Source: a bacterium (GTDB lineage Bacteria > Zhuqueibacterota > Zhuqueibacteria > Residuimicrobiales > Krinioviventaceae). From it: DNA of 64,000 bases. The notes beneath the pieces were generated by a model. It ran no database searches. It was not told where the DNA came from and saw only the letters and a program-made list of their open reading frames with translations. The number at the start of each line of letters is the position of its first letter. Within the stretch, counting starts at the first letter, position 1. Location: positions 64,001 to 128,000 of the forward strand of contig CAXXFV010000026.1 of the NCBI GenBank assembly GCA_963674595.2. The letters are read 5' to 3'. Shown here in pieces: positions 1 through 64,000 of this stretch. The translations under genes were made by a program, and so were the position numbers.

Positions 1-1360
1 AACAATATTCTGTTTCATGGGTTGATAGAGTAAATTTGCTGGTCTTTTCATCCAAGTTTTCATCTAGTGCAGGAACTGAAAAGGATAATGCTTTATCAGG
101 ATAATAAGACGTTGTTGTTAAATAACCGTCCCCCTTAACCTCCCAACTTTCACTACAGTCTCCTTCAAATGAAAATGTATATCCCATTGAATATGCGTTT
201 TCATCTAAAAGTATTATTTGTGTTGGAACAATAAATTTGCATATGCCATATTGTTCAAAATAATATGTCGGTGATAAAACCGTATTTTCAGAAACATCTT
301 CACGTAGTTTCAGGTTAAAATAACGTCTTGTTTCATCATCATTTTCCTGAACCCTTATGTTTATTTGATTATTATTTATATTTTGGGCCGATAGTCTGTC
401 CTCATCTCTACCTGATTTATCAGTATACCAGTCGATGTCGGTGCAATCTCCATCAGGATGTACAGAAAAATTTTTATTGTATGCTTTTGGAGAAATTTTT
501 GTCATACTATTAAGACCGTTTATTTTTAAATTACATGGTCCTCGTTGATTGACTGTTATGGTGATTGGCGTGCCAAAAGAGCACTCGTCATATAATTCAA
601 TGGTTCCTGTACGAGAAGAGTTATCATTTTCATTCCTTGCAACCGTTACCTGATACGATTTTACAGAAGACAAATCCAGTGAACTGATTGTAACCCAGGA
701 AGGTGATTTAGTCAATTTGAGATCACTGTTTTCGCAATCTCCGTCCTTTTTTACTTCAAAAACATAGGTGCCGCCTTTGGCTGGAACAGGATTATCAATG
801 GTATTTTTCGTTAAAGAAAATTTACAGGAATCGGGAAAAGTAACTTTATACCAAGCAGACGTTGCAAACCGAAACCACCCTTCGCCCCAGTCTTCCTCCG
901 GGGGATTGGGATTTAGATTCTGCGGCGTAAAGGAAATGCCCTGATCGACCCCGTTTATTGCTACGCGGATTGAGGATTCCGGTTCTCCATCTTTGCAGTA
1001 TCGAATTTTGATATATTGCTCACCTTTTACACCGTATATATCATACCACACAGAACTTGGAACGCCGCCATCCTGGTTTCCGCCGAAAAATCCCCAGCAA
1101 CCATATCCGCTTCTGCTGGTTGGATTGCCGTAACCGGTATGACCTAATTTGTTTTCACCTTCAATGATAACGGCGCCTGCTTCAGAGCGATTGGGTGAAA
1201 TGTATATTTTTTCTATTTCACAGCAGGCCCATCTCTGTCCCTGGGTTGAAAGCTTTAATATATCACAGCCAAATAGGGGATAATTGGCCACAAAAAATAT
1301 TACAATAAATGAAAAATAGAGTGTGTTGCTAAAAGAGTGACGTTTTTTGCATTTTTTCAT
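1..1360 (-). CDS. Secreted protein with a CBM-like N-terminus and BACON/Ig-like repeats (runs off the left edge)
   Basis: Absent from the ORF track. Manual translation from ATG at 1360 (MKKCKKRHSFSNTLYFSFIVIFFVAN) stays open as far as it was read (to about 230). It contains BACON-like SWVTI...VTVARNENDNSSRTGTIEL...ITITVNQ. Confidence 0.75.
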   Translation of the reverse strand, partial: MKKCKKRHSFSNTLYFSFIVIFFVANYPLFGCDILKLSTQGQRWACCEIEKIYISPNRSEAGAVIIEGENKLGHTGYGNPTSRSGYGCWGFFGGNQDGGVPSSVWYDIYGVKGEQYIKIRYCKDGEPESSIRVAINGVDQGISFTPQNLNPNPPEEDWGEGWFRFATSAWYKVTFPDSCKFSLTKNTIDNPVPAKGGTYVFEVKKDGDCENSDLKLTKSPSWVTISSLDLSSVKSYQVTVARNENDNSSRTGTIELYDECSFGTPITITVNQRGPCNLKINGLNSMTKISPKAYNKNFSVHPDGDCTDIDWYTDKSGRDEDRLSAQNINNNQINIRVQENDDETRRYFNLKLREDVSENTVLSPTYYFEQYGICKFIVPTQIILLDENAYSMGYTFSFEGDCSESWEVKGDGYLTTTSYYPDKALSFSVPALDENLDEKTSKFTLSTHETEYC

Positions 1361-1416
1361 TATAAATCCCTTAATAATATTCCGACCATTATTTAAAAAA
1401 TTTAAGTTATGGAAAA

Positions 1417-1485
1417 GTTTTACTGCACCGTTTAGCTGTGGTTCGCTTAATTGCTTTGTAATGGCGTGGTAGAACCACATCCTGC
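1417..1485. repeat. REPIN, GTAG-type family I (GGTGCAGTTTTACTGCACC / GGTGCGGTAGAACCACACCCTRC)
   Basis: Inverted REP pair homologous to 3147-3226. Single copies at 2751, 3891, 10818, 11349, 16445, 36460, 36876, 43719, 46399 and 47998. Confidence 0.8.
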
Positions 1486-1836
1486 CGCTTTGATTATTAA
1501 TTCCAGTGATTTTTCAATATTGTCTTTTGAGATATAGGAAATTCCTTTTATTTTAAAATATTCATTATTAACTACCAACCTAATCGTATTGGTATTATAA
1601 TTAATTTTTACTATACAATTACCCCAAAATTTTGCAGGCTCTTTTCTACTATCATTAAATAGCCTTACAAGATTAGAAATTTGTTTCCTGTTTGTTATTT
1701 TACAAATCAAAACTTCTTCAAAATCGTCATTTAAAGTGTAAATTTTAATGTTTTTGATATTTTTATCAGGAATCAGATCATTTTGGCAAGCCATTATACT
1801 CAACCAAATCAATAATATAAAATATTTTTTCATCAC
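1447..1836 (-). CDS. Hypothetical lipoprotein
   Basis: Signal peptide with lipobox IMAC. The C-terminal residues are encoded by the REP. Confidence 0.75.
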   Translation of the reverse strand: MMKKYFILLIWLSIMACQNDLIPDKNIKNIKIYTLNDDFEEVLICKITNRKQISNLVRLFNDSRKEPAKFWGNCIVKINYNTNTIRLVVNNEYFKIKGISYISKDNIEKSLELIIKAAGCGSTTPLQSN

Positions 1837-1890
1837 TTAACCTGTGTTTGTACCGATGGACCAAATCTTGATTAATAAAAAAATGTTGCG

Positions 1891-2700
1891 CTAATTGTTT
1901 CTATATCTCTGCTGCATGTCGTCAAAAACTTTTTGCAATTGTTCTAATTTTTTAAATTTATGTGATTTCAAATTATAGGAATAGATATATCTTGTTTTCA
2001 GAAAAAGGCCCAATTCATCTTTTTGTTCTTTTTTAATCACTTGTTCAAAAAGAATTTCATCGTTTTCTTCATTCCAAAAATTCAATAAATCCAGGTTTAG
2101 TGATGAGGGTGTTATCCTCTGCAGGTTTTTACCGGTTAAATCAGTAATGTAATATGAAGAACTATCGGATTCGTTTATTCTTCCATTGCCGTCTGTGTCT
2201 TTCAGGGCTATTTTATAGAGGATATAGTCTCGTTCTGGTTGTACGGACGAATCGGTATTTCGGTAATATCTTGGGACATCCATAAAAGAAATATAGCCAA
2301 AATCCTCAAGTAGCGGATACACCTGGCTTTCATCCTGATTAAAAAAGATCACATTGATTGTGCCTCCAAGCAAATCTATATTAAAATCATTCGCCCCTTG
2401 TATTACATCAAAAACTTCTTTGGGCAGGTCTTTATCGACTATATGAATTCTAGAGTAGTAATAATCGCTGTTTTGTATTTGTACCGGGGTATCGTAAAGG
2501 AGATGTTGTAAATCAATTTTTATCTTTTTCGACTGTGATTTTTTATCTTCAACAATGACCCCTTTGTTATATTCATATTTCTTGTGGAACAAATCGGGGC
2601 TGATTTCCATGATGAGATAAACCAGACCGAATATGGCGATAAGGAATATTATGACTCCATTTACAGCCCATATAAACTTTATGAATTTTGACTGATACAT
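1891..2700 (-). CDS. Hypothetical membrane-anchored protein with a DxDGNGxIN Ca-binding-like loop
   Basis: Start moved to MYQSKF because the upstream extension lies in a REP. N-terminal TM helix and KDTDGNGRINESD motif. Confidence 0.75.
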   Translation of the reverse strand: MYQSKFIKFIWAVNGVIIFLIAIFGLVYLIMEISPDLFHKKYEYNKGVIVEDKKSQSKKIKIDLQHLLYDTPVQIQNSDYYYSRIHIVDKDLPKEVFDVIQGANDFNIDLLGGTINVIFFNQDESQVYPLLEDFGYISFMDVPRYYRNTDSSVQPERDYILYKIALKDTDGNGRINESDSSSYYITDLTGKNLQRITPSSLNLDLLNFWNEENDEILFEQVIKKEQKDELGLFLKTRYIYSYNLKSHKFKKLEQLQKVFDDMQQRYRNN

Positions 2701-2778
2701 TTTGTTCGCCCTTTTATTTAGTTTAACTGTCATTTCCTTTATCACTTTATAATGGTGCGGTAGAACCACACCCTGCAG

Positions 2779-3024
2779 TTAATTTTTTATATAGTCTAAC
2801 AACAAATCTACGCCCATCACTAACGTCGAAATACCAACTATCCCTGCTTTTATTTTTTTACTTATAATAGGTTCTGGTTTAAAATATTTATAATTTAGCA
2901 TTCGTTCTTCTTCAGGAGGAAATAATCTATCTGCAATAAATATAAAAACGAAAGATATAATACTGCTAGAAAATAAAAAGATAATCATGACAAGTTCTTT
3001 ATTTAGCTTCATTAAAATCTCCAT
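2779..3024 (-). CDS. Small 2-TM membrane protein, paralog 1
   Basis: 81 aa with two hydrophobic segments. Shares KKIKAGIVGISTLVMGV with 3228..3479. Confidence 0.75.
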   Translation of the reverse strand: MEILMKLNKELVMIIFLFSSSIISFVFIFIADRLFPPEEERMLNYKYFKPEPIISKKIKAGIVGISTLVMGVDLLLDYIKN

Positions 3025-3146
3025 ACTAAATTTTTAATCGTTCAAGGGTCTTTCGGGCTGTACAACCTGTGAATGATCACAATTTTTCGGGGTAGATACC
3101 CCGTCTAATGGCGCCCCGGGAAAGATTCCCGGGGCGAGCTGGAAAT

Positions 3147-3226
3147 GTAGGGTGTAGTTTTACTGCACCGATTAGCTGTTTTTCGCTTTATCACTTTGTA
3201 ATGGTGCGGTAGAACCACACCCTGCA
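3147..3226. repeat. REPIN, family I
   Basis: GTAGGGTGTAGTTTTACTGCACC ... GGTGCGGTAGAACCACACCCTGC. Confidence 0.85.
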
Positions 3227-3227
3227 A

Positions 3228-3479
3228 TTAATTTTTTAAATATTTTAACAACAGCCATACGCCCATCACTAACGTCGAAATACCAACTATCCCTGCTTTT
3301 ATTTTTTTACCTAATACAGTATCTCTGGTCCTAATAAAATATTTATATAGTTCCGATTTATTTTCATCAGGATGATAGAATTTATCCACTGTAAAAATAA
3401 AAACGAAAGCACTAATGCTGATAGAAAATAAAAAAATAATTGCCACGAGTTCTTCATTCAGCTTCACTAAAATCTCCAT
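3228..3479 (-). CDS. Small 2-TM membrane protein, paralog 2
   Basis: 83 aa, paralogous to 2779..3024. Confidence 0.75.
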   Translation of the reverse strand: MEILVKLNEELVAIIFLFSISISAFVFIFTVDKFYHPDENKSELYKYFIRTRDTVLGKKIKAGIVGISTLVMGVWLLLKYLKN

Positions 3480-3671
3480 ACAATATTCTTTGATCGTTCA
3501 AGGGACGTTCAGGCTGAACAACCTGTGAATGACCACAATATTTCGGGGTAGATACCCCGTCTAATGGCGCCCCGGGAAAGATTCCCGGGGCGAGCTGGAA
3601 TTTTTTGCATATAAATATACCTCACCGCACCCACCAACTCTGTCTGTGAACCAACAAAAATATAATGTTGT

Positions 3672-3890
3672 AACCAACACAATCTATTTCCTCGTGTGTT
3701 ATATGTGCCCGTTTTTATAATATGGTGGAAAATCAGCAGAACCGTCAGGATTTCATGTGCTCGACCCAATTATCCTGAATACAGTCCCTTCCCGCTGATA
3801 AGTAATTGTACGAATTTTGTATTGTCGGAACAAGGGATTTTTAAAAAATGTGGAAAATAAGTTTTTAGGACAAAATATTAAACCCCTGCA
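3672..3890 (-). promoter_or_regulatory. Repeated promoter + hairpin leader + GTTR-core module, copy A
   Basis: -35 TTGTTC (3833-3828), 17 bp spacer, -10 TACAAT (3810-3805). Nested hairpin at 3732-3799. Core GTTGGTT at 3678-3672. Homologous to 27085-27308. Confidence 0.75.
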
Positions 3891-3928
3891 ATGGTGCGGT
3901 AGAACCACACCCTGCAGTTGATCCCGAT

Positions 3929-5539
3929 TTATTTCAAATGCGGGCCGAAGGGCGCAACGCGCAGTGTTGCGTAATCCGTGTTTAACAGGGATTCATCCCC
4001 GATCTGTTCCATTTTCCGCCACATCTGTTCCACCATGGATTCTAAAACATCCCGGTACCTGGCATCGGCTGCCAGGTTGTTTTCTTCAAGGGGATCATCC
4101 TTTAAATGATAGAGCTCATCCACACCTGCGGGTGAAAAGATATACTTCCAGTCACCGTTCCACACAATACGCTGACTGTACATAAACCGCTGTCCGTAAA
4201 ATTCGCCATAGGCAGTTTGCCAGTCCGCCGGATCAGACCTGTTTTCCAGCAACGGCACAAGACTGCGGCCCTGCACCTGTTGCGGCGTGTCCGGTCCGCA
4301 CAGTTCCAGCAGGGTGGGGCATATATCGACAAGACTGACAAGCGCCTTGTCAATTGTTCGTCCCTTTTGCTTACCGGCACGGTCCTGCATCCATTGCGGC
4401 AGACGGATGATCAACGGAACATTATAAACATCTTCATAGGCCAGTCCGTAACCCACACCCATCAAACCGTAGGCACCGAGCATCTGTCCATGATCGGCCA
4501 GGTATAAAATGATGGTGTTTTCATATTTTCCTGTTTCATGCAGGGTTTGCAAAATTCGCCCTATTTCACTGTCAATAAACGTCATTTCTGCATAGTTGCA
4601 GGCTGTTATTTTTTTCCAGTCATCATCACTCAGGTCTTGCCAAATCGAACGCATACGGCGGAGAATTTCGCTTTTGCCTTTTAAATCACTTTTCAGGGTG
4701 GGGTGTGTTTTTATATCGTCCGCATCATACATGTCATAAAATTTTTTCGGCGGCATGTTTTCGCCCGGTTCCCGTGTTGAAACAAAGCAGCAAAAAGGCC
4801 GGTCATCGGCAGCGTGCCGTTTTATAAAATTTATCCCCAAATCATAGGCAGGGTGGTGCGGCTTTTCTTTATCGTCCTGCCGGACGGCCGCGAGCAAGTA
4901 ATCAGTGTACCCGCGTTTTTGCGACAGGATTTTGCTGCCTTCGATATATTCGCCTTTCATAATGGGCGAGTTTTTTATTTCATATTCCTGCCAGCCATAT
5001 TGATCAATATTTTTATTTTGCGAGGCGTGCCATTTCCCAAAATACCCGGTTTGGTAGCCGGCCCCGGACAACAGTTGTGCCCATTGTGTGAGTTGCGGAG
5101 AAACGTCTACCCATTCTTTTCGTTGTGTATGGGTGCAGTCCCAAAGACCGTGTGTGGAGGCATAGGTCCCTGTCATCAGAGAGGCGCGTGCCGGTGAGCA
5201 CATGCCGGTGGGTGTGTAACAGCGTGTGAAATGGACGCCATCAGAGGCTAATTTATCCAGATTGGGTGTGAGGCACTGACTGGTTTGTTTCAGCACATCC
5301 TCTTTGCCGTGGTCGGTCATAAGGACCAGAATGTTGGGCTGCCGTCTGCCCGGCAGGTTTTTAGTGGTTTTTGGGGGTATGTTATTGGAGCGGGTGTCGG
5401 CTGCAGAACGATTGTCGGGAACATTCATAACCATTCCCGCAATCGCTCCTGCCGATGTTTTTATAAAACCGCGCCGGGTTGTGTCAGATTTTGATCGAAA
5501 TTTATTCAACTTTTCTCCTTTCACACAACCAGTTAACAT
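3929..5539 (-). CDS. Sulfatase (Cys-type), Tat-exported
   Basis: TRRGFIKT twin-arginine motif, PNILVLMTD, CSPARASLMTG (CxPxR), GKWH, DHG, ELYHLKDDPLE. Confidence 0.93.
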   Translation of the reverse strand: MLTGCVKGEKLNKFRSKSDTTRRGFIKTSAGAIAGMVMNVPDNRSAADTRSNNIPPKTTKNLPGRRQPNILVLMTDHGKEDVLKQTSQCLTPNLDKLASDGVHFTRCYTPTGMCSPARASLMTGTYASTHGLWDCTHTQRKEWVDVSPQLTQWAQLLSGAGYQTGYFGKWHASQNKNIDQYGWQEYEIKNSPIMKGEYIEGSKILSQKRGYTDYLLAAVRQDDKEKPHHPAYDLGINFIKRHAADDRPFCCFVSTREPGENMPPKKFYDMYDADDIKTHPTLKSDLKGKSEILRRMRSIWQDLSDDDWKKITACNYAEMTFIDSEIGRILQTLHETGKYENTIILYLADHGQMLGAYGLMGVGYGLAYEDVYNVPLIIRLPQWMQDRAGKQKGRTIDKALVSLVDICPTLLELCGPDTPQQVQGRSLVPLLENRSDPADWQTAYGEFYGQRFMYSQRIVWNGDWKYIFSPAGVDELYHLKDDPLEENNLAADARYRDVLESMVEQMWRKMEQIGDESLLNTDYATLRVAPFGPHLK

Positions 5540-5553
5540 GAGTTTATTTTTGT

Positions 5554-6909
5554 TTACACGGTTGGTTCCCAGCCATCCTCATACTCACGTTGCCAAAATT
5601 TTTCAGCCTGCCGGTCGCCAATAATATGCCCGTTGCTGGGATCACAGTTAATGGTGCGGCCGGTGCGGCAGGCAATATTACCCAGGTGTCCCAGCAACAC
5701 ACTTTTATGACCTTCTTCTATCTCGGAATTTGGTCTTTTCCCTTCACGAACGCATGACAGAAAGTTTACAATGTGCGGTGTATCATAGGCAGCGCCCGGG
5801 CCGACTGTGTTTACAGACTGGGGGACATCCGTATCTTTGACCTCTTTGATAATTTGCGGTTTTTCACCGTTATCATAAACCGTATATCCATTGGCAATAA
5901 GCCGTATGGTGCCTTTTTCGCCGTGAAAAAGCACACCGCGCGCGTCGTCTTCGGTTGCGTATTTGTTGCAGCTCCGGCCTTCCCAGGTCATGGTTTTGCC
6001 TTCTTTAAAATCAAAACAGAGCACCTGTGTGTCCGGCGTTTGCCAGTCGTCTTTAAAATGATAGCGGCCGCCGGCAAATGTAACCCGGGTGGGATAATCC
6101 ACCTCAAGTCCCCAGCGCATCAGGTCCATTTCATGGCTGCCGTTATTCAACGCTTCTCCGGTTCCCCAATGCCAGAACCAATGCCAGTTATAATGTATCA
6201 GGTTATCCTGATAGGGACGGCGCGGAGCAGGACCCTGCCATAACTCATAATCCAGCCAGGAGGGGACCGGCGCTTTTTTACCAAACCCAATGGACGTGCG
6301 GTTTTTTGCATACCATGCTTTGGCAAAATAAACCCGTCCGATGATGCCGCTTTTTATGTCCTGAATGCACTTTATATCATTTTCCAGGGACCGTTTCTGG
6401 TTTCCCATTTGCACAATGCGGTTATATTTTCTTGCCGCTTTAACCAATAATTCACCTTCCCGTGGATTATGGCCGCAGGGTTTTTCAACATACACATGCT
6501 TGCCTGCTTTACAAGCCATAATGGCAGCCGGTGCATGCCAGTGGTCCGGAGCGGCAATGACCAACGCGTCTATAGCCTTGTCTTCCAGCACACGGCGGAC
6601 ATCTTTTTCACCCTTTGGTTTTCTTTTTTGGACCTCACTTACTTTGGCAATGGTTTTATCAATCGCTCTTTCGTCCACATCGCACACATAGGCAACCTCT
6701 GCATTTGGTTGCCGGGCAAACAATTCTGCCAGCCAATGTCCTCGGCTGTTAACGCCCATAACACCGACAATGATTTTTTCATTGGGTGAATCTTTAGCAA
6801 ACAGAGGTGATAATTGCGTACCAACGCCCATAACAACACCGGCACTCACACTGTTTTTAATAAACGTTCGGCGGTTCGTTTCTTTTAAAACGGATTTGTT
6901 GTTGGTCAT
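5554..6909 (-). CDS. Gfo/Idh/MocA family oxidoreductase, Tat-exported
   Basis: NRRTFIK Tat motif, GVMGVNSRG, PDHWHA, GKHVYVEKP. Start at MTNNK after a GGAG RBS. Confidence 0.92.
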   Translation of the reverse strand: MTNNKSVLKETNRRTFIKNSVSAGVVMGVGTQLSPLFAKDSPNEKIIVGVMGVNSRGHWLAELFARQPNAEVAYVCDVDERAIDKTIAKVSEVQKRKPKGEKDVRRVLEDKAIDALVIAAPDHWHAPAAIMACKAGKHVYVEKPCGHNPREGELLVKAARKYNRIVQMGNQKRSLENDIKCIQDIKSGIIGRVYFAKAWYAKNRTSIGFGKKAPVPSWLDYELWQGPAPRRPYQDNLIHYNWHWFWHWGTGEALNNGSHEMDLMRWGLEVDYPTRVTFAGGRYHFKDDWQTPDTQVLCFDFKEGKTMTWEGRSCNKYATEDDARGVLFHGEKGTIRLIANGYTVYDNGEKPQIIKEVKDTDVPQSVNTVGPGAAYDTPHIVNFLSCVREGKRPNSEIEEGHKSVLLGHLGNIACRTGRTINCDPSNGHIIGDRQAEKFWQREYEDGWEPTV

Positions 6910-7047
6910 TTTTACTCCTCCATGCGGCGAATTTTTATATGCTTGTGCTATAAAATCAAGCGCCGGCAGAAACAAAAATATGCCGATAATTTAATGATGT
7001 ACAACTAGGCCTCATGGATATCGGCACGATTGGACTATCCCCAACGG

Positions 7048-7428
7048 CTATTGTATATAATTACTTTTCAAGCTATTTATGACAGGTTCCAGCATCTCAA
7101 TGGTAACAGGCTTTTCAAAAAACTTTAAATAATTGATAACGTTTGCTTTTTCAATGATATAGTCCGTTGCAAATCCCGACATAAAGATGACAGGAATGTT
7201 TATTTTTTCTTTTATTCTTTTTGCTGTTTCAATGCCGTCCATGCCGCCTGCCAGACTAATATCCATTAAAATGAGATTCGGCTTTTCAGTGAGAGCAATT
7301 TGAACCGCAATTTCACCTTTTGGAACCGGTTGTAAAGGTTCAACATCAATATCTCGCAAATCTTCACAAATGCTCATAGCTATCAGACATTCATCTTCAA
7401 CAACTAGTACTTTAAATTTCTGGGCCAT
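7048..7428 (-). CDS. Single-domain response regulator
   Basis: VLVVEDE, LILMDISL, MDGIE, KP. Confidence 0.93.
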   Translation of the reverse strand: MAQKFKVLVVEDECLIAMSICEDLRDIDVEPLQPVPKGEIAVQIALTEKPNLILMDISLAGGMDGIETAKRIKEKINIPVIFMSGFATDYIIEKANVINYLKFFEKPVTIEMLEPVINSLKSNYIQ

Positions 7429-7429
7429 T

Positions 7430-9505
7430 TTAAACTCTTGGTTCGTAAAGTTCTTTTTTTAAAACAATATTACAACTGAAACCATTTCCATTTTTAAAAT
7501 CTACAATGCCGCCCAACTGATATTCGACTAGTTCAATAATTGTTTGAATTCCAAGACTGGACTGTTTTCGAATATCAAAATGGGGGGGTAACCCAACACC
7601 GTTATCTGAAAAACTCAGCAACAGTTCTTTTTGGCGGTTTTGATTCAGGGTTATATCAATTTTGCCCATACGATTATTGGGAAAAGCATATTTTATTGCA
7701 TTGGTTAAAAGTTCGTTAATAATTAAACCAAAAGCCATCGCAGTATCTAATAAAACGTTTATATCTTTGCCGTTGACAGATATTTCAATTTTTTCAAGCG
7801 ATGAAGGATAGGCCTTGCCGATTAATTTTACAAGGCCCTCGATATATTCTTTTAAATTTAAATGAGAAAGGTCCTGCGATTCGTAGAGTTTTTGATGAAC
7901 AAGCGCCATACTCTGTATTTTGTGTTCAATTTCTTTAAAAACCACAGAAACTTTATTGTTATTCAAACGCCGCGATTTTAAACGAAGTATTGAAGAGATA
8001 ACCTGCATGTTGTTTTTAGTGCGATGATAAAGCTCGCGGAGAAGAACTTCTTTTTCCCTGAGATTTTGACCCAGCTTTTCTTCAACCTGTTTTCTCGCGG
8101 TAATATCTTCAGTAAGGATAACGATACCGCCGACCGAACCGTCCGCCAGATTCCAAGGACGTATTTCTCCGCATAGCCATTGAACTGTACCGTCGATCCG
8201 TTCAAACTTGTTATCGTCTCCTTTTATCACTTCTCCATTCATTGCACGCTGATGCAGCAATTTCAATTCATCAGGCATTTCAGGGAAAATTTCATAATGT
8301 GATTTTCCAAGAAGATTATTTTCCTTTAGGTTGAAAACTGAATTCCATCGGCGGCTATGTGCAATGTATCGCATATCACGGTCGAACATGGCCAGGGCGG
8401 CAGGTGCATGTTCAACAAACAAACGCATTTTCTCTTCACTTTGCTGCAACTCTTGTTCATATCGCTTATACTCGGTGATATCCTTGGCAACACCTACAAT
8501 TGCATAGGGTTTGTCTTTATCGTCTTTGAGTACGTTTACCGTCATGAACGTGGGGAATGTTTCCCCGTTCTTTTTTTTATGACCGACTTCACCGCTATGG
8601 GTGCCAATCTTGAGGGCTTTATTAATAAAGGGTTTGACTTCATTTTTCATCTGTTCAGGAGTATGTGAAATGGCCATGTTCTCGCCAATAAGATTTGTGT
8701 GGTTTTCATACCCGTGCATCTTGCCCCAGGTTTCGTTTATAAAAACGAGCTTACCGTCCAGATCGGCAATTGCCATTCCTTCTGTTGATTGTTCGACAAC
8801 AGATGAAAGCATGTTTATTTTTTCTTCCGCTTTTAATCTTGCCAGGGAAGAGGCAACATGATCTGCAATTCGCCGGTACAAGGTTATTAATTCAATCGAA
8901 AACATACCTTTTCGATGATCGTTGAATTGTATCAAGCCAAATGTTTCTCCGGCAGTGCGGATCGGAATCAGCGCCACGGATTCGTAACCCTCCTGGCTGC
9001 AGAGATTCAGGCTGTATTCCTGCCGGTCAGCATCCGTCGTTGTTGTTAATAACTGGGTGGTGCTGTTAGCCCAGAAACAACCATCCTCCGTATAGAAATT
9101 TTTTGACGGATCAAATTTACCGCGTAAAATGTTACCGCACAGACCTTTCAGAATCGGCTTGCCGTCTTTGTCCCGTTTTATAGTGCCGTCATCATCATAT
9201 TGATACAGCGTATTTGCCTCTTTTACAAATTGTTTGGGAAATCCTTTTGTGGTAAAATAGGGAAAATCTTGTCCATCGCGAATCCGAATCCCCACAGCTT
9301 CGCAATTGGACCATTTTTTTATACGACCAATTAATCTGTTGATGAGCTGTTCTATGGTTTTGGAATTATTGACAAGTTGAAGCACCTCCAGAACTATAAG
9401 GTCTTCTTTTTCTTTTTGTTGGTATTCGGCCAGGGTCGTTTTTAGCTTTTGAACCTGTTGCTCTAATTCTTCAATTGTCCGCTTATCAGACATGCCGGTC
9501 TCCAT
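7430..9505 (-). CDS. GAF-PAS-PAS sensor histidine kinase (HisKA_2/HWE type)
   Basis: ELYHRTKNNMQ H-box, NELLTNAIKYAF, DNGVGL, two PAS/PAC segments. Confidence 0.92.
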   Translation of the reverse strand: METGMSDKRTIEELEQQVQKLKTTLAEYQQKEKEDLIVLEVLQLVNNSKTIEQLINRLIGRIKKWSNCEAVGIRIRDGQDFPYFTTKGFPKQFVKEANTLYQYDDDGTIKRDKDGKPILKGLCGNILRGKFDPSKNFYTEDGCFWANSTTQLLTTTTDADRQEYSLNLCSQEGYESVALIPIRTAGETFGLIQFNDHRKGMFSIELITLYRRIADHVASSLARLKAEEKINMLSSVVEQSTEGMAIADLDGKLVFINETWGKMHGYENHTNLIGENMAISHTPEQMKNEVKPFINKALKIGTHSGEVGHKKKNGETFPTFMTVNVLKDDKDKPYAIVGVAKDITEYKRYEQELQQSEEKMRLFVEHAPAALAMFDRDMRYIAHSRRWNSVFNLKENNLLGKSHYEIFPEMPDELKLLHQRAMNGEVIKGDDNKFERIDGTVQWLCGEIRPWNLADGSVGGIVILTEDITARKQVEEKLGQNLREKEVLLRELYHRTKNNMQVISSILRLKSRRLNNNKVSVVFKEIEHKIQSMALVHQKLYESQDLSHLNLKEYIEGLVKLIGKAYPSSLEKIEISVNGKDINVLLDTAMAFGLIINELLTNAIKYAFPNNRMGKIDITLNQNRQKELLLSFSDNGVGLPPHFDIRKQSSLGIQTIIELVEYQLGGIVDFKNGNGFSCNIVLKKELYEPRV

Positions 9506-9843
9506 CTACTATCTTGCGACAGTTAATGTCTCATTGTATTTTAATTTATACTCAGCATTCCAAAATTACAGGGGTCGTTCGGATTTAGTCTATCGCGAAA
9601 GATTTGTCAAAAACATATCATTAATAATTATTGCCTGATTTTTAATAGATCAGTGGCAGTATATCTTTATAAAAAAAATTATTATAATTATATTTCACTA
9701 AAATTATGTTTTAAAAAATATGTTATGCAACTTGATTAAATGGACGGTTGATGTTTTTGAAATGATTTTTGCAAGTGATAAGCAGCATGACTCGCCTTGT
9801 CCGGCAAGCGTGAATATGAAATAAGAGGAATTTAGTTTTGGGA

Positions 9844-9985
9844 TTCATACAATTTTTTCCTCTGGCGGGTATTAGAGTTCAAGTCTGCAAAACTTGAGAG
9901 TTAACTAACTCGTCCTAAAAACAGGCCTTTATGGATGTTAAAATAATAATACGAACTTATAACTATCGGTGCAAGGAGTTTTTGA
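9844..9985 (-). promoter_or_regulatory. Repeated promoter module, degenerate copy F
   Basis: TTGCAC (9974-9969)-N17-TATTAT (9951-9946). Retains the GTCCTAAAAACAGGCCTTTAT and ACAATTTTTTCCTC blocks. Confidence 0.55.
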
Positions 9986-10228
9986 AAATTTTTAAGGATG
10001 TTGGCTGATTTTAGTTCTTTTTACAAAAAACGTTTGCAAATATAAAAAATAGTTCTAGTTTTTATATAACATGCTGCTGCTTAATTTGTGGAACAGAGCA
10101 GCACAACACCCGGGGTGAATGCCTTTTTTATTTATGTTTTGATTTTTCTCCCGGGGCGAGCAGGAATAAATGATAATAATAACAGCAGTATAGCATAATT
10201 CTTCTTGAATGGAAAGGGAAAAGGAAAC

Positions 10229-10771
10229 ATGAAGAAAATAGCAATGACTCTTGTAATTGGATTTTTAATCAGCAATGTTACTTTAGTTCAGGCAAAAACA
10301 AGTTTTGGTATTAATGGCGGGCTATCGTTTCCGGCCGGTGAAATGAATGAAATTGCCAATGGGGGACTTGGATTTGGGACCGTTTTTATAATCCCTACAT
10401 CGATTCCAATTACCGGATTAACTTTCGGTGCTAACTTTTTTTATCTTTCCGGTAAAACAATATCAAGATATAGCCCTTATAGTGATTATTATTCGTCATA
10501 TGAATATGAACCAGTCAAGGTGTTTTCAGTATTTGTTGGCCCACAATTTGGTAAAGAAAAGGGCCCCTATTTTGTACCAGCAATAAATGGAAACATTTAT
10601 GATGGGAGATTTCGTTCCGGTTTTGATGTCGGTTTGGGATTTATAAAACCGCTGGCTTCCGGGCGTACAAAATTGAATCTTTGTTTTAAAACAAGTCTTT
10701 TAAACTTGAGTAAAAATGATCATGAGATTAGAGCATATTTAGTTAGAATATTGGCAGGGTTAAATTTTTAG
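10229..10771 (+). CDS. Outer-membrane beta-barrel protein
   Basis: Signal peptide ending VQA, FGINGGLSFP first strand, C-terminal LAGLNF. Confidence 0.75.
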   Translation: MKKIAMTLVIGFLISNVTLVQAKTSFGINGGLSFPAGEMNEIANGGLGFGTVFIIPTSIPITGLTFGANFFYLSGKTISRYSPYSDYYSSYEYEPVKVFSVFVGPQFGKEKGPYFVPAINGNIYDGRFRSGFDVGLGFIKPLASGRTKLNLCFKTSLLNLSKNDHEIRAYLVRILAGLNF

Positions 10772-10879
10772 TTCAATCAGAAATTATCTTTTGAAACAGT
10801 TATAGGATTAATCATATAATGGTGCGGTAGAACCACATCCTACGCACTGCGTTATAATGACAAGAATAAAAGGTGCATT

Positions 10880-11299
10880 ATGCGGGCATTTCTAATTTTA
10901 TTTTTTTTGTTTCTAACAAGCGGTTGTACCGTACTTCACAGGTCTGTAACAATAGATGAAAGTAGTACATTTAATGATAGTTTTGGATATAATCATAACA
11001 ATGCATTATATGGTATTAATTTTAGTGCTGTTAAGGATACATCATATATAAAGCGCCCCAGAATAAAAGGCCGTAAATTTAATCCAAATCGGTTGTCAAT
11101 TTATTTGGGTCAGGATAAAACAGAGTTGGAGAGCTTTGCTATAAAACCGAAAAAGATTAAAAAAAAGAAAAAAGACGGCATTGAATACGAAATATTCAAG
11201 TATGTAGCTTATAAAAGCCTGGTTCAGCATATGGATGTATATATTAAAGATGGTAAGGTTTTCAAAATGAAGGGACTTGTTATTAGAGACATGCCATAG
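10880..11299 (+). CDS. Hypothetical lipoprotein
   Basis: Lipobox TSGC. Flanked by family I REPs at 10818 and 11349. Confidence 0.75.
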   Translation: MRAFLILFFLFLTSGCTVLHRSVTIDESSTFNDSFGYNHNNALYGINFSAVKDTSYIKRPRIKGRKFNPNRLSIYLGQDKTELESFAIKPKKIKKKKKDGIEYEIFKYVAYKSLVQHMDVYIKDGKVFKMKGLVIRDMP

Positions 11300-11431
11300 A
11301 ATAGACAGTTATAATAACAGTTAACTGTTGTTTTCTTGATCACTTTGCAATGGTGTGGTAGAACCACTCCTTACAACTTTGTTTGAGGATTTGTCCGGAA
11401 ATTTACGAATGTTAATATATGAGGTTCGACA

Positions 11432-12181
11432 ATGAAATATCTAAAATATTTCTTGATGTTTTTGCCGGTTTTGTGTTTTTGTAGTCATGATCAGGCTATT
11501 GACTATAACAAAATTCAGGGATTTTACGAATACCTGGTTTTTGACCATAATACCGGGTCTGTGGTTGATACTTTGTATGCAACGGCAAGGGTTTTTCAGT
11601 GGAGGGGAAGAGACACCATTAGATTTGATCATAATATCACCGGACATTTTTTCGGTACAGAAAACAAGTTTTTAGGTTTGTGGAGTGTTGATGAAGTAGA
11701 TAACAAGTATATCGCTCGTTATTATACGTTCTATTCTACTGATGTTAAGGCCGGTGATAACTGGAGTCTTAATGAAGAGCTGGACATTGGAAGGGGAACT
11801 TTTATAGAAGAATACTCTTGTTTATCCACGGACACAACGATTTCGGTTAATTCAGATATTGTTTTTAAAGATATTGTTTTTATTATCAAAAGAGACTGGG
11901 TAGATGTTGGCGGATTTTGGGACACAACTTTTTACGGTTATGATAAAAACCACAGGCTGGTCTATTTAAACCAGATGTTAATAAATCCGCGAGATAATTA
12001 TATACATAATAAATCAAATTATCTTGCATTAAACAGTTTTATCCAAAAAGAAAAGTGGTCCTCGTCTGATTCAAGTAAATGGGTAGATAGGAATTCCATT
12101 GAATCCAAAAGATTGTTTTATAATAATTCCGATTATCTCAAGGACATTCCGCCGCCACCGCCGCCGCCTGAAGAGTTGTAA
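11432..12181 (+). CDS. Hypothetical exported protein/lipoprotein with a poly-Pro tail
   Basis: MKYLKYFLMFLPVLCFC signal and C-terminal PPPPPPPEEL. Confidence 0.75.
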   Translation: MKYLKYFLMFLPVLCFCSHDQAIDYNKIQGFYEYLVFDHNTGSVVDTLYATARVFQWRGRDTIRFDHNITGHFFGTENKFLGLWSVDEVDNKYIARYYTFYSTDVKAGDNWSLNEELDIGRGTFIEEYSCLSTDTTISVNSDIVFKDIVFIIKRDWVDVGGFWDTTFYGYDKNHRLVYLNQMLINPRDNYIHNKSNYLALNSFIQKEKWSSSDSSKWVDRNSIESKRLFYNNSDYLKDIPPPPPPPEEL

Positions 12182-12224
12182 GAGTTGTTGTAAAAGTCCC
12201 AACCGCTGGAATAGGAAAATCAGT

Positions 12225-12656
12225 ATGATTTTAAATAATAAATTGAATATAAAAATAGTTCTTTTATTTTTTCTGGTCCAATTTTTAACACTGTTTTTTA
12301 TGAGTTTGTTAAATTTTTCAGAGTTTATTTTTGCTTTCATCTGCTCACTACTTTTAACAAGCTTGTTGGAAATTTATACCAGTTTCAAATACACAAATAG
12401 TAATTATTCAAAAGAACTGCTACGTTATTTTGTCCACTATCTGTGTTCCATTGCAGGTATTTTTATTGCAAATATAGCGTTTAATTTTTATTGGGCTTTG
12501 TTCAATGTTGATAGCAGTTTGTATTATATTTCAATATCAAAAAGTCTGTCTGTTTATGTTTTAACATTTCCTGTAATAACTTTTATTATGCTGTTAATGT
12601 TTATTTGTGGTATTTTTTTAAAAATAAAAGTTGATGAAAAAAGTTCCAGTCATTAA
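12225..12656 (+). CDS. Hypothetical 4-TM membrane protein
   Basis: Start moved to MILNNK after AGGA. Four hydrophobic segments. Confidence 0.65.
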   Translation: MILNNKLNIKIVLLFFLVQFLTLFFMSLLNFSEFIFAFICSLLLTSLLEIYTSFKYTNSNYSKELLRYFVHYLCSIAGIFIANIAFNFYWALFNVDSSLYYISISKSLSVYVLTFPVITFIMLLMFICGIFLKIKVDEKSSSH

Positions 12657-12747
12657 AATGTATTGGATCCATGGAAATTATTTTCAGGATATTTTATCTC
12701 ATTAATTTTGTTAGGACTTGTTTTTATCAAAATGTCGGGTTATTAAA

Positions 12748-13338
12748 ATGAAACTGAAAAAAATAGTTTTAATTGTGTTGGTTGTTTTATCTGCTTCTTA
12801 CCTGATTATTTTAAGTAAAAATATCTATTTATATAGCATCTACAGGCATGGCGGCAGTAAATCTATTATATATAAGACAGTGGGTGAAATTGGTGAACTG
12901 GCAGGGACCTGGCAAGGTGTTACGGATATATGGCAGGAAGGTTATGATTGGAGACAGTTTGTTAAATATGAATTCAATGCCGACAGTGCAGGACTGGTGA
13001 CAATACGTAATTTTAATTATAAAATTAACGGAGAATACACTCGGGTTTATTCATGGCGGTCTTTGTTGCCTTTTGATAAAAACAAATATTCGGAACATAA
13101 ATATAAGGTGATCGTTGATCCAATCTATATAAAAGAAATTAAAACAGACAGTGATGGTAAAATCTATACATCATATTACAAATATAAAATAAACGCCGAT
13201 TCTCTTTTTATTTCCTATGAATATAGCATCCGTCCCTATTCGGAAGAGCCTGTTTGGCGCCATGAACATTTAAAAGTTATAAAGTTTTCAGACCTGTTTA
13301 AATATTGGTTTTTTAAAAATTCAATCTTTCACTGGTAA
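12748..13338 (+). CDS. Hypothetical membrane-anchored protein (lipocalin-like LAGTW motif)
   Basis: MKLKKIVLIVLVVL anchor and ELAGTWQG. Confidence 0.7.
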   Translation: MKLKKIVLIVLVVLSASYLIILSKNIYLYSIYRHGGSKSIIYKTVGEIGELAGTWQGVTDIWQEGYDWRQFVKYEFNADSAGLVTIRNFNYKINGEYTRVYSWRSLLPFDKNKYSEHKYKVIVDPIYIKEIKTDSDGKIYTSYYKYKINADSLFISYEYSIRPYSEEPVWRHEHLKVIKFSDLFKYWFFKNSIFHW

Positions 13339-13392
13339 TTGTTAAATTGAATTCTATGGCAGATGCAGATTTATTACAGTTTATATCTGATT

Positions 13393-13526
13393 TGATCGTA
13401 CAAGGGTTCAACCCTTATTTGAGGGCTTGGCCCTCCTGTGATAAATATCTTTCTCAGTTAATTAAATATTTCGGGGTAGATACCCCGTCCTATTGTGCCC
13501 CGGGAAAGATTCCCGTGGCGAGCAGT
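13393..13526. repeat. Composite REP: family II (TGATCG-hairpin-GAGGGCTTGGCCCTC) plus family III (GGGGTAGATACCCC / CCCCGGG hairpin)
   Basis: Matches 36908-36961 and 3085-3144. Confidence 0.8.
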
Positions 13527-13550
13527 CTTTCTTAAGTATCAGGTTATGTT

Positions 13551-13919
13551 ATGGTAAATTTACGAATATTACGAGTTGTCCTTTTGTTTATTATTTTGAG
13601 CTGCTGCTGTTCATGTGATTATTCATATAGTTTAAAAATAGATGGATCTGCTGATCTTTATGTCGATGTAATAGAAAAGCCATTTTCTGGTTCTACTGAG
13701 TTTAATTATAAAGTACACATTCCATATTCAGATGATATATCCCAATATGCAGGGGAAAGATATAGAATAACAGTCAAAAAGACAACCCGAGAAGGTGAAT
13801 TGATTTTACGAATTGTTGAAGAAAAGAGCTCATTTTTTATTTTTAACAGTAATGGAGAGATATTTCGGTGTGAAACCACCGACTCTTGTGGTGTATGTAA
13901 GTATGACGGGTACTTTTAA
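13551..13919 (+). CDS. Hypothetical lipoprotein
   Basis: Hydrophobic signal ending SCCCSC. REP-flanked on both sides. Confidence 0.7.
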   Translation: MVNLRILRVVLLFIILSCCCSCDYSYSLKIDGSADLYVDVIEKPFSGSTEFNYKVHIPYSDDISQYAGERYRITVKKTTREGELILRIVEEKSSFFIFNSNGEIFRCETTDSCGVCKYDGYF

Positions 13920-13922
13920 TTT

Positions 13923-14047
13923 TGATCGTACAAAGGTACGGTTTATGATGAGGGCTTGGCCCTCCTGTTTTTAAGCTTTCAAGTTGTAATGTGAAAGGCA
14001 AAGTCTTTATTTTTAAGCGCGCAGAGGTAGGAAATTCTGTACAATCA
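13923..14047. repeat. REPIN, family II (TGAT...ATCA)
   Basis: Homologous to 36908-37034 and 35347-35444. Confidence 0.75.
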
Positions 14048-14094
14048 GTAGGTTACAAATTCCTGGATGATCACGATTTTAATAAAGGAAAAAT

Positions 14095-14829
14095 ATGAAA
14101 TCACTTATTCCATTTTTAATCGTATTTTTTATAAATTGTAGTGGTTATGTTACATCTCGTTTGTTTAAAACATCTCCTGAATTTAAATTTTCATTTAACA
14201 ATTGGGAAATTGATAAGATTAGTTTAGGGGCAAGTGATGCACTGAAGGAAATCGATTATTATTATAAAACTCATTTTTTTTGTGATTTTAAGCAAATTGA
14301 CAAAAAAAATAAAATTTTTCCATTCTTTAATAATGATTTGGTTGTTGATTCCATTTTCATTAAGGCTGAAGGCAATTTTCACAAAAGTGCACAGTTACAA
14401 AATGATTATGGAAGTATAAATAATATGTTTAATCTCGATAGTAGTATTTCCTTTGTTCAAATCCAAAAGTGTATCAGAGATAACAGTTATAAAATCACTC
14501 CCTATTCCAAATCTAAAGGTTCAATCGAACCATTTCTAATAACTCTTCCTTTGTTTAAGGAAAAAGGATGTGATTTTAATAAAGGTTTTTCTGATACAGT
14601 AAAAATTAATAATGCTAATGAATTGGAGCAATATGTCAGCTCATCCACAATTAAAGCTGGCAAAATTATGATTTTTAAGGATATATATATTCCACCTCAT
14701 ATAAAAACTTTAACGATATGTTTTCACGCGAAGATAATTAATAATTTTACTTTTGAAATTTTAGAAACAAAATATTTCGAGCATACACTATATAGAAAAG
14801 ATAAAAAAACATGGACTTTGGGTTATTAA
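14095..14829 (+). CDS. Hypothetical lipoprotein
   Basis: Lipobox FINC, AAAGGA RBS, AT-rich. Confidence 0.75.
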   Translation: MKSLIPFLIVFFINCSGYVTSRLFKTSPEFKFSFNNWEIDKISLGASDALKEIDYYYKTHFFCDFKQIDKKNKIFPFFNNDLVVDSIFIKAEGNFHKSAQLQNDYGSINNMFNLDSSISFVQIQKCIRDNSYKITPYSKSKGSIEPFLITLPLFKEKGCDFNKGFSDTVKINNANELEQYVSSSTIKAGKIMIFKDIYIPPHIKTLTICFHAKIINNFTFEILETKYFEHTLYRKDKKTWTLGY

Positions 14830-14883
14830 AAAGATAATAAACCATAATTCAAGTGTATCGTTTTACGGCTTTTTAATTATAAT

Positions 14884-15576
14884 TTATAACAACCTCACTC
14901 TTGTTAACAGTGAAAAACGTAAAATTTTAAAAGCGTTTGGGAACATTAAATAATCTCCTTCAATCGGAGTGCGTTCTTTGGCAGGAGAAAAAATGCTGTA
15001 TTCGCCCAGCACTATTAAAGAAACTCTTTGCCATACCGGTACTTTTAAAGATGCTCCCAAAACCAGGGAACTGTTCCAGTTTTCCATATAACGGTCCAGG
15101 TTTGTCCTGGTTTCGCTGATTTCAAAGGACGGGTATTCTGTTACATACTCTGTTTCCGGTGACTCTAGTTTGGATACATCTAAACCAAACAGGACTGTTT
15201 TTAAATATGGATTGTCGGATAATTTATAATTGAAAAGGACTTTGTAAGAGGTGCAGTCAAATTCGGTGTTTATATCATACCCAATGGGATTAACCATTTT
15301 GTCTTTTGACCGCAGAAGGCGAAACCCGCAGTGTGTAAAACCAGGCTCGAAACTGATGGACATTTTTTCCGTCAATACAATATCCAGATAACAGCCAACC
15401 AGGGGATAATATTTTGCCCTGACCTCATCGGGATTAAGGTATTCTCTTTCGACATTAACGGCAGTGGTCCTTGTAAAACCCCCTGTCAAACCAATGGATA
15501 TTCTTTTTACATTTTGACAGAACGCATTTGAATTGAGGCTGACAAGAACAGCCGTTATTAAAATTCTATATCGCAT
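14884..15576 (-). CDS. Outer-membrane beta-barrel (porin-family-like), paralog 1
   Basis: Signal peptide, IGLTGG, amphipathic strands. Paralog of 15607..16299. Confidence 0.75.
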   Translation of the reverse strand: MRYRILITAVLVSLNSNAFCQNVKRISIGLTGGFTRTTAVNVEREYLNPDEVRAKYYPLVGCYLDIVLTEKMSISFEPGFTHCGFRLLRSKDKMVNPIGYDINTEFDCTSYKVLFNYKLSDNPYLKTVLFGLDVSKLESPETEYVTEYPSFEISETRTNLDRYMENWNSSLVLGASLKVPVWQRVSLIVLGEYSIFSPAKERTPIEGDYLMFPNAFKILRFSLLTRVRLL

Positions 15577-15606
15577 ATCCTCTCCGTTGGTTGTTGGCTT
15601 TTGTCC

Positions 15607-16299
15607 TTAATACAGGTTTATTTTTGTCAAAAGTGAAATACGTGAAAATTTATAAGCGTTTGGGAATATTAAATAATCTCCTTCAGCCGGTTCTTGTTTT
15701 TTAACCGGAGAAGATAGACTGTGCTCGCCCAATAATACAAAGGAGACGTTATCCCATCCCGGAATTTTGAAGGATAGTCCGTAAACCAGGGAACTGTGCC
15801 AATTTTTCATATATCGGTCCAGGTTAGTAGCGGTTTCACTGATTTCGAATGACGTAAATTGTGTGGTATATTTGATCTTCGGCAATATAAGACAGGAATA
15901 ATCGATCCCAAACAGCACTGCCGGCTGAAACAGTTTTTTAAACAAAACATATTCTAATACAGCCCTGGAAGAGAAATAATAAAATCGGGCGTTTATATCA
16001 TAACCAATGGGATTAAATTTATCCTCTCGTGACCGGATGATGTGAAAACCATAGCCGGATAAAGATTGATCCAGGTTGATTGATAGATTTTGTATCAGGT
16101 TATAATCAAAATAATAACCGATTGAAGGTAAATATTTGTCTTTTATCTCATCAGAGGCAAAATAATTTTCCTTGATGTCATAAATAGATGTTTTGGAAAT
16201 TCCCCCTGTCAAACCAATGGATGATTTTTTTACGTTTTGACAAAAGGCACTTGAATTGATACTGACAAGAACAGCCGTTATTAAAATCGCATATCGCAT
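15607..16299 (-). CDS. Outer-membrane beta-barrel (porin-family-like), paralog 2
   Basis: Start moved to MRYAILIT after GGAG. Shares NPIGYDIN, SFEISET, NLDRYM and EGDYL with paralog 1. Confidence 0.75.
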   Translation of the reverse strand: MRYAILITAVLVSINSSAFCQNVKKSSIGLTGGISKTSIYDIKENYFASDEIKDKYLPSIGYYFDYNLIQNLSINLDQSLSGYGFHIIRSREDKFNPIGYDINARFYYFSSRAVLEYVLFKKLFQPAVLFGIDYSCLILPKIKYTTQFTSFEISETATNLDRYMKNWHSSLVYGLSFKIPGWDNVSFVLLGEHSLSSPVKKQEPAEGDYLIFPNAYKFSRISLLTKINLY

Positions 16300-16478
16300 A
16301 TCCACTCCACTGGTTTTAATTTTTGGTGTTAAAAAATGGTCCCGCAGCCATAAAAACCCCGATTTAATCATACCTTACGGTTAAAAAAGTAATCTATCAA
16401 AAACCGTGCATTCTGCACATTCGGCAGTTCTGCGTTTAAAAACGATGGTGTTGTAAAACCACACCCTGTCTGCCGCCG

Positions 16479-17180
16479 TTATCTATTCCACTTTTTATTA
16501 TAACACTTTTGCACCAGTGCCCTGCTGTTTGACGTTCCATGAGAGGGGAGAAACTCGTTACAGCCTGTTTGTAAAAGTTTTCCCCAGCTTTTCAGCATCA
16601 CATGTTCATCCTGCGCGTATGGAGGAAAAGCAGACCCTTTGAATATGCCGAACATGGTGTCGCCGACAATGGCGATTTCATCATCAATGATCAAACTCAT
16701 AGAGCCGATTGTATGTCCGGGAGTATGCATCAAATACGCATTAAATCCCAGGTCCTTAAAATTATAATCGGACTCGACAACAAAATCCGGTTGACAGGGT
16801 TTATATGTTAATTTTGCAATATAACGTTTGCCGATACTATTAACAATACGCCGCGTAATAGGATTTGTTCCCCGTGGCAAAATATTATCCCCGTTCAGCA
16901 AATTGTTTTCTTCCTCTTTATGAATAAATACGTTGGAGTTGTACGTTTCCCTGATTTTACAGGCATTGCCGGCATGGTCAAAATGCGCGTGGGTCAATAT
17001 CAGGTAATCCACGGATGTTATGTTCAGGCGGTTTAGGTTTTTTACAAGTCTGTTCCATGCGCCGGGCACAGAGGTGTCCACCAGGATATGGGTTGTGCTG
17101 TTGGTCAGCAGAAACACATTGCTTCTGCCGGACAAAATCCGGTAAATTGTATAACCGCTTTTTGTGGTCCATTTTTTCAT
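16479..17180 (-). CDS. MBL-fold metallo-hydrolase
   Basis: THAHFDHAG, TPGHT, GD, PSHG. Confidence 0.92.
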   Translation of the reverse strand: MKKWTTKSGYTIYRILSGRSNVFLLTNSTTHILVDTSVPGAWNRLVKNLNRLNITSVDYLILTHAHFDHAGNACKIRETYNSNVFIHKEEENNLLNGDNILPRGTNPITRRIVNSIGKRYIAKLTYKPCQPDFVVESDYNFKDLGFNAYLMHTPGHTIGSMSLIIDDEIAIVGDTMFGIFKGSAFPPYAQDEHVMLKSWGKLLQTGCNEFLPSHGTSNSRALVQKCYNKKWNR

Positions 17181-17288
17181 GGTTGTTCCTGATTGGTTGG
17201 TAAATTTATTTATGCCGGACCTGCAAAAACACAGAGGAGACGATCCTCTACGTTCTGCGACAGATAAAAGAAAAACGTATTGACGAGT

Positions 17289-18062
17289 TTATGAAATCCA
17301 CATTGGCCCACAAGGTTCCAGCCTCCATTTATTGTTTTCTTTTATACATTTGTAATAACCGCCAAAAGCCGCAAGCGGACCGGAATATAATTTATATCCA
17401 AAAATAATGTCATTATCCACCCGTTTAATGGGTGTAAACGTTAAAATACCTCTGTAATTGCCGATCACCATATAGTGAGAATCGATGACATCTGTGTTGT
17501 TGGAATAAAATTCATTTTCAATGCCGTTAGCACGCCAATCGTTTTGGAACAGGGATAATAATGAATCACTCATTGGCCGGATCGTTGGGGCACGATAATA
17601 GCACACTGAATGGTTACTATACAAGCTGTCGACAAGTATGCAGGGTGTGCACATATCAACAACGATTTTGTATATTTCATATTTCGTTTGGTCCGGCAGT
17701 GAATGATGGTAATCCAGACTCGCATATACAAACTTTATATCAAACGGTTTTTTATACAGTATTTCCTGATTTAAAATTTGGGGATGTTCGATGATTATAA
17801 TAAGCAAATATAAAAATAGAGAAATGGGAAGCACCGTTTTGACCAAAGAATATCTTTTTGTTTTTATGAAAAAAAATGTTAAAAGTTGAATAATGATAAA
17901 AATTATTATACCGGGTAAATTCACGTTCTTTAAGTAAAATTCTATTAATCCAAACATTTGGTGAGGGATAATTAATTTAAACAGTCCGGGAATGATAATA
18001 ACCAGATTGCAGATTATAATTAGCAGAGTAAGTGCCGAATATTTTAGTATGGATTTTATCAT
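17289..18062 (-). CDS. Hypothetical membrane protein
   Basis: Three N-terminal TM segments and a soluble C-terminus. Confidence 0.7.
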   Translation of the reverse strand: MIKSILKYSALTLLIIICNLVIIIPGLFKLIIPHQMFGLIEFYLKNVNLPGIIIFIIIQLLTFFFIKTKRYSLVKTVLPISLFLYLLIIIIEHPQILNQEILYKKPFDIKFVYASLDYHHSLPDQTKYEIYKIVVDMCTPCILVDSLYSNHSVCYYRAPTIRPMSDSLLSLFQNDWRANGIENEFYSNNTDVIDSHYMVIGNYRGILTFTPIKRVDNDIIFGYKLYSGPLAAFGGYYKCIKENNKWRLEPCGPMWIS

Positions 18063-18171
18063 GTTTGTTTAAGTCTACTTTTATAATATAAGAACGATGT
18101 TGCAGGTGGCCGTTTTATAAGCGACGTTTAATTATTATTTTTTAATTCAAAATATATGTACCGCAAAAATT

Positions 18172-18720
18172 TCACCAATTATAATTTAAACTGACTCCTG
18201 TACTATTCTTATTTCCAACAGGAGTAACTGAAAAATGTTTGTATGGCGAGGTAAAATAAGAGCTGCTTAAAATGCCGATTAATGCTCCGGCTGTAACGTC
18301 ATAAAAATCATGCTTGTCTGATTCTCCTTCAACCCGGCTCCAACCTACAAAACCGGCTGCTATATATGCCGGAATTCCAAATTTATTCCCATATCTTTTG
18401 TGTATAAATCGGGCCCCTTGAAATGCAGCGGCTGTATGGCCGGATGGAAAAGAGTAATCGCCGTTATTTTCCTGCCTCGGTTTATTGATGACATATTTTA
18501 ACAGATAGGTTACGCTGAAATTGGTCAAAAACGATTTGATAAATTGATTTCTGCCTTTGCCGTCATTTATTATGATTGTTGTTGAAAAAGCACAGGCCGG
18601 GATGAGTATCTGTGTTATATCTCCGGTTCTTTCAAAATTGCTTTTCGCTTTCGCCTGGGGTATACTAACAAGCATTGTAAATATTAAACTCAAAAGAATT
18701 AATAAATTAACTATTTTCAT
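18172..18720 (-). CDS. PAP2-family phosphatase (LpxE-like)
   Basis: LKYVINKPR, SFPSGH, SRV...HDFYDV motifs. Confidence 0.88.
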   Translation of the reverse strand: MKIVNLLILLSLIFTMLVSIPQAKAKSNFERTGDITQILIPACAFSTTIIINDGKGRNQFIKSFLTNFSVTYLLKYVINKPRQENNGDYSFPSGHTAAAFQGARFIHKRYGNKFGIPAYIAAGFVGWSRVEGESDKHDFYDVTAGALIGILSSSYFTSPYKHFSVTPVGNKNSTGVSLNYNW

Positions 18721-18786
18721 TACGAACTGTTCCTTATGGTTCTTTTATATAAGAACATAGCCAGGGTGCGACAGGGCCTGCTGTTT

Positions 18787-20118
18787 TTATAAATTTTCCA
18801 ATATATTAAGAAAACCCTGATAATGGATCTTTTGATACTTTATCAGCAATTTCTTGTCGGTTTTGTCATATCGGCACTTTTCAAGGTCATCCTTGTCAAA
18901 GGGGGCTTCCATGTCAAAGGCCGGTATACCCAATTCGCGGAAACACCAATCCGGCAGACTGCCGCTGGTGCACAGCGAAACGATTTTCGCCTGTTCTGAT
19001 GAATCGGAACCGGTGCCCTGCCAGTACAAATCAGCAAATTTGGAACACTGGTTCAGATAATCTTTGTCGTCCATCCCGACTTTGGATATCCCCAGCGTTT
19101 CTCCGGCAATGCTCGCCAGACAGTGAAATGAAAACACAGCCAGCGGATTGTTGCTTTTGATAAATTCCATCACGGCGACTGTCTCCGGCTCACTGCCTGC
19201 ATAGGGCCCGCGATAGGTCTGTGCATCGGGATCAGAGGTTTCGTAACCATAGGTCTGATCTACGTTGACCCAGTTGGCCGGAAAGTTCCGGTTCAGGTCA
19301 ACATCATTGGCGTTTCGCCGCAGATACCAGGGATTCCCATAGGCCAGTTTGTCGCGTCTGTCACAATTGACTGATGGAATGGCGATAATGGATACCTTGT
19401 TCAACAATTCCGCATGATTTTGAAGGAGCTTTTGCAAGAGGGGAAGGATTAATTCGGGTCCGGATTCACCGGCATGGACCGCACCGATAAGGGCAATGGC
19501 CTTTTTCCCGTGACCCGCTTTGAGCGCCATTAACGGTTTGCGGTTCACCGTTTTACCGATTTGTGCCACAACGACCTGGCCGGGGTAGAGGCTCTTTAAA
19601 TTTTCGATTTCCCGGACCACCTTTTCATAAGGCCAGCACACCTGCTGGTCTCTCACGTTGATTGCCAGCGGACCGATGGGCAGACCGTCGCCCGCCGCCA
19701 TCCAATAGGCATAGGTGGAGCCGGTTTCGGCAGTCTCATCCGTAAAGGTGAACTTGGCGTCCACCAGGGGCGTTATTTCCCCCTTAAAAATACAGTCCGC
19801 ATCTTTATAATTCAGACCGGGAAAATATTCATTATAATCCTTGCCGAATACAAAATCAGGACATGCCAGACGATAGATTTTAATCTCTTTAAAAAGGCTG
19901 TCCTGCTCTGCTTTCATATAGCGGATGGCTTTATAGGCTGATACAATAACCTTACCGTCATCAGTGTGAATATTCGCATGACGCAGCGTTACAAGTTTAT
20001 TGTCCTTTGGTGATTGGGCCAGGCACGGATTTGAAACACAGCACAGATATAATAACAATCCCATGGTAAAAAAGGCCGGAAAAAAAGGGCGCAGCAGTGT
20101 TATATTTTTAGAAAACAT
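18787..20118 (-). CDS. M14 zinc carboxypeptidase family protein, exported
   Basis: HAGE, RRNANDVDLNRNF, SEPET, FH. Confidence 0.9.
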   Translation of the reverse strand: MFSKNITLLRPFFPAFFTMGLLLYLCCVSNPCLAQSPKDNKLVTLRHANIHTDDGKVIVSAYKAIRYMKAEQDSLFKEIKIYRLACPDFVFGKDYNEYFPGLNYKDADCIFKGEITPLVDAKFTFTDETAETGSTYAYWMAAGDGLPIGPLAINVRDQQVCWPYEKVVREIENLKSLYPGQVVVAQIGKTVNRKPLMALKAGHGKKAIALIGAVHAGESGPELILPLLQKLLQNHAELLNKVSIIAIPSVNCDRRDKLAYGNPWYLRRNANDVDLNRNFPANWVNVDQTYGYETSDPDAQTYRGPYAGSEPETVAVMEFIKSNNPLAVFSFHCLASIAGETLGISKVGMDDKDYLNQCSKFADLYWQGTGSDSSEQAKIVSLCTSGSLPDWCFRELGIPAFDMEAPFDKDDLEKCRYDKTDKKLLIKYQKIHYQGFLNILENL

Positions 20119-20205
20119 GTCAAACCTTCCTCATTTATTGGTCGTCAGGGTAAAACATGGACCCTTTTACAGGAGCTATAGGAAATCGGTTAAGGAACCA
20201 TCATC

Positions 20206-20275
20206 AAAATACAAAAGAAAAAAACAGATGTCCAGTGTAAAATAATTATTGAGGATTGGAGGTGGGTGAGGGGCT
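20206..20275 (-). promoter_or_regulatory. Second repeated promoter module, copy 1
   Basis: AAAATACAAAAGAAAAAAACAGATGTCCAGTGTAAAA, read on the minus strand as TGGACA-N17-TATTTT, plus an adjacent G-rich tract. Recurs at 29565 and 38432. Confidence 0.65.
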
Positions 20276-20300
20276 TGAATCCAAGTCAAACACGTGTTAC

Positions 20301-20432
20301 CCTTCGACTCCGCTCAGGGTGACATGGTTTAGAATTACCCTTCTGTCATCCCGAGCGGCGTCAAGGGATGTTCTTAAACCTGTCTCCTTTCCACCCTTCG
20401 ACTTCGCTCAGGGTGACACTGCTTCGGCTCGC
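20301..20432. repeat. REP-like cluster, family V (CCTTCGACTCCGCTCAGGGTGACA)
   Basis: Three alternating-orientation copies at 20301, 20344 and 20395. Also at 31479 with the shared AACACGTGT flank. Confidence 0.8.
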
Positions 20433-20465
20433 AGAGAGAGGAACCTCAGCTGACCGGGTAAAAAA

Positions 20466-20942
20466 TCACTGTGAATCTCTTCTCAACGCATTTCTAGAAG
20501 CCTTGTCCACCAGTCCAAAAAACCTGTGGACATCATCTTTTTGGTTTGATGGCTGATGTCCGCGTACCTTGATAAATTCACAATCCATTTTATCAGTCAG
20601 CCTGTAAAACTCTATATACAGATCGTAATTGTTGAGACGCTTGCCTTTTTTTGAATGATAATCGTTTTTTTCAAATCGTTCACGTCTGCCATTTAATCCG
20701 GTAATGTTTTGAGAATCCGTATACACAATCACTTTACGTTTACAAGTTTGAATATCGTCCAGGGCCCATAATAACGTCTGCAATTCCAGTTTTGTTGAAG
20801 ATGTATTCTCAAATCGTTTTACTTTAATGCTCGGTATGGTGTCCGGAGAAAGCTCTGTTTCAGACGTGACAAGGTAAGCGCCATATCCAATATTTGATTG
20901 ATTATCCACGCTTACATCTGTAAAAAGAAATAGTTTATCCAT
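20466..20942 (-). CDS. Ribonuclease H-like protein (RNase HI fold)
   Basis: FTDVS, STKLEL, VYTDSQ, KVRGH, VDKAS catalytic pattern. Confidence 0.85.
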   Translation of the reverse strand: MDKLFLFTDVSVDNQSNIGYGAYLVTSETELSPDTIPSIKVKRFENTSSTKLELQTLLWALDDIQTCKRKVIVYTDSQNITGLNGRRERFEKNDYHSKKGKRLNNYDLYIEFYRLTDKMDCEFIKVRGHQPSNQKDDVHRFFGLVDKASRNALRRDSQ

Positions 20943-21013
20943 AAAACTCTTACTTGATATTTGCCGGGTCCTTGATAAATATACAGATTACAACCGGTAT
21001 TATTTTTTTGTGA

Positions 21014-21136
21014 CTCGCTCGCAGGGGATATGCAATCCCCTGAGGAATCAATGAAAAGGGGATTGTATCCCCATTCCAAATATCTGAAAAAATCAATTTA
21101 TAAACAATTAGAACATTTCCGATTTTACGATGTTCT
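21014..21136. repeat. Direct-repeat copy of the RAYT 3' end plus cognate REP
   Basis: CTCGCTCGCAGGGGATATGCAATCCCCTGAGG...GGGGATTGTATCCCC...TTAGAACATTTCC...GATGTTC matches 23887-23978. Confidence 0.85.
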
Positions 21137-21164
21137 CGCAGAAGAAAATTTTAATCCCGGCAAA

Positions 21165-21713
21165 TCACGAAAAATAATTATTATAAAATACATGAATTAT
21201 AAAATAATAATTCAAGTGCAAATCAAAAAACATGATAAAATAAATCAGAATAAACGTAATAAAATTTATATCCAATTTGTGAAATAGGTTGTAAATTTTG
21301 GTGAAAATTAAAGCAATAAAAATCATCGCAGATGAAATCAGTCCATTAAAGAGGAAATAATATTTGAACTTTAATGCTACCTCTATTACCATATATGGGC
21401 TTAGATCATTGGCTAATTCTATAATCCTGTAAATATTTTCAAGATTTATTATGGCACAGGCAAAATAAAGAATGAAATGAATAAATATCAGGTTTACTTT
21501 TATAGATTTTAACTTTACAATATTAAGATAATATAACCATAACAGAACGATTAAAAAATAATTGATCAATGCATAATATTTAATCATGTTGGATATGAAA
21601 TATTTATGCGAAAATATAAAATAAAAATCTATCAGATAAACCATTAATATTGTTACATTAAAAACACTAAAAAGGTTTTTTCTCTGAAATTTCGAATTTT
21701 TGTCTGGTTTCAT
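21165..21713 (-). CDS. Hypothetical multi-TM membrane protein
   Basis: Very AT-rich, with about five hydrophobic segments. Confidence 0.6.
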   Translation of the reverse strand: MKPDKNSKFQRKNLFSVFNVTILMVYLIDFYFIFSHKYFISNMIKYYALINYFLIVLLWLYYLNIVKLKSIKVNLIFIHFILYFACAIINLENIYRIIELANDLSPYMVIEVALKFKYYFLFNGLISSAMIFIALIFTKIYNLFHKLDINFITFILIYFIMFFDLHLNYYFIIHVFYNNYFS

Positions 21714-22140
21714 GGTACCTGTATATAATTGTTATTGTTCTGTCGGTTTCATGCACGACTTGTGACAGGGTAGATGCATTATTTAAATAGGGTAATAGTT
21801 CCTTGTTTTTTTGCACAAGCCTCACAATTTCCGGGCCTGATTTTTCAAAATCAATAGCTATCGAGTTTTTTCCTTTGGAGTAAAAATGAAAAGAAACAGA
21901 GGGCTCTTTTCCAACGAAAACTCGGTATACGGTGAAATTTATGAATACGTTAATTTTGTTTTCCTTAAAAAATTTCGAATTTTCAAGTTCGTTTTTAATT
22001 TTATCAGCAACCGTTCTAACCGAATCTTCCTTGTTTTCGATAGATTGAATATCTGATTTTATCCGGTTTTCTGCAAACTTTATATTATAACCTATACCCA
22101 CAATTATAAACAGTATGTTTAAGAAAATAATAATTTTCAT
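21667..22140 (-). CDS. Hypothetical membrane-anchored protein
   Basis: N-terminal TM helix and GAGG RBS. Confidence 0.65.
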   Translation of the reverse strand: MKIIIFLNILFIIVGIGYNIKFAENRIKSDIQSIENKEDSVRTVADKIKNELENSKFFKENKINVFINFTVYRVFVGKEPSVSFHFYSKGKNSIAIDFEKSGPEIVRLVQKNKELLPYLNNASTLSQVVHETDRTITIIYRYHETRQKFEISEKKPF

Positions 22141-22226
22141 GCTTAAATCCTCTGTTCCGCTCGGGGCTGTATCAGAAGCCCCAAAAACTGCAATTCAATA
22201 AAGTAATTTTAGTATTATTTAGAAAC

Positions 22227-22254
22227 AAAGCCTGCTTTAAGAGAAGCGGGCTTT
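22227..22254 (-). terminator. Hairpin downstream of the IS1182 transposase
   Basis: AAAGCCTGCTT-TAAGAG-AAGCGGGCTTT. Confidence 0.5.
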
Positions 22255-22262
22255 ATATTTTT

Positions 22263-23804
22263 TTAATTTCCTGATTTTTTATAGTATTTTCGGATATTAA
22301 ATGCCAAGCATAGCAACCCAAATTCATGGTTTACTTTTTCAATTCCCCTTAAACTAAATTTACTGAATTTTTGGTTTTTTTTGAAATCAGCAAACGGGGT
22401 TTCCACTTCATTGCCTCTTTTTTTACGGAGTTTTATACCTTTTTCAGAATTCAAATTCTTGCGGGCTTTTGCCTTGAATTTTTCCAATTCACGATTTATC
22501 TGCACTGTTCGATTTCCGAAACCTCTTTTACATTTTTCTGCATGCGGACAACCGTCACAATCTTCACATTCATAAACACGCTGTTGATTGAGGAACCCTG
22601 TTGCTGTTGTTCTGGTCCTTATATCCCGGAACCAAAGCGCTCTGTCTGCGGGACAATAGAAGCAATCCTGCTGCTCATCATATCTCATATTATCTCGATG
22701 AAAGATATTTTGACGAAAACTACGGCTTTGTTCTCGATGGAACGAACCATATTTCAAAAAGTTTTCTATTTTATATTCAGACAAAAGTAAATAGTTTTCA
22801 TGATTGCCATAGCCACAGTCTCCGGTATAGGTCTCTGGAATAAATTTTTCATTCCGCTTGACGATCTTGAAAAGATGGGCTGGAAAGCTGGCTGAGTCCG
22901 ATGCATTTTGACCAACAGAATAATTGACAAGAAATTGGTGGTTGGTACTGATTTGCACATTATAGGCAGGCCGAAGCGTTTCATCTTTCATTCGCATAAA
23001 GGTCGCGTCGGTGTCTGTTTTGGAATAAGAGTTGCGTCCGGCAAGTTTATTTTCCTGGTCCTCATATTTGGCCAATTTTTCCGATTCCTTCTTTAGCTTG
23101 TTGGCCCGGCTTTTTAAAGAGCGGGCCTTTTTCTTATTCCCTTCTTTTTCCAGTCGTTCGTTGATTTCTTCTGCAACCTTTTCAATGTTCTCAACCGTGA
23201 TGTCCGAATGCTCTCCCCGTTCCGGTAGATCGCTTTCCCCATATTTCAAGTCCTCTTCAGCATTAAGCTCATCAATCTCGTGAAATAGGGATTGGACCCG
23301 TTGCTTTACAGCGGCTTTATAACGTTCGGTATTTTTTCTCCACACGTAGGTGTATTTACCTGCGTTTGCCTCAAATTTACTGCCATCAACAAAATAATCT
23401 TTTAAATCAATATAGCCTTCTGCTTCTAAAAACAGCAATACCTGGCTAAAAATATCTTCCATCGTGTTGCGAAAGTACTCACTGCGAAAACGATTTACTG
23501 TATTAAAATCAGGACGGCTCATACCGGAAAGCCACATAAAGGGTAAATCTTCACGCAGTGCTTTGGCGATTTTACGACAACTATAAATATGGCAAATATA
23601 AGCATATAAAATAACTTTGAGCATCATTCGCGGATGATAGGACGGTGTGCCGCCTCCGCTAAAACGATCTTCTATGGATTTTGAAGAAATTCGATCTATT
23701 ACAGAATCCAATACCCGGACCAGATGGTTTTTGTCTATAAATTCATCCAGGCTCGGTGGCAATAACATTATTTGGTTCTGATGGACTTCTCTAAACTTTT
23801 TCAT
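22263..23804 (-). CDS. IS1182-family DDE transposase
   Basis: YHPRMMLKVILY, PDFNTVNRFR, VDGSKFEANA, SKTDTDATFMRMK, AYNVQ, DCGY, CEDCDGCPHAEKC, VETPFADFK. Confidence 0.95.
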   Translation of the reverse strand: MKKFREVHQNQIMLLPPSLDEFIDKNHLVRVLDSVIDRISSKSIEDRFSGGGTPSYHPRMMLKVILYAYICHIYSCRKIAKALREDLPFMWLSGMSRPDFNTVNRFRSEYFRNTMEDIFSQVLLFLEAEGYIDLKDYFVDGSKFEANAGKYTYVWRKNTERYKAAVKQRVQSLFHEIDELNAEEDLKYGESDLPERGEHSDITVENIEKVAEEINERLEKEGNKKKARSLKSRANKLKKESEKLAKYEDQENKLAGRNSYSKTDTDATFMRMKDETLRPAYNVQISTNHQFLVNYSVGQNASDSASFPAHLFKIVKRNEKFIPETYTGDCGYGNHENYLLLSEYKIENFLKYGSFHREQSRSFRQNIFHRDNMRYDEQQDCFYCPADRALWFRDIRTRTTATGFLNQQRVYECEDCDGCPHAEKCKRGFGNRTVQINRELEKFKAKARKNLNSEKGIKLRKKRGNEVETPFADFKKNQKFSKFSLRGIEKVNHEFGLLCLAFNIRKYYKKSGN

Positions 23805-23950
23805 CCGCTCCTACTCGTATTACTTTCCTTTTTTTAAAATTATACTTATTTTTTATCTTATTATAAAGAACTTTTGATACAGCCCCGAAACCAATGAAAA
23901 GGGGATTGCATCCCCAATCCAAATATCTGAAAAAATAAATTTATAAACAA

Positions 23951-24496
23951 TTAGAACATTTCCAGTTTTTCGATGTTCATAATCGAATGATCATCGAGAA
24001 TGTAATTACGTGCGCTGCTGTATTGCTAATCTTCAGGACTGGCAACAAAGCCTTTTCTGCCCGGATTATGGTGCATATATAACAGCTTTTGGCGGCAAAC
24101 TTTTTCCGTATATAAAATTTGGGGATGATATTCATCCTGCCATATTTTATATTTGCGGTCTCCCGTTTCGCTTTCGGCTGTTTTTTTGAAAACATACAGT
24201 AATAATTTTTGATTATCTTTTTCCATCTCGTTTGAAATCGCTTTGGATGTATATTTCTTCATATCACGCATCACGTCCTGAAACCGAAATCCTATGTCGG
24301 TTTGGGCTATCAAGTGAAAGTGATTAAGCATAATCACATAACCAGAAACATGCAAACCTTTATTTTCTCGGCAATATTTGAGACTGTCAATAATGATTTG
24401 AAAATATCTCTGTTCAACAAAAACCGGCAGCCATTCTATGATCGTGTGAGTAGTGAAATAAATACCATTTTCATCTATTGTTTTATATCTTCCCAT
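23951..24496 (-). pseudogene. REP-associated tyrosine (Y1 HUH) transposase, RAYT, with an in-frame TAG
   Basis: YFTTHT, YVIMLNHFHLI (HUH), KIWQDEYH, YMHHNP. TAG at 24026-24028 sits where W of WxYSSA is expected, and the frame continues QYSSARNY...EMF* to 23951. Confidence 0.88.
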
Positions 24497-24553
24497 TAAA
24501 GGCCCCTTTTAAGTATCGTTTTAAGGAGTTCGATTTCAGTTCGTTGAGTACAG

Positions 24554-24621
24554 GGCATCAGGGAATATAATTCCCAATACCATTTGTTCCGCAGAGGATT
24601 GCAAATCCTCTGCGAGCGAGG
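24554..24621. repeat. RAYT-cognate REP, inverted copy upstream of RAYT
   Basis: CGCAGAGGATTGCAAATCCTCTGCGAGCGAG plus the small GGGAATATAATTCCC hairpin. Confidence 0.85.
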
Positions 24622-24629
24622 TTAATATA

Positions 24630-25913
24630 TCAATCAATATTATTTATCTTCTTTAAATAGTCAAGCTTTTCTTGGATCAACTTAATATCAAAACTTATTG
24701 TATCAGTTGTAATTTCTTCGCTGTATTTTTTATTGAACAGACATTGAGCATAGGTGTGATATATTGGCACTTTAAAGCAAAATTTTGAAGACCTTTTTAA
24801 TATAATACCACCTTTTTTACTTGTTGTTAATGATTTTAGATAAGTGGACAAGTTCCCTGAAGGATAATTAGGTTCATATTTATGGATTTTTGAAAGTATA
24901 TCGTTATATTCTGCGCCTTCAATATCAAATTCTGATAGAGCTCTAAATATGAGTTGTGCGTTTTTAAATTTTCCTTTTCTCTGTTCTAGAGCGTTTTCAA
25001 AATCTGATTGTATTGTATCTGATGAATCATTGACATAAGCTTCAATTGCTGATTTTAATGCCTCTTCTGTTACTCTTATTTCTTCTTCTTCGTATACATA
25101 TCTATTCAAATTGAAGCAGACATGTAAACATATTGAGTGACAAACCGAAGGGACACCATTTGCTAATTTTACAATCCTCTCAATTAAGAAATTCGGCATT
25201 ATAATATTTAATTGAGAAAAGCCCATTGTTGGTATTTGCCGTATTTCGTCATCCGTCATTAGTGGTACAAAGATTTCAGCAACTCTATTTTTTAGTTCAA
25301 CGTCAAATTGTATTACCTCCCTTCCTGTTCCTACAGCTCCAATACAAATAATTTTTATATCAGGATACTCTTCTGCCATATCCATAAAGAGTTTCATTGA
25401 TTGAGATAGCTTTGATTTTTCGGTTTCTAAAACTTTATGAAAATCTTCAAGAACTAGACAACATTTTGCATTTCCTAAAAATCTAGCCAGTGTTTGAATC
25501 GTTAACATCGGCGGAATAATCCTTTTGAGTGATTCTGATTTATCTTGTGAGCTTGAACGACCTAATTCTGCTTTAATTAATTTGTAATCTGACGATAGTT
25601 TCATTGATTTCTGTGTACTTGTACTATTTGTTGTACTATCCATATAAAAAGGATTCAACTCATCAAAAGCTTGCAAAATTAAGTCTTCATATGTTAAACT
25701 TGCAGTGCATCTTACAGTGATATGATCTTCATATATTTGATGTAATTTATTAACTATTAAGGTTGTTTTTCCGCTCCCAGAATGTCCATAAATTACGATC
25801 TGTTTACCGGGAGTTCTTAATGAGTTTACAATTTGACTATCGACTGATGATCGTTCTACAAACGTTAATCTTGCTGGAGTTGATGGGGTAAAAACTTTAA
25901 TAGCTTCTACCAT
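24630..25913 (-). CDS. P-loop AAA+/STAND-like ATPase with a probable winged-helix C-terminus
   Basis: Walker A GHSGSGKT, Walker B LVLEDFH, AT-rich. Confidence 0.85.
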   Translation of the reverse strand: MVEAIKVFTPSTPARLTFVERSSVDSQIVNSLRTPGKQIVIYGHSGSGKTTLIVNKLHQIYEDHITVRCTASLTYEDLILQAFDELNPFYMDSTTNSTSTQKSMKLSSDYKLIKAELGRSSSQDKSESLKRIIPPMLTIQTLARFLGNAKCCLVLEDFHKVLETEKSKLSQSMKLFMDMAEEYPDIKIICIGAVGTGREVIQFDVELKNRVAEIFVPLMTDDEIRQIPTMGFSQLNIIMPNFLIERIVKLANGVPSVCHSICLHVCFNLNRYVYEEEEIRVTEEALKSAIEAYVNDSSDTIQSDFENALEQRKGKFKNAQLIFRALSEFDIEGAEYNDILSKIHKYEPNYPSGNLSTYLKSLTTSKKGGIILKRSSKFCFKVPIYHTYAQCLFNKKYSEEITTDTISFDIKLIQEKLDYLKKINNID

Positions 25914-26057
25914 ATTTTGTTCCTCACTTTAATGTAGCATACAGTTCAACTATTATCTTCAATTAATTATATAATGCTGCGATAAAACCACAGCCTACTT
26001 GATGAATGTGTCTGTAAAGAAAACATGTAGTTCTTCACGTCCATATACATGAAATTG

Positions 26058-26991
26058 TTAAATATTTAATTGCATTAATAGACTGTAAGAATTTGAATAT
26101 ATTTGTTCATGTGAATGCAATAAGATTTGATTATTATAATAATCAACATCGCTTTTGTTTAATGTGTAATTTTTTTTATTTGACATATTTATCATTATGA
26201 GAGATCAATATAGCAAGTTTGGGTGATATTGGATAATAGATTTCCATATCTGTAACAGGTGTAGAAGTATTCGTATGTGAAGCTTTCGCCAAAATGTTAA
26301 TTACAGGTTGATCTCCTGTTATCAATGAATTAAAGGTATCATTCTCAAACAATGTTAATTTAAATTCATCCTTATGAATAAATAAGTAATTTGCTATATT
26401 TAAAGCAAACATGTGACTCAGCACATTCCAAATGTTATTTATGTTGATACTATTAGTATCTTTTATAGTTGATACTATATTTGATTTCATTTTTTTTGTT
26501 CTAAAGTATTGTGTACAAAGAAATATTAAAAATGTCAAGTACTCTTCATCTAAATTCACAAAATTAGTATTTTTATTTAGCAGTGAATGAAGATGTGATA
26601 TAGAATCTTGTTCAATTTTTGTATGAAAGTCTTCTGCTAGGTTATTTATAGCTATATCGATTTCTTTAAGATAATTATTATCGTTATAGCCATTTAAATC
26701 TAACAAATCAATCATCCTGAAAATTGAATTAAACAAAATTAAATAATCGTGTTGAAGTGGTTGTAAATGTTTTGGAGAATTATTAATAAAATGTTTTAAA
26801 AAATTGATATCATTTGTAGATAATCGTTTTAATCTATAGAAGTTCCTCATAACACCTACGCGATTTAATTTTGGATTGAATATCTTTTTATCTCTTAAAC
26901 AATATAATTTGTCATTTTTTGTCCATGGCTTCAAGTAATGTTGCCAAACATAATGTTGGTTTTTCTTTTTTTGTATGAATAATTTTTTCAT
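26058..26991 (-). pseudogene. DUF4238-domain protein, frameshifted near 26180
   Basis: NQHYVWQHYLKPW, QYFRT, ITGDQPV, YPISPKLAI. The family-like tail DVDYYNNQILLHSHEQIYSNS continues in another frame to TAA at 26058. Confidence 0.78.
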
Positions 26992-27084
26992 TTTAATAGA
27001 TATGTAACATAATATTAAACAAATCTGTTAGCTACCTAAAAATTATTAGATCGTGTCATAAAATTTAATTCAATATAATTTTCT

Positions 27085-27308
27085 AGCCAACACAGTCTTT
27101 CCTTATATGTGTTATTAAATCCCGCAGATAAATAATAAAGTGGAAAATCAGCAAAAGTATTATCAGGAACTCCCGTGCGCGACCAAATTATCCTGAAAAC
27201 AATCCTTTATAGCTGATAGCGAATAATACAAATTCTGAATTATCGGCGCAAGTGGTTTTTCAAAAATGTTGAAAACAAGCCAAGGGTCCAAAATTTCGAA
27301 CCCCTGCA
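27085..27308 (-). promoter_or_regulatory. Repeated promoter + hairpin leader + GTTR-core module, copy B
   Basis: TTGCGC (27251-27246)-N17-TATTAT (27228-27223). Hairpin at 27147-27217. Core GTTGGCT at 27091-27085. Confidence 0.78.
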
Positions 27309-27311
27309 GGA

Positions 27312-29459
27312 TTATTTTTGAATGACCTCAAACAAAACCCCGTCATATTTATTGTCAATTTTTACACGGAATCCCTTTTGCATCAACTCTTTGCCGGACA
27401 ATTCGGCGACAATTTCATTTGAAATTTCCCTGCGAACCAGGTATGTTTTGTCCGGGTGTAAATATCTCACAAACACCTGCCGTTCTGTTTCCAGCGCGCC
27501 GTGACGGAACACGCCCACCAGTCCGCCGGATTGGGTTTCGGTGTTGATGCGCTGATAACCGTCCCATTGGCCTTCATGGGGCTCGCCGAATCCGGCCAAA
27601 TCCTGACGAAACAGCATGTAATTGTGTTTTGTTTGCAGTTCGTGCAGCCAGTGTGACATGCTTTTGATCCAGGCCTGGTCGTCTTTTGCAATTGCTAAAA
27701 TTTCACCGAGAACAATGGGAAAAACCCCGGCCACAGACCGGATGTGCAGCCGGTAATAAGGATCGTCCAGTTGCAGGTTGCCGATGACACAGGCGGATGC
27801 GGGAAGGGTCGGCGAAACAAGCCAGGCCAGGTTTCGGGCCTGCAGCGCGCCCACCGGACCGCGTTCATAAATGTTGGAAAGCCAGTTGCCTTCGGCGTGT
27901 TTGCACATGTCGTAATCAATCAAATGCGAGGCGCCCATGGTTTCATAGGTACAGTCGATAAAAAGCTCAGGGAATTGCCGGTGCAGGTCGTCAAACACCT
28001 GCCAGGCCGAACGGTAAATCGGCAGGTACGAATCATTCTGATCACGGTGCCCCGGATGGTTCGTTGCATGGCACCCGGACATGTCCCGGTCGTACATATA
28101 GGCGCTGGTGGCAATTGCCAGGTCGAGTTTGACATAATTTAAATCCAGGGCCTTTACCTTTTCGGCAATAACGTCCCGGATATAATCCGCCCAACCGGTT
28201 GTCATGCAGGCGGTTACATTGGCCGGCTGGATGCCGTGCACACACATGGGCTGACCGTTTTTGTCCAGAATAAACCAGTCGGGATGTTCTTTATAAACCG
28301 CACTGTATTTTGACGCCATTGCCAGACTGAGCCACAAACCCCGGCGCAGGCCTTTTTGTTTGATATAGGAATATACCGACTCCAGTCCGTTGGGGTATTT
28401 TTCAGGATTGACAACATAATCCCCGCATTTAAAGGCCCAATCCACATCCTTTTTCGTATCTTTTATCGTATACCAGCCCGCATCCAGGGTGATCTCTTCT
28501 ATGCCGCATTCGGCGGCAGCATCGGTCAGTTTTCTTAAAAGCGAGTCATCCACGGTAGCGCGGTAGGGTTTCCAGTGATTGTATGCCAGCGACGGAAAAT
28601 GAGACACCGTTGCCAGGCGAATACCCATATAGCGCCGTGTAAAATCCTGCACCGGCCCCTCGATAGCCTGAAACGGATCATCGGTATCGCGATACAGGCA
28701 CAAAAACGTCCAGGGACTTGTCCAGCGTTCCTGCGGTTCAAGCCATTTGCGAAAGGCATATTCCTGGTCCGCATGGGTAAGACCGATGGAAAAATTAAAA
28801 GCGTCGGTAAAAGTGCTGATGCGTTTAATAACGCCCGGCGTTTCATTGCCAAGCACCAGGCCCCGTTTTTCTTCAACATGGTGGAGCGCCACAGCCGGAT
28901 CGTGCCAATTGCCCGGATAGGGACCTGTTACCTTGTGTCTGGCATAATTGGTCATGGAATAACAGCGGCCGTCCCTGTCAAAAAACTCTAAATTTTCAAC
29001 ATCCACTGCTTCAAGATTGATGTCCTGATCGCCCATATTGACAACCGCCAGTTTTTTGCGGATGACAGGCGTTTGGGGATAAAGCAGGTAGGTAATTTCA
29101 AGGACAAGCCTGGGGGACCGGTTTCTTTCAAGGGTCACCGTGGCGCCGTTGCCCTGATGTTCATCGGCTGCCTTTTTGATGTTTTTAAGCGTCCATCCGT
29201 CCATACCGGATATGGGCAGATCATCGCATTCAAAATAAAATTCGTTGCTGCTGTTTTGGACAAAATTCGTATCCCCTTTGCAGAATGCCAGTCTTGATGT
29301 GGAGACAGATGTTTTTTGCGGATTGAACTGAATGACCCGTTTGACCAGGCCGTTATCCAAATTCAATTGCGAATCGTCCCAGGAGGCATAGTCACCGGCA
29401 CATAATAAAGAGGCAAACAACATGATTAAAAGCGAAAATACCGATAACATCTGTTTCAT
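27312..29459 (-). CDS. GH36-like alpha-galactosidase, exported
   Basis: Signal peptide, YNHW, LDAGW, GDY...KYPNGL, GLW, YVKLD, GH36 C-terminal LHPDKTY. Confidence 0.85.
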   Translation of the reverse strand: MKQMLSVFSLLIMLFASLLCAGDYASWDDSQLNLDNGLVKRVIQFNPQKTSVSTSRLAFCKGDTNFVQNSSNEFYFECDDLPISGMDGWTLKNIKKAADEHQGNGATVTLERNRSPRLVLEITYLLYPQTPVIRKKLAVVNMGDQDINLEAVDVENLEFFDRDGRCYSMTNYARHKVTGPYPGNWHDPAVALHHVEEKRGLVLGNETPGVIKRISTFTDAFNFSIGLTHADQEYAFRKWLEPQERWTSPWTFLCLYRDTDDPFQAIEGPVQDFTRRYMGIRLATVSHFPSLAYNHWKPYRATVDDSLLRKLTDAAAECGIEEITLDAGWYTIKDTKKDVDWAFKCGDYVVNPEKYPNGLESVYSYIKQKGLRRGLWLSLAMASKYSAVYKEHPDWFILDKNGQPMCVHGIQPANVTACMTTGWADYIRDVIAEKVKALDLNYVKLDLAIATSAYMYDRDMSGCHATNHPGHRDQNDSYLPIYRSAWQVFDDLHRQFPELFIDCTYETMGASHLIDYDMCKHAEGNWLSNIYERGPVGALQARNLAWLVSPTLPASACVIGNLQLDDPYYRLHIRSVAGVFPIVLGEILAIAKDDQAWIKSMSHWLHELQTKHNYMLFRQDLAGFGEPHEGQWDGYQRINTETQSGGLVGVFRHGALETERQVFVRYLHPDKTYLVRREISNEIVAELSGKELMQKGFRVKIDNKYDGVLFEVIQK

Positions 29460-29564
29460 TTCAGGATACCTCCGTGCAGCGCGTTATGGCTGTTGTGATT
29501 TTGGGTTATATGGGGATGTTTTTTTACCGGTTACCGGCATGGTGCCGTTCCGGTCCGCATGGTA

Positions 29565-29630
29565 AAAATACAAAAGAAAAAAACAGATTGCCAGTGTAAA
29601 AATTTATAGGAGGGAGGGGGATAGCTGATT
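29565..29630 (-). promoter_or_regulatory. Second repeated promoter module, copy 2
   Basis: AAAATACAAAAGAAAAAAACAGATTGCCAGTGTAAAA plus a G-rich tract. Confidence 0.65.
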
Positions 29631-29640
29631 CACAGAGGCG

Positions 29641-29682
29641 GCAGGTGGCAGAGACGCGATTAATCGTGTCTCTGCCACCTGC
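29641..29682. repeat. REP, family IV (GYAGAGACG...CGTCTCTRC)
   Basis: Near-perfect 42-bp palindrome. Relatives at 31667, 33475, 38527, 49638 and 63153. Confidence 0.8.
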
Positions 29683-29744
29683 TTGCAGGGGATTTGCAAA
29701 TCCTCCAGCGGCGAAGCAACAACATGTCAGGTTCGCATTGTTAA

Positions 29745-31298
29745 TCAGGTATCTTGACGGGTTATTGAATAAATATCAGTCCTTCTGTCTTTGAGGTTTC
29801 GGACGCTTCCAAATTGGTTTAATTCCCTCAACAAATCTATGTCAACATCTGCAATTAAAATCATTTCAGTATTCGGAGTAGCCTCGGCCTTTACCCCGTT
29901 TGTTGGGAATGAAAAATCACAAGGCGTAAAAACCATGGATTGTGCATACTGGATGTCCATATTATGAACTTTGGGTAAATTTCCGACACTTCCCGCAATC
30001 GCGACATAGCATTCATTTTCAATTGCTCTTGCTTGCGCGCAATTTCGAACCCGGGAATATCCATTCTGAGTATCAGTCAAAAACGGTACAAACAGAATAT
30101 TCATTCCCTCTTCAGCTAAAATTCTACCCAATTCCGGAAATTCCACATCATAACAAATTAAAATGCCAATTTTCCCGCAATCCGTATCATAGGTTTGAAT
30201 GTTTTGTCCGCCCTGCAATCCCCACACTTTTGCCTCATCAGGTGTAACATGCAATTTTTCGAAACGTTCAATTCCTCCATCGCGTTTACACAAATAACCG
30301 ACATTATAAAGATTAGAATCAACAATTTCCGGCATACTGCCCGTTATTATATTGATATTATATGATATTGCGAGTTTGGAAAATCGCTGTATAATTACCT
30401 CGGTAAATTCTGCCAATTTTCGGATAGCATCGGCTTCTGATAAATGATTGTACTCTGACATAAGCGGAGCATTGAAAAATTCAGGAAAGAGAGCAAAATC
30501 GGACCTATAGCCCGATACCGCATCTACAAAATATTCAGCCTGCTGCATTAAATCATCAAGGTTCTTGTATAACCGCATTTGCCATTGAACCAAACCAAGT
30601 CTTATAATTGTCTTATTAATGGCAGCTTTGTTTGTCTGTTTTTCGTAATAGACATTATCCCATTCAAGAAGTACGGCATATTCCTTGGATTCTTTATCTC
30701 CTGCAAGATATCCTTTCAAAATTCGAACAGGATGGAAATCATTCGACATTTGAAAATTCAAAACCGGATCATTGATTTCTTTTTTTCTCACCTTGTCGAT
30801 ATACTCTCTTGGCGTGAGGGTGTTTGCATATTTGTGATAATTAGGAATCCTTCCACCAAATACAATTCCTTTCAGGTTAAGTTTTTCACAAAGCTCTTTT
30901 CTATAATCATATAACCGCCGTCCTAACCGGAGACCTCGAAACTTGGGCCTTATAAAAATATCAATACCATACAAGACATCTCCGTCTGCGGTATGTGTAT
31001 CAAATTTGTAATCTCCGGTTATTTCGTCGTATGTATGTTTCGCGTCGAATTTTTCATAATCAACAATAATAGATAGTGCACAGCCTGCTAATTCGCCATC
31101 GATTCTAAGAGCAATTTGTCCCTCGGGAAATTTATCGGTCAATGTTTTAATATGTTGTTCTCTCCAATACATATTCGGCATATTGGAATAAGCTTCAATC
31201 ATGGCATTTTTGAGGTCCTGGTAATCACTGTATTTCAAGTAACTCAATTCAATGTTATCAATCGAATGTACGTCATCTGTTGACAAGTTTTTCTCCAA
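29745..31298 (-). CDS. Bifunctional GNAT acetyltransferase / carbon-nitrogen hydrolase
   Basis: FRGLRLGRRLY GNAT motif and nitrilase triad FPE...EKLH...ICYDVEFPE. Confidence 0.93.
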   Translation of the reverse strand: MEKNLSTDDVHSIDNIELSYLKYSDYQDLKNAMIEAYSNMPNMYWREQHIKTLTDKFPEGQIALRIDGELAGCALSIIVDYEKFDAKHTYDEITGDYKFDTHTADGDVLYGIDIFIRPKFRGLRLGRRLYDYRKELCEKLNLKGIVFGGRIPNYHKYANTLTPREYIDKVRKKEINDPVLNFQMSNDFHPVRILKGYLAGDKESKEYAVLLEWDNVYYEKQTNKAAINKTIIRLGLVQWQMRLYKNLDDLMQQAEYFVDAVSGYRSDFALFPEFFNAPLMSEYNHLSEADAIRKLAEFTEVIIQRFSKLAISYNINIITGSMPEIVDSNLYNVGYLCKRDGGIERFEKLHVTPDEAKVWGLQGGQNIQTYDTDCGKIGILICYDVEFPELGRILAEEGMNILFVPFLTDTQNGYSRVRNCAQARAIENECYVAIAGSVGNLPKVHNMDIQYAQSMVFTPCDFSFPTNGVKAEATPNTEMILIADVDIDLLRELNQFGSVRNLKDRRTDIYSITRQDT

Positions 31299-31761
31299 TG
31301 TTTTAATATCTATTCAGTATTTATCTCATATAACAAATACGAATTAATTGTAGCAAATTTAATAAATTTATGTATTGTTACCAACAAATAATACCTGACA
31401 TTTTTTATTATACGACTCAAGGCTCCCCTTTGGGATCAATGAATAGGGTGTTGCACCACCAATCCGAACACGTGTGATCCTTCGACTCCGCTCAGGGTGA
31501 CACCGCTTCGACTCAGTCCTTGAGCAGAGCCGAAAGGCCGCTCAGCGTCCGCTTAATATCCGGGCTCGCTCAGTTGACACCACCCGTTTGCAGGGGATTA
31601 GGAATTCCTTACAAGCGGGGTGCAAATTATTTACAGGGAATTGCTGTTTTATAGATATAGAACATAGCAGAGACGTAAAATTTTACGTCTCTACAAATAT
31701 AACAAATATATCAATCTCAATAAAAACGATACAATTTACTACCTGTGCTAAAAGAATATAA

Positions 31762-32394
31762 TCAATTCATAACATCTGCCGTGAGAAACCAGCGGCCGTC
31801 TTCGCGGAGAAAGGTTACTTTTTTGTCGCCGGCTTTTCCGGCGGCCTTGTCCCCGTCAATTAACAGATCGCCCAGCTCTTCCCGGGGAAAAAAGGATTGT
31901 TCCGCCATTTCCGGCATATTGATCACAATGCCCATCAACTCCGGGACATATTTTGCCGCATCCACATGCCCATAAAGTTTTTGGGCGCGCTTGCGCATGT
32001 GTTCATCAATGACCTCTTGCGGCGTGTCCTGGGTTACATGCAGCTTTTCGCTGTCATCTTCATCTTCAGTGTTAACATTGAATTTTTTCTGTATTTCCTG
32101 GTACTTTTTTTTCAGTTCAGCCACTTGTTCACCTTCATAAAACTCCAGAAACATACCGACGGCCATGTCTGTGCCGAATGACAGCATGGCCTGTTCCGAT
32201 GGCGCCACCAGTTTTGTCAGGGTGTTAAAATCTTTATTCGCTCCTGCTGTTTGTGCGGCGTCAAACACTGCCTGGGGCGTGGCGCCGCCTTTGGTTTCTT
32301 GTGCAACAATGGTTGTGATCCAGGTGCCGAGTAGGGAGATCGAGAGAATACAAGCCCATTGTCTAACACGTTTTGTAAACATTCTGTTAAACAT
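31762..32394 (-). CDS. Hypothetical exported protein (NTF2-like tail)
   Basis: Signal peptide and IDGDKA...FLREDGRW. Confidence 0.7.
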   Translation of the reverse strand: MFNRMFTKRVRQWACILSISLLGTWITTIVAQETKGGATPQAVFDAAQTAGANKDFNTLTKLVAPSEQAMLSFGTDMAVGMFLEFYEGEQVAELKKKYQEIQKKFNVNTEDEDDSEKLHVTQDTPQEVIDEHMRKRAQKLYGHVDAAKYVPELMGIVINMPEMAEQSFFPREELGDLLIDGDKAAGKAGDKKVTFLREDGRWFLTADVMN

Positions 32395-32501
32395 AATCGG
32401 ATTCTCCTTTTAGGAATATTTTTATATTTTCAGGTCCGGGATTAGTTCCATCTTACCGAACCGGTTTTTACTTGAAAAGGTCTTTCAAGTGCGACCCCAA
32501 T

Positions 32502-33272
32502 TTAAAAACCTATCCCTGATTCCAGCTCAAACGGAAGCGTAAGGGCTTGCGGTTCCTTCCACAGATCAAACTCTGTTTTTAAAAATTTGGGTGTTGAATT
32601 TATATCAAGATTGTATTCCAGTTGACAGGCGTTGCCAAAGCTGAAAGAACCCCGGCCATATATTTCCAGGGCATTGCCATCCGGTGTGTAAAAACGGACA
32701 TCTTTGAGGTCGTCTCTAAATTGCAGACTGGTTTGCAGCACCAATGTCAGAGTGTTGTCTTCAATCTGGGCTTTTTTTACCTGTATGCTTTCCTGCTGAA
32801 TATTTACCTGGGCGCCGACTTTAAGCTCAAGATTTTCAATTTTTTCAGTCCGTTCCGAGGCAGCAACACGCAGGTAAATGTTTCCTTTTACATAAAGCCG
32901 GGTTGCGTCATGTGAGGGATTGTTTTTTGAAGACACTTCTATTAATGCGAGCCGCCCGTCTTCTGATATTTTGGGGAACCCTCCCCAGTCCACACCATCC
33001 AGCAGGTTATATCCGCGATCATCGGTGAATTTTTCCAAAGAGCATTTGGAATCATCCACATCAACAATCATTTTATTTGCCGGAGTTGTGACGACCAAAG
33101 CAAGGGTGGTGCCTGACTGCTGGTGAAAAGCCCGCAGTTCCGTACCATTCAATCCGCGTCCGGGGCCGACAATCTGTAACCCTGCCAGTTGCACAGGAGC
33201 ATTTTCCTCTGCTATAAGGACCATTGGAAGTGATGACAATATCCCCATTAAAACAGTAAATATCCACCTCAT
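32502..33272 (-). CDS. Hypothetical exported protein
   Basis: Signal peptide, 256 aa, beta-rich. Confidence 0.7.
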   Translation of the reverse strand: MRWIFTVLMGILSSLPMVLIAEENAPVQLAGLQIVGPGRGLNGTELRAFHQQSGTTLALVVTTPANKMIVDVDDSKCSLEKFTDDRGYNLLDGVDWGGFPKISEDGRLALIEVSSKNNPSHDATRLYVKGNIYLRVAASERTEKIENLELKVGAQVNIQQESIQVKKAQIEDNTLTLVLQTSLQFRDDLKDVRFYTPDGNALEIYGRGSFSFGNACQLEYNLDINSTPKFLKTEFDLWKEPQALTLPFELESGIGF

Positions 33273-33553
33273 TGTACAGTTCTCCCGGTTAATTGTTTAC
33301 CAAATTACAGTAAAAACAATTCGCTAATGGGCATATTGCCCAAACAATTTTGAGTTGATTTAAATTTCAAAAAAGCCCCGGACTTAAACACTGCTCTTTG
33401 GTCGGCTTTTTATGGTGATGATAGGAAGGTACAGCAGGGAAGGGAATTCACCGGCGTGTAAAAAAAGTTTAATAGCAGAGACGCGAATAATCACGTCTCT
33501 GTTATAAACCGGGTGATCAAAATTTTTGGGACAGGTAAATAAGACGTAACTTT

Positions 33554-34531
33554 TTATACAATGCCTTTTAACAACAGTTCCCATCGTTCCCAGGTGGATA
33601 ACCAGATAAAAGCAACGGCTTTAATAGCATCAGACAAGATATAGGGTGAAAATTTTATGACTTTTTTGCTATAGGTCGTATCAGCCATAATATCAATTGT
33701 TTTGTAGGCATCATTGTCCATGATGTCCATCGGCAGCATAGCCATGGACTGATGGAAGGATATGTAACATATCGATACCAGCAAATCCCAAATGTTGTTA
33801 TGACAGAGATAATCCCTCCATTCGTTTTTAATCCTGACATTAATATTGGTGTTTTCGATCAGGTCATCTATTTTGTCGAACAGCTTTGATTCGCCGTTGT
33901 TCTGCTTTTGCAACTTGAAATCTTCATCCAGATCAAAGTATTGCGATTTTTTAGAGACTTTATAGATGTTGAGAATTTCATGTTCCCAATAGGCTTCAAT
34001 GTCCCCATGAATTTTTGAAGGACCGTAAAAATCCCTTATATCGCAATGCAGGGGCATGTGCGCATCGGCAATATAATGGGACAACATGGAAAAGAACAAG
34101 GCGATCTGGCTGTTGTTGAAAATAATAACATCGCCGCTGTCTATTTTATTGGTTATGAGAATCATGTCCCGGATGGATTGACTCAGCGCTTCGCACCGGT
34201 CCGGGAGATCACTGTATTTGGTCTCTAGTGAAACTTTTAACAACTGGGACTTTTTGATTAACGTTCGGCCGTTCATGTAAACAGGGGGTTTTCGGCTTTC
34301 TTTTCTTCCGTTTTCATCGGGATAATATTTCCAGGTATGGCCCCCGGAAAGATTATCGGCAATGACTGTATCCGGAAACCAGGTGCCGCGCAAAAAGGTA
34401 GAAGGATTTTGGAAAATGAATTTTATAAAACGTTTTAAATGTGAATTATGCTCCCCCTGCAATTTGTTGTCCAATGAAGCCAGATATTCGATTGCTTTGA
34501 GTGTTATCCATGCGTGAGTATATTGTTTCAT
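33554..34531 (-). CDS. Zn-dependent phospholipase C / S1-P1 nuclease fold protein
   Basis: N-terminal THAW, WFPD, SHYIADAHMPLH, HGDIE. Confidence 0.7.
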   Translation of the reverse strand: MKQYTHAWITLKAIEYLASLDNKLQGEHNSHLKRFIKFIFQNPSTFLRGTWFPDTVIADNLSGGHTWKYYPDENGRKESRKPPVYMNGRTLIKKSQLLKVSLETKYSDLPDRCEALSQSIRDMILITNKIDSGDVIIFNNSQIALFFSMLSHYIADAHMPLHCDIRDFYGPSKIHGDIEAYWEHEILNIYKVSKKSQYFDLDEDFKLQKQNNGESKLFDKIDDLIENTNINVRIKNEWRDYLCHNNIWDLLVSICYISFHQSMAMLPMDIMDNDAYKTIDIMADTTYSKKVIKFSPYILSDAIKAVAFIWLSTWERWELLLKGIV

Positions 34532-34729
34532 GTTATCACCTCATGAATGAAATGAATATTAAAAGTGGTTGCGACAAACATATCATTATTTCGTGCCCCG
34601 GAACGGAATTCCAGGGCGGTAATGAATTAATTTGTCATGTTCCCTGGTGCTCAATATTAGTACCCCGCTTACCGACGCCCCGGGATGGTTCCCGGTTGCC
34701 ATGCTGTTCTGCTGTATCAATTAATGAAT

Positions 34730-35329
34730 TTAAATTAAAGCCTTCAATTCGGATTCTGCCTGGGCCGCATTGATAAATTGAATCCCATGGATGCCCAACG
34801 AGCGCGCCGACTCTACATTAATCAGGGTATCATCAATCAATATGAGTTCATTCGCAGGACAGCCGATCTGCTCGATCACATAGTTGAAACATGCCGGGTC
34901 CGGTTTCAGGTAACCGATCTCATAGGACAAAAACGCTTTTTTGACATATTTGGTTATATGAAATTTGTCGTTCAGCAATTCAAACCATTCCTGCCGGGTA
35001 TTGCTTAACAAATACACATCCGTTATTTTTGAGAGTTTTTCACACAGGTTATAAGTATCCTGTTTGAGCGAATAATTATTAAGAACGATGTTATCCAGCG
35101 ACTGCCAATCGGGATATGAAATATTCAAATCATCGAGTACATTGTGCCAAAATTCCTGAGAATCGATTTTACCCAGATCAAAATCCGGTTCCCATTTTTC
35201 ATAATATTTTTTTATCCGGTCAGCCGGTATATCTAAACGTTCGGATAAATCCGTAGCTGCGGATTTAAATCCGGATGACATGAGCACTCCAAAAACATCA
35301 AAAATTATTTTGTAATTTTGTTCCTTCAT
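34730..35329 (-). CDS. HAD-family phosphatase (YihX-like)
   Basis: IFDVFGV, LLSNT, KPD, IDD...NV. Confidence 0.88.
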   Translation of the reverse strand: MKEQNYKIIFDVFGVLMSSGFKSAATDLSERLDIPADRIKKYYEKWEPDFDLGKIDSQEFWHNVLDDLNISYPDWQSLDNIVLNNYSLKQDTYNLCEKLSKITDVYLLSNTRQEWFELLNDKFHITKYVKKAFLSYEIGYLKPDPACFNYVIEQIGCPANELILIDDTLINVESARSLGIHGIQFINAAQAESELKALI

Positions 35330-35346
35330 TTATCATCCTTGTTGTT

Positions 35347-35444
35347 TGATCGTACAAGGGCTTTGCCCTCGTGTGTCAGAAAATTACATGTTACACGGAA
35401 TAATACTCTACTACGCCCAGAGGCAGGAACCTCGGGGAAGATCA
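35347..35444. repeat. REPIN, family II
   Basis: TGATCGTACAAGGG...CGCCCAGAGGCAGGAACCTCGGGGAAGATCA. Confidence 0.8.
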
Positions 35445-35459
35445 AAACAAAATATTTTA

Positions 35460-36383
35460 TCATTGTGTACATGTATATGATTGAACGATTAAATCTAAAA
35501 TATCATCTATGGAGTATTCTTTATCGATTTTATTTGGATAAATATAAAGCACCCGCGTTATGTAACCATAACCATGCGTTTTTGGAACTTTTTGGGAAAT
35601 GTTTTTGGGATCATTAATAGAATCATTATCAGTACGAATAAAAAATCTTAGACAATCTTTTCTGTTTTGTATTGCAAGATATGCAAAGTTTACTGAAGTT
35701 TTATATATAATTTCAGCTTTTGTTGTGTAACATTCTATTTCAGAACTTATATCCATTATTTTATGATGTAAAATGTCAAATTTTGTATTCAAATCAACAG
35801 AAGCTCCTTCAAGATGTTCAGCAATGCTCTTGGGCGTTCTTGGTTCTTTTTTGATTTTTTGAATTGTTGTTTTACCTGACTTACTTTTTATTAATTGTTC
35901 TGGTTCTTCCTCACGTAATATTATAAGAGTATTATTTTCATATAACCTATATTTCCATAACTCAGCCCCGAGTGATAATGCTAAACATTTATCATCAATA
36001 GAATATTCTTGTGCAAAGCAAATAATCCTTGGATTAGTAAAATCAACTTCTCCATTAAAATTTTTTATATTTTTACGCACTAATAATTCAAATGAATCTG
36101 GATTTTGTTTTATCCAAGTCATATATCGGTTAGCTTGAGTTAATTGACCAGTTTCTTTATATTTTTTATATTCTATAACAACTGGCCTATTTGATTCATC
36201 AATTGCTAAAGTTTCAATTCTGCCATGCTTATCAGTAACATACTCTTTTTTAATATAATTAATACTGAAAATTTGATCTAGGTTTGAATCTATAAGCTTA
36301 TGTAACTCAGCTTCATTGGTAAATTCAATCTGTTTTATTTTTTTAGCTTTACCATCTTTTATTTGAAAAGCAGGCATTTCCAT
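35460..36383 (-). CDS. PD-(D/E)XK (NucS/DUF91-like) nuclease with a DUF5655-like C-terminus
   Basis: EAEL, GRIETLAIDE, VVIEYKK, QANRY, PRIIC. AT-rich. Confidence 0.75.
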   Translation of the reverse strand: MEMPAFQIKDGKAKKIKQIEFTNEAELHKLIDSNLDQIFSINYIKKEYVTDKHGRIETLAIDESNRPVVIEYKKYKETGQLTQANRYMTWIKQNPDSFELLVRKNIKNFNGEVDFTNPRIICFAQEYSIDDKCLALSLGAELWKYRLYENNTLIILREEEPEQLIKSKSGKTTIQKIKKEPRTPKSIAEHLEGASVDLNTKFDILHHKIMDISSEIECYTTKAEIIYKTSVNFAYLAIQNRKDCLRFFIRTDNDSINDPKNISQKVPKTHGYGYITRVLYIYPNKIDKEYSIDDILDLIVQSYTCTQ

Positions 36384-36522
36384 TATCTCCAAATCTAAAA
36401 TTCATTTTCATCAATTACTGTAAATGGCGGATTTCCTAATAGCTTAACTGTTATATGTTGTAGGGTTCAGTTTTACTGCACCGTTTATCTGTTTTTGTTA
36501 ATCATACAATTACTCATGTTGA

Positions 36523-36852
36523 TCATTCCGTGAATTGAATTGATATATCTTTGGGCAAAGCCAGTCCTGCCGCCACCTGCATGGCTTTATAAATACCGGA
36601 AGGCACAACACATCCGGAGCAGCAGCCGTTTAAAGTTTCGCAGGCGCATTTTAAAATCTGACTCTGGCTTGTCGGCATGATTTCCTGATAGGCATCTATC
36701 GGATTTATTTTCTCAAGGGTTTTTGCCAGATTTTTTATTTTATCGCAGGTTGACTCTATCTGCAAATCTACATGCTGTTGGTCCGTGCATTCTGCTTTTA
36801 CGGTCGTATGAAAGCCGCAGACACCGGCTTCTATTTTAACGGTGGTGGTCAT
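36523..36852 (-). CDS. Small Cys-rich conserved protein (DUF6951-like)
   Basis: GVCGF, STC, GCVVPSGIYKA, GLALPKD. Bracketed by direct family I REPs at 36460 and 36876. Confidence 0.78.
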   Translation of the reverse strand: MTTTVKIEAGVCGFHTTVKAECTDQQHVDLQIESTCDKIKNLAKTLEKINPIDAYQEIMPTSQSQILKCACETLNGCCSGCVVPSGIYKAMQVAAGLALPKDISIQFTE

Positions 36853-36907
36853 ATTAATTTCAGCTCCTGTTCGTTGTCGGGTGCGGTTTTATTGCACCGT
36901 GATTTTT

Positions 36908-37034
36908 TGATCGTACAAGGGTTCCTACCCTTGTACGGGTTGATTTGAGGGCTTGGCCCTCATTTGTCAGAAAATACAAGTAAAGGCAAAGCCTTTATTT
37001 TACTACGCCCAGAGGTAGGAACCTCGGGCGATCA
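36908..37034. repeat. REPIN, family II (best-preserved copy)
   Basis: TGAT-CGTACAAGGGTTCCTACCCTTGTACG ... CGCCCAGAGGTAGGAACCTCGGGCG-ATCA. Confidence 0.85.
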
Positions 37035-37061
37035 AAAGAAAAAATAAAATCCCTCATGTGC

Positions 37062-38384
37062 CTATTTGAGCAAAATCATTGATTTTGTTTGACAAAAATT
37101 GTCTGCCAAAAGTTGATAATAATAGGTGCCGGCAGCTACTTTGTTACCGTGATAATTATCGCCATTCCAGTTGAGCGTATACATACCGGCTGACTGTCTG
37201 CCATCCACCAATGTTTTGACATGTTTTCCCGTAATATCAAACACTGAAAGACGGACGCGTGCATGCTGCGACAGTCTGTAACGAATGTTTGTTGACGGAT
37301 TAAACGGATTGGGATAGTTTTGCTCTAATTGAAAAACATCCGCAACCGCTTGTTGCGCGTCATCAATCCCGGCCGCCTGTTTAAACGGGACGCTTTGATA
37401 AGAATAATCACCGGTTTCGCAATTAACGGTAATTAATTTTCCTCCTTTATCCACATAATCGCCGCCATACCCGCCATAGCCGGTTGCCCGGCCATAAACC
37501 AGCTCAATACCGTCGAGTACGCCGCCATAGTCATTGACATGATCATGCCCGCAAAAACAGGCGCGCATGGTCTGCAAATTTTTAAACAGATTAAAGGCAT
37601 TGCTGTCATCCTGGCTGCCGCTATACACGTCTTCGAATTTAACACCCGGCGTACTGCCAACGTTCCAAACCGTTAAATATTGAGGCACCGGAATATGAAA
37701 AAATGAAAATGCGTGCGGGGCATACTTGTTGCCGTCGGCGCGATAACGTAAAAGTTCGGACATCCATGATTGCGCTGTAAAGGCGAGACCGGGTGAGCCG
37801 CCGCCGATGGATGAATTCATACAAATCAGGTCCCACAGCAAATCATCATCCTGGTTCCTTATTTCAATCACATAATTTCCGTTGGACGCACCGCCGCAAT
37901 AAAGTGAATGCGGTGCATTGGTAAAAGCCGCATGTCCGTTTTCGTAATTATTCAACTGATCATGATTTCCCCAGGTAAAGGCCCAGGGTATATTCAGGTT
38001 ATCGATAATGGAAATGGCCGTATGCATAAACTCTTCACCGCGTCCATCCGGATTATTATGCCAAAAATCACCGGTAACCAGGATAATGTCCGGTTTTGTA
38101 TATTCCACCAGCCCGGGCAGGTCGGCCATGGTTTGCCAGTCTATGTTTGTTGTTTTTGCAAAAAAGTGTATATCGGTTAGTTGTAATATTTTGAATTCAG
38201 ATGGATTGGCAATGACCAATTTGTTCGTTGCCGTTGCAAAGGCCGATGCGTTTGGTGTGAGATTGTTTGCAAAGATGTTGTTTTTCAAAACACTGTCCAT
38301 GCCCATGCCGGAAAGAACGGCTGTTTTTATAAAATTTCTGCGGGATAGTTGCATAAAGGTCCTTGTTTTGTTTGTCTTATTCAC
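37062..38384 (-). CDS. Calcineurin-like metallophosphoesterase (Dcr2-like) with Tat signal and C-terminal sorting domain
   Basis: SRRNFIK, TDIH, TGD, GNHD, GHDHVND, QNYPNPFNP...KSMILLK. Confidence 0.9.
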   Translation of the reverse strand: MNKTNKTRTFMQLSRRNFIKTAVLSGMGMDSVLKNNIFANNLTPNASAFATATNKLVIANPSEFKILQLTDIHFFAKTTNIDWQTMADLPGLVEYTKPDIILVTGDFWHNNPDGRGEEFMHTAISIIDNLNIPWAFTWGNHDQLNNYENGHAAFTNAPHSLYCGGASNGNYVIEIRNQDDDLLWDLICMNSSIGGGSPGLAFTAQSWMSELLRYRADGNKYAPHAFSFFHIPVPQYLTVWNVGSTPGVKFEDVYSGSQDDSNAFNLFKNLQTMRACFCGHDHVNDYGGVLDGIELVYGRATGYGGYGGDYVDKGGKLITVNCETGDYSYQSVPFKQAAGIDDAQQAVADVFQLEQNYPNPFNPSTNIRYRLSQHARVRLSVFDITGKHVKTLVDGRQSAGMYTLNWNGDNYHGNKVAAGTYYYQLLADNFCQTKSMILLK

Positions 38385-38431
38385 CCGTGATTTTACAAAA
38401 ATAATTATTTTTCACATTGTATATAATAATG

Positions 38432-38502
38432 AAAATACAAAAGAAAAACCTGGATTTCCAGCAGAAAAAAATTAAATGAGGTGTGAGGGAGAGGGATGAG
38501 CT
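38432..38502 (-). promoter_or_regulatory. Second repeated promoter module, copy 3
   Basis: AAAATACAAAAGAAAAACCTGGATTTCCAGCAGAAAA plus a G-rich tract, followed by a family IV REP. Confidence 0.55.
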
Positions 38503-38642
38503 GTTTTTTTATCGGGGCAGCACATGGTAGAGACGTAAAATATTACGTCTCTACCAAACATTACAAACAAATCAATTTCAATTAAAACACGGCGGTTACA
38601 TCACCCGGGGGTAAATGTCTTTCCGGGTTTTTGAAAATTTAT

Positions 38643-40889
38643 TTATTTGAGCAAAATCATTTTTTTAACCATATCCATACCACCGCCTTGCAGACGATAA
38701 AAATAGGTCCCTGAAGTCAGATGTGATGCGTCAAACGACACTTTATATGTTCCGCTTTGACGGTGATCGTCCACCAATACGGCAACCTGTTGTCCGCTAA
38801 GGTTGTAAACCCTGAGGCTGTAATGATCGTCTTTTGCAGCCCGGAAGGTGATGGTTGTGGATGGATTAAAGGGATTGGGATAGTTGTTAAACAATTCCAT
38901 CTCTTCCGGTACAGCATTGTCATTACGTTCAACGCTGTTTGTTTCTTTATTAATGACCAAGTTGTCAATTTCAACACCATCTTTATTAATTGCTTCAAGC
39001 TGTAATGTGTTGCCCGAAATGCTAATGTAGGTAAAATGGTATTCACAAACTCTAACCGTCACATGATCATAATCATAATATTGACCGCCCGGTTCCAATG
39101 AACAGCCGCCGCCGCCGGTTATTACATAACAGACATCATTTAAAATTCCCCGTTCATAATCGTGTGTATGGCCGTTAAATACCATATCTATATCGTACTG
39201 TTCAAAAAGCGGCACCAAATTGGTCCTGACGCCGATTTCACCGGGATATTCCGGCCAGCCTTCACTCCAGGGTGGTTTGTGAAAATAAACAATTGTCCAC
39301 TTTGTCTCTGCGCGCATCTCCGATTGCAGGTCCTGAACAAACCATTCGTATTGCGGCGTACCGGGAGAATAGGGGGAATCTGTATCCAGTGCAATAAAAT
39401 GTGCCGGTCCGTAATTGAATGAATAATAACGTTCTGTGCTGTCCGGATTGTTATGGGGTAAATAAAAAGAATTCAAATAGGTGCGTGCATTATCATGATA
39501 GGTGTCGTGATTACCAATGCAGGTAAAGATCGGCGTGTTTTTCAATATATCTTTATAGCCTGTGTAAAATATAAAGTCATATTCATCACCGATTGTCTGG
39601 TTCACATCACCTGCATGCAAACCAAAATCGTATTCTTTTTTCATGATTTTGTCTGTAACAGCCAGTTGGTTTTCTGAGCTGGCAACACCGGCAACATTGC
39701 TGCCTGAATCACCAATAATAAAAAATTTCACATTTTCAGTTGTTGCTGGTTTGGTTGTATAAAAATGTTCGGGCTCTGTCGTGATATCGTTAAACACGAC
39801 CCGATAAAAATATTTGGAGCCAGGCTGCAAACCGGTTATTTTTACCAAATGCTCATTTACCAATTCCTCATCGCTTATCGTATTGCTACAGGTTTCATCC
39901 TCTCCCCAATAAAGTGTTGTAGCTGTTTTTTGGAGGGTATTCCATTGAATAGAAATAGAATTCAAGGTCGGCAATACCACATGAGGATATCGGTCTACAT
40001 ACTCCCTGGGCTCTTCATCCTCTGCTAAATAGTAGATGCCATATTCACCCGTGGGCGGATTTGTTTCACTGATAGTCGCTCCAAAATCAGAATTGTAATA
40101 ACTTCTTACCGCCACATAATAATTACCGGAAGAAGGGAAGACGCCGGTCATTTGCGAAAAGGTACAATTAAGAGAACCGCTTGGCGTATCTACATTACCA
40201 AGATCATCATTTTCATCAACAATGTTTCCATCCGAATCAAACAGGGTGATATAGGTGTCCGTATCGCGGGGGTGTAAATCCAGAATCGGTGTGGCCCCTA
40301 TTGTATAGAATTTGCCTTCCTCTCCGGAAATTCTAAAATAATCAACATCATTCGCAGGATAAATGGCGCCATACACGGTATCATCTTCCGCAAGCGTGTT
40401 TGAGAATGCAGCATGGGCCAATGTATTGTCCGGTTCATGAACAAGCAGCCGAGTCTGCGACCTTCCACCGGCCAGTCTTACTTTATAGGCACCTGTTGTA
40501 TTTTTAGTGTTGAATATTTTTGCATAAAAAATTCCGCTCGTAGCGGGCACATACCCGGACAGGCGAAAGTTGTCATTTGCATTTCGTCCGGCTACATTTG
40601 ATGTTAAAATATTATTCGAATTTCCCTGCACGAAAAGTTCGATATTCGGACTGACACCATCGGCATTTTCAATGCTGGTTATATAATACATACTTGAATC
40701 ATTCATTTCTATAGAAAAATAATCAATGTCAACTGTTGAGCTAAACTGAGCTGAAATTACGGAAGAGTCACCGAGAGCTAAAACATTTGCCTGACTTGTT
40801 GTGTTGTTTGGTTCAACTTCGTTGTATTGCCCGAATAATGACAGGGGCAAAATTAATACTAGAATTGTTGTAAATATTCTTTTTGCCAT
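38643..40889 (-). CDS. Purple acid phosphatase-like metallophosphoesterase with PPC/FN3 domains and C-terminal sorting domain
   Basis: EVEPNN and HEPDN PPC repeats, GLQPGSKYFYRV, GDSG, GD, GNHD, GHTHDYER, NYPNPFNP. Confidence 0.9.
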   Translation of the reverse strand: MAKRIFTTILVLILPLSLFGQYNEVEPNNTTSQANVLALGDSSVISAQFSSTVDIDYFSIEMNDSSMYYITSIENADGVSPNIELFVQGNSNNILTSNVAGRNANDNFRLSGYVPATSGIFYAKIFNTKNTTGAYKVRLAGGRSQTRLLVHEPDNTLAHAAFSNTLAEDDTVYGAIYPANDVDYFRISGEEGKFYTIGATPILDLHPRDTDTYITLFDSDGNIVDENDDLGNVDTPSGSLNCTFSQMTGVFPSSGNYYVAVRSYYNSDFGATISETNPPTGEYGIYYLAEDEEPREYVDRYPHVVLPTLNSISIQWNTLQKTATTLYWGEDETCSNTISDEELVNEHLVKITGLQPGSKYFYRVVFNDITTEPEHFYTTKPATTENVKFFIIGDSGSNVAGVASSENQLAVTDKIMKKEYDFGLHAGDVNQTIGDEYDFIFYTGYKDILKNTPIFTCIGNHDTYHDNARTYLNSFYLPHNNPDSTERYYSFNYGPAHFIALDTDSPYSPGTPQYEWFVQDLQSEMRAETKWTIVYFHKPPWSEGWPEYPGEIGVRTNLVPLFEQYDIDMVFNGHTHDYERGILNDVCYVITGGGGCSLEPGGQYYDYDHVTVRVCEYHFTYISISGNTLQLEAINKDGVEIDNLVINKETNSVERNDNAVPEEMELFNNYPNPFNPSTTITFRAAKDDHYSLRVYNLSGQQVAVLVDDHRQSGTYKVSFDASHLTSGTYFYRLQGGGMDMVKKMILLK

Positions 40890-41113
40890 AATCGCGTACC
40901 TTTTTATTCTTGTTAAATTCGACTGTTTTGAAATTCTGATTATTATCTGCAGTTGATAATTGTCGATCACCAAAAAACATATATTAATTCAAATTTCATT
41001 TACGCTTAAATTTAGACGGCCTCCAAGCCTGTTTGTTTTAAATGACTCCTTTCTCAATTAGATGTGTCAACGTTCCTGTTTGCTTGTAATTTTTTGTAGT
41101 TTGCTATGTGTCC

Positions 41114-42781
41114 TTATTTTATATAAAACAACTTTATTACGGACTGAAACTGCCCGGCTTTTAACCTGAGCATATACATACCGCCCGGCAAATGACGTGC
41201 CTCGAAATTAATCTTGTGCTGTCCCGCCGGGACTGTCTCATCCAGCAGGATCGCCACACTTTGCCCCCGGATGTTAAATACATCAACTCTTACATGTACT
41301 GTTTTCGGCAGAGTAAATTGTATGGTGGTCGATGAATTAAAGGGATTGGGATAGGCATCGCTGAGTTTAAATCTGCCAGGCTGATCAGCAGAACTGTTTT
41401 CAGCTTCAACTTCGTTATAGTCATCATCCAGAATCGAAAAAACCACATGGGCAATATCGGTATTGTCAATATACTCTCCATAAACCGGGTCTGTGGCTAT
41501 TACACAGGAGGCAAAGCGGCTGCTTCCCAATCCTTTTGCATGGAATGGTATGAGCAGGTTCGAATGATCATTTGTATAATATCTGAAATCAGGCATTTTG
41601 CCGGGACCATTGTTCCTGATCGGATTCCAGGTATTTGGCGCGTGAGAACCGGGGCCCCACAGATAACCGCTTTCATGGTCACCTGTTACAATCAGCAGGG
41701 TTTCATCCCAATTACTGTTGGCCTCAACCCATGCGACCACCGACTCGAATGTTTTGTTAAAGTTATCCATTTCTTCAATCATCCGGCCCAGCACATTTTC
41801 TTCATTGGCCCAATCGACAGCCCCTCCCTCGATCATAAGAAAAAGACCATCCGGATCATTATCTAAAACATTCAATGCCGCTTTGGCCATCATTTCCAGC
41901 GTCGGTACATTCCTGTTAAACGCTATTTTGTAAGGCGGTTCGGTGCTGTTTACCGCCGGGTGAAACCATCTTTGCTCCTGAAGGGTTTTATAAACCTGGG
42001 CAACACCAATCACCCGTTTGGGTGTATCGCCCTGTGCCAGATTTTGAAATTCCTGTTTTTCCTGAATCAGGGTCCAGGGATCATCTATGTTATCTCCATC
42101 CGCGTCGCCGCCGATTGTCCCGGCAATTAATCCATTCCACACGGAACTATTACCGACGTATTGGTAATCAAAATTGCTCCATAGTTTAATTCCGTCATTG
42201 CTATATAGCGGGTGGCCGCAGCCCATTATAACATCTATGGCGCTCTGCGTAATCATCTCCTGAGCCATGTCTGCATAATTATACCGGCTTATGTTATGGG
42301 CCACAAACCCGGCCGGTGTGGCATGCGAAATCTGTACACTTGTCACCACACCTGTTGCCATTCCACAGGATTCGGCGCGTTCGAGAATATGTTCCACCGG
42401 CTGATGAAAGGCGTTCAAGCCGATGCCCCCGTCGTATGTTTTTATTCCGGTGGATATGGCCGTGGCCCCAGCCGCAGAATCGGTAAAATCATACAGGGGA
42501 TAGTCGAAATCAGCCCAGGCCGCCCGGCTGTCATACCCGCCCCCGAGTGACCAGGTGCTCATGGCATATTTTACGTCCCAGTTCGTATAAACCGGAGCGG
42601 AACCGTTCCAATACGTTGTAGCGGCAATATGATTGAATCCCCAGCCATCGGCTATCATAATAATAATATTTTTCTTTCGGGCCTGTACAGTTGTTACAAA
42701 AATCAGTGCTATCATCACAATCGTATGGATCGGTCGCAGGTGGATGTTGCTTCTCTTCAATAGGCTAAACTCCCTTATCAA
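41114..42781 (-). CDS. phoA: Alkaline phosphatase (PhoA family) with C-terminal sorting domain
   Basis: IADGWG, TDSAAGATA, HATPA, MIEGGAVD, TGDHESG, AYPNPFN. Confidence 0.9.
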   Translation of the reverse strand: MIREFSLLKRSNIHLRPIHTIVMIALIFVTTVQARKKNIIIMIADGWGFNHIAATTYWNGSAPVYTNWDVKYAMSTWSLGGGYDSRAAWADFDYPLYDFTDSAAGATAISTGIKTYDGGIGLNAFHQPVEHILERAESCGMATGVVTSVQISHATPAGFVAHNISRYNYADMAQEMITQSAIDVIMGCGHPLYSNDGIKLWSNFDYQYVGNSSVWNGLIAGTIGGDADGDNIDDPWTLIQEKQEFQNLAQGDTPKRVIGVAQVYKTLQEQRWFHPAVNSTEPPYKIAFNRNVPTLEMMAKAALNVLDNDPDGLFLMIEGGAVDWANEENVLGRMIEEMDNFNKTFESVVAWVEANSNWDETLLIVTGDHESGYLWGPGSHAPNTWNPIRNNGPGKMPDFRYYTNDHSNLLIPFHAKGLGSSRFASCVIATDPVYGEYIDNTDIAHVVFSILDDDYNEVEAENSSADQPGRFKLSDAYPNPFNSSTTIQFTLPKTVHVRVDVFNIRGQSVAILLDETVPAGQHKINFEARHLPGGMYMLRLKAGQFQSVIKLFYIK

Positions 42782-43053
42782 AAGACGGATTTAATTTCAT
42801 GTCAAGGTTTTTATGAATATAATTATTTTTGTCACTGAATATAATATTAAACGAGTTTAATAACGAACAAGAGGTTTAAAAAGTATTTTATATTAGATGA
42901 ATAAACCAAAAGTCGGATTCATTGTTTTTTAAGCCGGATAGTTACTTGCCGTATTTATGCTGCCGGCCGTGTGATGAGGGTAAAGGTTTAAAAAATGGCC
43001 AGACTTTTTATATATATTAATTATTTTAACAATGTAAAATTGATAGTAAAAAT

Positions 43054-43629
43054 TTAAATGCTGTTTATAAGTCTTTCAACAGCCTCTATTAACAAGTTTT
43101 TTGGTGAATTTTTCAACAAATGAAGAGGAATTGCTGTTTGTATTGTATTAAATATATATCCCTGAACCAGGCAAAACCAGTTAAACATCAGCTCTTTTGC
43201 TGATTCCCTTTCCTTGGTCAGTTTGAAAAACAAGTCCTGAATCTGCTCAACATCCTTTATAATCTCATCATTTGTCATTGGGGTGTTATAGTTGACCATT
43301 AATTTATAGAGTGCATTATGTTCAAATGCAAAATCCCAATGATTTGCTGATAATTGTAATATAATTTTTTCAGGGTCAGGCTCTGTTTCCATTGCCAGTT
43401 TATAGGCTTTATGCAGCTCACGATGCCCCGACATTGCCAATTCATTAAATAAATCTTGTTTGTTTTTAAAATATTCGTAAACTATTGGTGGGGTATAGTC
43501 AATTTTTTCGGCAATTTTACGGATGGTAACGGCATTCCATCCTTCGGAAATCCCAATATTCAATGCGGTCTCCATTATTGCTTTCCGCATCTGTTCTTTT
43601 TCTTTTTGCCTTCGTTCAATATGTCCCAT
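43054..43629 (-). CDS. TetR/AcrR transcriptional regulator
   Basis: GWNAVTIRKIAEKIDYTPPIVYEYFKNK HTH. Confidence 0.93.
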   Translation of the reverse strand: MGHIERRQKEKEQMRKAIMETALNIGISEGWNAVTIRKIAEKIDYTPPIVYEYFKNKQDLFNELAMSGHRELHKAYKLAMETEPDPEKIILQLSANHWDFAFEHNALYKLMVNYNTPMTNDEIIKDVEQIQDLFFKLTKERESAKELMFNWFCLVQGYIFNTIQTAIPLHLLKNSPKNLLIEAVERLINSI

Positions 43630-43630
43630 A

Positions 43631-43659
43631 TAACACCGTTATATTTTCTAACATTGTTA
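43631..43659. promoter_or_regulatory. Tandem TAAC-N3-GTTA palindromes, probable TetR operators
   Basis: TAACACCGTTA (43631-43641) and TAACATTGTTA (43649-43659) directly upstream of the tetR start. Confidence 0.6.
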
Positions 43660-43757
43660 AGTAAAATATTATATCAATTTAAATTTAGATATGCAAGTTT
43701 TTTTTAATTTAATTATGCAATGGTGGGGTGGAATTACCCTGCAACTGCAACGAATTA

Positions 43758-44570
43758 TCAAGCCGCCCTGTTTTTACCCAGGCTGACAACTGCCGCCATG
43801 GCCCACAGTAAAACAGCCCTTGAGAGAATAAATAATAACAGTCCTGTGCCTTTAACGATTGGGTCCAGAACCAACAGGGTTGCAACCAGACTTGTATGCA
43901 TCAGTATAACTATTAACAAGCTTTCCGTGTGTTTGTAAACCCATACCATCAGCACTCTGTAGGGTGGAAGCCAGGAAAAAAGTTTGGCTAAAAGCAATAA
44001 AAAGGGCAGTAATGATGTAAAACTGTTGACCTCCCAGAATAACGGAAAATGCCATGCACCCCAAACAAGTCCAATGATAACGCCTGTGTTGAAAACAGGA
44101 TGACGCTGCATTAGTTTGGGAACGGCAAATCCTGTCCAGCCGAGTTCTTCAAAAACAGCGACGATCAAACCGCCGATGGGAGCGAACAGCAACAGGTTTA
44201 GCTTTTCATTCGAAAGAAAAACAGCGGGAAGGAATTTATGAGAGAACAGTGAAAGCACGGCAATAACGGCCGCTGTTAAAACCGGGGCCGTTAATAGCGC
44301 CACGGCATACCATTTCACGTTCACGCGCCATTTGACCAATCGGGATAAAAGACTGCGATAACCGGCCAACCCGGAAAAAAAACCTGTTAAAAGAATGCCG
44401 GCAATGCTTGGTCCGAGAAGGATGGCCATGCCCAGTGTCATTGCCTGTTCTTCCGTTACCGGAAAGCCATTGGGATCGGCCAGAATATAAATGACTCCCC
44501 ATGAGATGACAAAAACCAGGCTGAAATAGGTCAGCAGTGGATACTTTTTGCAAGTTTTGGTTGATAACAT
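43758..44570 (-). CDS. CPBP/CAAX-protease (Abi) family membrane protein
   Basis: EELGWTG, WGAWHFP, MH. Multi-TM. Confidence 0.9.
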   Translation of the reverse strand: MLSTKTCKKYPLLTYFSLVFVISWGVIYILADPNGFPVTEEQAMTLGMAILLGPSIAGILLTGFFSGLAGYRSLLSRLVKWRVNVKWYAVALLTAPVLTAAVIAVLSLFSHKFLPAVFLSNEKLNLLLFAPIGGLIVAVFEELGWTGFAVPKLMQRHPVFNTGVIIGLVWGAWHFPLFWEVNSFTSLLPFLLLLAKLFSWLPPYRVLMVWVYKHTESLLIVILMHTSLVATLLVLDPIVKGTGLLLFILSRAVLLWAMAAVVSLGKNRAA

Positions 44571-44635
44571 GGTGTACCCGGTATATTGTTTTTTAACAGA
44601 ATTTGTGGAACAGTGCAGCAGTACCATATTCCGGT

Positions 44636-44899
44636 TTATTTTTTTCGTGACGGCGGGTGGTCCATGTTCATGTAAACGCCGCCTTTTTCAAGTTCATCAA
44701 GCATTTGAGCAAGTCGTTTTTCTTTTGTCGGTTGAAGCTTGGCCCTGTTTATCCATCCGATATAATCATTTTGCTGATAGGCCGGACGCGCCTGATAGTC
44801 CGCCATCAGACCGCGTTCTTCCAAAGCCTGCCGGACAAAATCCGACATGGGATGTTTTGGCCGTTTTAAATTCGAATGTTCTTGTATGGGTTTGTTCAT
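44636..44899 (-). CDS. YdeI/OmpD-associated family protein
   Basis: YQQNDYIGWINRAK...TKEKRLAQMLDEL. Confidence 0.85.
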   Translation of the reverse strand: MNKPIQEHSNLKRPKHPMSDFVRQALEERGLMADYQARPAYQQNDYIGWINRAKLQPTKEKRLAQMLDELEKGGVYMNMDHPPSRKK

Positions 44900-44941
44900 T
44901 TTTCTCCTTTAAGGGCCGGAGGCATCTCATTGTTGGAAAAA

Positions 44942-45616
44942 TTATCTGTTAATTTTTTTTGCCAGTTTTTTTATAAAAAACGGTTTTCCATGTGCCGGAT
45001 ATATTTGTTTGACGCCCAAATCGGTCAGTTTTTTCCAGCTCTTAAACAGTACATCCATATTTTCAGCGAAAACAGGGAGGTCAGCACCCAATGTCATGGG
45101 CAGGGCATTCATTGCCATATCGCCGACAAACGCATCACCAGAGTCCAGCACGACTGAAACTGAACCGGACGAATGGCCGGGCGTGAAAACGATGCTGCCG
45201 TTTATGCCAAACTCTTCTAATGATATGTCTTCATCGCCGATTATAATATCGGCTTTACACGGCTCTAGAACAAATTTCCGGCTCCAGTTTTTTAAAAACG
45301 CGCCGAATATTTTGCCCCAGCGCGTTACACCGGGCGGCATGGACTGCTTTCCACTTTCCAAAAAACGTGCTTCGTTTTTATGCACAATAATCTTTGCGCC
45401 GGTTGTTTCTTTGATGGCTTTTACGCAGCCGATGTGGTCCCAATGACAATGTGTTAAAACAACCCCCTTAATTTCCTTTGGATCAATCCCTGCCTTTTGC
45501 ACTCCTTTGATCAAATCGTTACATGATCCGGGCATGCCGCCGTCGATTAATATTGTGCCTTTATCTTTTAAAAGGTAACAATTATCAACACCAACCTTTA
45601 TTGTTTTAATTTCCAT
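44942..45616 (-). CDS. MBL-fold metallo-hydrolase
   Basis: THCHWDHIG, TPGHS, GD, PAHG. Confidence 0.92.
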   Translation of the reverse strand: MEIKTIKVGVDNCYLLKDKGTILIDGGMPGSCNDLIKGVQKAGIDPKEIKGVVLTHCHWDHIGCVKAIKETTGAKIIVHKNEARFLESGKQSMPPGVTRWGKIFGAFLKNWSRKFVLEPCKADIIIGDEDISLEEFGINGSIVFTPGHSSGSVSVVLDSGDAFVGDMAMNALPMTLGADLPVFAENMDVLFKSWKKLTDLGVKQIYPAHGKPFFIKKLAKKINR

Positions 45617-45638
45617 CCTTTTGCTCTTTTTTTCAGGA

Positions 45639-46229
45639 TTATTTTTTGTATGTTCCTGTTAATTCGCCAAAAGCCAAAATATGATCTTTCATTGCCTTCA
45701 TCAGATCTTTTTTTGCCGGCTGCAATAACTCAATATGAGGAACAGATAAAGCATAAATCCTGAAATAGTAGCGATGGGTGCCAAAAGGCGGGTTCGGACC
45801 GACATATTCAACGCCCTTAGTTATGTTTGTGCCCAGACTCATATTGTTTTGCTTTAATTGTTCAGCGGTTTGTGCGCTTTCTAAAAATTTGATTTCCGGA
45901 TTTATGTTAAAAATAACCCAATGATCAACCGTCATTAATTTTATAAAAGGTGAGGGGGCATCATAATCAACAACGATTATCGCTAAAGATTGGGTCCCTT
46001 CCGGCAGATTGTCCCAATATAAGGAGGGAGAGGTGTTTTCGCCCAGTCCTGTATGCAGGGTCGGAATCGGGCCGTTTTGTTCAAAATCATCGGACCATAA
46101 TTTAATTGACTGTGGGATATTTTTATGGTAATTCAATTCCTCTTTTTGGTCCGTATAAACAATGAAAATCCTGACAGCAATAATGAGGATTATTAACACC
46201 GGTATAAAAATTAATATTTTCTTGAGCAT
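45639..46229 (-). CDS. YbhB/YbcL (PEBP) family protein
   Basis: SPSLYW, DYDAP, HWV, GPNPPFGTHRYYFRIYAL. Confidence 0.9.
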   Translation of the reverse strand: MLKKILIFIPVLIILIIAVRIFIVYTDQKEELNYHKNIPQSIKLWSDDFEQNGPIPTLHTGLGENTSPSLYWDNLPEGTQSLAIIVVDYDAPSPFIKLMTVDHWVIFNINPEIKFLESAQTAEQLKQNNMSLGTNITKGVEYVGPNPPFGTHRYYFRIYALSVPHIELLQPAKKDLMKAMKDHILAFGELTGTYKK

Positions 46230-46488
46230 AAAAGGTCCCTGGTAATAATATTTTTCAGGTGAAATATAAGGTTGTATCCGGTATTTAAAGTACCGCCAAC
46301 CATGTTTATACAAAATAAATAAAATTTTTGAATTAATTAAGTATTATGTAAAAAACTTGATCCAAACCTGATGTATGCGGCTTTTTATTTAATCGTGCAA
46401 TGGTTTGGTAAAACTGCACCATACGACTTTGTTGAGGCTATGTTTAAAAACGCCCCGGTGGAATCCCGGGGCGGCAAAGTGTATACGA

Positions 46489-47946
46489 TTAAAAAATCAT
46501 TTTTATGGGTACCGCAATAATTAAAATACAAATGTCCAGCAGGACCAGGCTGAAAAATGCCCGCCATTTTGAAAATTCATTAGCCTGGCTAATAATCGGG
46601 ATCGAGATGACGATGCCCCATATAATGACAATTTGATAAATAAACACAACAAGAATGAGAAACAAAACAGCGATAACCGGGAAATTGTTAACAGCAAAGG
46701 AATGCCGGAACAGACCATCGCCAAAGATTATCAGAATTCCAATCCAGAGAATAATAAGGGATGCCGTGGGAATATGGGCTGTTGCGAGTGATGTCATATT
46801 GTTGCGCCAGGTGCCTTTTCCCTTGAAAAGACGGGCGATGCCCTGCAAACCCAGGCCAAGGACCGGTAAAAAAATGATACCGGATAAAAGTGCTAAAGTG
46901 ATATATCTTAAAATAACGTTACTTTCCGCATAGCGCCTGGAACCCATAGTCGCGGCAGATAAACCAATTATAACAAATGCACTGAAAATTGTAATGATCA
47001 TGAAAAGGGGAATGCGGGAAAACCGGCTGTTCATCAGGTTATAGGCCTGCCTCGGATTCGTCCAGATACAGGTAAACGGATTTTTGGAATCCGCTGGTTT
47101 GGCGGCGTGTTCCGCAGGACCGGGTTTTTCTCCCCGGTTATAGAGAATTATCAAAATTATCCCTGTAGTTAAAAAGAGGACCGTCCAGAACAGTAAACCA
47201 TGGGTTTCAGTAAAGGGAACAGAACGATCCGCCACGACCTCTTCCGGGATTTCCTGCGGAACTATATCGGTTTCACGTTCGATCTGTTCCGGTGGCTCTT
47301 GCTGCATTTCAGTCTTCAAAGGTTGGATTTCGGTTATCTGGCTTTTGGGCAATGGTTGAGGTACGAGGTTTTCAATTACATCCGGTGTTTGTTCCGGTTC
47401 CGGTTGGACATCTACAACCGATTCCTGCATAGTTACCCGTTCCATAACCGGTCTTTGTAAATGATCAAAGATGTGCTGAAGCATCAGGAATCCCACACAC
47501 AGGACGACAATACCAATTATATATTTTGATTGATTCCTGGCTGAAAGTTTCACGCTAACCAGCAGTACTAGAAAAGAAAAGATCATCAGTAAAATTACAG
47601 GGTATAATTGGGTATAAATGGTTTGCATATTCACCCTGTTTAGTGTCAGCAGTTCAAACAGCCGGGTATTTAAAAGTAGGACCGCTATCATCATACTTGC
47701 TACAGCAAAAATTGCGAAGGGAATTGTGACAAATTTATAAGCCCCTGACCGGCAGGTGGTATATTTGATGAAAAGAAATATGATTATAAAGATAACCAGC
47801 AGAGGCATGATCTGGAGTTGACCGCCGCCTGACGCCTGCCCCGGCCTGGAGGCCACCATACAATGGATAGGGTCCAAACGAATTGAAAACAAGCTGAGAA
47901 CCAGAAAAAACAGGAAACTCTTTGCAAATTGTGTTTTCATGATCAC
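46489..47946 (-). CDS. Multi-TM membrane protein with a C-terminal Yip1-like domain
   Basis: N-terminal TMs, acidic Pro-rich linker, NPFTCIWTNP followed by five TMs. Confidence 0.7.
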   Translation of the reverse strand: MIMKTQFAKSFLFFLVLSLFSIRLDPIHCMVASRPGQASGGGQLQIMPLLVIFIIIFLFIKYTTCRSGAYKFVTIPFAIFAVASMMIAVLLLNTRLFELLTLNRVNMQTIYTQLYPVILLMIFSFLVLLVSVKLSARNQSKYIIGIVVLCVGFLMLQHIFDHLQRPVMERVTMQESVVDVQPEPEQTPDVIENLVPQPLPKSQITEIQPLKTEMQQEPPEQIERETDIVPQEIPEEVVADRSVPFTETHGLLFWTVLFLTTGIILIILYNRGEKPGPAEHAAKPADSKNPFTCIWTNPRQAYNLMNSRFSRIPLFMIITIFSAFVIIGLSAATMGSRRYAESNVILRYITLALLSGIIFLPVLGLGLQGIARLFKGKGTWRNNMTSLATAHIPTASLIILWIGILIIFGDGLFRHSFAVNNFPVIAVLFLILVVFIYQIVIIWGIVISIPIISQANEFSKWRAFFSLVLLDICILIIAVPIKMIF

Positions 47947-48086
47947 ACCTCTTTTTTAATGTGAAACGAAAATGTTATCGGACATTCGACTAATCGTTGC
48001 AGGGTGCAGTAAAAGCACACCTTGTGGCTAAAAATGTTTTAAATTAAAAATATCCTGATTCGTTAACACAAAAATCGTTAAGGTAA

Positions 48087-48458
48087 TCAAGTGTCTTTTA
48101 AAAGCCACTCAACCGCCTGATCAAATGAATGAAATGTCTCTACTTGGTAACCGACATTGACGGCAACGGTCTCTGAAAATTTATGTGACGTGTCGCCCTT
48201 AGCAATGACAACAGCTACGCGAATATCACGAGGGAACCCAATACTCGGAATGTCACTGTGAGCAAAATTGTATTCTTTCGTCGTACCCATGACATTGGGT
48301 GCATCGCGAAAATCGGAAATTATCCGTTTAATGCCTGTTTTTTTATAAAGTTTTACATATTCTTGTGTCAGTTCTATAATGACCTTTCTGGTTAACGGCA
48401 CGTTTACTTTACCCATAATATAGGTGTTATCATCTGATATTGTTATTTCGAAATCCAT
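48087..48458 (-). CDS. Hypothetical STAS/SpoIIAA-like protein
   Basis: IISDFR, RVAVV, FSETVAVN, FHSFDQAVEWL. Confidence 0.7.
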   Translation of the reverse strand: MDFEITISDDNTYIMGKVNVPLTRKVIIELTQEYVKLYKKTGIKRIISDFRDAPNVMGTTKEYNFAHSDIPSIGFPRDIRVAVVIAKGDTSHKFSETVAVNVGYQVETFHSFDQAVEWLLKDT

Positions 48459-48662
48459 ACTTTTTCTCCGCTAATACAATATTGACCAGACTGTGGATTT
48501 GATTCATCTTTTTGTGCTGACAAGAATTTTAAGTTTTTTTTCATATGTAATTCCAAATCAAGGATTTATTTTTCATGTCGACTGTTTGCCGGGGCCTCAA
48601 CAAGCGGTATGACAGTTAATTGAAATGTTTGTTCATGATTTAATAGTGACAATATTTTCTCA

Positions 48663-49361
48663 CTAGTTTTTCGCATGTTTTAGCCAGATAATATCGGCTT
48701 CCAGTTTGCAAATTCGGCTGATAGCTGCTGCAAATTTTTCGCCCTTGAAAAGAAAAGGTTCCAGGGCGGTTGTTTGTATGTGAACCTTGCCGGGCTGGTC
48801 CATTTCCGGGTCCGAAAGCAGGGCCGCGATATGATGACCCACAGCGCCCGGTTCGTCCTCTGCAACGTATAATGTGTGGTTTACACCCGCACGTGACAAT
48901 TTTTTACCGGGACGTGAGATCATCCATTCAATCCACCCGCCATCGGGAAAAAACAGTGAGCCTCCCTGTTCCTGTAAATTGATCTTTGCCAGGGCAAGCG
49001 GTTTTAAACCAAATGATTCAAGATGGTCCCTGACATCTTTGTTGTTCGATGCGGATGCCAGTGAGAACCAGGCTGAGGAAGGCAGCATCGTATCCGCACC
49101 TTTTACCAATGGACCGGTCTCTGAGGATCTCAAACTTGACCATAAATGAAGCTCCACGCTTCGGCCGGTTTCGTAACCATTAAAAGAATTTTTGCTGCAA
49201 ACCTGTGCCAACAGCGCCACATAACATCGTGATTTCTCATCCAGCGTGAGAGTGTGGTGTGAGGGGATATTTTGAATCCGTTTGGCCGGAAGACGTATCA
49301 TAATTATGTTTTCAGTCCCCACTTTACGGGATAATGTTACCGAATCAGATCGTTTACTCAT
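48663..49361 (-). CDS. Hypothetical protein
   Basis: 232-aa ORF directly downstream of promoter module copy E. Confidence 0.6.
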   Translation of the reverse strand: MSKRSDSVTLSRKVGTENIIMIRLPAKRIQNIPSHHTLTLDEKSRCYVALLAQVCSKNSFNGYETGRSVELHLWSSLRSSETGPLVKGADTMLPSSAWFSLASASNNKDVRDHLESFGLKPLALAKINLQEQGGSLFFPDGGWIEWMISRPGKKLSRAGVNHTLYVAEDEPGAVGHHIAALLSDPEMDQPGKVHIQTTALEPFLFKGEKFAAAISRICKLEADIIWLKHAKN

Positions 49362-49384
49362 TGTTGGTCCATTTTTATGTAGAG

Positions 49385-49502
49385 AACATCACCTAAAGGA
49401 CATAAGAAATTTTCATACTTAACCAAATTGTCCTAAAAAAAATCGTTTATGACTGATATTAGAATAATACAAATTCTGTTGTACCGGCGCAAGAGGGTTT
49501 TG
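49385..49502 (-). promoter_or_regulatory. Repeated promoter module, degenerate copy E
   Basis: TTGCGC (49492-49487)-N17-TATTAT (49469-49464). Remnant ACCAAATTGTCCTAAAA and CTGAT blocks. Confidence 0.6.
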
Positions 49503-49667
49503 AATAAAAATTATCCTTTTTCCTGATTTGTTGTGGTGTGAAGCGTTGCCGGAACGTTTGTTTTTTATATAAAAACCGCCCCGGCAGGATTCCCGGTGCG
49601 GTTGGAATAGTTTATTTTACAAGAGATGCAGCACATGGTAGAGGCACGATTCATGGCGCCTCTGCGA

Positions 49668-51623
49668 CTATCTTATTAACATCAGTTTTATTGTCTGTGT
49701 GCAAGTCCCGGCTTGAATGTGGCACATATAAACGCCGCTTGTCATTAAATTGCCGTTCTCATCTTTTCCATTCCATTGTACTTTATGTAGTCCTTCCTGA
49801 TGGATTTTGTCTTCAAGCACCTTTATTTGCTGACCAAGCATATTGTAAATTGAAATTCTGACTTGCACGGATTTAGGCAACGCATAACTAATTGTAGTGG
49901 CCGGATTAAACGGGTTGGGATAGTTTTGTTCAAGCGAAAATTCTCTGATTATATTATCCTCTGTTTCAACGGACACAACCGGTTCACCGACAATAATCGT
50001 GTGTGGGTCCGACCAATCTGTTTCAACGGCGCTCTCGTTTTTTGCCATAACCCTGATATCAAAATACCCTTCTGTTGCATAGGCATGCGAAAACTCGAAT
50101 GTAGAGGCATTTGCATTTAATTCAACATAATCAGATATTGTTCCGTCGCCCCAGTCAATTTTCATTTGCACTTGTTTCTGAGTGTTGTCTGTCGCTGTTG
50201 CCTGGACCGTTACCACCTGGCCGACCTCTGCCGAATCTGACGGTTCACACCAGCAAATTGCCGCTGCATTGGGGTCCGCACCGCAGGTCCCATCCCAGCG
50301 AATATCTTCACAATTCATGGAAGGGAGATTGTCTGCCAGTTCCTGCATTTTGGTTCCACTGATAATTCCCGGATTTTCGTTCAAATATAAAAGCTTTAAT
50401 TTATCCAAATGATACAATCCTGGTAAATCTTCATGGTCAAGCAGATTACCGTCAATCCCCAGATTTTGCAAATTAACCAGGTTTTGTAAATGATTGACGT
50501 CTTTTAAATGAAGGTTGGCAGACCAAAAACTTGTTAATTCTGTCAAATTGGCAACTGGTGATATATCCTGAATAGGATTATTAGTAAGGGCCAGAGTTTT
50601 TAAATTACTCAAATTTTGAACGGCCGTAATATCCCTGACTTTGTTATTATCTATTTGAAGACCAATGAGATGGGTTAAATTTTGTACGGGAGTAATATCT
50701 TTTATTTGATTGTTCCTTATTGTCAGGTATTCCAAATCTGTCATGTTTTGTGTGGCAGAAATATCGGTTATTTGATTTTCAGAAAGAATAAGCTGATATA
50801 TTCCCGTCAGGTTTTGCAAGGGAGAAATATCGCTTATCTGGTTATATGACAATTTTATATTTTCCAGGCCGGGTATATTTTGCAGCGGCGTTATATCGCT
50901 TATCTGGTTTGATGATGCAAAAAGCAGCTTTAGTTGATTTAAATTTTGTAATGGAGATAAATCACTGATGGTAGTACGTTCAATATAAAGTGCTGTTAAA
51001 CTGGATATATTTTGCACGATAGAAAGGTCACTTAGATCTATACCGTTAATCATCAGCGTTAGCAAGTTGGGTAGATTTTGTATGCCCGTAAAATCGGTGA
51101 TTGGATTCCTGTCAAGGTAAAGATATTGCAAATTTACAAGATTTTGCAGTGCGGTCAGGCTGGTGATTTGATTTTGTATCAGGCTGATATTAGACAGGTT
51201 GGTTAAATTTTGCAGCGGTGTTATATCAACAATATTATTTTTATAAAGCTCCAGGCGGGTCAGGCTGGTCAATCCTTGCAAAGGAGTCAGGTCAACTATC
51301 AGATTATTGTTAAGGTAAAGTTTTGTCAGATTTACGGCATATTCCAGGCCCGTTAAATCTGATATGCTGTCATCTTCGGCTGTAAAAGATGTTAATGTTT
51401 CCATGTCCGTATCGTAAATATCGCCGCTCGGTTTTGCCAGCGTTTCCCGGACAGCCTGTTCCAGATGGGAATCATTAAAAACCACAACAATCCCATCATT
51501 CACTGAATTTTTTACGGCATGTTTGTTATAAGGATCTGAAAAACCATTTGCTGTTTGCGCGGATACCATAGTGATCAAAAATAAAGGAATTAAACAGGCG
51601 ATTAATAGTCTTAATGCTTTCAT
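49668..51623 (-). CDS. Internalin-like leucine-rich repeat protein with PKD and C-terminal sorting domain
   Basis: Many 22-aa LRRs (NQISDISPLQNL), DWGDG, QNYPNPFNP. Confidence 0.93.
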   Translation of the reverse strand: MKALRLLIACLIPLFLITMVSAQTANGFSDPYNKHAVKNSVNDGIVVVFNDSHLEQAVRETLAKPSGDIYDTDMETLTSFTAEDDSISDLTGLEYAVNLTKLYLNNNLIVDLTPLQGLTSLTRLELYKNNIVDITPLQNLTNLSNISLIQNQITSLTALQNLVNLQYLYLDRNPITDFTGIQNLPNLLTLMINGIDLSDLSIVQNISSLTALYIERTTISDLSPLQNLNQLKLLFASSNQISDITPLQNIPGLENIKLSYNQISDISPLQNLTGIYQLILSENQITDISATQNMTDLEYLTIRNNQIKDITPVQNLTHLIGLQIDNNKVRDITAVQNLSNLKTLALTNNPIQDISPVANLTELTSFWSANLHLKDVNHLQNLVNLQNLGIDGNLLDHEDLPGLYHLDKLKLLYLNENPGIISGTKMQELADNLPSMNCEDIRWDGTCGADPNAAAICWCEPSDSAEVGQVVTVQATATDNTQKQVQMKIDWGDGTISDYVELNANASTFEFSHAYATEGYFDIRVMAKNESAVETDWSDPHTIIVGEPVVSVETEDNIIREFSLEQNYPNPFNPATTISYALPKSVQVRISIYNMLGQQIKVLEDKIHQEGLHKVQWNGKDENGNLMTSGVYMCHIQAGTCTQTIKLMLIR

Positions 51624-51668
51624 TATTTAATCTCTCCTTATTTTATTACCAGACGATATAAATTTGCA

Positions 51669-52070
51669 TTAATCTCTAAATATTAAACCATCAAATGTAG
51701 AAAATTGAATTTTTTCATTTTGAGGTTCAAACCTGATACAAACGGTAAGAGTATCGTTGAGATAGAATGCGTATTTTTTCTGCAAATTATAATTAAATAT
51801 TTCAATCTGCAGGGTATAGTTTCCTTGTGGATAGACTTTAGGGCCACTGCCCCATGCCGCGCTGATGGTATAATTTGTAGAGACACGTTTTTGAACAAGC
51901 AAGTCATTGTTTATCTCTATTCTTACGGAATCGTTTTTGAATGCCGATTCCAAATCAACAGCCAAAACAGCGTTTTTAATAATTTCAGGCTCTGTTGATT
52001 TTGTGCAGTTGAATATGAGAACCGAAATTATGGCAAAAACCAGAATAAAAACCAGAAATTTTGATTTCAT
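51669..52070 (-). CDS. Hypothetical lipoprotein
   Basis: Lipobox IFNC followed by TKSTEP. Confidence 0.75.
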   Translation of the reverse strand: MKSKFLVFILVFAIISVLIFNCTKSTEPEIIKNAVLAVDLESAFKNDSVRIEINNDLLVQKRVSTNYTISAAWGSGPKVYPQGNYTLQIEIFNYNLQKKYAFYLNDTLTVCIRFEPQNEKIQFSTFDGLIFRD

Positions 52071-52135
52071 AAAATTACCTGTATATAACGTTTTATTATT
52101 TCCAGGGTCCGGAATGAGGGACCGGCCTGTGAATT

Positions 52136-52540
52136 TTAGCCCGGCTTTTCATCATTCAATGGTGTTTTTCTTGGTTTCATGAGTGCGAGTACACCATATA
52201 TCAGGGCAAACAGTCCGAACAGTATGACCATAGACCACCCGCGTGAATTGGCGCCGGCGTATTGGCCGCGAACGGCCATAACACAACACAGCGCGTTCGT
52301 GATGAACAGGGACAGCGATATTTTCCACTGTAAATTGTGGTCGCTTGTATCTCTGAAAAGCCAAATGAGCAGACCCAGTCCCAGAAGCGTGGCTCCCCAG
52401 AACTGATAAACCACCAGTCCCATAGGGGGTAAACTGACATCATAATGTGCTAAAAGCTGGTCCGGCATGACCATACAGGCAATTCCGGACACGGCGGCCA
52501 GTACGGCATTTATGGTTAATAAAACTTTAAACTTTATCAT
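52136..52540 (-). CDS. Hypothetical 4-TM membrane protein
   Basis: Start MIKFKV after AGGAG. Four TMs. Confidence 0.75.
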   Translation of the reverse strand: MIKFKVLLTINAVLAAVSGIACMVMPDQLLAHYDVSLPPMGLVVYQFWGATLLGLGLLIWLFRDTSDHNLQWKISLSLFITNALCCVMAVRGQYAGANSRGWSMVILFGLFALIYGVLALMKPRKTPLNDEKPG

Positions 52541-52661
52541 AACTCTCCTGAAATTCAAAATCTTCGGTTTTTGGAGTAGAGTCTTTAGGGGCTGTTTTAT
52601 GGCACTATTTAATTTTTTCTATTTATCTCTGAATGGTACGCGATATTACCGTACTCTTTGC

Positions 52662-52800
52662 TACCCGTTTTAATATCCTGATTGAAAATCCGCAGGACTG
52701 CCAGAACCTTGTATGCTCGACCAAATAATTTTTAAAAACAGTCCTTTACGGCTGATAATGAATTATACAAATTCTGTGATATTGGCGCAAGGGGTTTTTG
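52662..52800 (-). promoter_or_regulatory. Repeated promoter + hairpin module, copy D
   Basis: TTGCGC (52790-52785)-N17-TATAAT (52767-52762). Stem AGGACTG/CAGTCCT and loop TTGGTCGAGCA. Confidence 0.72.
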
Positions 52801-53144
52801 ATATAAATATTTAAATCCCCGAGGAGTTGTTTTTTGTTTGCAGTTGCTAGTGCAGCATCATTAAAATGGCTGGTCTACTGATTATCATTAAAAGAGTTCG
52901 ATATTAAAAAACCAGACTACACGTTTCAAATATCGCAAGTGCCGTTTGAATTAACAGGCCCTATTATTTGAAATAACAAACCTGCTTTTGGTATTTATTC
53001 TTTTTCGGACTCGACATCTTTTATTTGTTAGAGGCATTTTCTACCCGACTGAAAGCCCAGTTGCAGGATGGACCATTTTGGCCCATCATTTAATTGATAT
53101 AAAAATCTGTGGTGTTTGTCTGTACACATCTTTTCGTGTTATTT

Positions 53145-53177
53145 TTTTGCCGGGTTCGCTTACTGAACCCGGCAAAA
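53145..53177 (-). terminator. Rho-independent (bidirectional-type) terminator
   Basis: TTTTGCCGGGTTC-GCTTACT-GAACCCGGCAAAA immediately after the 53180 stop. Confidence 0.75.
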
Positions 53178-53179
53178 GA

Positions 53180-54499
53180 TTAAATCCCGAACGAAAAATC
53201 AAAAGCATATTTTAAACCGGCATAAGCAACCAGCGCAATACTGGTGTGATCGTAATTTTTATCGTTATATTCATGTTCCGTGGCCAGGTAACTAATTCTT
53301 GCGCCAGCATCAATCGAGATTGAATTTTTTCTGATGCCGAAACCGCCGGACACCCATTTAGAAAAAAGAGGATCGTCATCATCATCAGTCATGTCTTCTT
53401 TGCGCATTCCAGCACCCAAACGCAGCAACAGGCGGGAACCCATTTCCAACCCAACACGATAGGCGTATCCGTTTTCGATGTCAGAATAATCACCGTATTC
53501 ATCTCCGTCAATTTCAATATTTTCCCAGGGCAAATTGTCAATCTGGCCTGAGATGAGTATGTTTTGGTTTGGTTGGTAGGCCAAACCCAAAGACCAGGTG
53601 GAAGGTACCTTGATTTTTGTATCGTCCAACTCGTACTCGTAACGTTTTTCACCATTAAAAGTATTAGTGTATTCTGCATCTTTTACTTTTATTTGGTGAC
53701 CAAACATGTATGAGAGCCCAAGTGATAGCTTTGGGGTTACTTTCATTATTCCACCCAACTGGAGGAATGAACCGCCGGAGATATCAGCTTCAAGCTCGTT
53801 TTCATAATTGTCTTTTTCAAAACCCGAACTTCCTGTCCCCCCTGTATCTCCTGATCCAGAGGATCCGCCATCAGAAGTTGGAGTTTTAAGATAACCCTCT
53901 TCCAATGAACTAAACCCTTGCAAGAGTGGAATGTTGAGTGACGCACCGATTTGAAAACGATTATTTATTTCTGTTGCTGCTCCAAGGGATAAGGTAGAAA
54001 TGATACCTTTTTGGGTTGTTGTTTCCTTTAATGTATTGCCTTCTTTATTTTCATATTCCTCAGTGGTTTTTATTTTGCCATCATGAACCGGTCGTAATCC
54101 GACCGCTGCAACCAGTGGGAGGTTTGAGTTGCTCATTTCAACCGGAAATGCAACGGTAAAATCACGGAATTTTCCAAAGAGGTCGAGGTTGTTGCTGTAC
54201 GAGATATCATCGTATCGATCCTTGTAATAGTCAAATTCATACTCATTTTTGCCCGCCACGTTCATGCTGCCACTAATAATAAACTGAGCCCTTTTCAGGT
54301 TGATCAATCCGGCGGGATTTCCATTCAACGCATCCACACCGGCATTTGTTGCCGTGTAAATACCGCCCATTGAGAATGCACGAGGCGTTCCAACTTGCGG
54401 GAAATCCATATCAATGTAGCTGAGAACAGTTTGTGAAAACAAAAGAGTGGTGCAAAATAAATTCAACAAAATGATGTTTAATATGAACTGTTTACGCAC
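53180..54499 (-). CDS. Outer-membrane FadL/PorV-like beta-barrel
   Basis: GTPRAFSMGG...NPAGL hatch motif and amphipathic strands. Confidence 0.82.
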   Translation of the reverse strand: MRKQFILNIILLNLFCTTLLFSQTVLSYIDMDFPQVGTPRAFSMGGIYTATNAGVDALNGNPAGLINLKRAQFIISGSMNVAGKNEYEFDYYKDRYDDISYSNNLDLFGKFRDFTVAFPVEMSNSNLPLVAAVGLRPVHDGKIKTTEEYENKEGNTLKETTTQKGIISTLSLGAATEINNRFQIGASLNIPLLQGFSSLEEGYLKTPTSDGGSSGSGDTGGTGSSGFEKDNYENELEADISGGSFLQLGGIMKVTPKLSLGLSYMFGHQIKVKDAEYTNTFNGEKRYEYELDDTKIKVPSTWSLGLAYQPNQNILISGQIDNLPWENIEIDGDEYGDYSDIENGYAYRVGLEMGSRLLLRLGAGMRKEDMTDDDDDPLFSKWVSGGFGIRKNSISIDAGARISYLATEHEYNDKNYDHTSIALVAYAGLKYAFDFSFGI

Positions 54500-54619
54500 G
54501 AGTTTTTCCTTTCGGTTAGTTGAGTGTTTTTTTAGTTTATTTTAACAACAAACATTTTTTAACCTGCTTAAATCCATCAGCTTTGAAATGAATAAAATAA
54601 GTTCCGCTTGGATGGTTTT

Positions 54620-54732
54620 GTAGGTTGGGTCCATCTTTTTGGCCCCTACAATTACTCACCAAATTTATGTTCAACGATGCAATTCATAGTAATATTGTTT
54701 ATCGCTGGGGCATAGATAATGCCCCAGCCTAC
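54620..54732. repeat. GTAG-type REP pair (additional family)
   Basis: GTAGGTTGGGTCCATCTTTTTGGCCCC ... GGGGCATAGATAATGCCCCAGCCTAC. Confidence 0.6.
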
Positions 54733-54754
54733 GACTATAATTTTTGTTTGCCAA

Positions 54755-56077
54755 TTATTTTTGGTAAATTAATTTTTTTACCTCTGAAAAGTCATTAGTT
54801 TGAATTTTATATATATAAACACCACTCGCCAAATTCTTAGGTTGCCATGTTGCTTGATGCTCACCAGTTGTCTGTCGGCAATCGACCAATGTCTCAACAA
54901 ATTGGCCGGCTATATTATAAATTGATAGATTAACATACGTTGGTTTTTTGATATTATATTTGATAGTTGTGGATGGATTAAATGGGTTAGGGTAGTTATT
55001 AAAAAGTTGAAATGTCTGGGAATAACAACCATCGTTTTGAATAAATGTCGTTGTGGGAAGCATTGGACCACCAAAAGCACCTATGTCATTCCTTGTACCG
55101 TCTTGGTCATTATATTCGGGTGCCGGATCACCTGCATCAATACACGGGGAACTCTCTTGCAGATGATAATCGCCATGTTCAAAAGGGTATGGTGTTACAT
55201 CGTTAGTAAATAACGGATCTTTAGATATATCATTCTCACCTGTATCAGTGTTTTCGTAATTGTTTACATTACCATAATCGTCACTATTATCAAATACATT
55301 ATTATATGATATGTCAAGGATTGATCCATTTACGCTTTCTATTCCACAACCATAAACACCTGGCCATGCTGCCCCCCATTTAAAATCATTATTTGATATA
55401 ATATTATTTTTTATGGTGCAAGATGAACTGTCTACTAATAATCCCCAACCTGAACCATAGATGGCTCCATTTTCCCCATCATTGTGACTAATAGTATTGT
55501 TGATTATTGAAACGTTTTCCGAAGAAAGTATTTTTACACCACAACCACCACCGCCATCTAAATAAGCACAATTATGGATAATTAAATTATTTTTAAGTAT
55601 CACATTATTTGATTCCGAAATGGATACTCCAAAGCCGGTAGGATGTTCATAATCACTACCAAAATTATCACGAATGAAACAGTTCTCAATTGTTACATTC
55701 TCAGAATTATATGTATTTATGCCTACATTATAACGTTCAATTATAAAACCATGAATAACAACTGAATTTGCACTCATTATATGAATACCAACTCCACCTA
55801 CTGTTTGACTATTTATCCATTCCTGGGAAATTAAAACGGTATAGTCAGAACTTATCGATACGATACTTATTGATTTGTCAATTTCCAGATTTTCTGAATA
55901 TTCGCCCCCGGCAACTTCGATAATATCCCCTTGTTCTGACGCATCAATGGCAAGTTGAATTCTTGAATAATCTTGTGGTACTTTAATAACATTTCCTGTT
56001 ACAGTAGCAGTCTTGAACATTATTATTAATGCTAAAACTAAAGTTAATTTGTAGTGTGATAAAAAATTTCTTTCCAA
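54755..56077 (-). CDS. Right-handed parallel beta-helix protein with C-terminal sorting domain
   Basis: VPQDYSRIQLAID, PbH1 repeats, SPCIDAGDP...NDIGAFGG, NYPNPFNP. Confidence 0.9.
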   Translation of the reverse strand: MERNFLSHYKLTLVLALIIMFKTATVTGNVIKVPQDYSRIQLAIDASEQGDIIEVAGGEYSENLEIDKSISIVSISSDYTVLISQEWINSQTVGGVGIHIMSANSVVIHGFIIERYNVGINTYNSENVTIENCFIRDNFGSDYEHPTGFGVSISESNNVILKNNLIIHNCAYLDGGGGCGVKILSSENVSIINNTISHNDGENGAIYGSGWGLLVDSSSCTIKNNIISNNDFKWGAAWPGVYGCGIESVNGSILDISYNNVFDNSDDYGNVNNYENTDTGENDISKDPLFTNDVTPYPFEHGDYHLQESSPCIDAGDPAPEYNDQDGTRNDIGAFGGPMLPTTTFIQNDGCYSQTFQLFNNYPNPFNPSTTIKYNIKKPTYVNLSIYNIAGQFVETLVDCRQTTGEHQATWQPKNLASGVYIYKIQTNDFSEVKKLIYQK

Positions 56078-56164
56078 CTTTCGCCTCCTTTACATTGCAC
56101 TAATTTTAATTAATAAAAATATTGATATATTATACATTTTTTTTCCTAGATTGATACTAATAGC

Positions 56165-56229
56165 GGCTAACGGCTCGTTTCACCGGCCTTGCAAACATGC
56201 CCATCGTCCATTGGATGCCAGAGTTACAT
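56165..56229 (-). other. Degenerate attC-like site
   Basis: Minus strand ATGTAAC ... CCGGTGAAACGAGCC GTTAGCC, 65 bp, upstream of 54755..56077. Confidence 0.45.
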
Positions 56230-56437
56230 TTCGGCTAAAACTTGATATTTTACCGTTCTTTAGCTCAGCGGTCGCTTGAAACTCAAGCCTTAAGAGAAAC
56301 CGAAACACAAATCAAGACATATCGTTCCGGTGAAAGCAGGAATCCAGAAATTTTAGGGAACGCCTTTGCGACCTCTGCAGCTCTAAAACTAATTTTTTGC
56401 TCGCAATTGAAACACTCAAGGCGGTTAAAAAGTCAAT

Positions 56438-58570
56438 TTACTTGAGCAAGATCATTTTTTTGATCACATTCATACCACCTCCTTCCAGACGATAGAAATA
56501 AGTTCCTGAAGGTAAATTCGAAGCGTCAAACAAAACTTGATGTGTACCAGCTTGACAGTCATCGTCTAACAATACGGCAACCTTTTGTCCACTAATATTG
56601 TAAACCTTGAGGTTGTAATGATCGTCTTTTGCCGCCCGGAATGTGATTGTCGTTTCCGGATTGAAGGGATTAGGATAATTTTGTTGTAATTTAAATTCGT
56701 TTAAAACGTTTGATGTTGTATTATTAACCGCTGATTGGCCTTCAACAATTATATAGTTTTGTTTTATCATTATATCAGAGCCACCTATTCCATTTACAGT
56801 TAAAGTTACAGAATAAGTACCCGGAGTTGAATAAATATGAACCGGATTTTTCTCAGTACTTGTTGAATCATCTCCAAAATTCCACAATCTTTCAGAAACA
56901 GAAGCTTTGGAACTATCGAAAAATTGCACGACCAGAGGAACGGTCCCTGTGGTTGAATCTGCCAAAAAATTAGCTGAGGGAGGAAGCGGTTCCGGAATGA
57001 CTGTGGCGGCACAACTGGTGTTCCGGGAATCATGGCCATCGCAGGGCCACGGGGTATTTGCAAGACCGCCTGATTCGGTCTGATAAGTGTATATTACTTT
57101 ATCATCATAACAATAAAGATATATACGCCCATCGTTTGACATCTTGATGGCATTCATTCTACCGGGCACGGGAATTGATTTTTGTAGTACGCCATTTGGT
57201 TGAATAGCATACAATACATTTTCATTGGTTGTGATGTAAATTGTACTATCTGCACCGACTAATGGGGCCAATCGAATCCAATCTTTTTCATTATTAACTA
57301 ATTCTAAATCGTATGACCATATTTCATTTCCATCAGTCTGATTTACAGCAGATAATTCTGATTTAGAATAATTTGACATGTTTTGTCCTGAAGCGATATA
57401 AATGCTACCACCTGGTCCAATAATTTGATGATGTGGATCCAAAAAATTATTGTTCGTTTCGAAATCAATATTTCCATTTGAATTAAGTGAATACAGAGAA
57501 CACCATTGCAAATAAGTACTTCCACTATGGTTGCCCAGATGAAACACATTATCATTTTCACCAATGATAATGGGACCGAGAACGGATTTATATTCAACTT
57601 CCTTGATCCATTTTAATGTACCGTCTGGTTTATAAACATTGATTTTACCATGCATGTTGTAATGACTAAAGAAATAAATATTGCCATTGCCGTCAATGCT
57701 TATTTTGGTGTCGACGTCTATAAATTCAACAGGCGTTTTCCAATTGAGTGTTCCATCCTGTTGAAAAGAGTAAAGAGAATCAGATCCGAGATAGGAGTGA
57801 TCTATACCGACGATTACAGAGCCGTCCAGACCTATGGAAGGCGGTTGATAATTAAACTCATAATATTCATCGAATTTGTATTGCCAGTTTAATTCACCCT
57901 GGGGAGAAATTGAAAAAAGAACAGCTTTGTCAGTTTTTCTAACAAAATAAACAAAACCGTCTGAATCAACTGCCATACGAGATATGTTAGAGTTTAGATC
58001 AGACAAGTCATAAATCCATTTGACAGTACCCGTCCTATCTAGGGCAAATAATTTGTAATTTTTATAATAAGTGCTTGGAATTCCGATTGTTAAACAATAG
58101 ATAACATTTCGTTCATCATCAATAGCGATATCACGAATAGAAATTTTATTGTCATTATATTCATCGTAATCATTTAAATTAAAAAATGATATTGTTTCAT
58201 ACGATCCCACTATAATTTTATATGTAGTAGTTGTTGTATACGTTTTTCTCAGTGTAACCCCTTTTGCCGTTCTGGTAACCTTGATGGCGGTTCCCAAAGG
58301 TGTATCTTGAGAAATAATAATTTCTATACCCAGTTTAACAGCCCCGTCAATCAGGCCGCTTGCGTCACTAAAAGCTGTAACTTTTGCATATTCAGGATGA
58401 CTGTTTTCAATGGTAAATTCTATACCCCCGATGAATGGACAATTGCCGCCACATGAAAGTGAGCCGTCAATTTGATAAATCGCATCGCCTGGTTGTACAG
58501 AAAAATTGAGTGAATATAAATGTGACGAAATAGCAAAGAAGAAAATAATAAATAGCGTGAGTTTTTTCAT
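56438..58570 (-). CDS. PQQ-like beta-propeller + PKD protein with C-terminal sorting domain
   Basis: Repeated DGTLKW motifs, WNFGD PKD, QNYPNPFNP. Confidence 0.9.
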   Translation of the reverse strand: MKKLTLFIIFFFAISSHLYSLNFSVQPGDAIYQIDGSLSCGGNCPFIGGIEFTIENSHPEYAKVTAFSDASGLIDGAVKLGIEIIISQDTPLGTAIKVTRTAKGVTLRKTYTTTTTYKIIVGSYETISFFNLNDYDEYNDNKISIRDIAIDDERNVIYCLTIGIPSTYYKNYKLFALDRTGTVKWIYDLSDLNSNISRMAVDSDGFVYFVRKTDKAVLFSISPQGELNWQYKFDEYYEFNYQPPSIGLDGSVIVGIDHSYLGSDSLYSFQQDGTLNWKTPVEFIDVDTKISIDGNGNIYFFSHYNMHGKINVYKPDGTLKWIKEVEYKSVLGPIIIGENDNVFHLGNHSGSTYLQWCSLYSLNSNGNIDFETNNNFLDPHHQIIGPGGSIYIASGQNMSNYSKSELSAVNQTDGNEIWSYDLELVNNEKDWIRLAPLVGADSTIYITTNENVLYAIQPNGVLQKSIPVPGRMNAIKMSNDGRIYLYCYDDKVIYTYQTESGGLANTPWPCDGHDSRNTSCAATVIPEPLPPSANFLADSTTGTVPLVVQFFDSSKASVSERLWNFGDDSTSTEKNPVHIYSTPGTYSVTLTVNGIGGSDIMIKQNYIIVEGQSAVNNTTSNVLNEFKLQQNYPNPFNPETTITFRAAKDDHYNLKVYNISGQKVAVLLDDDCQAGTHQVLFDASNLPSGTYFYRLEGGGMNVIKKMILLK

Positions 58571-58655
58571 TACCTGGCCTTTCTGTTTAACATAAATCGA
58601 AATATTAACTCTTGATACATGCTGCAAAATGAATATTAATGGCTAAACTCTATCG

Positions 58656-58752
58656 TAAGGGTGGGGAGACAAGTGCCCGCATTCTGATAATTATGTTTTG
58701 GAATTCCACCTCTAATGCGGTTTATGGCGGATCGATAAATCGATCCACTATA
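58656..58752. repeat. Degenerate GTAG-type REP pair
   Basis: GTAAGGGTGGGGAGACAAGTGCCCGC ... GGATCGATAAATCGATCCACTAT. Confidence 0.55.
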
Positions 58753-58768
58753 AACTTTTATCAACCAA

Positions 58769-60613
58769 TTATTTTAACAACAAACACTTGTGCGTTTTTT
58801 GATATTTATCCGCATAAAATTTGATAAAATATGTGCCGGTTGGATTATTTTTAGCATTCCAGATAATTCGGTGGTCACCGCCCGACATTTCCTGTTCTAT
58901 GAGCTTTTCTACTAATCTTCCATTTATGTCATATATTGAAATATCAACAAATGATTTTTTTGCCAGCGTAAATGGAATTGTTGTCGTGGGATTAAACGGA
59001 TTTGGATAATTTTGTTGTAGCTGAAAAGCCTCAGGGACTGAATTATTTTCGCTGGATGAAACAGACGCCGGAGTTTCGACAATGACGATAAAATCTTTCG
59101 AATCAACGGTGTGTTTGCCGGTAATGTCTGTAAAAGCATATGTTACGCTGATATTTGAATAATGGCCAGGTGGTGTGTTTTCGGCGATGGCAATTTTGAG
59201 CACCCAACCAAAACTGTCCATTTCATAAACATTGGGACCGCCAATAAGAATAGGTTGAATAAATTCATCACCGCCGGTAACTGTGCTTCGGTCTGCTAAC
59301 ACCACGGAATTTGTGTTTGCGTTAGTACCATGAACTGTAACCGTATCACCCGGTGTTAAATAAACTTCTGTTCCACTGCCCGGAAGTTTGTAGAAAAAGG
59401 TAGTAGAATTAAACTCACTCCAGGTGTTGTCGCTGTTCATTGCATGGGCGTATATTGTGTGTTTTGTATTGTTTTTTAGATTTGGAATTATTAACGGATT
59501 GTAAAATTCTTCACTCATACTGTTAAATTCACCATCCGTTGCAGGTAGAGGATAACCGGTTCCGTCTTCGCCAATGCTGTCAACAAAACATTCCACAGAT
59601 TTTATTGTTTGGTTCGACTCGGCTTTGCCAACAATTTCAACAACATTTCCATTAGTCGGCGATTCATTTACATAAAGTTGAGAAATGGAAAAATCATTTG
59701 TTGAAACATAAATGGAATCTACAACAACATAGTCTTTCCCATCAAAAGCAGCAATTTTATAACAGTAGGTACTGCTTTCAGAAGGAGTATCAAATGATGT
59801 AAAATCGCGAACAGATTCAAGCAGCACATTGTCTTTAAATACATGAAAGGCTTCAATACCACCATTTATTGGTTTAATTTTTATATAGTCAAATTTGGCC
59901 TTTCCATTTTTTAAAGCATCATACATAACCAGGCCAACTTTCCCGCTGGAATGCTCTGCCCAAAATGGAACAGCATCTTTAATGTCATGATAATTTTGAT
60001 AGACACCGTTGATGGTTACGGTTACGGCAGGGAGGGCCGATGCTTTTAGCTCAATTACATTCCATTGCCCCAAATTTTCATTTAATTCACTACTTGCAAT
60101 CCATCCGGTCACGTTTTCAAGACCTTGAGAGGAAAAGTTGTTAATTCTATAATCTCCGTAGCCGTGAATAAATTTATGAGTCGATTGCCAATTCCCGTCA
60201 TCTCTTAGTGTAGTTGGATCTCCATTAAAAAATATTCCGACATTATCTTTATCACCTTGAGTTTTTGTCATTTTTGTTTCTATTATAATGTTGCTATAGT
60301 TTTGGTCGAAATATATTGAAGCATTTTTGTGTGATCCTGAAGTGACTTCCAGGAAGCCGTTATTTACCTTCCAATTACCGGAGCGAGTTTTCCATTTGCT
60401 GTCAAGTGTTTCAAAATCGTCATATATGTACTTGTCAAAATAGCCATTTTCCAAACTTGTACCCCAATTTAGAGTAACTTTTCCGGTTTGTTTATCGACT
60501 TGAGCATCCAGACTGTAAATTTCCTGGCTAAAACTTTTTATAGTGGAAATTAAAATGAACAAAAGTAAATAGGTTACTGTTCGGTGTATCAACCTTGTCA
60601 TCGTGACCTCCAT
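58769..60613 (-). CDS. Secreted protein with a DUF1080/ConA-like domain and C-terminal sorting domain
   Basis: DDFE...WKTRSGNWKV, SGKVGL...FDYIKI, QNYPNPFNP. Confidence 0.85.
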   Translation of the reverse strand: MEVTMTRLIHRTVTYLLLFILISTIKSFSQEIYSLDAQVDKQTGKVTLNWGTSLENGYFDKYIYDDFETLDSKWKTRSGNWKVNNGFLEVTSGSHKNASIYFDQNYSNIIIETKMTKTQGDKDNVGIFFNGDPTTLRDDGNWQSTHKFIHGYGDYRINNFSSQGLENVTGWIASSELNENLGQWNVIELKASALPAVTVTINGVYQNYHDIKDAVPFWAEHSSGKVGLVMYDALKNGKAKFDYIKIKPINGGIEAFHVFKDNVLLESVRDFTSFDTPSESSTYCYKIAAFDGKDYVVVDSIYVSTNDFSISQLYVNESPTNGNVVEIVGKAESNQTIKSVECFVDSIGEDGTGYPLPATDGEFNSMSEEFYNPLIIPNLKNNTKHTIYAHAMNSDNTWSEFNSTTFFYKLPGSGTEVYLTPGDTVTVHGTNANTNSVVLADRSTVTGGDEFIQPILIGGPNVYEMDSFGWVLKIAIAENTPPGHYSNISVTYAFTDITGKHTVDSKDFIVIVETPASVSSSENNSVPEAFQLQQNYPNPFNPTTTIPFTLAKKSFVDISIYDINGRLVEKLIEQEMSGGDHRIIWNAKNNPTGTYFIKFYADKYQKTHKCLLLK

Positions 60614-60874
60614 TTCTGAATCATGTCATGTGATCTCTATCAGCATAAACCAACGAACTGTGCCGTATGTTGATTTATTACTTTGTATTGTGTTGTCAGG
60701 ATAAACGTACTGTTTCGACTTTTTCCCGCTCAGATTGTTTATAATGTTGTAATTTTAGTACGTTTTTTGCCGGTTTTAATAAAATTTTGGTAATGTGGCA
60801 CAATGTGCCTGAATAAACAGAGTTTTTCGGATATTTTTCATCAACAGTACTACATCTGAGTATTTGGATGTTGT

Positions 60875-61045
60875 CACTAACACAATTTTTTTTGTTCGTA
60901 CTATTAGTACCCGTTTTTATAAAATGGTGGAAAATCAGCAAAAGACTGTCAGGGTTCCCGTGGTTGATCACATGATCATGGGAAGTAGTCTTTTATGGCT
61001 GACGTATGGATAATACTAATTCTGAGGTAAAGGTGCAAGTTAATT
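60875..61045 (-). promoter_or_regulatory. Repeated promoter + hairpin leader + GTTR-core module, copy C
   Basis: TTGCAC (61038-61033)-N17-TATTAT (61015-61010). Hairpin at 60934-61003. Core GTTAGTG at 60881-60875. Confidence 0.75.
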
Positions 61046-61118
61046 TTATATAAAGTTTAGGGATTTCCCCCCTGGTTTAAAACCCCCGTTTATAGTGTTG
61101 TGAACGATACTTTTCTGT

Positions 61119-61706
61119 TTAAAAATAGCGGTAAACAATGTCCTGAACCTGGTGCAGCCACAGGGTACGCTGTTCATGGGTGCTGGTAACGATGATGCGG
61201 AACATTTTGCGGTAAAAATCCTCAACGCCGCACAGTTTAAAAATACAGTTTTTCCAGATGGTTTCCAGGGGATCGCCAAACTCGCGCTGTTCCCGTGACG
61301 CTTCGGTGTCGGATGTGTTGAAAACCAGGGCGGTCTTGGCCTTTAGCAGTCCATTGGGCACGCCTTCGCCGCTGTCGCCTTCCAGAAATTCATAGGCCAC
61401 ACCCGGACGAATAACACGGTCCACCCAGCCCTTTAAAATCGCCGGTGGTTGTCCCCACCAGTTTGGGTGAATAATGATAATGCCGTCTGCCTGTGCGATT
61501 TCGTCACAATGGCGGGCAACCTCATCCGGCAGGACCGCGTCTTTGGGGAATTCCTGCGCCGGTATCAGCGGATCAAATTTTTCCTGATACAAATCGTGAT
61601 AAAAGACCTGATGCCCCTTGTCCGTTAATACTCTGCGGGCCGCCTCGGCAATGGCATGATTTAAGCTGTCCGGATTCGGATGCGCCAGTATAATAGAAAT
61701 GTTCAT
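61119..61706 (-). CDS. Flavodoxin-fold NAD(P)H-dependent (quinone) oxidoreductase
   Basis: AHPNPDSLN, DLY, HPNWWGQPPAILKGWVDRV. Confidence 0.93.
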   Translation of the reverse strand: MNISIILAHPNPDSLNHAIAEAARRVLTDKGHQVFYHDLYQEKFDPLIPAQEFPKDAVLPDEVARHCDEIAQADGIIIIHPNWWGQPPAILKGWVDRVIRPGVAYEFLEGDSGEGVPNGLLKAKTALVFNTSDTEASREQREFGDPLETIWKNCIFKLCGVEDFYRKMFRIIVTSTHEQRTLWLHQVQDIVYRYF

Positions 61707-61816
61707 AGAATCTCCGATATGTGTATGTGCCGGCTGATCGTTTAATATATATTTTTTTACTGTTTTATAAAAGGGGAAAACGTTGGTGCGAGCAAAAAGT
61801 GTGGCTGCAACACGCG

Positions 61817-62581
61817 TCAGACAATATTAAACTCTTTTTTAATCATATTTTGTGCCTGCTCCGGAGATAAAAAAGCAAATTTGCTGTAATTTTTATGGAC
61901 AATGACAATTTCATTCAATGCTTTGTTTATTAAAGTCGCATTCTCCCATGACTTTAAAGCGCAGATTACCCGTTCCAGGCATCCTTTTTTATAGCTTATT
62001 TGTCCAATGATATGAATTATTGTATCTGTTACTTTTATTTCCGAATCGTTTTGATGTTCAGCCAAAATTGGTAATATATCGTCCGGATGAGTGCGTCCCC
62101 AAAGTTCTAATCCATGAAGCAATTTTATGCGAACTTTTGGATTAGAGTGCGGCAACTTTTTTTTAACAAAAGCTATTGTTGGAACTGGATTTTTTTCTCC
62201 CAATTGTTTTAACGCGCCGGTAACCGCATTCAAGACCGAATGATGGCTGTCGGAGAAGGCTTGTTCAAAAAGTTCCTGAATGACCTCAAATTCTGTTTTT
62301 CCAATTTCACCCAATGCATAAACAACGGTTTGTCTCACTTTTTCATCTTTGCTGAGATATAAAGATTTAAGCATGGAGAGGATAATCTTTTTTTCATCTA
62401 TATTGTTTTTATACAGTTTTCCGATTGCCAAATATACATTTTTCCGAATATATGTATCATCGTTTGATGCATAAGAATAAATATTTTTATAGTCTCTGCT
62501 TTTAAGGTCAGACTGGACAAGATGTTCGATTTTTTCCTTTAAAAGTGTGCGCTCTTTATTTGTCAGATCATAGTAACTCAT
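61817..62581 (-). CDS. HEAT-repeat protein (DNA alkylation repair-like)
   Basis: DTYIRK, DEKVRQTVVYALGEIG HEAT repeats. Confidence 0.8.
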   Translation of the reverse strand: MSYYDLTNKERTLLKEKIEHLVQSDLKSRDYKNIYSYASNDDTYIRKNVYLAIGKLYKNNIDEKKIILSMLKSLYLSKDEKVRQTVVYALGEIGKTEFEVIQELFEQAFSDSHHSVLNAVTGALKQLGEKNPVPTIAFVKKKLPHSNPKVRIKLLHGLELWGRTHPDDILPILAEHQNDSEIKVTDTIIHIIGQISYKKGCLERVICALKSWENATLINKALNEIVIVHKNYSKFAFLSPEQAQNMIKKEFNIV

Positions 62582-62582
62582 T

Positions 62583-63071
62583 TTAATAATCCACAAGATG
62601 TCTTTGTTTTTTCCATTGAGTAAGGATAATGCGATAAAATCGGCACCCTACTGTTTTTTCAACATCACCCGAATCGTCTCTTTTTCCTGCGGGGGTGAGG
62701 GCTTTATAGCCCCGGATATAGTTCCAGCCATAGCCCCAGCGGTACCAGGTGGGGAAATAGGGACTGCCGCCGGCGCGGACAGCGTTATACATCATGTCCG
62801 CAAGATACTCGTCCCCGGTTTTTTCAATAATGCATTCCCTGAATTTTTGGTCGGTTTGCAGCCGTTCTTGTTTGGTGCCGCCGTGCCAGTAAACACTGTC
62901 GTGGGCTACACAACAATCGCACCAGGACTTTTCATCTATAAGGGACCGGTCAGGAAAAAGACTGCATCCGTCGCTTTTAAATTGATTCAGTTTCGGGTGG
63001 GAGGAACAACCAAACCCAAAAATAAACGGGATGATGAGTATTTTTAAGGAACGTCTGATATTTGTTTTCAT
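62583..63071 (-). CDS. Lipoprotein with a phospholipase A2-like CCxxHD motif, possibly frameshifted at the C-terminus
   Basis: Lipobox GFGC, SDGCSLFPD, WCDCCVAHD, AVRAGG, RWGYGW. Confidence 0.75.
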   Translation of the reverse strand: MKTNIRRSLKILIIPFIFGFGCSSHPKLNQFKSDGCSLFPDRSLIDEKSWCDCCVAHDSVYWHGGTKQERLQTDQKFRECIIEKTGDEYLADMMYNAVRAGGSPYFPTWYRWGYGWNYIRGYKALTPAGKRDDSGDVEKTVGCRFYRIILTQWKKQRHLVDY

Positions 63072-63309
63072 GGTTTGCTCGAATCAATTTGGCTGATTGG
63101 TGAAAATTATTATAAATTTAACAGGTTTTGATTATTTAATGTAAAATAACACGCGAGACGCGATTAATCGCGTCGTTACTCTGCTGCCAATTAAATATAT
63201 GATAATAAAATCCGTCTATTAATTCAAGTAACATATTTTTATACAAAATTTAACTTGCCAAAGGATTGTATTTTAAATATCTTTCAAGAGTTAACCAAAG
63301 AGGAAGGAC

Positions 63310-64000
63310 ATGGAACTGACGAAACTTTTTAACAATGTTTATCATTTTTTAAACCAAAAGCTTTTTACGCTGGGACAAACAGATGTAAACCTTATTTCCA
63401 TTCTGTTCTTTGTGCTGCTGCTGGTGTTTGTTGTTGTGGCTTCCCGGTTCTTTGCCAGACGAGTTCTTACCCGGATCCTGTCCCGGTTTGCGCTGGACCC
63501 AGGTATGATATATAATTTTCGACAAATAACAGAGTATACGCTGATTTTTATCGGAATTATAATTGCCTTTCAAATGATCGGCATCAACCTGAGCGGACTG
63601 GCGGTTATATTCGGTTTGTTGTCCGTTGGTATCGGTTTTGGTCTGCAAAATATAACCTCCAACTTTATGTCAGGGCTTATATTACTGTTTGAACGGCCCA
63701 TCAAAATCGGTGACCGGATAACCGTTGGCGATACCGAAGGTGATGTTATGGAGATCAACATGCGGTCCACAACCATCCGGTCGTTGAACAATATATCCAT
63801 TATTGTGCCGAATTCCGAGTTTGTAAGTTCACGGGTCATTAACTGGACGCACGGTGACCCGAAAATCCGCATTGATATTGATGTGGGTGTTTCCTACGAA
63901 TCCGATCTTGATCTTGTTTTGCAAACGCTGGAACAGGTGGCCGCCGAGAACAGTGAGGTGTTGTCTCACCCAAAACCGGAAGTACATTTGAGAGAATTCG
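63310..64000 (+). CDS. mscS: Small-conductance mechanosensitive channel (partial, runs off the right edge)
   Basis: Absent from the ORF track. Manual translation from ATG 63310 gives LSVGIGFGLQNITSNFMSGLILLFERPIKIGD...IIVPNS...INW. Confidence 0.93.
   Translation, partial: MELTKLFNNVYHFLNQKLFTLGQTDVNLISILFFVLLLVFVVVASRFFARRVLTRILSRFALDPGMIYNFRQITEYTLIFIGIIIAFQMIGINLSGLAVIFGLLSVGIGFGLQNITSNFMSGLILLFERPIKIGDRITVGDTEGDVMEINMRSTTIRSLNNISIIVPNSEFVSSRVINWTHGDPKIRIDIDVGVSYESDLDLVLQTLEQVAAENSEVLSHPKPEVHLREF

Follow-up and report, generated by a model that had tools for sequence, protein, structure and literature searches.

A recurrent promoter and predicted structured leader, probably a portable expression unit, in front of unrelated genes of an uncultured bacterium

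Six co-oriented copies of one block within the window

The window analysed here is a stretch of 64,000 nucleotides from the genome of an uncultured bacterium of the phylum Zhuqueibacterota (assembly GCA_963674595.2, positions 64,001 to 128,000 of contig CAXXFV010000026.1, hereafter C26), in which six similar non-coding blocks, labelled A to F, precede genes of different kinds. What sort of element sets the same promoter-like sequence and the same putative RNA leader before unrelated genes, and how might it have come to be there? A sequence-only reading had described the blocks as a dispersed expression platform, and had suggested that the leader could be a new riboswitch, attenuator or non-coding RNA. 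The core of that description, a dispersed and co-oriented promoter-like block with a partly covarying hairpin before unrelated genes, withstood the analysis, whereas the riboswitch option did not.

Inspection of each sequence confirmed that the six blocks are real, homologous and all located on the minus strand. A profile search found no other copy within the window, and a de novo repeat search of the window independently recovered parts of the family (repeats D8, D11 and D17). By hand count, all six carry promoter-like hexamers, TTG(TTC/CGC/CAC) and TA(CAAT/TTAT/TAAT), separated by a spacer of exactly 17 nt. The blocks do form a recurrent unit, but the 150-220 bp originally assigned to it are too short, the conserved unit spanning ~320 bp (from ~-65 to ~+255). 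Against the longer of the two profiles described below, the six copies match with E=3e-17 to 2e-45, and a covariance model of the hairpin, R1, recovers 5 of the 6, copy F being missed at E<=0.001.

Copy A (3605-3860, minus strand) is a full module, which matches profile positions 7-264 in the nhmmer search with E=1.7e-45 and R1 with 65.1 bits at 3721-3808. Its -35 element TTGTTC lies at 3828-3833, its -10 element TACAAT at 3805-3810 and its three-helix hairpin (predicted fold -21.8 kcal/mol) at 3732-3799, and the 3' domain contains GAGGAA at ~3687-3692 and TTG at 3680-3682. Past the module, a double GC hairpin (3537-3595) is followed by an 83-aa ORF (3228-3479). Copy F (9782-9995, minus strand; nhmmer E=3.4e-17) retains an intact promoter, TTGCAC-17-TATTAT, along with a degenerate hairpin and 3' domain, and is situated upstream of two genes, one for a PAS/HisKA_2 histidine kinase (7430-9505), the other for a response regulator (7048-7428). 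Copy B (27072-27277, minus strand; profile positions 8-210, E=3.2e-45; R1 92.2 bits at 27136-27226) comprises the promoter, the hairpin and part of the 3' domain, and precedes the gene for a DUF4238 protein (26176-26991). The three remaining copies, also on the minus strand, are copy E (49368-49508; profile positions 18-160, E=3.1e-22; R1 64 bits), with a promoter and a weakened hairpin directly before a 232-aa ORF (48663-49361); copy D (52657-52812; profile positions 12-167, E=7.1e-24; R1 53.5 bits), with a promoter and a hairpin before a 140-aa ORF (52136-52558); and copy C (60867-61058; profile positions 14-205, E=9.6e-23; R1 55.3 bits), in which the promoter, a hairpin with a different inner stem and a partial 3' domain precede the gene for a 614-aa T9SS-sorted protein (58769-60613). 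According to Pfam, the downstream genes are indeed unrelated, with the DUF4238 protein (B), the kinase and response regulator (F) and the T9SS-sorted protein (C) standing beside small proteins without a family (A, D and E).

The outer stem ATCAGC/GCTGAT of A-D begins 5-6 nt past the -10 element, with one mismatch in D, and is followed by a middle stem that varies by copy. The nested hairpin proposed for these four copies is the minimum-energy fold in A, B and C, but only partly so in D, and copy E has a minimum-energy fold of another kind; the fold z-scores of A, B, C, D and E are -1.06, -2.54, -4.13, -1.52 and +0.71, respectively. The inner stem TCAGGA/TCCTGA in A and B as well as the apical loop common to A, B and D are as first described, and the tail TTTTCCAC is present in A, B and C. 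Neither the 64-kb window at the gathering score nor 20 full copies at E<=1 produced an Rfam match, consistent with the suggestion that the leader belongs to no known family.

Positions 37062-42781 and 49668-60613 of the window are taken up by a run of paralogous T9SS-sorted proteins that have C-terminal sorting-domain repeats in common. A 651-aa ORF (49668-51623) contains at least 7 copies of a repeat with a period of 66 nt (50602-51242), which looks like a 22-residue protein repeat, and in contigs of DNA runs X4 and X8 position 56232 is joined to 60526 with 11 nt of microhomology, two T9SS-sorted proteins being deleted.

A family of 124 copies in front of unrelated genes

The first profile, built from the six window copies, gave 77 genome matches at E<1e-5, and reading of these matches showed that conservation runs ~150 nt past the extent originally assigned. 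With the longer profile (288 positions, from 32 long copies), a genome-wide search yielded 124 copies at E<=1e-3, distributed over 20 of the 37 contigs. The complete module consists of a promoter, TTGCNN-17-TAnnAT, a three-helix hairpin and a 3' domain with GAGGAAG and TTG. The copies fall into four length classes: 26 are promoter-only, 19 contain promoter and hairpin, 17 extend to the Shine-Dalgarno/TTG site and 62 are full, with a leader of ~255 nt. Accordingly, 98 of the 124 extend past the promoter part of the profile and 93 reach profile position 140, that is, through the hairpin. The pattern TTGNNN/spacer/TAnnnT was found by regular expression in 122 copies, the spacer being exactly 17 nt in 117 and the sequence starting with TTGC in at least 115 of them. 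In 70 of 75 copies, 5-6 nt separate the -10 box from the outer stem. The module promoters were not listed by a generic scan for the Escherichia coli consensus TTGACA/TATAAT, TTGCNN having too few positions in common with TTGACA, and the number of promoter-like sites in 48000-62000 of the window was not clearly above that in shuffles (60 versus 46.7, sd 6.7). The density of modules is highest on contigs C13, C29, C26 and C18, with 5.5-11.7 copies per 100 kb compared with 0-4.5 on the others.

The modules are strongly oriented towards the genes that follow them. Within 900 nt downstream, the longest open frame lies on the strand of the module in 119 of 124 copies, whereas upstream the split is 94 versus 30. 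This bias is strongly consistent with the block acting as a promoter and is the strongest indirect sign of such a role. By blastp, the first ORFs downstream of the 124 modules separate into 106 clusters, and a Pfam tally of 67 of them, those in the loci examined, returned 100 families, of which Por_Secre_tail/T9SS sorting is the commonest (7), with PAS (3), Gp49 toxin (2), RHS (2) and restriction enzymes also represented. Judged by these annotations, the module-led genes are mostly accessory and of island type.

Toxin-antitoxin-like gene pairs, one of a Gp49/HigB-like gene with an HTH gene and the other, which is duplicated, for proteins of 112 and 97 aa, lie between modules on contig C29 (47770-50840; L023:7770-10840). 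A gene for a 64-aa HTH protein was considered as a general regulator and rejected: it has 5 close copies, 4 of them ~80 nt upstream of a module, and marks one subfamily only.

Recurrence of a promoter before non-homologous genes has a precedent in the putative mobile promoters, or promoter re-use, surveyed by Nijveen, Matus-Garcia and van Passel 2012 (PMC3575422), in which most families were pairs with ~92% identity. Both there and here, non-homologous genes of one genome are preceded by non-coding sequence that is homologous between them, carries a promoter and perhaps a regulatory RNA, and has no match in Rfam. Similar upstream non-coding sequence before non-paralogous genes of one genome, the hallmark of that class, is represented here by 124 copies before 106 clusters, although the survey applied a cut-off of 80% identity over 50 nt and the present family is defined by profile homology. 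What appears to be new, compared with those pairs, is a single family of ~124 diverged members with a long leader, ~255 nt, that is predicted to be structured. Further differences are the use of the module's translation start by one gene and the association with variable islands and prophage-like elements, which are described below.

Pairing within the leader hairpin

The three helices of the hairpin were written down by hand, RNAalifold on MAFFT and hmmalign alignments having given no structure or fragments only. In a MAFFT alignment of 61 copies that was not fitted to the model, 79.0% of the cells pair, compared with 24.5-46.4% when the partners are slid, and as many covarying pairs as observed, or more, occur in 46 of 500 shuffles. 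In the R1-fitted alignment (62 distinct rows), 83.1% of the cells pair, both sides change in 15 of 19 pairs and none of 500 shuffles reaches any of five measures, although these values come from paralogues of one genome, the relatedness of which inflates covariation, and from stems that are also conserved in sequence. Cells with G-U or U-G outnumber those with A-C or C-A by 99 to 57. This excess is a mild indication that pairing matters on the sense RNA, but it is modest enough to suit a hairpin that is a palindrome at the DNA level as well.

An unguided scan for covarying column pairs revealed no further helix, and a pseudoknot between loop and tail (UGGU/ACCA) did not rise above shuffles. 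Two other candidates were discarded, namely a G-quadruplex in the G-rich tail, which fits only 3 of 53 copies, and a LexA-box-like CTGT-N8-ACAA within the hairpin, in which, by eye, the CTGT is not conserved. The sequence conservation among the copies looks like recent common ancestry, not like a ligand pocket maintained across taxa.

A start site in the 3' domain and its use by an integron integrase

The 3' domain contains a Shine-Dalgarno-like GAGGAAG, a TTG 5-6 nt further on and a conserved CATATTCCTG able to pair with GAGGAAG. In the resulting Shine-Dalgarno-sequestering hairpin, 92.1% of the cells pair, with hardly any variation, and 68 of 500 shuffles reach its number of covarying pairs. 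The frame that opens at the module TTG is short, ranging from 1 to at least 79 codons, and the actual genes carry Shine-Dalgarno sites of their own 50-300 nt further on. A conserved leader peptide was rejected: the information per codon position is 0.83/1.00/0.90, with no relaxation at the third position, and several copies contain early stops.

One gene does use this site. A full-length integron integrase (IntI) is encoded at positions 115820-116812 of contig C3 (locus L063:7820-8812, minus strand) and scores 454 bits against TIGR02249, for which the cut-off is 265; no other genome match exceeds that cut-off. The only canonical start codon of this IntI is the module TTG, so that the module would be its own predicted promoter and leader, and the GAGGAAG/TTG start site is, on the evidence of this reading frame, real in at least one case. 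Orthologues were found in 19 of 40 relatives and mostly align only from residues 10-15 of the IntI (range 6-22 among near-full-length matches), and the module is absent at nine inspected intI loci of relatives. By this comparison, the module was placed before intI within this lineage. The opposite derivation, of the module from the 5' region of intI, was rejected, since the IntI of the relatives lack both the N-terminal residues and the module.

The integrase gene is co-oriented with its neighbours, and the intergenic regions further downstream contain attC-like AAC...GTT imperfect palindromes. At the start of contig C6, another module is followed by a decayed intI-like remnant.

Apparent restriction to one species

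Searches with R1, which has 80 matches in its own genome, gave no match in 40 relatives, of which 18 share the family but belong to 10 other genera and 22 share the order, and likewise none in a sample of 150 phylum genomes, for which stricter filters were used and 28 candidates per genome were scored. Searches of genome, metagenome and viral contig collections with two long patterns revealed no real homologue, and one full copy compared by blastn in distant mode with phage and plasmid collections gave no match. Two pattern matches in metagenomes (L061 and L062) proved to be chance, there being no module around either. Contigs of four DNA runs from other studies that are 90-99% identical to the window do carry modules. 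As far as these searches go, the family appears to be species-restricted.

Modules as proposed junctions between retained leader and exchangeable cargo

For 83 of the 124 copies, the flanks are unique on both sides. At least 7 modules are located at an end of a ~13-15 kb element that itself occurs in multiple copies, and form its junction with variable cargo: homology between copies of the element stops at ~+213 of the module, and the cargo beyond differs. The element, whose copies are 72-95% identical, resembles a prophage or a phage satellite with the module at its cargo end, and it encodes Phage_integrase (a tyrosine integrase), YqaJ, RecT, Lin1244_N, ParB-like, HTH_8 and GpA_ATPase terminase-like proteins. 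A check for the end of a mobile element, proposed with the original description, thus had a divided outcome, in that these 7 or more copies do sit at the end of a larger element, whereas the 83 copies with unique flanks, together with the lack of terminal inverted repeats in 5 of 5 copies, do not support such an end.

One copy of the element extends from position 116782 to ~132400 of contig C3, and others were located on C10 (51944-67143), C9, C5, C25 and C29, with two more on C3. Integration of the prophage-like element into the module was considered and dismissed, the integrase end lying instead beside a tRNA-like fragment; a tRNA gene search of 28 kb at the element found none.

Comparison of the window with contigs of other runs places several breakpoints at or near modules. 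In runs X3 and X8, 1811 nt upstream of copy D are replaced by 28 nt (joint 52803 to 54615), and past the 3' end of D (edge 52661) a contig of X3 continues with ~1.7 kb of unlike sequence. The match of a contig of X9 to the window stops at 60916, the 3' end of the copy C hairpin, and a contig of X4 joins 48546 to 49598, copy E and its gene being absent. Modules are repeats, and some of these breakpoints in metagenome contigs could be assembly artefacts. With this proviso, we read the modules as recombination-prone junctions between a retained promoter and leader and an exchangeable cargo. No mechanism for first placing a module at a new site was found.

Alternative explanations

The best reading of these observations is that the blocks represent promoter re-use of an extreme kind and not a riboswitch. 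More specifically, they are probably a species-restricted promoter and leader module of ~320 bp, a portable expression unit that is re-used through recombination in variable islands and prophage-like elements. A ligand-sensing riboswitch of a new class, or a transcription attenuator, was one competitor: the predicted leader RNA is structured, shows some covariation and lacks an Rfam match, and its Shine-Dalgarno-like sequence can pair with a downstream UUCCU. Multiple copies before diverse genes are also known from the c-di-GMP riboswitches. The confinement of the family to this genome, with no R1 match in 40 relatives and 150 phylum genomes and no real match in the pattern scans of genome and metagenome collections, nevertheless makes a riboswitch unlikely. 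In the copies read, moreover, no hairpin with a U-tract is evident by eye as a terminator after the leader, the Shine-Dalgarno sites of the actual genes lie 50-300 nt further on, where helix P3 varies, the 3' domain shows no corresponding variants (alignments, by eye) and the pseudoknot between loop and tail is unsupported. Taken with these points, the riboswitch or attenuator is very improbable. The module might alternatively be a selfish miniature mobile element, similar to MITEs or Correia elements, with an outward promoter and no dedicated host function. Its high copy number, species restriction, size of ~320 bp, stable hairpins and enrichment in variable islands (5.5-11.7 versus 0-4.5 per 100 kb) would suit such an element, and Correia and ERIC elements also carry promoters (PMC3575422). 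We consider this origin improbable, as the 5 copies inspected have only inconsistent AT-rich matches in place of consistent terminal inverted repeats, the module has no sharp 5' boundary and its 3' end falls into four length classes, a same-strand gene lies ahead in 119 of 124 copies, unlike what random insertion would produce, and the copies have diverged (~70-80% identity to the intI copy) yet kept their pairing. The known Correia, ERIC and REPIN sequences share with the module that they are dispersed, hairpin-forming intergenic repeats which may supply promoters and are co-transcribed with their neighbours, but the module differs in its strict co-orientation with the downstream gene, in being truncated to varying degrees at the 3' end and in copies that have diverged far more, as well as in having no terminal inverted repeats.

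The module of the integron integrase invites the idea that modules are promoter-bearing ORF-less cassettes or parts of attC sites moved by that integrase. The genome encodes one bona fide IntI with a module as its own predicted promoter and leader and with attC-like sites downstream, co-oriented series of small, unrelated genes, toxin-antitoxin pairs among them, look like cassette arrays, and promoter-bearing ORF-less gene cassettes are known (PMC6557892). As in the integron platform with Pc and attI, a promoter serves changeable, unrelated and co-oriented cargo, and the integrase is present with the same leader; the difference is that many dispersed promoters take the place of a single platform promoter and that, by a crude heuristic, no attC sites flank the modules. 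That heuristic, based on R''/R' boxes and L-box pairing, gave 393 attC candidates genome-wide versus 619 in the reversed-sequence control, placed a candidate within 500-700 nt of only 8 of the 124 modules and showed no enrichment on module-rich contigs, and the outer stem of the hairpin lacks an AAC/GTT core. An integron-borne origin is therefore extremely improbable. Another rival is a regulon, in which one trans factor (CsrA, a NusG paralogue or a small RNA) would bind the loop and ACGGGA-like motifs and co-switch ~100 accessory operons, the integron integrase included. The most conserved positions of the leader are the apical-loop motif, ACGGGAU and ACGAGGAAG, each with a GGA, and genes for one CsrA (86.9 bits) and for two proteins of the NusG family are present in the genome. 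According to PMC4347634, CsrA recognises GGA both in the loops of hairpins and at Shine-Dalgarno sites and has the SELEX consensus RUACARGGAUGU, in which ACA is invariant. Compared by eye with this consensus, the GGA motifs of the leader lack the invariant ACA; two of them lie inside stems, no factor specific to this genome emerged as far as tested, and the 26 promoter-only copies among the 124 would escape such control. Regulation of this kind is rather unlikely, and it would be compatible with a portable unit, not exclusive of it.

How a portable unit could work

If the module is a portable expression unit, its geometry and orientation suggest that RNA polymerase would start 5-8 nt after the -10 element, so that every transcript would open with the three-helix hairpin. 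The 5' stem-loop of ompA and the STAB-SD of cryIIIA are 5'-terminal stabilisers of the mRNAs of single genes. The module resembles them in its stem-loop at the predicted 5' end and in a Shine-Dalgarno-like sequence far upstream of the actual start codon, and differs from these single-gene leaders in standing before ~100 genes. By analogy with STAB-SD, the 5' hairpin, together with a ribosome that loads at the short GAGGAAG/TTG frame upstream, may protect and tune the mRNA, and the apical loop, along with the repeated ACGGGA-like motifs, is a possible handle for a trans-acting factor. Spread of the module and exchange of its cargo would proceed by recombination, both within variable islands and, in prophage- or satellite-like elements, at the end that holds the cargo, whereas transposition and integron attC recombination would not be the routes of spread.

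A bolder version, which we regard as doubtful, makes the module the 'cargo adaptor' of the lineage's mobile DNA: a single factor would jointly license ~100 mobile or accessory operons, among them toxin-antitoxin pairs, restriction systems, T9SS cargo and the integron integrase, and the 320 bp would provide the homology for swapping genes, amounting to an attC-free system of promoter-carrying cassettes. Either way, one promoter with a predicted structured leader stands before ~2% of the genes of this genome, nearly all of them accessory. Were the leader functional, it would constitute a natural plug-in unit for the expression and regulation of newly acquired genes, and a handle on the control of the flexible genome, including the integron integrase, in an uncultured bacterium; were it not, the module would still clearly mark the recombination hot spots of variable islands.

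Other small repeats of the module-rich contigs

Three further repeats occur in the window. A hairpin motif of 36 nt (stem GGTGYGG/CCGCACC, loop TTCT) is found in one orientation, mostly just past stop codons, at 1457-1492, 2748-2783, 3197-3232, 3887-3922, 10815-10850, 11346-11381, 25970-26005, 46396-46431 and 47997-48032; genome-wide, nhmmer gave 26 matches, all on C26, C29, C13, C18 and C10, and the window contains no Rfam match to it. A REP-like repeat with CCTTCGACTCCGCTCAGGGTGAC is present at 20281-20333, 20375-20427 and 31459-31511, often lies just upstream of modules and has 34 genome matches on C29, C13, C26 and C9. A unit of 59 nt with two GC-rich hairpins and no U-tract occurs at 3081-3139, 3537-3595 and 13465-13523 and has 20 genome matches, almost exclusively on C13, C29 and C26; at copy A, the 59-nt unit separates the leader from the 83-aa ORF. 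Finally, positions 2723-3600 form a tandem duplication with a period of ~450 nt, which contains paralogous ORFs of 81 and 83 aa (without a Pfam match), each accompanied by the 36-nt and 59-nt hairpin motifs.

Follow-up and report, generated by a model that had tools for sequence, protein, structure and literature searches.

The 64,000-nucleotide stretch of DNA analyzed here (the window) contains several similar repeats, and the DNA behind one of them, at positions 26057-27120, raises the question of whether such repeats are integron-type landing pads. A preliminary description had compared three of them (copies A, B, and C), reported that their similarity ends at a GTT core followed by cassette-like units, and proposed that they are solo Pc-attI sites, scattered in many copies and served in trans. 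To assess the family as a whole, we searched the entire genome with nhmmer in three rounds, which yielded 138 matches at an E value of ≤1e-3; a longer profile gave 116 matches at E ≤ 1e-5. With the longer profile, six copies were detected in the window, all on the minus strand:

3600..3879, minus strand: module copy A, full length with G-rich tail, 168.5 bits; the proposed core (3678-3672) lies in the middle of the copy
9784..10015, minus strand: fourth module copy, profile match of 88.7 bits
27072..27311, minus strand: module copy B; nhmmer match at 27293-27072 with 170.8 bits, longer profile at 27311-27072 with 166 bits
49369..49536, minus strand: fifth module copy, limited to the promoter and palindrome part
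52657..52828, minus strand: sixth module copy, likewise limited to the promoter and palindrome part
60867..61080, minus strand: module copy C, diverged and truncated at its 3' end, preceding a 614-amino-acid T9SS-tailed protein

The homology described for copies A, B, and C was confirmed (mean column identity, 70%); their number, however, is not three but six in the window and 138 in the genome. The module is a putative promoter-and-leader repeat of approximately 280 to 300 nt that is present more than 100 times in one genome, ahead of accessory genes and of the sole integron integrase gene (intI). In the direction of reading, it consists of an A/T tract, TTGnnn, 17 nt, TAnnAT, a palindrome, a GAGGAA Shine-Dalgarno (SD) sequence and its TTG, and, finally, a short frame that has decayed and a tail rich in G. 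The conserved blocks are the -35 and -10 elements, the palindrome, the SD-TTG, and ATATTCCTGTT, and the spacers between them vary in length. The palindrome is conserved but imperfect and is located at the position of the predicted transcript start, and the leader contains a conserved AUAUUCCUGUU that is able to pair with the SD. The start of the downstream gene itself is found 50 to 300 nt past the module. Module copies are pairwise only 70 to 80% alike, many are truncated, and clustering is most pronounced on contigs C29, C26, C13, and C18.

The motif TTGnnn-(16-18)-TAnnAT was present in 96 of the 100 copies covering that part, with a spacer of exactly 17 nt in 95 of them, as compared with 48 of 984 control upstream windows (~5%). 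The module thus carries a predicted sigma-70-like promoter, from which transcription would start at the palindrome. The promoter of copy B is below the 9-of-12 rule for sigma-70, with 3 of 6 matches in the -35 element, and the sigma-70 consensus may not be that of this phylum. A search for RNA data sets containing 24600-29500 gave no match. A co-directional gene was found downstream of 76 of the 80 copies that scored at least 80 bits. The idea of multicopy modules with a putative promoter aimed at the downstream genes was therefore borne out by the number of matches, their orientation, and the motif.

The module-headed genes form a heterogeneous set of accessory-type genes. No Pfam family was assigned to 31 of 76, whereas 10 of 76 encode T9SS tails; other domains include TIR, GmrSD, HsdR, KAP, Schlafen, Gp49, caspase, RHS, and Y1 and IS3 transposases. 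The mean GC content was 0.409 upstream of the modules and 0.349 downstream, with lower values downstream in 59 of 80 cases, and the mean absolute difference across the module was 0.083, compared to 0.041 at 873 control sites. This genome is rich in Y1 transposase genes and REP-type palindromes, and these are often found beside or behind modules.

The locus of copy B comprises the following features:

27312..29459, minus strand: melibiase-family glycoside hydrolase gene upstream of module B, conserved in a related strain
27281..27306, minus strand: terminator-like hairpin and T-run behind the melibiase-family gene (terminator scan), beginning CTGCAGGGGTT, where the module had previously been taken to start
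27223..27251, minus strand: promoter-like core of copy B, TTGCGC at 27251-27246, a 17-nt spacer, and TATTAT at 27228-27223, preceded by an A/T tract
27147..27217, minus strand: conserved imperfect palindrome with three short helices and a conserved loop of ~22 nt; the match to the related strain begins inside it, at 27161/27162
27085..27103, minus strand: SD-like AGGAA (27103-27099), CTG where the family has TTG (27095-27093), and GTTGGCT (27091-27085)
26992..27071, minus strand: unique AT-rich leader from the module to the DUF4238 start, containing the AGCTAAC and GTTACAT boxes
26176..26991, minus strand: DUF4238 gene, 271 amino acids as assembled, with a profile match only to position 243 of 281
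26058..26183, minus strand: possible frameshifted DUF4238 tail that follows an A8 run and terminates at the TAA within ATTTAAC
24630..25913, minus strand: gene for an AAA-type ATPase (ATPase_2/AAA_16), second in the gene block that follows module B
24586..24620, minus strand: REP-like palindrome delimiting, on the far side, the stretch that cannot be aligned in the related strain

At its 5' edge, the profile match of copy B takes in the terminator-like hairpin of the upstream gene, and at the other end the family homology fades at approximately 27072. A 34-nt part of the AT-rich leader is similar (85% identity by blastn) to C29:86327-86360, in the leader of a GmrSD gene that follows another module. 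In the window as a whole, 53 of 61 genes are on the minus strand, which is not special, as 82.4% of the neighboring gene pairs in the genome are co-oriented.

All six heptamers on which the cassette reading was based are exactly where they had been placed, namely, GTTGGTT (3678-3672), GTTGGCT (27091-27085), GTTAGTG (60881-60875), AGCTAAC (27033-27027), GTTACAT (27008-27002), and ATTTAAC (26063-26057). The similarity between copies, however, does not stop at the GTT: copy A aligns to 3600 (~70 nt past it), copy B to 27072 (~13 to 20 nt), and copy C to 60867, and most other copies likewise extend ~70 nt beyond the position of the supposed core. Nor is the GTT a feature of the family, since it is present in only 6 of 51 near-full copies, with GTC in 19 of 51. 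Its register is located 2 nt past the conserved SD-TTG, within the decayed short frame, and GTTGGCT in copy B corresponds to bases +5 to +11 of this frame. Other GTTs, in GAGTTCCTGA and in CCTGTT, are conserved. The inverted repeat TAACAC-N15-GTGTTG is present in copies A and B, as had been stated, but not across the family, whose consensus at this position is ACACACGAGGAAGAGATTGCGTCGG.

None of the three proposed cores fits GTTRRRY, and the window contains 100 strict motifs, as compared with 137 ± 12 in shuffled sequences. Since GTTRRRY is not enriched and GTT/AAC triplets occur at ~39 per kb in the window, box pairings with six of seven matches are expected by chance. The units behind copy B that had been likened to cassettes are accordingly delimited by boxes at chance level. 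The ATTTAAC box overlaps the DUF4238 stop codon only if a frameshift is assumed at the A8 run (~26176-26183); as assembled, the stop is at 26178-26176. The contigs assembled from run X1 (the source sample) break at 26181/26183, and the 41-amino-acid continuation of DUF4238 alone had no Pfam match. No gene cassette, i.e., an ORF with a palindromic attC of ~57 to 141 nt (RYYYAAC...GTTRRRY), was found in 26057-27120. This segment comprises the 3' portion of copy B, which has decayed, the unique AT-rich leader, and the DUF4238 gene, and is not a cassette array.

It had been suggested that no integrase accompanies the modules and that an intI gene elsewhere, with adjoining DNA homologous to the module, should be sought. 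The genome encodes a single intI, which matches TIGR02249 over its full length with 453.7 bits (cutoff, 265), and the adjoining DNA is indeed a member of the module family (163.8 bits by nhmmer). This copy provides the predicted promoter, the leader, the TTG start codon, and the first 10 to 17 codons of intI. When 61 copies were compared with intI in register, the identity was 0.7 to 0.9 up to nucleotide 30 and 0.5 to 0.7 at nucleotides 43 to 52, with background values beyond; correspondingly, the short frame behind the module TTG, which is decayed and broken by indels, resembles the IntI N terminus. The gene is flanked by a phage- or satellite-like block upstream and a T9SS gene downstream, and a second, decayed module-plus-intI fragment is present from C6:1525 onward.

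The intI-proximal module runs in the direction of intI, and its end lies within the coding start of this gene. As it faces intI and supplies the start codon, it occupies the position of Pint and the 5' untranslated region and does not have the direction of Pc and attI. An attI site adjoins intI with cassettes that read away from the integrase gene, and it has its GTT core at the junction between conserved and variable sequence; neither arrangement was found for the module or its family.

Potential attC sites were searched for with a crude scan that detected three of the seven sites in the array of a relative and is hence of limited sensitivity. With this sensitivity (3/7), neither the window nor the DNA within 70 kb of intI yielded an attC-like array. 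The scan of 6.6 Mb gave 40 scattered matches, 36 of them within genes and not one in the window, and no clustered attC-like matches of the CALIN type (at least two attC without a nearby intI) were observed genome-wide. As far as such a scan can detect attC sites, the intI locus is In0-like, with an IntI-specific profile match and no recognizable attC within 70 kb. In a relative from the same order, the integron is canonical, its intI being divergent and its attC sites (seven in genome G040) being of the RYYYAAC/GTTRRRY type, and the module is absent.

The module was not found in other genomes. There was no blastn match in 40 relatives, and a covariance model likewise matched none of 42 further genomes from the order, 17 of which have an intI above the cutoff. 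It was also absent at 80 related intI loci (E ≤ 10). Visual inspection of the two closest of these loci revealed only a generic A/T-rich promoter appearance in common, and their surroundings contained no repeat arrays. Phage and plasmid records contained no match. A metagenome search with the melibiase protein gave a best match of 64% identity, and the 23 metagenome melibiase loci included no near-strain contigs, no module, and no 85-nt palindrome. Taken together with the nonconserved GTT, the homology that passes it, the lack of attC in the scan, and the direction of the module at intI, its absence from the intI loci of relatives argues against modules as attI-type G^TT sites.

A comparison of strains had also been proposed, and in a related strain the DNA that follows module B is indeed unalignable. 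This strain (X6 record 20) matches 23893-24620 and 27161-29583 of the window, and between these matches it has 2,940 nt of unlike sequence, compared with 2,540 nt in this genome. The comparison concerns one locus, with contigs aligned at ≥85%, and the unmatched 2,940 nt could represent a diverged allele instead of different genes. The breakpoint at 27161/27162 was obtained in two runs and is located beside a conserved GTT (GGGAGTTCCTGA), and a site-specific event there is possible. Joints in run X1 (e.g., 21100 to 27162 and 27237 to 29650) were considered as variants of the locus and rejected, as their sides of 24 to 37 nt lie in repeats and represent cross-matches of other loci. Within the genome, 68 of 101 pairwise breakpoints were at alignment columns 240 to 249 and not at the palindrome; these columns were dismissed as a recombination hot spot, since the cluster derives mostly from a few truncated copies.

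On balance, we lean toward the module being a lineage-restricted, dispersed, and portable promoter-plus-leader that heads accessory gene blocks. Its sigma-70-like promoter would start a transcript at the conserved imperfect palindrome; the leader would then offer the GAGGAA SD sequence and TTG, the AUAUUCCUGUU that may pair with this SD, and the G-rich tail, followed by the real gene. Because the 5' region of intI is a family member, a single type of 5' region precedes the integrase gene as well as more than 100 accessory genes, all of which would be co-regulated. In addition, the copies may serve as portable homology, in that recombination in the conserved core and in REP-type repeats at the far end would swap blocks between strains. 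A different origin would be a nonautonomous mobile element (MITE- or REPIN-like) with an outward promoter, copied by, e.g., a Y1 (RAYT/IS200-like) transposase encoded elsewhere. We regard this as unlikely, although the high copy number in one lineage only, the clustering on four contigs, and the Y1 transposase genes and REP-type palindromes near modules are consistent with it, and the promoter-bearing repeats Correia, ERIC, and REPIN, as named in PMC3575422, are precedents. Copies that are 70 to 80% alike with conserved blocks do not show the uniform decay expected of such an element, the aligned module ends are fuzzy and without visible terminal inverted repeats, and the orientation toward genes in 76 of 80 cases suggests selection for function over random insertion. 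That the copies are merely neutral relics, i.e., ancient duplications of the 5' region of intI that rearrangements have moved along and that now lack a function, would account for the broken short frame and the many truncated copies; this appears highly improbable given the hexamers and spacing kept in 95 of 100 copies, the geneward orientation, and the block-wise conservation.

The essential product could instead be RNA, with the modules acting as cis-regulatory leaders or small RNAs that respond to one common factor and the DNA promoter being secondary. The conservation of ~200 nt past the predicted start, the conserved loop, and the pairing of the palindrome (81.9% of cells paired, as compared with 25 to 46% when slid; covariation score reached by 3 of 500 shuffles) are in its favor, as is an SD/anti-SD pairing that RNAalifold predicted across 25 copies as the sole helix there when the whole leader was folded. 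Covariation is nevertheless weak: RNAalifold returned no pairs for the palindrome alignment and no structure for 65 copies, and a mutual-information scan of 51 copies was dominated by subfamily signal, with no clean helices. Folding energies are near those of shuffled sequence, with z-scores of -2.37, -0.92, -0.38, +0.06, and +1.08 for module segments (the last from a poorly delimited segment). No Rfam family was matched in the window at the gathering score, five loci gave just three weak off-module matches (E values of 0.06 to 0.2), and no terminator was found behind the G-rich tail in the aligned copies. We consequently judge an RNA-centered function to be quite unlikely. Still less credit can be given to a distributed integron, in which the modules would be recombination platforms served by IntI in trans, with crossover in the palindrome (…GGGAG^TTCCTGA) or at …ATTCCTG^TT and gene blocks inserted behind a ready promoter. 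This very unlikely scheme draws on the intact IntI whose 5' region belongs to the family, the decayed module-plus-intI fragment on C6, the start of the related-strain match directly behind the conserved GTTCCTGA arm, and the AT-richer, defense- or accessory-type DNA behind modules. Furthermore, in approximately 6 to 10 copies, the intI copy included, homology ends directly behind ATTCCTGTT, and attC and attI are described in PMC2811028 as having only three nucleotides in common. It is opposed by the lack of partner sites in the crude scan (3/7 sensitivity), the extension of most copies 150 nt past the palindrome, which would not be expected for a crossover there, the pairwise breakpoints that do not cluster at the palindrome, the module facing intI and not away from it, and the canonical integron without a module in a relative. 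The broadest version, in which IntI or another recombinase acts in trans inside the palindrome or leader of more than 100 platforms and slots foreign AT-rich, often defense-related, blocks behind promoters chromosome-wide, with intI itself behind one, is slightly more doubtful again.

The promoter-plus-leader reading has a parallel in putative mobile promoters, described by Nijveen, Matus-Garcia, and van Passel (2012, PMC3575422) as highly similar 5' regulatory regions before unrelated genes in one genome, sometimes with RNA motifs. The module likewise represents similar 5' regions before unrelated genes. It differs from the mobile promoters described there in its more than 100 copies of ~300 nt at only 70 to 80% identity, its restriction to one lineage, the presence of intI among its targets, and its location at compositional junctions. 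If the promoter reading is correct, more than 100 accessory genes (defense-type genes, T9SS cargo, toxin-antitoxin parts, transposases, and the orphan intI) would be under one 5' control region, which would amount to an unusually large and recently built regulon that arose by promoter copying and not by the evolution of binding sites. As markers of compositional junctions and of at least one slot that varies between strains, the modules may also be homology anchors for the exchange of accessory DNA.

With In0 elements in the sense in which IntegronFinder is presented in PMC4889954, the locus shares a bona fide intI without recognizable attC, the module being intI-proximal and bearing a predicted promoter. 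Unlike the integron platform outlined there (intI, Pint, attI, and Pc), the module is co-directional with intI, holds its start codon, and occurs in more than 100 copies elsewhere, and no GTTRRRY core, attC partners, or cassette array were found at modules. An In0-type intI with a dispersed repeat as its 5' region provides a concrete test case. For integron biology in general, these data call for caution, as 7-bp cores mislead in AT-rich DNA and a repeat shared with intI is not necessarily attI.

Correia, ERIC, and REPIN repeats are intergenic and multicopy, have hairpin potential, and may affect the expression of neighboring genes. The module resembles these families, which are named in PMC3575422, in all four respects, its effect on neighbors being a possibility. 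It is unlike them in having no visible terminal inverted repeats or sharp ends and in its strict orientation toward the downstream gene. The module is also much longer than REP, and the REP/RAYT elements in this genome are separate families. The 5' leaders of IS200-type elements form a hairpin that sequesters the ribosome binding site. Going by this description, the module is similar in that it has a 5' hairpin and a second pairing able to hide the SD sequence; the frame behind its TTG is, however, not that of a Y1 transposase but resembles the N terminus of IntI.

The account that the evidence best supports makes the module a portable promoter/leader, restricted to one lineage and placed ahead of accessory gene blocks and of an In0-type intI gene. 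Among described kinds, putative mobile promoters and promoter-bearing interspersed repeats (PMC3575422) come closest to it. The preliminary description had regarded copies A, B and C as candidate integrase-less Pc-attI landing pads, with homology ending at a GTT core and cassette-like units behind. The repeat itself was borne out, the three copies being homologous with a mean column identity of 70%, and all six 7-mers named are found at their positions; the description erred on the boundary, on how many copies there are, on the significance of its boxes and in taking an integrase to be absent. The outer part of its interpretation, multi-copy putative promoter units that are related to the integron integrase locus and have variable DNA behind them, is partly supported, but its core, attI-type G^TT pads with cassettes, is not.

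Within the genome containing the window (G000; 6.6 Mb, 37 contigs), blastn retrieved 41 matches to the module, with a likeness of 70-83% among copies, and nhmmer, run for three rounds, yielded 91, 133 and finally 138 hits (E<=1e-3). With a longer profile and E<=1e-5 the number was 116. The window, where three had been counted, accounts for six of these:

3879-3600, minus strand, copy A
10015-9784, minus strand, module copy
27311-27072, minus strand, copy B
49536-49369, minus strand, module copy
52828-52657, minus strand, module copy
61080-60867, minus strand, copy C

The copies are concentrated on few contigs (C29, C26, C13, C18 and C3). Two divergent back-to-back pairs, about 100 nt apart, are present at G000:C29:96478-96945 and C29:44562-44967. 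Four near-identical modules spaced 1-2 kb at G000:C29:46587-51147, at least two of which precede Gp49 (HigB-like) genes, are tandemly amplified module-plus-small-gene units.

The consensus reads, from 5' to 3':

5' start: A/T tract
then CTTGC, 17 nt, TAttAT
then a 73-nt imperfect palindrome (5' arm ATCAGC..AAAGGAC..TCAGGA; loop TTTGGTCGnnCAyGGGAG; 3' arm TCCTGA..GTCCTTT..GCTGAT)
then TTTaCCAC and an A/T spacer of variable length
then GGGATT..ACACACGAGGAAGAGATTG
then a short decayed frame with strongly conserved CATATTCCTGTT
3' end: …GGTCAAAATTATTGGGTTGGGTGGGGTGTG in most copies, similarity fading beyond

On the 5' side, homology begins with the A/T tract of the putative promoter; CTGCAGGGG at that edge was rejected as part of the module, being a terminator or REP-type hairpin of the upstream gene. 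The motif TTGnnn-(16-18)-TAnnAT occurred in 96 of the 100 copies covering that part (exactly 17 nt in 95) and in 48 of the 984 windows in front of other genes that served as controls. A stricter sigma-70 consensus rule did not flag it in copy B, whose -35 matches only 3 of 6 positions. Among the 80 copies scoring >=80 bits, 76 had a co-directional gene downstream, and the upstream gene was co-directional in 65 and divergent in 15. In the palindrome, 81.9% of cells were paired, compared with 25-46% with slid partners, and its covariation score was equalled by 3 of 500 shuffles. RNAalifold predicted no structure for it, folding z-scores were mostly unremarkable, and mutual information across copies gave subfamily signal only; the 73-nt element is therefore treated as a conserved palindrome whose role is putative. 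RNAalifold did predict a helix between the Shine-Dalgarno sequence (SD; AGGAA) and a conserved UUCCU. No Rfam family matches the module.

TIGR02249 detected one full-length IntI in this genome (C3:115823-116767, minus strand; 453.7 bits against a cut-off of 265), contrary to the "no integrase" premise, together with twelve other matches, all below the cut-off. Directly upstream, on the same strand, lies a module copy (C3:116981-116780; 163.8 bits) whose SD and TTG form the start of the integrase. The short frame of other copies translates as MRRSQNHIPVISRSKLLGWV…, and the IntI N terminus is MHLVEDHIPVVKPIKLLEQ…. Compared in register with intI, 61 copies show a nucleotide identity of 0.7-0.9 up to nt 30 and ~0.5-0.7 at nt 43-52 (K-L-L codons), with background level past that; in the two nearest relatives, too, the conserved IntI core starts with K-L-L-(D/E)-Q. 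The module may therefore have descended from an intI 5' region; acquisition of a module by intI is also conceivable. A second, broken module-intI junction is found at G000:C6:1525-1860, where a decayed module is followed by about the first 130 nt of intI and then a methyltransferase gene.

The module is not an ancestral integron part: no match was obtained by nhmmer in 80 loci encoding related IntI (best IntI identities, 73% and 69%), by blastn in 40 relatives, or in 42 other genomes of the order with a palindrome-core covariance model that detected 69 copies in the own genome. IntI exceeded the cut-off in 18 of 43 genomes of the order, own genome included. G040, a relative of the same order, has the canonical integron layout, with intI and a series of small ORFs in divergent orientation (L249, G040:C6:474000-493999, at 9092-19000). 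These ORFs are separated by seven GC-rich imperfect palindromes with RYYYAAC and GTTRRRY-like boxes:

L249, 13695-13815, attC-like palindrome
L249, 14476-14556, attC-like palindrome
L249, 15576-15647, attC-like palindrome
L249, 16047-16120, attC-like palindrome
L249, 17071-17199, attC-like palindrome
L249, 18001-18128, attC-like palindrome
L249, 18810-18941, attC-like palindrome

A crude attC scan (boxes with <=1 deviation, forced AAC/GTT pairing, single hairpin, <=-0.33 kcal/mol per nt) recovered 3 of these 7 sites plus one other hit in the 20-kb locus. At this sensitivity, it gave 40 hits on both strands of the 6.6-Mb own genome, 36 of them inside genes; they form no clusters, and both the window and the DNA up to 70 kb from intI lack them. 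A cassette array around intI is absent. With the limited sensitivity of the scan in mind, the locus resembles In0 as PMC4889954 defines it, having intI and no attC-like sites found.

Downstream of intI is a T9SS-tailed protein, and upstream a phage- or satellite-like block:

G000:C3:117000-132410 (L052), tyrosine integrase, HTH, YqaJ, RecT, Lin1244_N, TerL gpA, 64-aa ORF, terminator

The end of this block coincides with the 5' edge of the intI module. Its last genes recur in at least three further copies, ~90% or more alike, beside C25:5518, C10:52147 and C9:142260, and each copy stops at a module of its own. The same holds for another type of gene (C3:77739, C9:127565, C5:26419 and C29:7138), and a distinct promoter spacer is common to the modules of this group. 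A CRISPR-Cas adaptation block (L051, G000:C3:98000-108050) lies about 8 kb from intI, with Cas6, a Card1-type CARF nuclease, Cas1, Cas2 and a 990-aa reverse transcriptase fused to an AEP/TOTE-type primase domain.

Around copy B, including the interval 26057-27120 that had been singled out, the features are:

27312-29459, melibiase-family gene upstream of copy B
27306-27281, terminator-like hairpin of that gene
27120-27072, minus strand, 3' third of copy B
27071-26992, minus strand, unique AT-rich leader, 80 nt
26991-26176, minus strand, DUF4238 gene
minus strand, possible DUF4238 continuation, only after a frameshift at the A8 run, ending at the TAA in ATTTAAC

Homology does not stop at the proposed GTT core: copy A runs about 70 nt beyond GTGTTGG, to 3600, through a G-rich tail, copy B extends to ~27072 and copy C to 60867. 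The "core" triplet lies 2 nt past the conserved TTG, and among 51 near-full copies that register is GTC in 19 and GTT in 6. None of the three cores fits GTTRRRY, of which the window contains 100 strict matches against 137 ± 12 expected, so that the box is under-represented if anything, and the TAACAC…GTGTTG inverted repeat of copies A and B is absent from the family consensus. The A8 homopolymer (26176-26183) lies at the DUF4238 end, with the other frame open for 41 codons further; the Pfam profile is covered only to position 243 of 281, Pfam gave no hit for the frameshifted tail alone, and contigs from the source-sample run break at 26181/26183. The homopolymer could reflect a frameshift, run-length variation or an assembly error.

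Beyond this come genes for an AAA-type ATPase and, after a REP-like palindrome, for a Y1 (IS200-like) transposase. No RNA run was found to contain this stretch. One 6677-nt contig of a related-strain run (X6) matches 23893-24620 and 27161-29583 at ~97% identity; its interior has 2940 nt without alignment at >=85%, versus 2540 nt in the own genome, which comprise the ATPase, DUF4238 and the 3' half of module B. In a second such run (X7), the match begins at 27162. On this evidence the block behind module B is strain-variable, or at the least strongly diverged. It lies between the conserved palindrome of the module and a REP-like palindrome, which fits homologous exchange between dispersed repeats; a site-specific event beside conserved GAGTTCCTGA may also fit, the comparison covering a single locus at contig resolution.

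Of the 76 genes downstream of modules, 31 had no Pfam family at E<=0.001 and 10 carried T9SS sorting tails. The others included TIR, GmrSD, type I restriction R subunit, SNF2 helicase, KAP NTPase, Schlafen/AlbA_2, Gp49 (twice), caspase, Bro-N, RHS, DUF4238 and IS3-type HTH domains, and two Y1 transposase genes lie directly behind modules (C23:97828-98376 and C16:570891-571181), a count that excludes the Y1 gene deeper in the copy B block. Mean GC was 0.349 downstream versus 0.409 upstream, being lower downstream in 59 of 80 cases, and the compositional step was twice that of control intergenic sites (0.083 vs 0.041).

The window also contains a second repeat family, an ~85-nt imperfect palindrome with 33 hits in the genome, mostly on module-bearing contigs, whose two 23-nt arms (GCAGGGTGyGGTTCTACCGCACC… and its inverse) each form a small hairpin. 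These and the Y1 gene are located as follows:

1409-1492, 2717-2783, 3148-3231 and 11298-11381, second repeat
3883-3921, 10808-10844 and 46378-46431, half copies
24026-24496, minus strand, Y1 (IS200-like, RAYT-type) transposase gene (PF01797, E 2e-5)

Behind module A, second-repeat palindromes lie at the stop codons of small ORFs (81-129 aa), and there is a tandem duplication of one such unit of ORF and palindrome (2723-3144 and 3172-3600, 79-94% identity). In layout these units are like integron cassettes, but the boxes are not RYYYAAC/GTTRRRY. The Y1 gene is flanked by REP-like palindromes (including 24586-24620). A 90-nt direct repeat with 92% identity (21046-21135 and 23889-23978) stands on both sides of an IS encoding a DDE transposase (22263-23804); this IS is missing from the related strain's contig. 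At positions 37000-60700, T9SS-tailed secreted proteins (phosphatases, LRR, beta-helix and PKD) are encoded one after another, and their C-terminal sorting domains explain the direct repeats D2 and D3.
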